From: Candidatus Woesearchaeota archaeon
GTDB lineage: Archaea > Nanobdellota > Nanobdellia > Woesearchaeales > UBA525
NCBI GenBank assembly: GCA_023252315.1
Contig: JAJPEB010000001.1
Location: forward strand, 1-24,225
DNA length: 24,225 nucleotides
Direction: 5' to 3'
The translations under genes were made by a program, and so were the position numbers. The notes beneath the pieces were generated by a model, which searched no databases, was not told where the DNA came from, and saw only the letters and a program-made list of their open reading frames with translations. Below are positions 1-24,225 of the stretch, one piece after another (position 1 is the stretch's first letter; every line of letters begins with the position of its first letter).

Positions 1-5468: not shown

Positions 5469-8027
5469 CTACGATGATTGTCTTACCAGTCTTCTAATAA
5501 ATATTTCGAGCAGGAATATGAGGATCGCGAGCGCGATGAAGGGGTTGCGCAGCTCCGTCTTCTCGACGGTCACGCGCGTGCTCGTCGTCTTGATGCGCTC
5601 GGCGATCGCGTCGACCTGGTCGGGCGTGAACATCTGCCCGCCGGAGATGCCGACCGCGGTCGCGAGGTCGGGCGAGACGCCCGCGCGCCACTGCTCCGAC
5701 TCGTCGTTCACCGCGTACGGGATGCCGCACGCGGTCGCGAAGCCCACCTGCCTGGGCGTGAACGTGAAGACGTACGAGTCGCCCGAGCTGCGCGCGAACG
5801 CGAGGGGGGTGTCGGCGCACTTGCCCGACACGGGGTCCTTGCTCGTGAACGTGACCTCCGTCTCGTGCCCCACGATCGCGGAGCCGACCTCGACCGTGAC
5901 GGGGTCCTTGCGCCGCGGGTCGCCCACCGCCCAGAGCACCGTGTTGCGCACGAGGTCGCTGTTGTTGCCCGAGAGCAGCGGCCCCAGGCCCGATGCGGTG
6001 AACACGTTGAGCGCGGCCACGCGGCCGTTGAAGTAGTTCCAGACCGTGAGCGCGGGGGCGCCCGAGTCCGTCTTCACGAGGATGCGGCTGCCGTCCTTGG
6101 GCGCGACCTCGTTGTAGCCGTTGAGCGTCGCGTCGAGGCTCACGTCCTTCGTGATGAAGTGCGTGAGGCTGAGCGTGACGAGCTGGAAGTCCTCGCCGAA
6201 GCCCTTCTCGTTCGGGTCGCCGTACTCGAGCATGAGGCGCTGCATGTTCGTCGCGCGATCGTACAGGCCGTCGCTGCGCTGCGCCATGTTGACGAGGTAC
6301 TGCTCGTCGACCGCCTTCGCGAACTGGTCCGAGCTGTCCTGCGAGCCCACGCCGATCACGTGTGTCTTGATGCCGTACTGGCGCTGCGCGTTCGCGATGA
6401 TGCTCTCGACCTGGCTCTTGGGGCCCGCGTCGATGTCGCCAAGGCCCGCGCTGAAGCGCCCGTTCGTGAGGAACACGATCGTCTTGCTGCCCGACTTGTC
6501 CTTGAGCATGTCGACGGCCGCGCGCAGCGCGAGGTCGGGCGCGGTCGTGCCGCCTCCCTGGATGCGCGAGATCCTGTCAGTCACCTCCTTCTTGTTCTGG
6601 TAGAGCGGCGCCACGTCCGCGATCTTGACCACGCTCGCGGCGATCGTCTCGTCCGCGGTGTCGTGCGACTGCCCAGTCGTGCTCACGCCGAACGCGACGA
6701 CGCCGACGTTGTTCTTGAGGTCGAGGCTGCCGATCGCCGACGCCGCCTGCGCCTTGATGATGTCGAGCACGCTCACCGTGTCCGTCACCGTCTCGAGCTT
6801 GCCCGTCTGCGGGTTCATGACCTGGCGGGTCGCGCCCGTGCTGCCGCTCACCTGGATCACGAACACGAGCGTGTTGTCGCCGAGGTTGCGCTTGGGCTTG
6901 CCGACCTTGACGGGGAGCAGCGACTCGAAGCGCGTGTTCTGGTAGCTCCCGCGATCGAAGCTGTTGAAGCCGCCCACGACCACGAGGCCGTTGCCGATCT
7001 TGCCGCCCTGCTCGTCGCGCAGGAAGTCCGCGATGCGGTCGGAGTTGCCGATGCCGCTCGCCGAGACGTCGTCCACCACGATGGCCGAGTAGGGGCTCAG
7101 GTCCGACGGCATCGACGCCGCGACGGTCGTGTCGAAGAGCCCCGAGAGCGCGGACTCGAGCGGGCCGCGCGCGCTCGCGAGCGCGAGGATCTTCGGCTTG
7201 TCGAGCACCTGGAGCACGCTGTAGTGGACGTCGTTGCCCGTGTCGCCGCCCTTGGCCGCGATGCGCGCCTCGATGCGGTGGTAGCCGACGGAGAGCTGCG
7301 GGTCGAGCGTGAGCGAGCCGATGAGCGGCGCGGAGTAGGCCTGCTTGCCGTCGATCGTGACCTGCACCGGCACGGGCTGGTTGTCCGTCGCCGTGACCTC
7401 GACCCTGATGCCCGCGGGGAAGCCGAGCGGCACGCTCGCGGGCGCGTCGATGAGCACCGCGGCGTCGTAGTGCGCGGGGGTGAGCGTGATCGCGTTGATC
7501 GTGAGGTTGTTCTGGCGCGCGACCTCGGCCACGTCCTTGAGGTCGACGCCCGTGTTCGCGTCGCCGTCCGTGATGAGGAGCAGGTGCTCGGGATGCCCGA
7601 GCGCGGCGTCGCCGACGGGGCTGAGCGTCTGCGTGCCGAACGTCTGCACGGCGGTCGGCAGGCGCGACGAGAGCTGCCTCACGAGCGCGTCGGTGAAGCC
7701 CGTGTCGTACGTCGCCATGCTCGCGCTCTTGTCGACGAGCACGAGCGCGCGGGGGCTGCCCTCGCTCTCCTTCGAGATGGTCGTGAAGGGCGTCGCGAGC
7801 GCGATGAGCACGAGCATGACCGCGGCCGAGCGCATCAGGATCACGATGAGGCGCATGCGGCGCAGCTTGCGCCTGCCGACGTCGTCGAGGCCGAAGCGCA
7901 CGAAGTCGTAGAGCACGAGCCCGACGATGAGCGCGATCGCGATGGGGATTCCCCACAGGAACGAGGGGTACTTGAAGTTCGACGCGAACGCGTGCAGCGC
8001 GTCGACCACGGGCTGGTAGACCTGCAT
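5469..8027 (-). CDS. Large membrane-anchored vWA-domain protein (two vWA-like domains, plus a probable GATase-like segment), 852 aa
   Basis: Two N-terminal TMs, LVDKSAS and LLITDG (MIDAS), second domain VIQVSGS..GGT..FLTNG, C-terminal TM. TAATG overlap with the upstream gene. Confidence 0.9.
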   Translation of the reverse strand: MQVYQPVVDALHAFASNFKYPSFLWGIPIAIALIVGLVLYDFVRFGLDDVGRRKLRRMRLIVILMRSAAVMLVLIALATPFTTISKESEGSPRALVLVDKSASMATYDTGFTDALVRQLSSRLPTAVQTFGTQTLSPVGDAALGHPEHLLLITDGDANTGVDLKDVAEVARQNNLTINAITLTPAHYDAAVLIDAPASVPLGFPAGIRVEVTATDNQPVPVQVTIDGKQAYSAPLIGSLTLDPQLSVGYHRIEARIAAKGGDTGNDVHYSVLQVLDKPKILALASARGPLESALSGLFDTTVAASMPSDLSPYSAIVVDDVSASGIGNSDRIADFLRDEQGGKIGNGLVVVGGFNSFDRGSYQNTRFESLLPVKVGKPKRNLGDNTLVFVIQVSGSTGATRQVMNPQTGKLETVTDTVSVLDIIKAQAASAIGSLDLKNNVGVVAFGVSTTGQSHDTADETIAASVVKIADVAPLYQNKKEVTDRISRIQGGGTTAPDLALRAAVDMLKDKSGSKTIVFLTNGRFSAGLGDIDAGPKSQVESIIANAQRQYGIKTHVIGVGSQDSSDQFAKAVDEQYLVNMAQRSDGLYDRATNMQRLMLEYGDPNEKGFGEDFQLVTLSLTHFITKDVSLDATLNGYNEVAPKDGSRILVKTDSGAPALTVWNYFNGRVAALNVFTASGLGPLLSGNNSDLVRNTVLWAVGDPRRKDPVTVEVGSAIVGHETEVTFTSKDPVSGKCADTPLAFARSSGDSYVFTFTPRQVGFATACGIPYAVNDESEQWRAGVSPDLATAVGISGGQMFTPDQVDAIAERIKTTSTRVTVEKTELRNPFIALAILIFLLEIFIRRLVRQSS

Positions 8028-9997
8028 TACAGGTCACCCCGGAACTTGATGAAGAAGAGCTCGAAGAGCATGATGGCGAGCCCCGCGACGATGAGGTCGA
8101 GGCTCAGATCCTTGGGCACCTTGACCTCCTGCGCGCCTGCCGCGCCCACCTGCCCCTCGTCGCCAGTCACGTTCGCCTGCGCCGCGATGTCGCTCTCGAC
8201 GCGCGCGCCCTGCTCGGTGTCGGACACGCCGAACGAGGTCGAGAGGGGGTAGAGGTTCGCCGCGAGCGTCTGCGCGGACGTCTGGTAGAGGCCGCTGCGC
8301 GCGGCGAGCACGGGCGAGGCCCTCGTGCCCGCGGGGGTCTTGACCTTGCCGCCGCCGGGCGCGTTGATGACGGATCCCGTCGCGATGTTGAGCGACATGG
8401 GGTCCACGAGCGTGAAGTCCGCGATCCGTCCCCAGATGACCGCGTAGCTCTGCGGATCGATGTCCGCCTGCGGCCTGTCCCTGATGCCGTAGTAGATGAC
8501 GGCGCCCTTGCCGAGGCGCTTCGCCGCGATGACGGGCTCGGGACCGTCGTTCGTCGCCACGCTCGCGTACACGATCGAGCCGTTGGCCGCGCGCACGCGC
8601 AAGAGCTGGCCGCCGTCGACCTGGCCGATGTCCGAGAGGCCGTGCATGAGCGAGAGCGAGTCGTTGACGATGATGTCGGTGCGCCCCGAGAGCGGGTCCG
8701 CGCCCGTCTTGGGCTCGACCGGGAGCATCCCGAGGAAGTCGACTGTGAAGAGGGAGGGCTGCGCGAACACGACGAGCACCGAGCCCTGCTCGACCTGCTC
8801 CTTGAGCCCGTTCACGACGCCGGGCAGGATGAACTGCGGGTCGATGTCCTTGACGACGTAGAGGTTGTGCTGCAGGTCGGGCACCTTGGGCGGCACGCCG
8901 TAGTCGATGCCGACGCTCGTGAACTTGTCGCCCACCGCGTCGAGCGCCGCGATGACCCTGCTCTGCCTGACCGCGCCGTCGTTCGAGATGACGAGGATCG
9001 CGATGCGCGACTGCGACGGGATGCTCACGTAGTAGTCGTTGTCCGCCATGAAGTCGTCGGGCGGCGTGAGCGTGACGCGCGTGACGCCGTTGCCGAGCGG
9101 GAGGCTCACCGAGAGCAGGCTGCCCGGCTGCCCCTTGGGGGCGAGCACGTTCTGCGGGAGCTTCGCGCTCTCGCCGTTCTCGTCGAGGCCGAACTCCGCC
9201 GGGCGGTCGTTGAAGTTCTGCACCTTGAGCTCGAGCGTCGCGTTGTTCGCGTTGAGGCGCGCGTCCACGATGCCAACGTTCTTGCCGGCGACGGGCACGC
9301 TCTTGACCTCGACGAGCGCGCCCTTGCTGCGCAGCACCTTGATCTTCGCGCCGATGAGGTCGGGGTTCTCGAGGCCGCTGAGCACGAAGTCGCCCACGAT
9401 CGTGACCTTGCTCTGCGGCCCCACGAACTGCGCAGCGAGGTCGAGCGCGGACGGGAGGTCGCCCTGGATGTCGGAGGGGTCGAGGTCGTCGATGATGCCC
9501 TTGGCCTCGCTCGCGGAGAGGCGCTGCTCGCCGCCCGAGTCGAGCACCTGCGGGCTCTCGTGCGCGAGGATCAGCACGTTGCCGCTCGCGAGGCTCCCCT
9601 TCGCGAGGTCGCGGATCGCATCAAAGCGCGCGCCGTCCTGCGCCCTCGTGCTCGCGCTGTCGTCGATCACGACCACGGACTGCTCGACGAGCGAGTCCTG
9701 GCTCACGTTGATGAACGGCTTCGCGAGCGAGACCGCGAGGAGCAGGATCGCGAGGAGCTGGATCAGGAAGAGGATGTCCTTGAAGAGCGTGCGGAAGAGG
9801 CGATGGACGTTGCTGCGCCCCATGTCCTTGAGGATGAACATGAGGCTCGGGACCGCGACGTTCGTCGGCTTGGGCCTGATGAGGTAGAGGAGGATGAGCG
9901 GGACGAGGAAGGCGAGTACGTAGAGGAGCTTGTCGGGCGCGAGGAAGAATCCGGAGAAGATTCCTGCGGGGCCGAAGATCTGCGGGAAGAGCACCAT
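8027..9997 (-). CDS. BatA-like N-terminal domain plus vWA protein, 656 aa (start revised from 10039 to ATG9997)
   Basis: LVPLILLYLIRPKP..VPSLMF (BatA-type), VVIDDSAS, C-terminal TM. GAGGTG at 10010-10015 precedes ATG9997, whereas ATG10039 overlaps the TATA box. Confidence 0.85.
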   Translation of the reverse strand: MVLFPQIFGPAGIFSGFFLAPDKLLYVLAFLVPLILLYLIRPKPTNVAVPSLMFILKDMGRSNVHRLFRTLFKDILFLIQLLAILLLAVSLAKPFINVSQDSLVEQSVVVIDDSASTRAQDGARFDAIRDLAKGSLASGNVLILAHESPQVLDSGGEQRLSASEAKGIIDDLDPSDIQGDLPSALDLAAQFVGPQSKVTIVGDFVLSGLENPDLIGAKIKVLRSKGALVEVKSVPVAGKNVGIVDARLNANNATLELKVQNFNDRPAEFGLDENGESAKLPQNVLAPKGQPGSLLSVSLPLGNGVTRVTLTPPDDFMADNDYYVSIPSQSRIAILVISNDGAVRQSRVIAALDAVGDKFTSVGIDYGVPPKVPDLQHNLYVVKDIDPQFILPGVVNGLKEQVEQGSVLVVFAQPSLFTVDFLGMLPVEPKTGADPLSGRTDIIVNDSLSLMHGLSDIGQVDGGQLLRVRAANGSIVYASVATNDGPEPVIAAKRLGKGAVIYYGIRDRPQADIDPQSYAVIWGRIADFTLVDPMSLNIATGSVINAPGGGKVKTPAGTRASPVLAARSGLYQTSAQTLAANLYPLSTSFGVSDTEQGARVESDIAAQANVTGDEGQVGAAGAQEVKVPKDLSLDLIVAGLAIMLFELFFIKFRGDL

Positions 9998-10038
9998 CTC
10001 AGGAAAGGCCACCTCTGCGGGAGACCCCCTTCTCTGCA

Positions 10039-10046
10039 TTTATAAA
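10039..10046 (-). promoter_or_regulatory. TATA box (TTTATAAA) of the vWA operon
   Basis: AT-rich octamer about 40 nt upstream of ATG9997, with an SD between them. Confidence 0.55.
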
Positions 10047-10192
10047 GATATCGCAGGATTCGTCCATGGTTCTACAGGTGCGGAGATGAAGGGGACCGCC
10101 CCAATCGCGGACCGTGCGTGAGAGGCTAACGCACAAAAAAGTAACCACTTTAAAAGAGTAAAAATTATAAGACCCTCTGCGCCCCCCATCGC

Positions 10193-11107
10193 ATGATCGC
10201 CGCCGACGCAGGCCCGCAGGTCGCGACGCTGTGCGAGCGCCTGCTCGACGAGCACGAGGTGCGCGAGCGGCTCGAGGGATGCGGGCTGCGCGTGGCGTCG
10301 GCGGGCGAGCTGCCCAAGCGGCGCGACCTCACCTTCTGGTACGTGCTCCCCGACGAGATAAGGGAAAGGATCCATCGTCTCGGGAAGCCGGAGTTCAACC
10401 TGCTGCGCGTGGTGCGCGGGCGCGTCGCGGTCACGTGCGATCTCGTCAACCTCAAGGCGGGCGCGACCCTCCAGCCGTACGTGCTGCGCGAGGGCGGCGC
10501 TGCGGCATGCATCTACTCGGCGCCCGGGACGAGAGGGTACCACCTGCTGCCGAGGGGCATCTACGTCCTCGACGACGCGCGGTTCCCTCCGCTTCCCCCG
10601 ACCCCCGCGCAGCGCGTGAGCCCACCGCCCTCCCTTGCGCAACGCATTAAAAGGATGAGGCGTTGGCACCTCCATGGACGCCGAAGACATCCTGCGCGTG
10701 ATGGAGTACGCGATCACGCTCAAGGAGACCCCGCGAGCGGGCTGGCTCGTGAAGGGGATCGCGGACGCCGAGAGCGTGGCCGACCACTCCTGCGCGACGG
10801 CGCTGCTCGCGTTCATGCTCGCGCAGGACGAGCTCCTCGACGCGCACAAGGCCGCGACGATGGCGATCGTGCACGACCTCGCGGAGTCCGTGACCGGCGA
10901 CGTCATCACCGCGTCCGCGAGCGGCATCGACAAGGAGGCGCAGCGCGCAAAGCACGCGCGCGAGCGCGAGATCTTCGGGCAGATGCTCTCGGGCAACGAC
11001 GCGCTCAAGGGCCTCGCGCTCGAGTACATGGAGCAGCGCTCCCCGGAGTCGCGCATCGTCAAGGACGCGGACCTGCTCGAGCTCGCGATGCAGGCGCTGC
11101 GCTATGA
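10193..11107 (+). CDS. Hypothetical protein; only about the first 135-140 codons look coding (probable true end near 10619), and the formal ORF reads through the HD gene
   Basis: TTATAA at 10165-10170 lies 22 nt before the ATG. Normal codon usage up to about 10580, then Pro-rich and R-rich out-of-frame sequence overlapping 10674..11107. Confidence 0.5.
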   Translation: MIAADAGPQVATLCERLLDEHEVRERLEGCGLRVASAGELPKRRDLTFWYVLPDEIRERIHRLGKPEFNLLRVVRGRVAVTCDLVNLKAGATLQPYVLREGGAAACIYSAPGTRGYHLLPRGIYVLDDARFPPLPPTPAQRVSPPPSLAQRIKRMRRWHLHGRRRHPARDGVRDHAQGDPASGLAREGDRGRRERGRPLLRDGAARVHARAGRAPRRAQGRDDGDRARPRGVRDRRRHHRVRERHRQGGAARKARARARDLRADALGQRRAQGPRARVHGAALPGVAHRQGRGPARARDAGAAL

Positions 11108-11228
11108 GCGCCAGGGCCGCGCGGAGGCGGGCGCGCTCGACGAGTTCTGGAACGGCGCGCGGGAGCGCGTGCACTCCGTCGTCGCGAGGCGGCTGCTCGA
11201 GGAGCTGGAGAATTCCCGGAAAGCATGA
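10674..11228 (+). CDS. HD-domain protein, YfbR/HDDC2-like 5'-deoxynucleotidase
   Basis: LKETPRAGW, ESVADHS, AIVHDLAES.TGD and KDADLLE motifs; TTAAAA at 10647-10652. Confidence 0.9.
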   Translation: MDAEDILRVMEYAITLKETPRAGWLVKGIADAESVADHSCATALLAFMLAQDELLDAHKAATMAIVHDLAESVTGDVITASASGIDKEAQRAKHAREREIFGQMLSGNDALKGLALEYMEQRSPESRIVKDADLLELAMQALRYERQGRAEAGALDEFWNGARERVHSVVARRLLEELENSRKA

Positions 11229-11330
11229 CGCTCCGCAGGCCGTACGTCGCGCTCGCCTCCCGGAGACCGCGCTTCCGGCGCAGGGAAGTCCTCGGGGTTT
11301 CCGAGGCCCCGGGTCTGCTCCAGGGCAGCG
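11229..11330 (-). repeat. Structured intergenic repeat, copy D (more diverged, 3' closing block not evident)
   Basis: Minus strand CGCTGCCCTGGAGCAGACC (17/19 to copy B) ... CGACGTACGGCCTGCG (copy B: CGACGTAAAACCTGCG); internal hairpin 11290-11306. Confidence 0.6.
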
Positions 11331-11476
11331 ACCGCGGCATAGCGCCTAGGAATACGCAGGTGCCGCTGAGGGATCGCAAGCTGGGCGGATAATGAGAGCG
11401 GCACAGAGACGACTACCCGGGCGCCGTCCGCAGTGCCGCACAACATTTATAATCTCACTCGCGGGGCTGTGCGCGC

Positions 11477-12241
11477 GTGAAGAAGGGATCGCGCGCCTCG
11501 GCTGCGAAGGTGACGTCCGGCAGGAAGGTCTCGATCATCATCCCCGTCTACAACGAGCGCGGCACGTTCGAGCCGCTCATGCGCAAGGTGCTCGCGGTCA
11601 AGCTGCCGGTCGAGCGCGAGATCATCATCGTCGAGAGCGGATCTACCGACGGCACGCGCGCGCTCGTGAAGAAGTACGAGAGGCGCAAGGGCGTCCATGT
11701 CCACCTCCTCGATTTCTACTGCGGCAAGGGGTACAAGGTGCGCTACGGCCTGCGCAAGGCGACGGGCGACGTCATCGTCATCCAGGACGCGGACCTCGAG
11801 TACGATCCCGCAGAGTACCCGCAGCTGCTCGCCCCGATCCTCTCGGGCCGCACGCAGTTCGTGCTCGGCTCGCGCCACCTCGGCAAGAAGACGTGGAAGA
11901 TCAGGCAGTTCGACTACTCGAAGTGGTACGGCAGGCTCGTCAACGTCGGCAGCGAAGGCTTCAACCTCCTCTTCTTCCTGCTCTACGGCGTGCGCATCAC
12001 GGACCCGCAGACGATGTACAAGGTCTTCACGAGGCAGGCGATCAGGGGGGTCGCGCTCAGGAGCAACAACTTCCAGCTCGACTGGGAGATCCTCATCAAG
12101 CTCGTCAAGCGCGGCCACGTGCCGGTCGAGGTCCCCGTGAGCTACCGCGCGCGCACCGTGGAAGAGGGCAAGAAGATCCGCCTCGTGCGCGACGGGCTGC
12201 TCGCGCTGTGGGTCATCTTCAAGTACCGGTTCATGGGATGA
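11477..12241 (+). CDS. Glycosyltransferase family 2 (DPM1/polyprenol-phosphate glycosyltransferase-like)
   Basis: [43 protein letters not shown]; TTTATAAT at 11446-11453. Confidence 0.92.
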
Positions 12242-12287
12242 GCGCAGCGGAGAAAATCTTATAATCCGGACGGCAGCCTTCGCGCGC

Positions 12288-12686
12288 ATGCCTGAAGCGT
12301 ACCCTCCCGTCTCGCGCAGCACATACCGCATCCCTCTCGCGCTGGCGGATAGCCTCTTCGGCGATCTCGAGGGGCTCGTCGCGGGCTGCGCAGGCAACGG
12401 CGGCGCGATGTCGCTGTGGGTCCGCAAGGACCGAGCGGTCGTGACGCTCGACGCCGCGCGGGCAGGAGGGGATTTCACGAGGCTCTCCGATCTCGGGAGA
12501 TACCGGGTCTCGCTCCAAGGGCCTTGCGCCCGCGACGGCAGCGACTCCGCTTCGCTCACGGAGTACGCGACGATCAGGAGGGATCTGGGAACGCTCGTCG
12601 TCACCGCACTCCCCGTCGAGCTTCCGCGCGCCGATGCGCGCACGGCGCTCATCCCCCTCCTCGAGCGCTATGCCGCCTCGAGATAG
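12288..12686 (+). CDS. Hypothetical protein, 132 aa
   Basis: TTATAAT at 12259-12265 lies 22 nt before the ATG, and the ORF fills the gap between two real genes. No family recognised. Confidence 0.6.
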   Translation: MPEAYPPVSRSTYRIPLALADSLFGDLEGLVAGCAGNGGAMSLWVRKDRAVVTLDAARAGGDFTRLSDLGRYRVSLQGPCARDGSDSASLTEYATIRRDLGTLVVTALPVELPRADARTALIPLLERYAASR

Positions 12687-12755
12687 GCTCTTCTCAGGAG
12701 CGCACGACGCCGCGTCCCGGTTACCTTTATATCCCCGTCGCGCGCCATCGCCCGC

Positions 12756-13736
12756 ATGAGAGCGATCATCACCGGCGGCGCGGGCTTCATCGGCAGCACG
12801 CTCGCGGACTTCCTGCTCGCGAAAGGGTGGCACGTCACGGCCATCGACAACATGAGCGCGGGGCGCGAGGAGTTCTACGCGCACAACCTCGGGAACCCCA
12901 GCTACCGCTTCGCGCAGCTCGACCTCAAGGACGCGCGCAAGGTCAAGGACGCCTTCGCGCAGGGCGCGGACGTCGTCTTCCACCTCGCCGCGAACGCTGA
13001 CGTCAAGGGCGGCGCCGACCACCCGACGCTCGACCTGCACGAGGGCTGCATGGCGACGTCGAACGTGCTCGAGGCGATGCGCGCGGCAGGCATCGGGAAG
13101 ATCGTCTTCTCGAGCACGGGCAGCGTGTACGGCGAGCCCGAGGTCTTCCCGACGCCCGAGGACGCGCCGTTCCCCGTCCAGACGTCCATGTACGCCGCGT
13201 CCAAGCTCTACGCCGAGGGGCTCATCTCCGCCTACTGCGAGGCGTACGGCATGCAGGCCTGGATCTACCGCTTCGTGAGCATCCTCGGCGAGCGCTACAC
13301 GCACGGCGTCGTCTTCAGCTTCTGCGCGCAGCTGCGCAAGGAGGACAGGCTCACGTTCCTCTCCGACGGCACGCCGCGCAAGTCGTACCTCTACGTCGGC
13401 GACTGCGTCGCGGGCATCTGGCACGGGCTGCAGCATGCGAAGGGGAAAGTGAACATCCTCAACCTCGGCAACGACGAGGAGATGCCCGTGCGCGACATCG
13501 CGGACATCGTCGTGCGCGAGAGCGGGAGGAAGAAGGGCGAGATCGAGTACGTGCTCGGGCAGACGCAGCGCGGCTGGATCGGCGACTCCCCGCACATCAG
13601 GCTCGACATCGCGCGCATGCGCAAGCTCGGGTGGGAGCCCGCGCTCTCGATCGAGCAGGCGATCGTGCGCACCGTGCGCTGGCTCGAGGCGAACCCCTGG
13701 GCGCTCGAGGGCAAGTACTTCCGGGGAAAGGGATGA
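12756..13736 (+). CDS. NAD-dependent epimerase/dehydratase (extended SDR)
   Basis: ITGGAGFIGS (Rossmann fold), FSSTGSVYG, YAASK (YxxxK); TTTATAT at 12726-12732. Confidence 0.95.
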   Translation: MRAIITGGAGFIGSTLADFLLAKGWHVTAIDNMSAGREEFYAHNLGNPSYRFAQLDLKDARKVKDAFAQGADVVFHLAANADVKGGADHPTLDLHEGCMATSNVLEAMRAAGIGKIVFSSTGSVYGEPEVFPTPEDAPFPVQTSMYAASKLYAEGLISAYCEAYGMQAWIYRFVSILGERYTHGVVFSFCAQLRKEDRLTFLSDGTPRKSYLYVGDCVAGIWHGLQHAKGKVNILNLGNDEEMPVRDIADIVVRESGRKKGEIEYVLGQTQRGWIGDSPHIRLDIARMRKLGWEPALSIEQAIVRTVRWLEANPWALEGKYFRGKG

Positions 13737-15097
13737 GCGGCGCGCGCGGCAGGCCCGCGGTCTTCCTCGACCGCGACGGCGTGATCAACGAGGAGATCGC
13801 GCATCCCGGGCTCGAGGACAAGGAGGGGCGCGCCATCACCGGGCCGCTCACGCCCGACGAGTTCGAGGGCGCGCTGCTGCCCGGCGTCGCCGACGCGATC
13901 GCGAGGCTCAAGCGCGCGGGCTACCTCACGGTCGTCGTGAGCGGGCAGAACAACGTCGCGAAGGGGTTCCTCTCCCGAGACGCGCTCGCCGCGATCGACG
14001 CGAAGATGCGGGGCCTGCTCGGCGTCGACGCCGCGTATTACTGCACGCACCACGAGGACTACACGGGGCCGTGCGCGTGCAAGAAGCCGAAGAAGGGGCT
14101 GCTCGAGCAGGCCGTCGCGGAGCACGGCATCGACCTCTCGCGCTCGTTCATGGTCGGCGATCGCCGCATCGACATGCAGCTCGGCGACGGGTGCGCGAGG
14201 TGCTTCTACGTCGCGAGCAGGCCGGGCGAGGACGCGCGCGAGTCCGTGGCGATGCTCCCGCTCGCGCTGCAGGCGAGGACCGCGATCGTGAGGGACCTCG
14301 GCGAGGCGGCGCGGCTCATCGTCGCGGGAGATCGGCATCCGCAGGCGATGCGCGAGGCGCTCGTGCCGTGCGCGGGCAGGGGCTCGGGCATGGGCGCGCT
14401 CACGGACGACATCCCCAAGCCCATGATCGCGTTCGAGGGGATCCCGTTCCTGCAGTTCGTGCTGCGCAACCTCTACGACCACGGCGTGCGCCGCTTCGTG
14501 ATCCCCGTCGGCTACAAGCGGGAGATCATCGAAGGGTATTTCGGCGACGGGCGCGGGTTCGGGGACGGCGTCGAGATCGTGTACGCGCAGAGCTCGGTCG
14601 AGATCGAGTCGGGCGGGAGCTTCAAGCGCGGCGCGCAGCTCGTGCAGGACGACGCGTTCGTGATGCAGTACGGCGACGCGTTTTTGCCCTGCGACCTGCG
14701 GCCCATGTGGGAGCGCTTCCTCGGCAGCGGCAAGCTCGCGATGATCGTGTGCGCGAGGCGCGGCCCGCTCAAGGAGTTCGAGAGCAGGGACAACATCATC
14801 GTCGACGGGCACGACAACATCATCGGCTACGACAAGAGGAACGAGTCGGGCAGGGCGACGCTGCTCGACGTGGGCGTCACGTTCTTCCGCAAGGGGGCGC
14901 TGCGCCACTGCGAGCCCGACGCGTTCAAGCTGGGCGACCATATCATCCCGCTGCTCGCGAGAGAAGGCGAGATCATCGCGCATATCGCGGACAGGAAGTC
15001 CGTCGGCATCGGGAACCCCGAGAAGATCCAGCGGTTCAGGGAGTTCCTCGCGACGAACGACCTGCTCGAGCGCACGCGGGCGTTCAGGAGAGCCTGA
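13733..15097 (+). CDS. gmhB: GmhB-like HAD-IIIA heptose-bisphosphate phosphatase fused to a C-terminal HddC-like sugar-1-phosphate nucleotidyltransferase, 454 aa
   Basis: FLDRDGVIN, CTHH..CACKKP and MVGDRRID, then PCAGRGSGMGALTDDIPKPM and YGD. ATG13733 overlaps the epimerase TGA (ATGA). Confidence 0.88.
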   Translation: MSGARGRPAVFLDRDGVINEEIAHPGLEDKEGRAITGPLTPDEFEGALLPGVADAIARLKRAGYLTVVVSGQNNVAKGFLSRDALAAIDAKMRGLLGVDAAYYCTHHEDYTGPCACKKPKKGLLEQAVAEHGIDLSRSFMVGDRRIDMQLGDGCARCFYVASRPGEDARESVAMLPLALQARTAIVRDLGEAARLIVAGDRHPQAMREALVPCAGRGSGMGALTDDIPKPMIAFEGIPFLQFVLRNLYDHGVRRFVIPVGYKREIIEGYFGDGRGFGDGVEIVYAQSSVEIESGGSFKRGAQLVQDDAFVMQYGDAFLPCDLRPMWERFLGSGKLAMIVCARRGPLKEFESRDNIIVDGHDNIIGYDKRNESGRATLLDVGVTFFRKGALRHCEPDAFKLGDHIIPLLAREGEIIAHIADRKSVGIGNPEKIQRFREFLATNDLLERTRAFRRA

Positions 15098-15141
15098 GCG
15101 CGTCCAGGGCAGAGGAGAAAGGGAAAAGAGAGAAGGCGAGC

Positions 15142-15945
15142 TCAGCGCTGCAGCCCTGCGTCCATCTCGAGCGTCGCGTTGCCGAGCAGCCCCGCGCCCG
15201 CGAGCGAGATCGAGGGGCGGTCGGGGCCGTACTGGTCGCCGCACTCGAGCTGCGCTCCCGAATCGGTGACGTGCGCGCGCATGCCGCGGTCCCGCTCCTG
15301 CAGGATCGCGTCCCCAAGCGACGACCGCTCGACCGTGACGTCGCCCTCGCCCGCCTCGACGTCCGCCTTCGCCGAGCGCACGTCCGTCACGCGCACGCCG
15401 CCCCATGAGCTCTTCGCGTCGACCTCCTGCGCGGACACCCCGCTGAGCACGACGTCGCCGCCGGCATCGACCGAGACCCGCTGCGCCGAGAGGCCCTCGA
15501 CGCGCGCGTCGGAGCCGCCCTGCACGACGACCCGGCCCCTGTAGCCGCTCGGCACCGTCACCTCGAGCACGAGCCGCTCCTCCTGCGGCCCTATCCTGTG
15601 GCGGAACACGCCGACGAGCCAGTCCTTGCGCACGCCGATCTCGACGCCGTTCGCGGTGGGGCGCTGCGTGATGGCCGGGGGCTTGATCGCGGGTATCGCG
15701 ACCTGCGCGCCGTGCAGCCATGCGGACGCGCCCCCTCCCTGCGCTCCCTTGACGATGACGGGATCGTCGGCCACGATCGTGATCTCGTCCACGCCCTCGA
15801 GCGGGATCCCCTCCGTGGCGCTGACCTCGCGCTCCTGCGCGGGCTGCGCGCTCGACGATGCCCATATGATCGCGGTGCCTGCGGCGATCGCGATCGCCCC
15901 CACGATGCCGAGCACGATCATCGCGATTCCCATCTTGCTTACCAT
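15142..15945 (-). CDS. DUF4097-like beta-strand-repeat protein with N-terminal TM
   Basis: N-terminal hydrophobic anchor, LVLEVTVP motif and repeated short beta-strands (GDVVLSGV, GGVRVTDV, GDVTVERS); GGAGG SD. Confidence 0.75.
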   Translation of the reverse strand: MVSKMGIAMIVLGIVGAIAIAAGTAIIWASSSAQPAQEREVSATEGIPLEGVDEITIVADDPVIVKGAQGGGASAWLHGAQVAIPAIKPPAITQRPTANGVEIGVRKDWLVGVFRHRIGPQEERLVLEVTVPSGYRGRVVVQGGSDARVEGLSAQRVSVDAGGDVVLSGVSAQEVDAKSSWGGVRVTDVRSAKADVEAGEGDVTVERSSLGDAILQERDRGMRAHVTDSGAQLECGDQYGPDRPSISLAGAGLLGNATLEMDAGLQR

Positions 15946-15973
15946 GCGCTTGCCTCCGTCCCTCTCATAGTTG

Positions 15974-16603
15974 TCACTGCCGTCTCCCCGTCTGCGTTTC
16001 CCTGCTTGCCTTCCCGTCTCCGACGAGCGACGTCCATCCTCTCCTGGTGCCGAGGGTCAGCGAGAGATGCTTGAGCGCGATGTCGTAGAGCAGCGACGCG
16101 AGCCTCATCCCCGCGATCATGAGCATCCCGCCGATGCACGCGAACCCGAATCCCACGAGCGCGCCCCCCGATGGCGCGAACTCGAGGTACATGCCCGGCG
16201 TGAGCGCGGGCCCCGCGAGGATCTCGATCATGGCGACGGCGCCGCCGATGAGCAGCGTGATGCCGGCGCCCAGGAACACGAGCAGGATGATCGCGCTGCC
16301 GATGAAGGGGCCGATGATGAGCAGCGCGCTGCGCAGGCCCGTGCCGATCGCGGAGAGCGTCGCGCGCAGGAAGTCGGGGATCCTCCTCGACGACGCCGCG
16401 GCCCTCACGTCCCTCTCCGCCGCGATGTGGCGCGCGATCGCGCGGGGGCTGCCGAGCGAGCGCGCGATCTCCTCCTCGCTCCTGCCCTGCCTGCGCCCTT
16501 CCGTGAAGTGCTCCTCGTAGTCCGCGAGGATCTCGTCGGCCTCCTCGGCGGAGAGGTGCGCGAGCTCGCGGCGCAGCTCGCCCATGAATCGGTTCTGGTT
16601 CAT
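15974..16603 (-). CDS. DUF1700 (HAAS) membrane protein, 209 aa (start revised to ATG16603)
   Basis: MNQNRFMGELRRELAHLSAEEADEILADYEEHF..GRSEEEIARSLGSP followed by TM helices; ATGA overlap with PadR, GGAGG SD. Confidence 0.88.
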   Translation of the reverse strand: MNQNRFMGELRRELAHLSAEEADEILADYEEHFTEGRRQGRSEEEIARSLGSPRAIARHIAAERDVRAAASSRRIPDFLRATLSAIGTGLRSALLIIGPFIGSAIILLVFLGAGITLLIGGAVAMIEILAGPALTPGMYLEFAPSGGALVGFGFACIGGMLMIAGMRLASLLYDIALKHLSLTLGTRRGWTSLVGDGKASRETQTGRRQ

Positions 16604-16917
16604 CTTCTCGCCTCCTTGAGCAGCGCGTCGACGCTCCTCGAGAACACATCCCACGCGCCGAGCAGCGACGCGAGCCGCTCCTTGCCGCGCGGGGTGAGCG
16701 TGTAGTACTTCCGCGTGGGGCCCTCGCTCGATTCCTTGAGGAAGGTCTCCACGTACCCCTCGTCCTTGAGCCTGCGCAGGAGAGGGTAGACCGTGCCCTC
16801 CGTGATGTCGAGCGACTTGCGGATCTCCTGCACGAGCTCGTAGCCGTAGCGCGGCCTGCGCCGCAGCAGCGCGAGCACGCACGGCTCGAGGACGCCTTTC
16901 CTGAACTGCGTATCCAT
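16600..16917 (-). CDS. PadR family transcriptional regulator
   Basis: QFRKGVLE..LALL....YGYEL, EGTVYPLLRRL, GPTRKYY.LT..G motifs. Confidence 0.95.
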   Translation of the reverse strand: MDTQFRKGVLEPCVLALLRRRPRYGYELVQEIRKSLDITEGTVYPLLRRLKDEGYVETFLKESSEGPTRKYYTLTPRGKERLASLLGAWDVFSRSVDALLKEARR

Positions 16918-16926
16918 GTGATGCCA

Positions 16927-16956
16927 ACTACTTTGCTATGCATGGTAGTATTTATG
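16927..16956 (-). promoter_or_regulatory. TATA box (CATAAATA, 16949-16956) with an adjacent inverted repeat ACTAC-N13-GTAGT, a possible PadR operator
   Basis: The inverted repeat (16927-16931/16945-16949) contains an ATGCAT palindrome and lies between the TATA box and padR ATG16917. The operator role is inferred. Confidence 0.4.
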
Positions 16957-17011
16957 CGTTTCTCCACTCCCAGACAGCCAGGATTATATACCGATATCGC
17001 CACGTGAGCGC

Positions 17012-17617
17012 ATGATCGTCGACATGACGCTGCCCATCGACGGCAGGACCCCTAATTTCCCAGGCGACCCTCCCGTCGCCATCACGCAATGCTCTACCGT
17101 CGAGAAGGACGGCATCGGGAAGAAGATGCTCTCCTTCCATTCCCATTTCTCGACGCACATCGACGCCCCCTCCCACATGGTCGCCCGCGGGAAGACCCTG
17201 AGCGACTATCCAGTGGAGAGGTTCGTAGGGGATGCTGTCGTGCTCGACGTCAGAGGGCAGCAAGAGATCGTCACAGGGCTACAAGGCGTTGAAGAAGGCG
17301 ACATAGTCTTCTTCTTGACAGGGCATAGCGACAGGGTGTACGAGCCGGAATATTTCCGCGACAACCCCGTGCTCAGCCCGGAGACTGCCGAGGCCCTGGT
17401 CCGCAGGAAGGTGAAGATCGTCGGCCTCGACACTCCCACCCCTGACAACGCGCCGTACACGCTGCACAAGCTCTTCTTCGAGCACGACATCCTGATCGTC
17501 GAGAACCTCGTCAACCTCGAGGCGCTCGCGGGAAAGCGGTTCCGATGCTACGCGCTGCCGCTGAAGATCACCGACGGCGACGGGGCGCCTTGCAGGGTGA
17601 TCGGCATCGTGGACTGA
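17012..17617 (+). CDS. Cyclase family metal-dependent hydrolase (KynB/kynurenine formamidase-like)
   Basis: HSHFSTHIDAPSH motif, VGLDT, IVENL, LPLKITDGDGAPCR; TTATATA at 16984-16990. Confidence 0.92.
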   Translation: MIVDMTLPIDGRTPNFPGDPPVAITQCSTVEKDGIGKKMLSFHSHFSTHIDAPSHMVARGKTLSDYPVERFVGDAVVLDVRGQQEIVTGLQGVEEGDIVFFLTGHSDRVYEPEYFRDNPVLSPETAEALVRRKVKIVGLDTPTPDNAPYTLHKLFFEHDILIVENLVNLEALAGKRFRCYALPLKITDGDGAPCRVIGIVD

Positions 17618-17632
17618 ACGAAGGAGGACCGC

Positions 17633-18388
17633 ATGAAGCTGCACATAGTGACGCACGAGAGCTTCGAGGCGCCAGGAGCCGTTGAGGAGTGGGCGAGAAG
17701 GAAAGGGCACGGCATCAGCCACACCCGGACATATCAAGGGGATGCGCTCCCCCAGAGCATCAGCGGCATCGACCTCCTCGTCGTGATGGGAGGACCGCAA
17801 TCTCCGTCGACGACAACCCGGGAATGCCCCCACTTTGACGTGCGCAAGGAGACCGCGTTCATCAGAAAAGCGATAGATGCGGGAAAGATGGCATTGGGAG
17901 TCTGCCTCGGGGCACAGCTCATCGGGGAGGCCTTGGGCGCAAGATTCGCACATAGCCCGCACCGGGAGATCGGCGTGTTCGAGCTCACGTTGACCCCCGA
18001 CGCCGAGGGCGATCCCATCTTCTCGGCATTCCCGAAGCGGTTCCTCGTGGGGCATTGGCATGGCGATATGCCCGGGCTCACTCCCGAGTCCAAGGTGCTC
18101 GCGACGAGCGAAGGGTGCCCGAGGCAGATCGTGCGGTATTCCCCGAAGGTATACGGGTTCCAGTGCCATTTCGAGTTCACCAGGGAGACGATCGAGGGAA
18201 TGATCGATTCCTGTGGCGATGAGCTGACCCGAGGAGAGGACACGAGATACGTGCAGACTGCGGCGACGCTGAGAGCGCATGACTACGATGCGATAAACCA
18301 GCGCCTGTTCGCGTTCCTCGATCACCTCGAAGATACGCACCGTCGAGAGCGAGAGGCGGCATCCGCGGAACTCCGGCCTTCCCGGTAG
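17633..18388 (+). CDS. Class I glutamine amidotransferase (stand-alone)
   Basis: VVMGGPQS, LGVCLGAQL (Cys nucleophile), HWHGD, FQCHFE (His-Glu); AAGGAGG SD at 17621-17627. Confidence 0.92.
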   Translation: MKLHIVTHESFEAPGAVEEWARRKGHGISHTRTYQGDALPQSISGIDLLVVMGGPQSPSTTTRECPHFDVRKETAFIRKAIDAGKMALGVCLGAQLIGEALGARFAHSPHREIGVFELTLTPDAEGDPIFSAFPKRFLVGHWHGDMPGLTPESKVLATSEGCPRQIVRYSPKVYGFQCHFEFTRETIEGMIDSCGDELTRGEDTRYVQTAATLRAHDYDAINQRLFAFLDHLEDTHRREREAASAELRPSR

Positions 18389-18426
18389 CTTCCCCAGGTC
18401 GACGAGAGAGGAAGCGAGCGATCCCC

Positions 18427-19104
18427 TCAGTGCGTCATCCGCCACCAGACGAGCCGCGCCATGATCCGCACTCCGTCGCCCATCGTCATGCCCTTGTAGC
18501 GGTCGTGGTAGATCGTCTCGATGGGGATCTCCGCATGCGTGAGCATCGCCTTGCCCGCGCGCGCGATCATCTCGCTCTCGACGTCGTAGCCGCGGTTGCG
18601 CCAGCGCACCTTCGCGTACGCTGCCTTCGTGAGCGCGCGGTAGCCGCACAGCGGGTCGTGCAGGCGCATCCCGTAGAAGATCTCGATCACCTTGCGGAAG
18701 AGCCACCTGCCCGCCCTGCGCTCGATCGGCATGCGCCCCACGACCTTGCGCGCGCCGAACACGATGTCGTAGCCCTGCACGAGCCGTTCGAGGAAGAGCG
18801 GCAGCTCGTCCGGGCTGTGCTGCCCGTCGCCGTCGAGGAACACGATCGCCCTCGCGCCGCGCGAGAACGCGAAGTCCGCGCCCGTCTTCATCGCCGCGCC
18901 CTTGCCGAGGTTCACCGCGTGGCGCAGGACGCAGGCTCCTGCCCTGCGCGCGGCGTCGGACGTGCGGTCCCTGCTGCCGTCGTCGACGACGATGGGGGAG
19001 AAGCCCTGCGCGCGCACGAGGCGCACGACGGACGCGATGCGCCGCTCCTCGTTGCACGCCGGGATGACCACCGGGCACCTGCTCTTGGGGATCGCGCGCT
19101 CCAT
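18427..19104 (-). CDS. Glycosyltransferase family 2 (DPM1/ArnC-like)
   Basis: VVIPACNEE, VVDDGSRDRT, NLGKGAA, FLDGDGQH, HDPLCGYRA. Confidence 0.92.
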   Translation of the reverse strand: MERAIPKSRCPVVIPACNEERRIASVVRLVRAQGFSPIVVDDGSRDRTSDAARRAGACVLRHAVNLGKGAAMKTGADFAFSRGARAIVFLDGDGQHSPDELPLFLERLVQGYDIVFGARKVVGRMPIERRAGRWLFRKVIEIFYGMRLHDPLCGYRALTKAAYAKVRWRNRGYDVESEMIARAGKAMLTHAEIPIETIYHDRYKGMTMGDGVRIMARLVWWRMTH

Positions 19105-19105
19105 G

Positions 19106-19447
19106 CTACACCGAGATGACGACGATGCCCGCGACGATGAGGAGGATGCCGCACCATCGCCCGATGCGGATCTGCTCGTTGAGATGCCTGCGCGCGAGCA
19201 ATGCGGACCACACGTACGTCATGCTCGTGAGGGGGTACGCCACGGCGAGCGGGAGCACCTTGAGCGCGTAGAGGTAGAGCGGCACGCTCGCGGCGTAGAG
19301 GAGCGCGCCCGCGACGAGCTGCCTGTTCCTGAGCAGCTTCGCCGGCCTGAAGCTGAAATGGTGCGCGCCGCGCTTGAGGAAGAGCGCGCCGAGCGCGCCG
19401 ATCGCCGTCGCCATCGCCGTCACGAGCAGCGCGACGAGCGGGATCAC
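19106..19447 (-). CDS. Small 4-TM DMT/EamA (SMR/ArnE-ArnF-like) protein, 113 aa
   Basis: GTG19447 overlaps the upstream TGA; LPLAVAYPLTSMTYVW..LNEQI..GILLIVAG motif. Confidence 0.85.
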   Translation of the reverse strand: MIPLVALLVTAMATAIGALGALFLKRGAHHFSFRPAKLLRNRQLVAGALLYAASVPLYLYALKVLPLAVAYPLTSMTYVWSALLARRHLNEQIRIGRWCGILLIVAGIVVISV

Positions 19448-19836
19448 GCGGCGCCCCCGCTGCGCCCGACGAGCGCGACGCCCGCCATAATGAGCGCGAT
19501 GCCGCACAGCTCCTTCCACGCGAGGCGCTCGCCGATCGCGAAGCTCGCGAGCACGACCCACACGAACCCGAGCGCGAGCAGCGGGTGCACGACGGAGAGC
19601 TCGCCGTGGCGCAGCGCGAGCACGAGGAGCACGCCGCTCGCGCACATGAGCGCGAGGCCTGCGAGGAAGAAGGGGTCGAGGACGAGCGCCGCGATGCCCG
19701 TCTCGCGCGAGAGCGCGACCTTGAGCACCGCCTGCGCGAGCGTCATGCCTATCGTGCAGAAGACGACGAGGGCGATCGCCCTGCGCGTGGCGCCCGCGGG
19801 CTCACTTGGCCTGGGCCGCGGTGCCTTGCTTCCCAT
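19444..19836 (-). CDS. Small 4-TM DMT/EamA (SMR/ArnE-ArnF-like) protein; start uncertain
   Basis: LAQAVLK, GELSVVHPLLALGFVWV, GERL...GIALIMAG. The nearest in-frame ATG (19836) lies within the aglB 3' end. Confidence 0.8.
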   Translation of the reverse strand: MGSKAPRPRPSEPAGATRRAIALVVFCTIGMTLAQAVLKVALSRETGIAALVLDPFFLAGLALMCASGVLLVLALRHGELSVVHPLLALGFVWVVLASFAIGERLAWKELCGIALIMAGVALVGRSGGAA

Positions 19837-22675
19837 CCCAGTCAACCTTCCAGGTGATGATGCGCGAGCTCGAGAGCGTCGCGCGGTCGTCGAACAGCGT
19901 GAACCTGCGCTGGTACCTCCCGTCGAGATAGAAGAGCCGGGTGAACATGGAGTCCGCGAGCTGCGGGTCCGCGAGGAGCACGCGGCCCTCGACCGTGTCG
20001 ATCACGACCGCGACGTTCGCCGACTGCGTGTCGTTGAAGCCCATGGTCGTGATACCGTCCTTGCCCGCGATGACGAGCATGACCGGCCTGGCCTCGGTCT
20101 CCTGGATGCGCTGCCCGTCGCGGTAGAGCGCGAACACGAGCGAGCTGTTCTTGGGGCTCGTCGCGTTGTAGGTGAACGAGTCGATCGCCGTGATCGTGGT
20201 GCCCTGCTGGCTGATGCCGAGGCGGATGGGGCACGCGATCGACGAGGGGGACGAGTTCGAGGAGTTCAGGGGAGCGGAGCATGCGCGCCAGTCCTGGAGC
20301 ACGTAGCTCGGCCACGGCGAGACGTAGGCGTTCACGTCGGCTTCCGTCGGCAGCCCGACCGCCTCGAAGTACTTCTCGCGCGCCTGCGCAGGCGTGTAGT
20401 TGAGGCGCTGCGACATCGCCGCGACCGCCTGGTCCTGCGGAAGCGTGCGCGAGGTCTGCGCGACGTACGCCTTCTCGAAGTCCCAGAGGCCGAAGTGCGC
20501 CCAGACGCCCGCCTTGCCGACCATGTCGCCCGACGTGATGAAGTAGTCCTCGGGGGGGTCGCAGTGCGTGGCGTTGAGGACCGCGTCCTGCTCGGCGGCC
20601 GAGAAGCCGCTGCGGGCGAGGTACGCGCGCGCCCCCTGCTTGTCGAGCCTCACGAGGTCCGAGACGATGCGCTCCGCGTCGAGCGGGTCGCCGGTCTTTT
20701 TGAGCACGAGGCCGTACGCGCCCTGCGCGCCCTCGGGCGAGGGGTACGCGTCGGAGCCGCAGTCGAGCATGCGCAGGATGCCGACGCTCTCGTTCTCGTC
20801 GCTCGTCACGAGGGCCTTGCCGAGCCAGTAGGGGACGTGCGTGCCCTGCGTCGTGCCGTCGGCGGTCACGCGGCGCTGCGCGACGTACTTGAACCAGTGG
20901 CCGAAGTCCCACCACGAGTTGATGATCGCGTCGGGCTGCGACTGGTCGTGGATCTTCGTGAGCGCGCCCCACCAGCCGTCGTCGATCGTCGGCACGAACG
21001 TGCGCGCGGTGTCGACGCCGGCCTTGACGGGCGCGATGAGCACCACCATGAGGACGAGGAAGACGAGCACGTGCACGACGGCGGGATGCCACGACCACTC
21101 CTTCTGCGCGTACTCGCTCGCCCACTCGTGGACGCGACCCATGAGGACCGCGAGCGCGATGCCGAACGCGGTGATGAGCAGCAGGATGAAGCGCACGCCC
21201 GAGTAGGCGGCGTAGATGGACGCGACCATCCAGATGAGCACGAGCAGCGCGGGGCCGGCGTCGATGCGCTCGCCGCGCCAGAGGTCGAAGAGGAGGATCA
21301 GGCCGACGGGAAGGCCGATGAGCACCACCGCCATGAGCCTGTCCATCGCCTGCGCCTCGACGATGTAGAGCGAGATCGCGGCGCCCCCGAAGAGCATCGC
21401 GTAGTGCTCCCATCTCCACGAGCGCAGCGAGCGCGGGAGCACGAGGAGCAGCAGCCCCACGAGGCCCGCGAAGAAGAGCGCCTTGCCGCCCATCTGCGAG
21501 ACCGCGTCCGCGAGGCTCGCCTTGTTGAGCTCCGCCACGGTCGTGAGCACGTTGGGCCAGTAGTTGCTCGAGAGGGCGCTGTCGAGGCCCGCGCTCGAGC
21601 TGAGCGCCGCGAGCGGCTGCGTGAGGTAGCCGAGCACGGTGCGCTCGCCGAAGATGAGGAGGAAGACGAGCGCCGAGACGTAGAACGCGGCGAGGATCGC
21701 GGCGCCCTCGCGCACGAGGCCATCCTGCCAGATGCGGTACGTGCGCTCCCTCGCGGCGACCTGCAGCGCGCGCAGCACGAGGAAGCCCGCGAGCGCGAGG
21801 AGCACGACGAGGTAGATGAACCACCAGCCCTCCCAGAACGTCGCATGGACCGCGCACAGCAGCCCCGCGACCGCCGCGAGGATTGCCTTGCTGCGCAGGC
21901 GCTTCGCCTCGAACGCCTCGATCGCGGCCCAGAGGATAAAGAGCGGGATCACGATGTTCCAGACGTCGTTGTCCGAGCCCATGCTCCTCGAGAGGAAGAG
22001 GGGGTGGAGCGAGATGATGACCGCGGCCACGAAGCCGCCCGTGTTGCCGGCGAGCCTGCGCCCGATGAAGAACGCGGGGATGACGCCGAGCGCGCCCGCG
22101 AGCACGGGGACGAGGAAGCTCGCGGCGGGCAGCGGGTACTGCGGGTCGAAGAGCGTGATGAACTTGTAGAGGTACGCGATCATGAAGACGTGCATGGACG
22201 GGTCGGGGTCCATCGGCTGGCCCACGGGCGCGAGCACGAACGTGTCCCTGCACTTGCCATCGGGGGTGACCGCGTCGCACGCGGTGCCCTTCGTGAGCCA
22301 GTTGCGCGCGTAGCGCAGCCAGAAGTAGCTGTCGAGGTCGCCGAGGTAGGTGTGCTCCTTGCCGTCGGTGCCGTTGTAGCGCAGGCTCTCCTTGAGCTGG
22401 CCCGAGAGCTCGGCGACCGACGCGTCGAGCTGCGCCTTGTTGTCGGAGAGGAACTGGTCGGTGCGCTGGTCGATGAGCGTGTCCTTGTTCGACTGCGGCA
22501 GCGCGGGGAACTGCTGGTCGATCTGCTCGGCGAACTGCGAGCGCACGCTCGCGCGGATGTTGCTCTGCGCCCAGTCGTCGGTCACCGGCAGCGCCGCGGG
22601 CAGCATGCGGATCCAGACGACGAGCAGGAGCGCGATCGCGACGAGCGCGATCATCGCCGCGCGCTCGAGATTCAT
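19802..22675 (-). CDS. aglB: AglB/STT3 oligosaccharyltransferase (957 aa from ATG22675; natural start probably ATG22783, interrupted by TAG at 22724-22726)
   Basis: Multi-TM N-terminal half with DSYFWLR and GSDND, and INSWWDFGHW (WWDYG variant) in the soluble C-terminal domain. Confidence 0.95.
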   Translation of the reverse strand: MNLERAAMIALVAIALLLVVWIRMLPAALPVTDDWAQSNIRASVRSQFAEQIDQQFPALPQSNKDTLIDQRTDQFLSDNKAQLDASVAELSGQLKESLRYNGTDGKEHTYLGDLDSYFWLRYARNWLTKGTACDAVTPDGKCRDTFVLAPVGQPMDPDPSMHVFMIAYLYKFITLFDPQYPLPAASFLVPVLAGALGVIPAFFIGRRLAGNTGGFVAAVIISLHPLFLSRSMGSDNDVWNIVIPLFILWAAIEAFEAKRLRSKAILAAVAGLLCAVHATFWEGWWFIYLVVLLALAGFLVLRALQVAARERTYRIWQDGLVREGAAILAAFYVSALVFLLIFGERTVLGYLTQPLAALSSSAGLDSALSSNYWPNVLTTVAELNKASLADAVSQMGGKALFFAGLVGLLLLVLPRSLRSWRWEHYAMLFGGAAISLYIVEAQAMDRLMAVVLIGLPVGLILLFDLWRGERIDAGPALLVLIWMVASIYAAYSGVRFILLLITAFGIALAVLMGRVHEWASEYAQKEWSWHPAVVHVLVFLVLMVVLIAPVKAGVDTARTFVPTIDDGWWGALTKIHDQSQPDAIINSWWDFGHWFKYVAQRRVTADGTTQGTHVPYWLGKALVTSDENESVGILRMLDCGSDAYPSPEGAQGAYGLVLKKTGDPLDAERIVSDLVRLDKQGARAYLARSGFSAAEQDAVLNATHCDPPEDYFITSGDMVGKAGVWAHFGLWDFEKAYVAQTSRTLPQDQAVAAMSQRLNYTPAQAREKYFEAVGLPTEADVNAYVSPWPSYVLQDWRACSAPLNSSNSSPSSIACPIRLGISQQGTTITAIDSFTYNATSPKNSSLVFALYRDGQRIQETEARPVMLVIAGKDGITTMGFNDTQSANVAVVIDTVEGRVLLADPQLADSMFTRLFYLDGRYQRRFTLFDDRATLSSSRIITWKVDWDGKQGTAAQAK

Positions 22676-22817
22676 GCGCTTGAAGAACGACGAGGCGCCC
22701 GAGAAGTCGAGCGCGATATCCTGCTAGTCGTCGCTCGCCGCCTGCGATCCTTCGTCGTGATGCGTGTGCTTCCCTTTCCCCATTCGCACTACCCCGGCCG
22801 TCCCGGCTCCTGTCCGC

Positions 22818-22825
22818 CTTTATAT
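22818..22825. promoter_or_regulatory. TATA box upstream of aglB (minus strand ATATAAAG; also TTTATAT on plus)
   Basis: The only AT-rich box near aglB, about 35 nt upstream of ATG22783. Confidence 0.55.
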
Positions 22826-22907
22826 CGGTTGTGGCTGCGATGTCCACGAACTCTTCGCATCCCAACAACACGATACGAGCGTGACATAGGGATGACCTGC
22901 TCTTGCG

Positions 22908-22995
22908 AGCGCTGCCTTGGAGCAAACCAGGAGAGGACCGAGGCGGAGCCGGGCTCGACGTAAAACCTGCGTAAGCACAAAGGCTCCGCAGCGCT
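22908..22995 (+). repeat. Structured intergenic repeat, copy B (most compact)
   Basis: GCTGCCTTGGA 22911-22921, CAGGAGAGGA 22928-22937, CTCGACGTAA 22954-22963, GCTCCGCAGC 22983-22992; terminal stem AGCGCTGC/GCAGCGCT. Confidence 0.85.
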
Positions 22996-23090
22996 GTATT
23001 GGCCATGCCCGTTCGTTCTTTATTTTACGGCCAGCAAGCTCTCGTTCCTTGCACCCCCCGTCCCCACTCTGGAATGGTCCTGCACAAAGC

Positions 23091-23110
23091 TTATATACGA
23101 TAGGGAGGTG
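23091..23110 (+). promoter_or_regulatory. TATA box (TTATATA, 23091-23097) and SD-like GGAGGTG (23104-23110) of the foldase gene
   Basis: Both elements are directly visible before ATG23120. Confidence 0.55.
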
Positions 23111-23119
23111 CCTATCCGG

Positions 23120-24225
23120 ATGGTCAGGAAGACACGCGCGCCGAAAGGCGCGACACCTGCCGCAGCGTCGCGCAAGCGCGCGAAGGCATCCAGGGAGACC
23201 CGCAACGAAGGCGCGCACGACGCTCCCGAGCCGGTGCGCGCCTCGCCGCTCATGCTCGCGTTCGTCGGCGTCGTGCTCGTGGCGCTCATCGCGGGAATCG
23301 CGTACCTCGTCTTCGTGCGCACGCACCCCATGCAGGCGGCAGGCAACGAGAGCCCGACGCTCGTGACCGTGAACGGCATGCCGATCACGCAGCGCGATCT
23401 CGACTTCCAGTACGCGCTGCTCCCGCCCGAGATGCGCGCGCAGCTCTCGCGCTCCGACGTGCTCGAGCAGGTCGTGGACGAGGAGATCGTCGTGCAGGAG
23501 GCGAAGGCGTCGGGCGTCTCCGTGACGGGCGCGGACATCGACGCGCGCGTGCAGCAGATCGTCGCCGAGAGCGGCATCTCCCCGCAGGACCTCCAGCGCA
23601 ACCTCGACGCGTTCAACGTGACGATGGGCCAGTTCCAGACCCTCGTCGGACGCGAGCTCCTCATCGAGGGGCTGCTCGCCAAGCGCATCAACATCACCGA
23701 GCCCGACAACGCGACGCTGCTCGCGCTCTACGCCTCGTCGCAGGGCCAGTACGCGCAGCCCGCGCAGGCGAAGGTGCGCCACATCCTCGTGAGCGGCCAG
23801 CGCGAGAACGCGTCGCAGCTCGGCGAGCGCATCTACGAGCGGGCGCGCTCGGGCGAGGACTTCTGCGCGCTCGTCGCGAACTACACGGACGACCCCGCGA
23901 GCAACGCGACGTGCGGGGAGTACACGTTCGCGCGCGGCGAGATGGTGGCGCAGTTCGAGAACGCGAGCTTCGCGATGAAGCCCGGCGAGTTCCGCCTCGT
24001 GCAGACCGAGTACGGCTACCACGTCATCGAGAAGCTCGAGGACATCCCCGCGCACGTGAGCAGCTTCGCGGACGTGCGCGACCAGCTCGCGCAGAGCTAC
24101 ATGAGCACCGCGCGCGCGACGCAGTACCAGGCGCTCATCGCGCAGCTGCGCGAGCGCGCGACCATCGTGTACGCGCCCGGCATGGCGCCGCCCGCGCGCA
24201 ACGCCTCCGCAGCGCCGGTGGAGAC
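23120..24225 (+). CDS. Membrane-anchored PrsA/SurA-like foldase with a PpiC (parvulin) PPIase domain, 3'-partial (not in the ORF track)
   Basis: MVRKTRAPKG.., TM (MLAFVGVVLVALIAGIAYLVFV), SurA-N-like region (LVTVNG.PIT, VLEQVVDEEIVVQEA), VRHILV, EDFCALVANYTDD, GEMVAQFENASF, TEYGYHVI. No stop before the window end. Confidence 0.92.
   Translation, partial: MVRKTRAPKGATPAAASRKRAKASRETRNEGAHDAPEPVRASPLMLAFVGVVLVALIAGIAYLVFVRTHPMQAAGNESPTLVTVNGMPITQRDLDFQYALLPPEMRAQLSRSDVLEQVVDEEIVVQEAKASGVSVTGADIDARVQQIVAESGISPQDLQRNLDAFNVTMGQFQTLVGRELLIEGLLAKRINITEPDNATLLALYASSQGQYAQPAQAKVRHILVSGQRENASQLGERIYERARSGEDFCALVANYTDDPASNATCGEYTFARGEMVAQFENASFAMKPGEFRLVQTEYGYHVIEKLEDIPAHVSSFADVRDQLAQSYMSTARATQYQALIAQLRERATIVYAPGMAPPARNASAAPVE

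Follow-up and report, generated by a model that had tools for sequence, protein, structure and literature searches.

An ArnE/ArnF-like protein pair encoded between aglB and a GT2 gene is a candidate, optional dolichyl-phosphate-sugar flippase in Woesearchaeota

In a 24,225-nt stretch of DNA from a Candidatus Woesearchaeota archaeon (the window), the minus strand carries a block of four overlapping or abutting genes coding for AglB, two small DMT proteins (DMT-A and DMT-B) and a GT2 glycosyltransferase (Table 1). We interpret this block as an archaeal counterpart of the three-component design known from lipid-carrier glycosylation in bacteria, with the DMT pair acting as a facultative helper, a reading that we put slightly above even odds (about 0.55). 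The pair is only partially linked to GT2 and AglB, some genomes with AglB lack it, and other candidate flippases and further GT-C enzymes are encoded elsewhere. Therefore, it is best described as a candidate, optional dolichyl-phosphate-sugar flippase and not as the obligatory N-glycan flippase of the order.

The coordinates confirm the initial annotation, which had described aglB, two small DMT genes and a GT2 gene as overlapping or abutting on one strand. The DMT-A start overlaps the 3′ end of aglB by 35 nt, the DMT-B start and the DMT-A stop share a GTGA overlap, and GT2 begins 1 nt past the DMT-B stop. AglB, the sole STT3 match in the assembly, scored 105.6 bits against Pfam STT3 and 25.6 bits against STT3-PglB_core, and contains the motifs GDLDSYF (residue 112), SDNDVW (234) and WWDFG (588). 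The genome is archaeal, in agreement with the initial annotation, and the 86 AglB homologues found are mostly from Woesearchaeota. The right edge of the block had been placed at position 22783. The ATG found there does open a conserved AglB extension, but its frame is broken by a TAG, and the uninterrupted ORF runs from 22675; between the TAG (22726-22724) and this second ATG there is no ATG, GTG or TTG. In homologues P0002-P0020 the N-terminal motif D-x-x-L-D-F-S-G...FFK is uninterrupted, and a tblastn alignment with a same-genus AglB as query reaches 22783. Further upstream, the TATA-like element GATATAAAGG is likely to be the aglB operon promoter, as predicted from typical archaeal promoter geometry.

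Table 1. Features of the aglB block and its upstream region in the window.
Feature	Position	Strand	Description
GT2	18427..19104	minus	ATG 19104 to stop 18427; 225 aa glycosyltransferase
DMT-B	19106..19447	minus	GTG 19447 to stop 19106; 113 aa; 4-TM short EamA protein
DMT-A	19444..19836	minus	ATG 19836 to stop 19444; 130 aa; 4-TM short EamA protein
aglB	19802-22675	minus	957 aa from first uninterrupted ATG; STT3-family oligosaccharyltransferase (GT-C)
aglB 5′ extension	22676..22783	minus	ATG 22783-22781; motif DIALDFSG...FFKR; in-frame TAG at 22726-22724
TATA-like element GATATAAAGG	22817..22826	minus	36 nt upstream of ATG at 22783; read from sequence

Both small proteins exceed the EamA cut-off of 28.2 bits (DMT-A 28.3, DMT-B 41.3) and match the ArnE and ArnF models of NCBIfam. 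DMT-A reached 34 bits on ArnE, and DMT-B 44-45 bits on ArnE and 40-42 bits on ArnF as opposed to 17-20 bits on SMR models; all ArnE/ArnF scores (34-45 bits) stay well below the equivalog cut-offs of 92-99 bits. The same holds family-wide: ArnE/ArnF models ranked first in NCBIfam for 55-57 of the 57 members of each subunit family, whereas SMR models matched 1-14, and Pfam Multi_Drug_Res was absent from the matches of DMT-A and DMT-B. The HMM placement thus sides with the ArnE/ArnF-like assignment of the initial annotation and against SMR drug exporters. Its statement that both proteins lack a TM1 glutamate also holds, and extends to 57 pairs. The AQxxLK motif is found as AQAVLK in DMT-A, where Q35 is conserved in at least 90% of 57 homologues, K39 is invariant and T28 is likewise among the conserved residues. 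In the DMT-B family, K25 is conserved. With an hhalign probability of 100% at 25% identity, the DMT-A and DMT-B families are clearly paralogous, and they share with E. coli ArnE the TM3-TM4 motif (A/L)YP..S..(F/Y).WV...E....W.G...I..G. Like arCOG03427 and arCOG03426 (COG2510), they are short (4-5 TM) EamA-family proteins widespread in archaea. The genomic context of these arCOGs offered no hint of their function (Makarova et al. 2015, PMC5898192), whereas in part of the Woesearchaeota the context described here ties the DMT-A/DMT-B family to GT2 and AglB.

The two genes travel together. Among 61 loci of relatives, 57 retain the A-B pair, and in most of these 57 loci, which come from different GTDB families, A and B overlap by 4 or 8 nt. 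The recurrence of this arrangement exceeds chance. The DMT-A family averages 2.5 K+R residues N-terminally and 2.05 C-terminally, predicting an N-in/C-in orientation; in the DMT-B family, loop 1-2 averages 5.0 K+R and the termini about 0.15, which suggests N-out/C-out. The adjacent small genes noted initially therefore form a pair that is conserved and translationally coupled and whose products have opposite charge biases. These biases imply an antiparallel heterodimer, its topology and fold being in silico predictions. An AlphaFold2 model of DMT-B (pLDDT 94.6) found its best PDB matches in EmrE and Gdx-Clo (7mgx, 6wk5; TM-score 0.62-0.74), suggesting the four-helix fold of these SMR proteins, whose antiparallel dimer architecture the opposite biases would reproduce.

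To judge from its sequence, the GT2 belongs with the polyprenyl-phosphate sugar synthases and is AglJ/PpgS-like, in agreement with the DPM1/ArnC-like assignment made initially. It matched Glycos_transf_2 (90.5 bits), PpgS (NF058614, 106 bits) and AglJ (TIGR04182, 107 bits against a cut-off of 325 bits), followed by a haloarchaeal Dol-P hexose transferase model (68.5 bits) and ArnC (34 bits), and carries the motifs DDGSRD (residue 41) and DGDGQH (91). No TM helix was detected in the protein (maximum 19-residue hydropathy 1.08), so the C-terminal TM helices of ArnC are missing. Enzymes of the GacI/GacJ and PpgS/Rv3632 type are short GT2 proteins with a small membrane partner. The score on PpgS recalls this arrangement, as does a DUF2304 small membrane protein encoded after the short GT2 in relatives; here, in contrast, the DUF2304 gene lies away from the GT2 on another contig, C66.

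The closest parallel to the block is the Arn system of E. coli and Salmonella (undecaprenyl-phosphate-L-Ara4N; ArnC, ArnE-ArnF and ArnT). In both, adjacent overlapping genes encode paralogous 4-TM proteins of about 110-130 aa, the pair directly follows a GT-C gene (arnT-arnE-arnF in E. coli) and is tied to a polyprenyl-phosphate GT2, and the central glutamate is absent (PMC9574504). The kinship is not one of one-to-one orthology, both archaeal subunits scoring best on ArnE, and the topology order is reversed, with the N-in subunit first in the archaeal pair. Moreover, dolichyl phosphate would serve as the archaeal carrier, the adjacent GT-C is AglB, which is a protein oligosaccharyltransferase and not a lipid A transferase, and Ara4N biosynthesis genes are absent from the window. 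Bacterial three-component systems such as GtrA/GtrB/Gtr* and Citrobacter ORF15/ORF14/ORF12 likewise combine a polyprenyl-phosphate sugar synthase, a small flippase and a GT-C (PMC11127046). The Citrobacter flippase has 4 TM segments, resembles EmrE and ArnE and was modelled as an antiparallel dimer; its assignment came from context alone (PMC11127046). These systems decorate polysaccharides after polymerisation and use a homodimeric or GtrA-type flippase, in contrast to the AglB linkage and the two-gene heterodimer proposed here. In Haloferax volcanii, glycan assembly begins on dolichyl monophosphate with an AglJ-like GT2, and the glycan, once flipped, is transferred by AglB; a separate Dol-P-mannose branch (AglD/AglR/AglS) draws on a GT2, a candidate flippase and a GT-C (PMC3871713). 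The combination of AglJ-like GT2 and AglB recurs here, whereas AglR and Agl15, the candidate flippases of Haloferax, are 12-TM proteins of the Wzx/MOP type and not short DMT pairs. As in Haloferax, a GT4/AglH-type phosphotransferase was not found in the genome (87.6% complete), which fits a Dol-monophosphate pathway begun by an AglJ-like GT2 (PMC3871713).

Conservation of the linkage to aglB and GT2, on which the initial proposal had been made to depend, was found in half measure. On the one hand, 8 of 57 pairs are directly followed by GT2, 10 of 57 have AglB no more than 8 kb away, about ten times the roughly 1.5% expected at a random position in a 1.1-Mb genome, and at least five different gene orders unite pair, GT2 and AglB components. 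All five AglB relatives with at least 38% identity have the pair in their cluster. On the other hand, about half of the pairs reside in a secF-secD-A-B-pyrH housekeeping context, often with CTP synthase upstream and with no glycosylation gene nearby. The pair was near none of three AglB genes at 33-36% identity, whose loci read AglB-GT2-DUF2304 or AglB with a divergent Wzx, and three genomes of the same order (99-100% complete) contain AglB while the pair was not found, profile search included. Thus, the suggested heterodimeric flippase for N-glycosylation gains from the ArnE/ArnF kinship, the opposite charge bias and the order of GT-C followed by the pair, but its tie to N-glycosylation is loosened by pairs often remote from AglB and by other candidate flippases and GT-C acceptor enzymes in the genome, namely a Wzx/MOP flippase (C117), a GtrA-domain protein (C19) and two PMT-type (PMT_2) GT-Cs (C64, C139).

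These genes raise a less likely possibility, namely that a Dol-P-monosaccharide made by GT2 and flipped by the pair serves a PMT_2-type GT-C, while the Wzx-like protein flips the Dol-P-oligosaccharide of AglB. The sugar could then be added to an N-glycan after its transfer or to some other target at the surface, comparable to the final mannose added through AglD/AglR/AglS in Haloferax (PMC3871713). A convergent PMT/PMT_2 gene adjoins the pair at the P0028 locus, the P0038 locus combines AglB, a divergent Wzx and PMT_2 and is devoid of the pair, and the head groups known for ArnE/ArnF-type proteins are monosaccharides (PMC9574504). However, both PMT_2 genes of this genome lie outside the window on other contigs, C64 and C139, whereas here and in the closest relatives overlapping reading frames lock the pair in place between aglB and GT2. 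We consider it unlikely that the pair is a housekeeping short-DMT transporter of a small solute (an amino-acid derivative, a nucleotide-related compound or a polyamine) that came into glycosylation clusters by incidental shuffling in very compact genomes. The secF-secD-A-B-pyrH locus as the commonest context, the AglB-bearing genomes devoid of the pair, the functional diversity of the EamA family and the uninformative context of arCOG03427 and arCOG03426 (Makarova et al. 2015, PMC5898192) would suit such a transporter. Against it stand the enrichment near AglB in several gene orders, the GT2 genes directly downstream, the lipid-flipping ArnE/ArnF subtype as closest HMM kin and a TM1 without a carboxylate for cation or proton coupling.

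Undecaprenyl-phosphate recyclers of bacteria include proteins of the DedA and DUF368 families (UptA/PopT work). The pair might analogously bring dolichyl phosphate that AglB or other GT-Cs set free on the outside back to the cytoplasmic leaflet. Its conserved lysines would suit a phosphate head group, and it is single-copy, widespread and at home in housekeeping context and glycosylation clusters alike; yet its kin are ArnE/ArnF and not DedA or DUF368, and the complete genomes that contain AglB, and so need carrier recycling, lack it, making this role very unlikely. Hardly any credence attaches to a proton-coupled SMR-type exporter of cationic drugs or guanidinium, which we disfavour: despite the resemblance to Gdx-Clo and EmrE and weak SMR-model matches in a few family members, the equivalent of TM1 Glu14 is missing from both subunits in all 57 pairs, Multi_Drug_Res did not match, and SMR models trail ArnE/ArnF (17-20 versus 40-45 bits).

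In the favoured reading, the GT2, as a soluble or peripheral enzyme, would use a nucleotide sugar to charge dolichyl phosphate with a hexose or N-acetylhexosamine on the cytoplasmic side, as its family membership suggests. DMT-A (N-in) and DMT-B (N-out) would assemble into an antiparallel 4+4-helix heterodimer of SMR/DMT fold, in which the proton- or cation-binding TM1 glutamate of SMR exporters appears to be replaced by Gln or Gly plus one conserved Lys per subunit, residues that would suit an anionic phosphate-sugar head group. The dimer would pass the Dol-P-sugar, or a short Dol-P-glycan, down its gradient to the outer leaflet. AglB clusters of relatives hold extra cytoplasmic glycosyltransferases (GT4, GT9 and a second GT2), so that what is flipped may exceed a monosaccharide in size. 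The flipped lipid would then be used by a GT-C, either AglB, which is co-transcribed and would glycosylate Asn, or one of the PMT-type enzymes, two of which are encoded elsewhere, or both. The four-gene block is thus a plausible, clearly non-universal candidate route for lipid-linked sugars across the membrane in DPANN archaea (Woesearchaeota).

The window has a G+C content of 62-70% and spurious open reading frames are therefore plentiful. Codon-position G+C combined with family searches singled out four genes on the minus strand, namely aglB, the genes for two small 4-TM EamA-type proteins, DMT-A and DMT-B ("the pair"), and GT2, coding for a glycosyltransferase. The AglB protein combines a PF02516 match with the WWDxG catalytic motif (WWDFG at residue 588) and the acidic loop motifs of the STT3 family (GDLDSYF at residue 112, SDNDVW at 234). 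It is the sole STT3 match across the assembly and falls outside the archaeosortase-associated subfamily TIGR04154 (66 bits, cut-off 450). A TATA-like element, GATATAAAGG, lies 36 nt upstream of an aglB ATG at 22783. From this ATG an N-terminal extension is read, and its DIALDFSG...FFKR motif is kept, uninterrupted, in homologues. Here, the extension is broken by an in-frame TAG, and no canonical start codon occurs between this TAG and the ATG at 22675, from which the 957-aa frame retains all transmembrane and catalytic parts. TAG serves as an ordinary stop elsewhere, for instance at the end of DMT-B. The interruption stems either from an error of assembly or consensus or from a real, recent nonsense lesion with re-initiation at 22675. 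Divergent from aglB, a gene for a SurA_N protein with a PpiC-type rotamase domain runs off the window end. The same divergent neighbour stands beside AglB in three relatives (loci L099, L100 and that of AglB homologue P0003), pointing to a conserved association between the oligosaccharyltransferase and an extracytoplasmic foldase.

Coordinates of the features discussed (in the window unless a contig of the same genome, C, or a locus of a relative, L, is named)
Feature	Position	Strand	Remarks
aglB	19802-22675	-	957 aa; Pfam STT3 (PF02516) 105.6 bits
AglB N-terminal extension	22676-22783	-	opened by ATG 22783
In-frame TAG in extension	22726-22724	-	
DMT-A	19444-19836	-	130 aa; start 35 nt inside aglB 3' end
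DMT-B	19106-19447	-	113 aa; GTG start shares GTGA with DMT-A stop
GT2	18427-19104	-	225 aa; ATG one base after DMT-B stop
SurA_N/PpiC-type rotamase	23108-24223	+	runs off window end
AglJ-like GT2	11453-12241	+	
SDR epimerase	12756-13736	+	
HAD-nucleotidyltransferase fusion	13631-15097	+	
Bat/MoxR-type set	1855-10039	-	
MoxR AAA_3-DUF58 fusion	1855-3879	-	674 aa
PadR/HAAS/DUF4097 genes	15142-16917	-	
PadR regulator	16600-16917	-	
Multi-TM protein (~600-650 aa)	L033:10065-11891	+	
Multi-TM protein (~600-650 aa)	C66:3675-5576	-	
Multi-TM protein (~600-650 aa)	L036:5635-7575		
GtrA-CelD_N protein	C19:3-4364 (L098:1-1926)	-	at least 1454 aa; frame to contig end
CTP synthase-to-pyrH string	L034:7221-11423		
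PIN_2/RHH toxin-antitoxin pair	L100:9586-10226		

The glycosyltransferase matches PF00535 with 90.5 bits, contains DDGSRD and DGDGQH and has no hydrophobic segment. Its best models are AglJ (TIGR04182, 107 bits, cut-off 325) and PpgS (NF058614, 106 bits, cut-off 370), followed by the haloarchaeal Dol-P hexose transferase (68.5 bits) and ArnC (34 bits). All of these scores lie below the equivalog cut-offs; they support a putative assignment to the class of polyprenyl-phosphate sugar synthases and do not fix the exact enzyme.

Against EamA (PF00892, gathering threshold 28.2 bits), DMT-A is borderline with 28.3 bits and DMT-B scores 41.3 bits. For both proteins the top NCBIfam models are ArnE and ArnF (34 and 19.5 bits for DMT-A, 44-45 and 40-42 bits for DMT-B), followed by SMR models at 17-20 bits, though both remain below the curated equivalog cut-offs for ArnE/ArnF (NF011625 and NF002816; 92 and 99 bits). 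When every member was scanned, the ArnE/ArnF models matched 55-57 of the 57 sequences in each subunit family and individual SMR models 1-14. The placement proposed in the initial annotation, ArnE/ArnF-like rather than SMR, thus holds. Its remark that neither small protein has the Glu in TM1 is true across the 57-sequence alignments, and the AQxxLK motif it noted in one of them is the DMT-A segment holding Q35 and the invariant K39; DMT-A also keeps T28 and DMT-B keeps K25. An SMR drug exporter of the EmrE or Gdx type was rejected on account of the missing TM1 Glu (Glu14 in EmrE), the lack of a PF00893 match and the weak SMR scores. E. coli ArnE shares the TM3-TM4 motif YP..S..(Y/F).WV...E....W.G...I..G. 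Public annotation of homologues is restricted to 'EamA family transporter' or 'uncharacterized membrane protein', and the ESM Atlas yielded nothing beyond generic short bacterial EamA clusters, of which one was auto-named ArnE/F. The Pfam model of TMEM234, a eukaryotic 4-TM relative, is also touched by proteins of this type.

An AlphaFold2 model of DMT-B (pLDDT 94.6) retrieved 6wk5, 8uwu and 7mgx (Gdx-Clo, EmrE) as top Foldseek hits with a probability of 1.00 and TM scores of 0.62-0.74, and the predicted structure of DMT-B has the SMR/DMT four-helix fold. The organization is that of ArnE/ArnF-type genes, which are adjacent, paralogous and code for 4-TM proteins of ~110-130 aa: the frames overlap, the charges are opposite, hhalign aligns the two proteins with a probability of 100% at 25% identity, and a heterodimer may form. 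DMT-A and DMT-B are old paralogues. The termini of DMT-A are basic, with on average 2.5 (N-terminal) and 2.05 (C-terminal) K+R, and those of DMT-B are almost devoid of K+R (~0.15), which is found in its loop 1-2 instead (5.0). Owing to this opposite bias, opposite membrane insertion of the two proteins is expected, as in SMR heterodimers, whose two subunits are inserted oppositely.

Of 401 genomes of the phylum, 224 gave matches to the DMT-B query, as a rule two each; four unpublished genomes (G243, G244, G360 and G396) are counted here, from which no loci were taken. Sixty loci of ±8 kb were drawn from further genomes of this phylum, in most cases a single one for each GTDB family, giving 61 with the window. 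An adjacent DMT-A-to-DMT-B pair is present in 57 of them, and in most the start of DMT-B overlaps the stop of DMT-A by 4 or 8 nt. According to neighbour clustering, the commonest context is secF-secD-A-B-pyrH, often with CTP synthase ahead; SecD is found upstream of the pair in ~29/57 loci and PyrH downstream in ~30/57. In Woesearchaeales, CTP synthase, secF, secD, DMT-A, DMT-B and pyrH form a conserved string with very short gaps (L034, L041, L043, L045 and ~25 more). The recurrent ~570-aa gene upstream of the pair, considered as an ArnT/PMT-like GT-C, was rejected as such, being SecD preceded by SecF, and the 229-aa gene downstream codes for the archaeal UMP kinase.

Glycosylation genes also recur near the pair. 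AglB adjoins the pair in 4/57 loci, lies within 3 kb in 8/57 and within 8 kb in 10/57, the last to be compared with ~1.5% of loci expected if positions in a 1.1-Mb genome were random. An AglJ/PpgS-like GT2 directly follows the pair in 8/57 loci and occurs within 8 kb in 16/57. The arrangement varies by lineage (AglB-A-B-GT2, AglB-A-B-SDR, A-B-AglB-GT2-DUF2304, AglB-GT2-DUF2304-A-B and AglB-x-x-A-B-GT2), and these different gene orders argue for repeated juxtaposition. A concatenated A+B tree, built to see if the pairs linked to glycosylation make up a paralogous clade of their own, is too weak as proof: only 4 of 54 branches are well supported, and the contexts are intermixed with ~9-10 changes, compatible with a single origin. 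In L100, a PIN_2/RHH toxin-antitoxin pair sits between the DMT pair and GT2 of an AglB cluster, indicating that the AglB-pair-GT2 block can be split.

Sampling centred on AglB gave a complementary view. The pair lies within the cluster in each of the five AglB relatives at 38-55% identity, and three of these share the order of the window, continued by DUF2304, a second GT2, a ~610-aa multi-TM protein, a methyltransferase and a GT4. In contrast, three relatives at 33-36% identity lack the pair in the cluster, two being AglB-GT2(222-225 aa)-DUF2304 and one having a divergent Wzx and PMT_2. Conservation thus reaches deeper for AglB plus the short GT2, a unit that the pair joins in one sub-lineage. 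The pair is also absent, by profile search included, from three AglB-bearing genomes of the order that are 99-100% complete. The aglB/GT2 linkage, read by the initial annotation as a module serving N-glycosylation, hence stands among close AglB relatives and in part of the sampled loci but not as a rule for the pair, whose commonest neighbours are secDF and pyrH. A multi-TM protein of ~600-650 aa without a Pfam or NCBIfam match recurs in AglB clusters beside the methyltransferase and GT4; it is a possible glycan-processing membrane enzyme or transporter that has escaped recognition.

The assembly comprises 1.18 Mb in 151 contigs and is 87.6% complete. No SSU rRNA was found in it. SurA-like, BatA and MoxR genes in the window raised the possibility of a bacterial origin, which was rejected: ribosomal protein S3Ae, restricted to archaea in our control set, is encoded, and the named AglB homologues belong to Candidatus Woesearchaeota. 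The Bat/MoxR-type set includes a MoxR AAA_3-DUF58 fusion, a DUF7502 protein, an 852-aa VWA protein and a BatA-N/DUF7406-7408 protein. Three consecutive genes, for a PadR regulator, a HAAS-domain protein and a DUF4097 'toastrack' protein, resemble a cassette for PadR-linked sensing of membrane stress. From the cluster seen in the relatives, DUF2304, the GT4s and the 610-aa protein are found on contig C66, and the relatives' second GT2, behind DUF2304, corresponds to the AglJ-like GT2 of the window. The ancestral cluster is scattered in this genome, but aglB-A-B-GT2 remained a unit. The AglJ-like GT2, the SDR epimerase and the HAD-nucleotidyltransferase fusion behind it probably supply sugar nucleotides for the same glycan. 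A GT4/AglH-type enzyme was not found in the 87.6% complete assembly. The secFD genes lie on C145 without the pair, two PMT_2-type GT-C genes on C64 and C139, and a Wzx/MOP flippase on C117. On C19, the gene directly downstream of a GT2 codes for a large surface protein that is unusual in carrying a flippase-like GtrA module: a GtrA/DPMS-type TM domain at its N-terminus is fused to a CelD_N Ig-like domain and an extended extracellular portion.

Bacterial ArnE/ArnF-type flippases and three-component systems have been established largely via genetics and context (PMC9574504, PMC11127046). In the window, a synthase, a small flippase candidate and a GT-C are all co-encoded and may act on one substrate. 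This linkage of the pair to a polyprenyl-phosphate GT2 and a GT-C recurs in relatives but is not universal. Gene structure, kinship, topology bias, fold and recurrent context of the block were established in silico; we infer the substrate, direction, dimerisation and consuming GT-C of the pair. The best-supported mechanism, in which we have moderate confidence, is a three-component lipid-carrier route: GT2 would load a sugar onto dolichyl phosphate, an antiparallel DMT-A/DMT-B dimer would flip the product, and a GT-C enzyme would consume it outside. In Haloferax, glycan synthesis on Dol-P begins with AglJ, flipping of precursors occurs as well, and AglD/AglR/AglS make up a Dol-P-mannose branch of their own (PMC3871713). 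Because of this precedent, AglB and a PMT-type enzyme are both plausible users of the flipped product. The housekeeping context, the AglB genomes without the pair and the other flippase candidates keep confidence in the lipid-carrier route at a moderate level and rule out an obligatory role. Annotating the pair as 'the' N-glycan flippase would be unwarranted, since it is facultative, mostly located beside secDF/pyrH and accompanied by further flippase candidates.

The proteins that move Dol-P-linked sugars are still ill-defined, both in archaea and in the ER of eukaryotes; for Haloferax, only the Wzx-like AglR and Agl15 have been proposed as flippase candidates (PMC3871713). Short archaeal EamA proteins have been catalogued, and a systematic survey found no contextual clue to their function (PMC5898192). 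In our literature search we found no paper tying them to AglB. The locus and its relatives provide a concrete, small target of ~240 residues in total that may lend itself to expression, reconstitution and mutagenesis, for example at the two conserved lysines. It is improbable that the short-DMT heterodimer family represents a general Dol-P-sugar flippase of DPANN and perhaps other archaea (arCOG03427, arCOG03426). If it did, the long-sought ATP-independent flippases of Dol-P-hexose would have a founding example in this family, and TMEM234 would become a candidate Dol-P-sugar flippase of the ER. AglB in reduced genomes could then use a minimal three-gene N-glycosylation route leading from GT2 via the pair to AglB.
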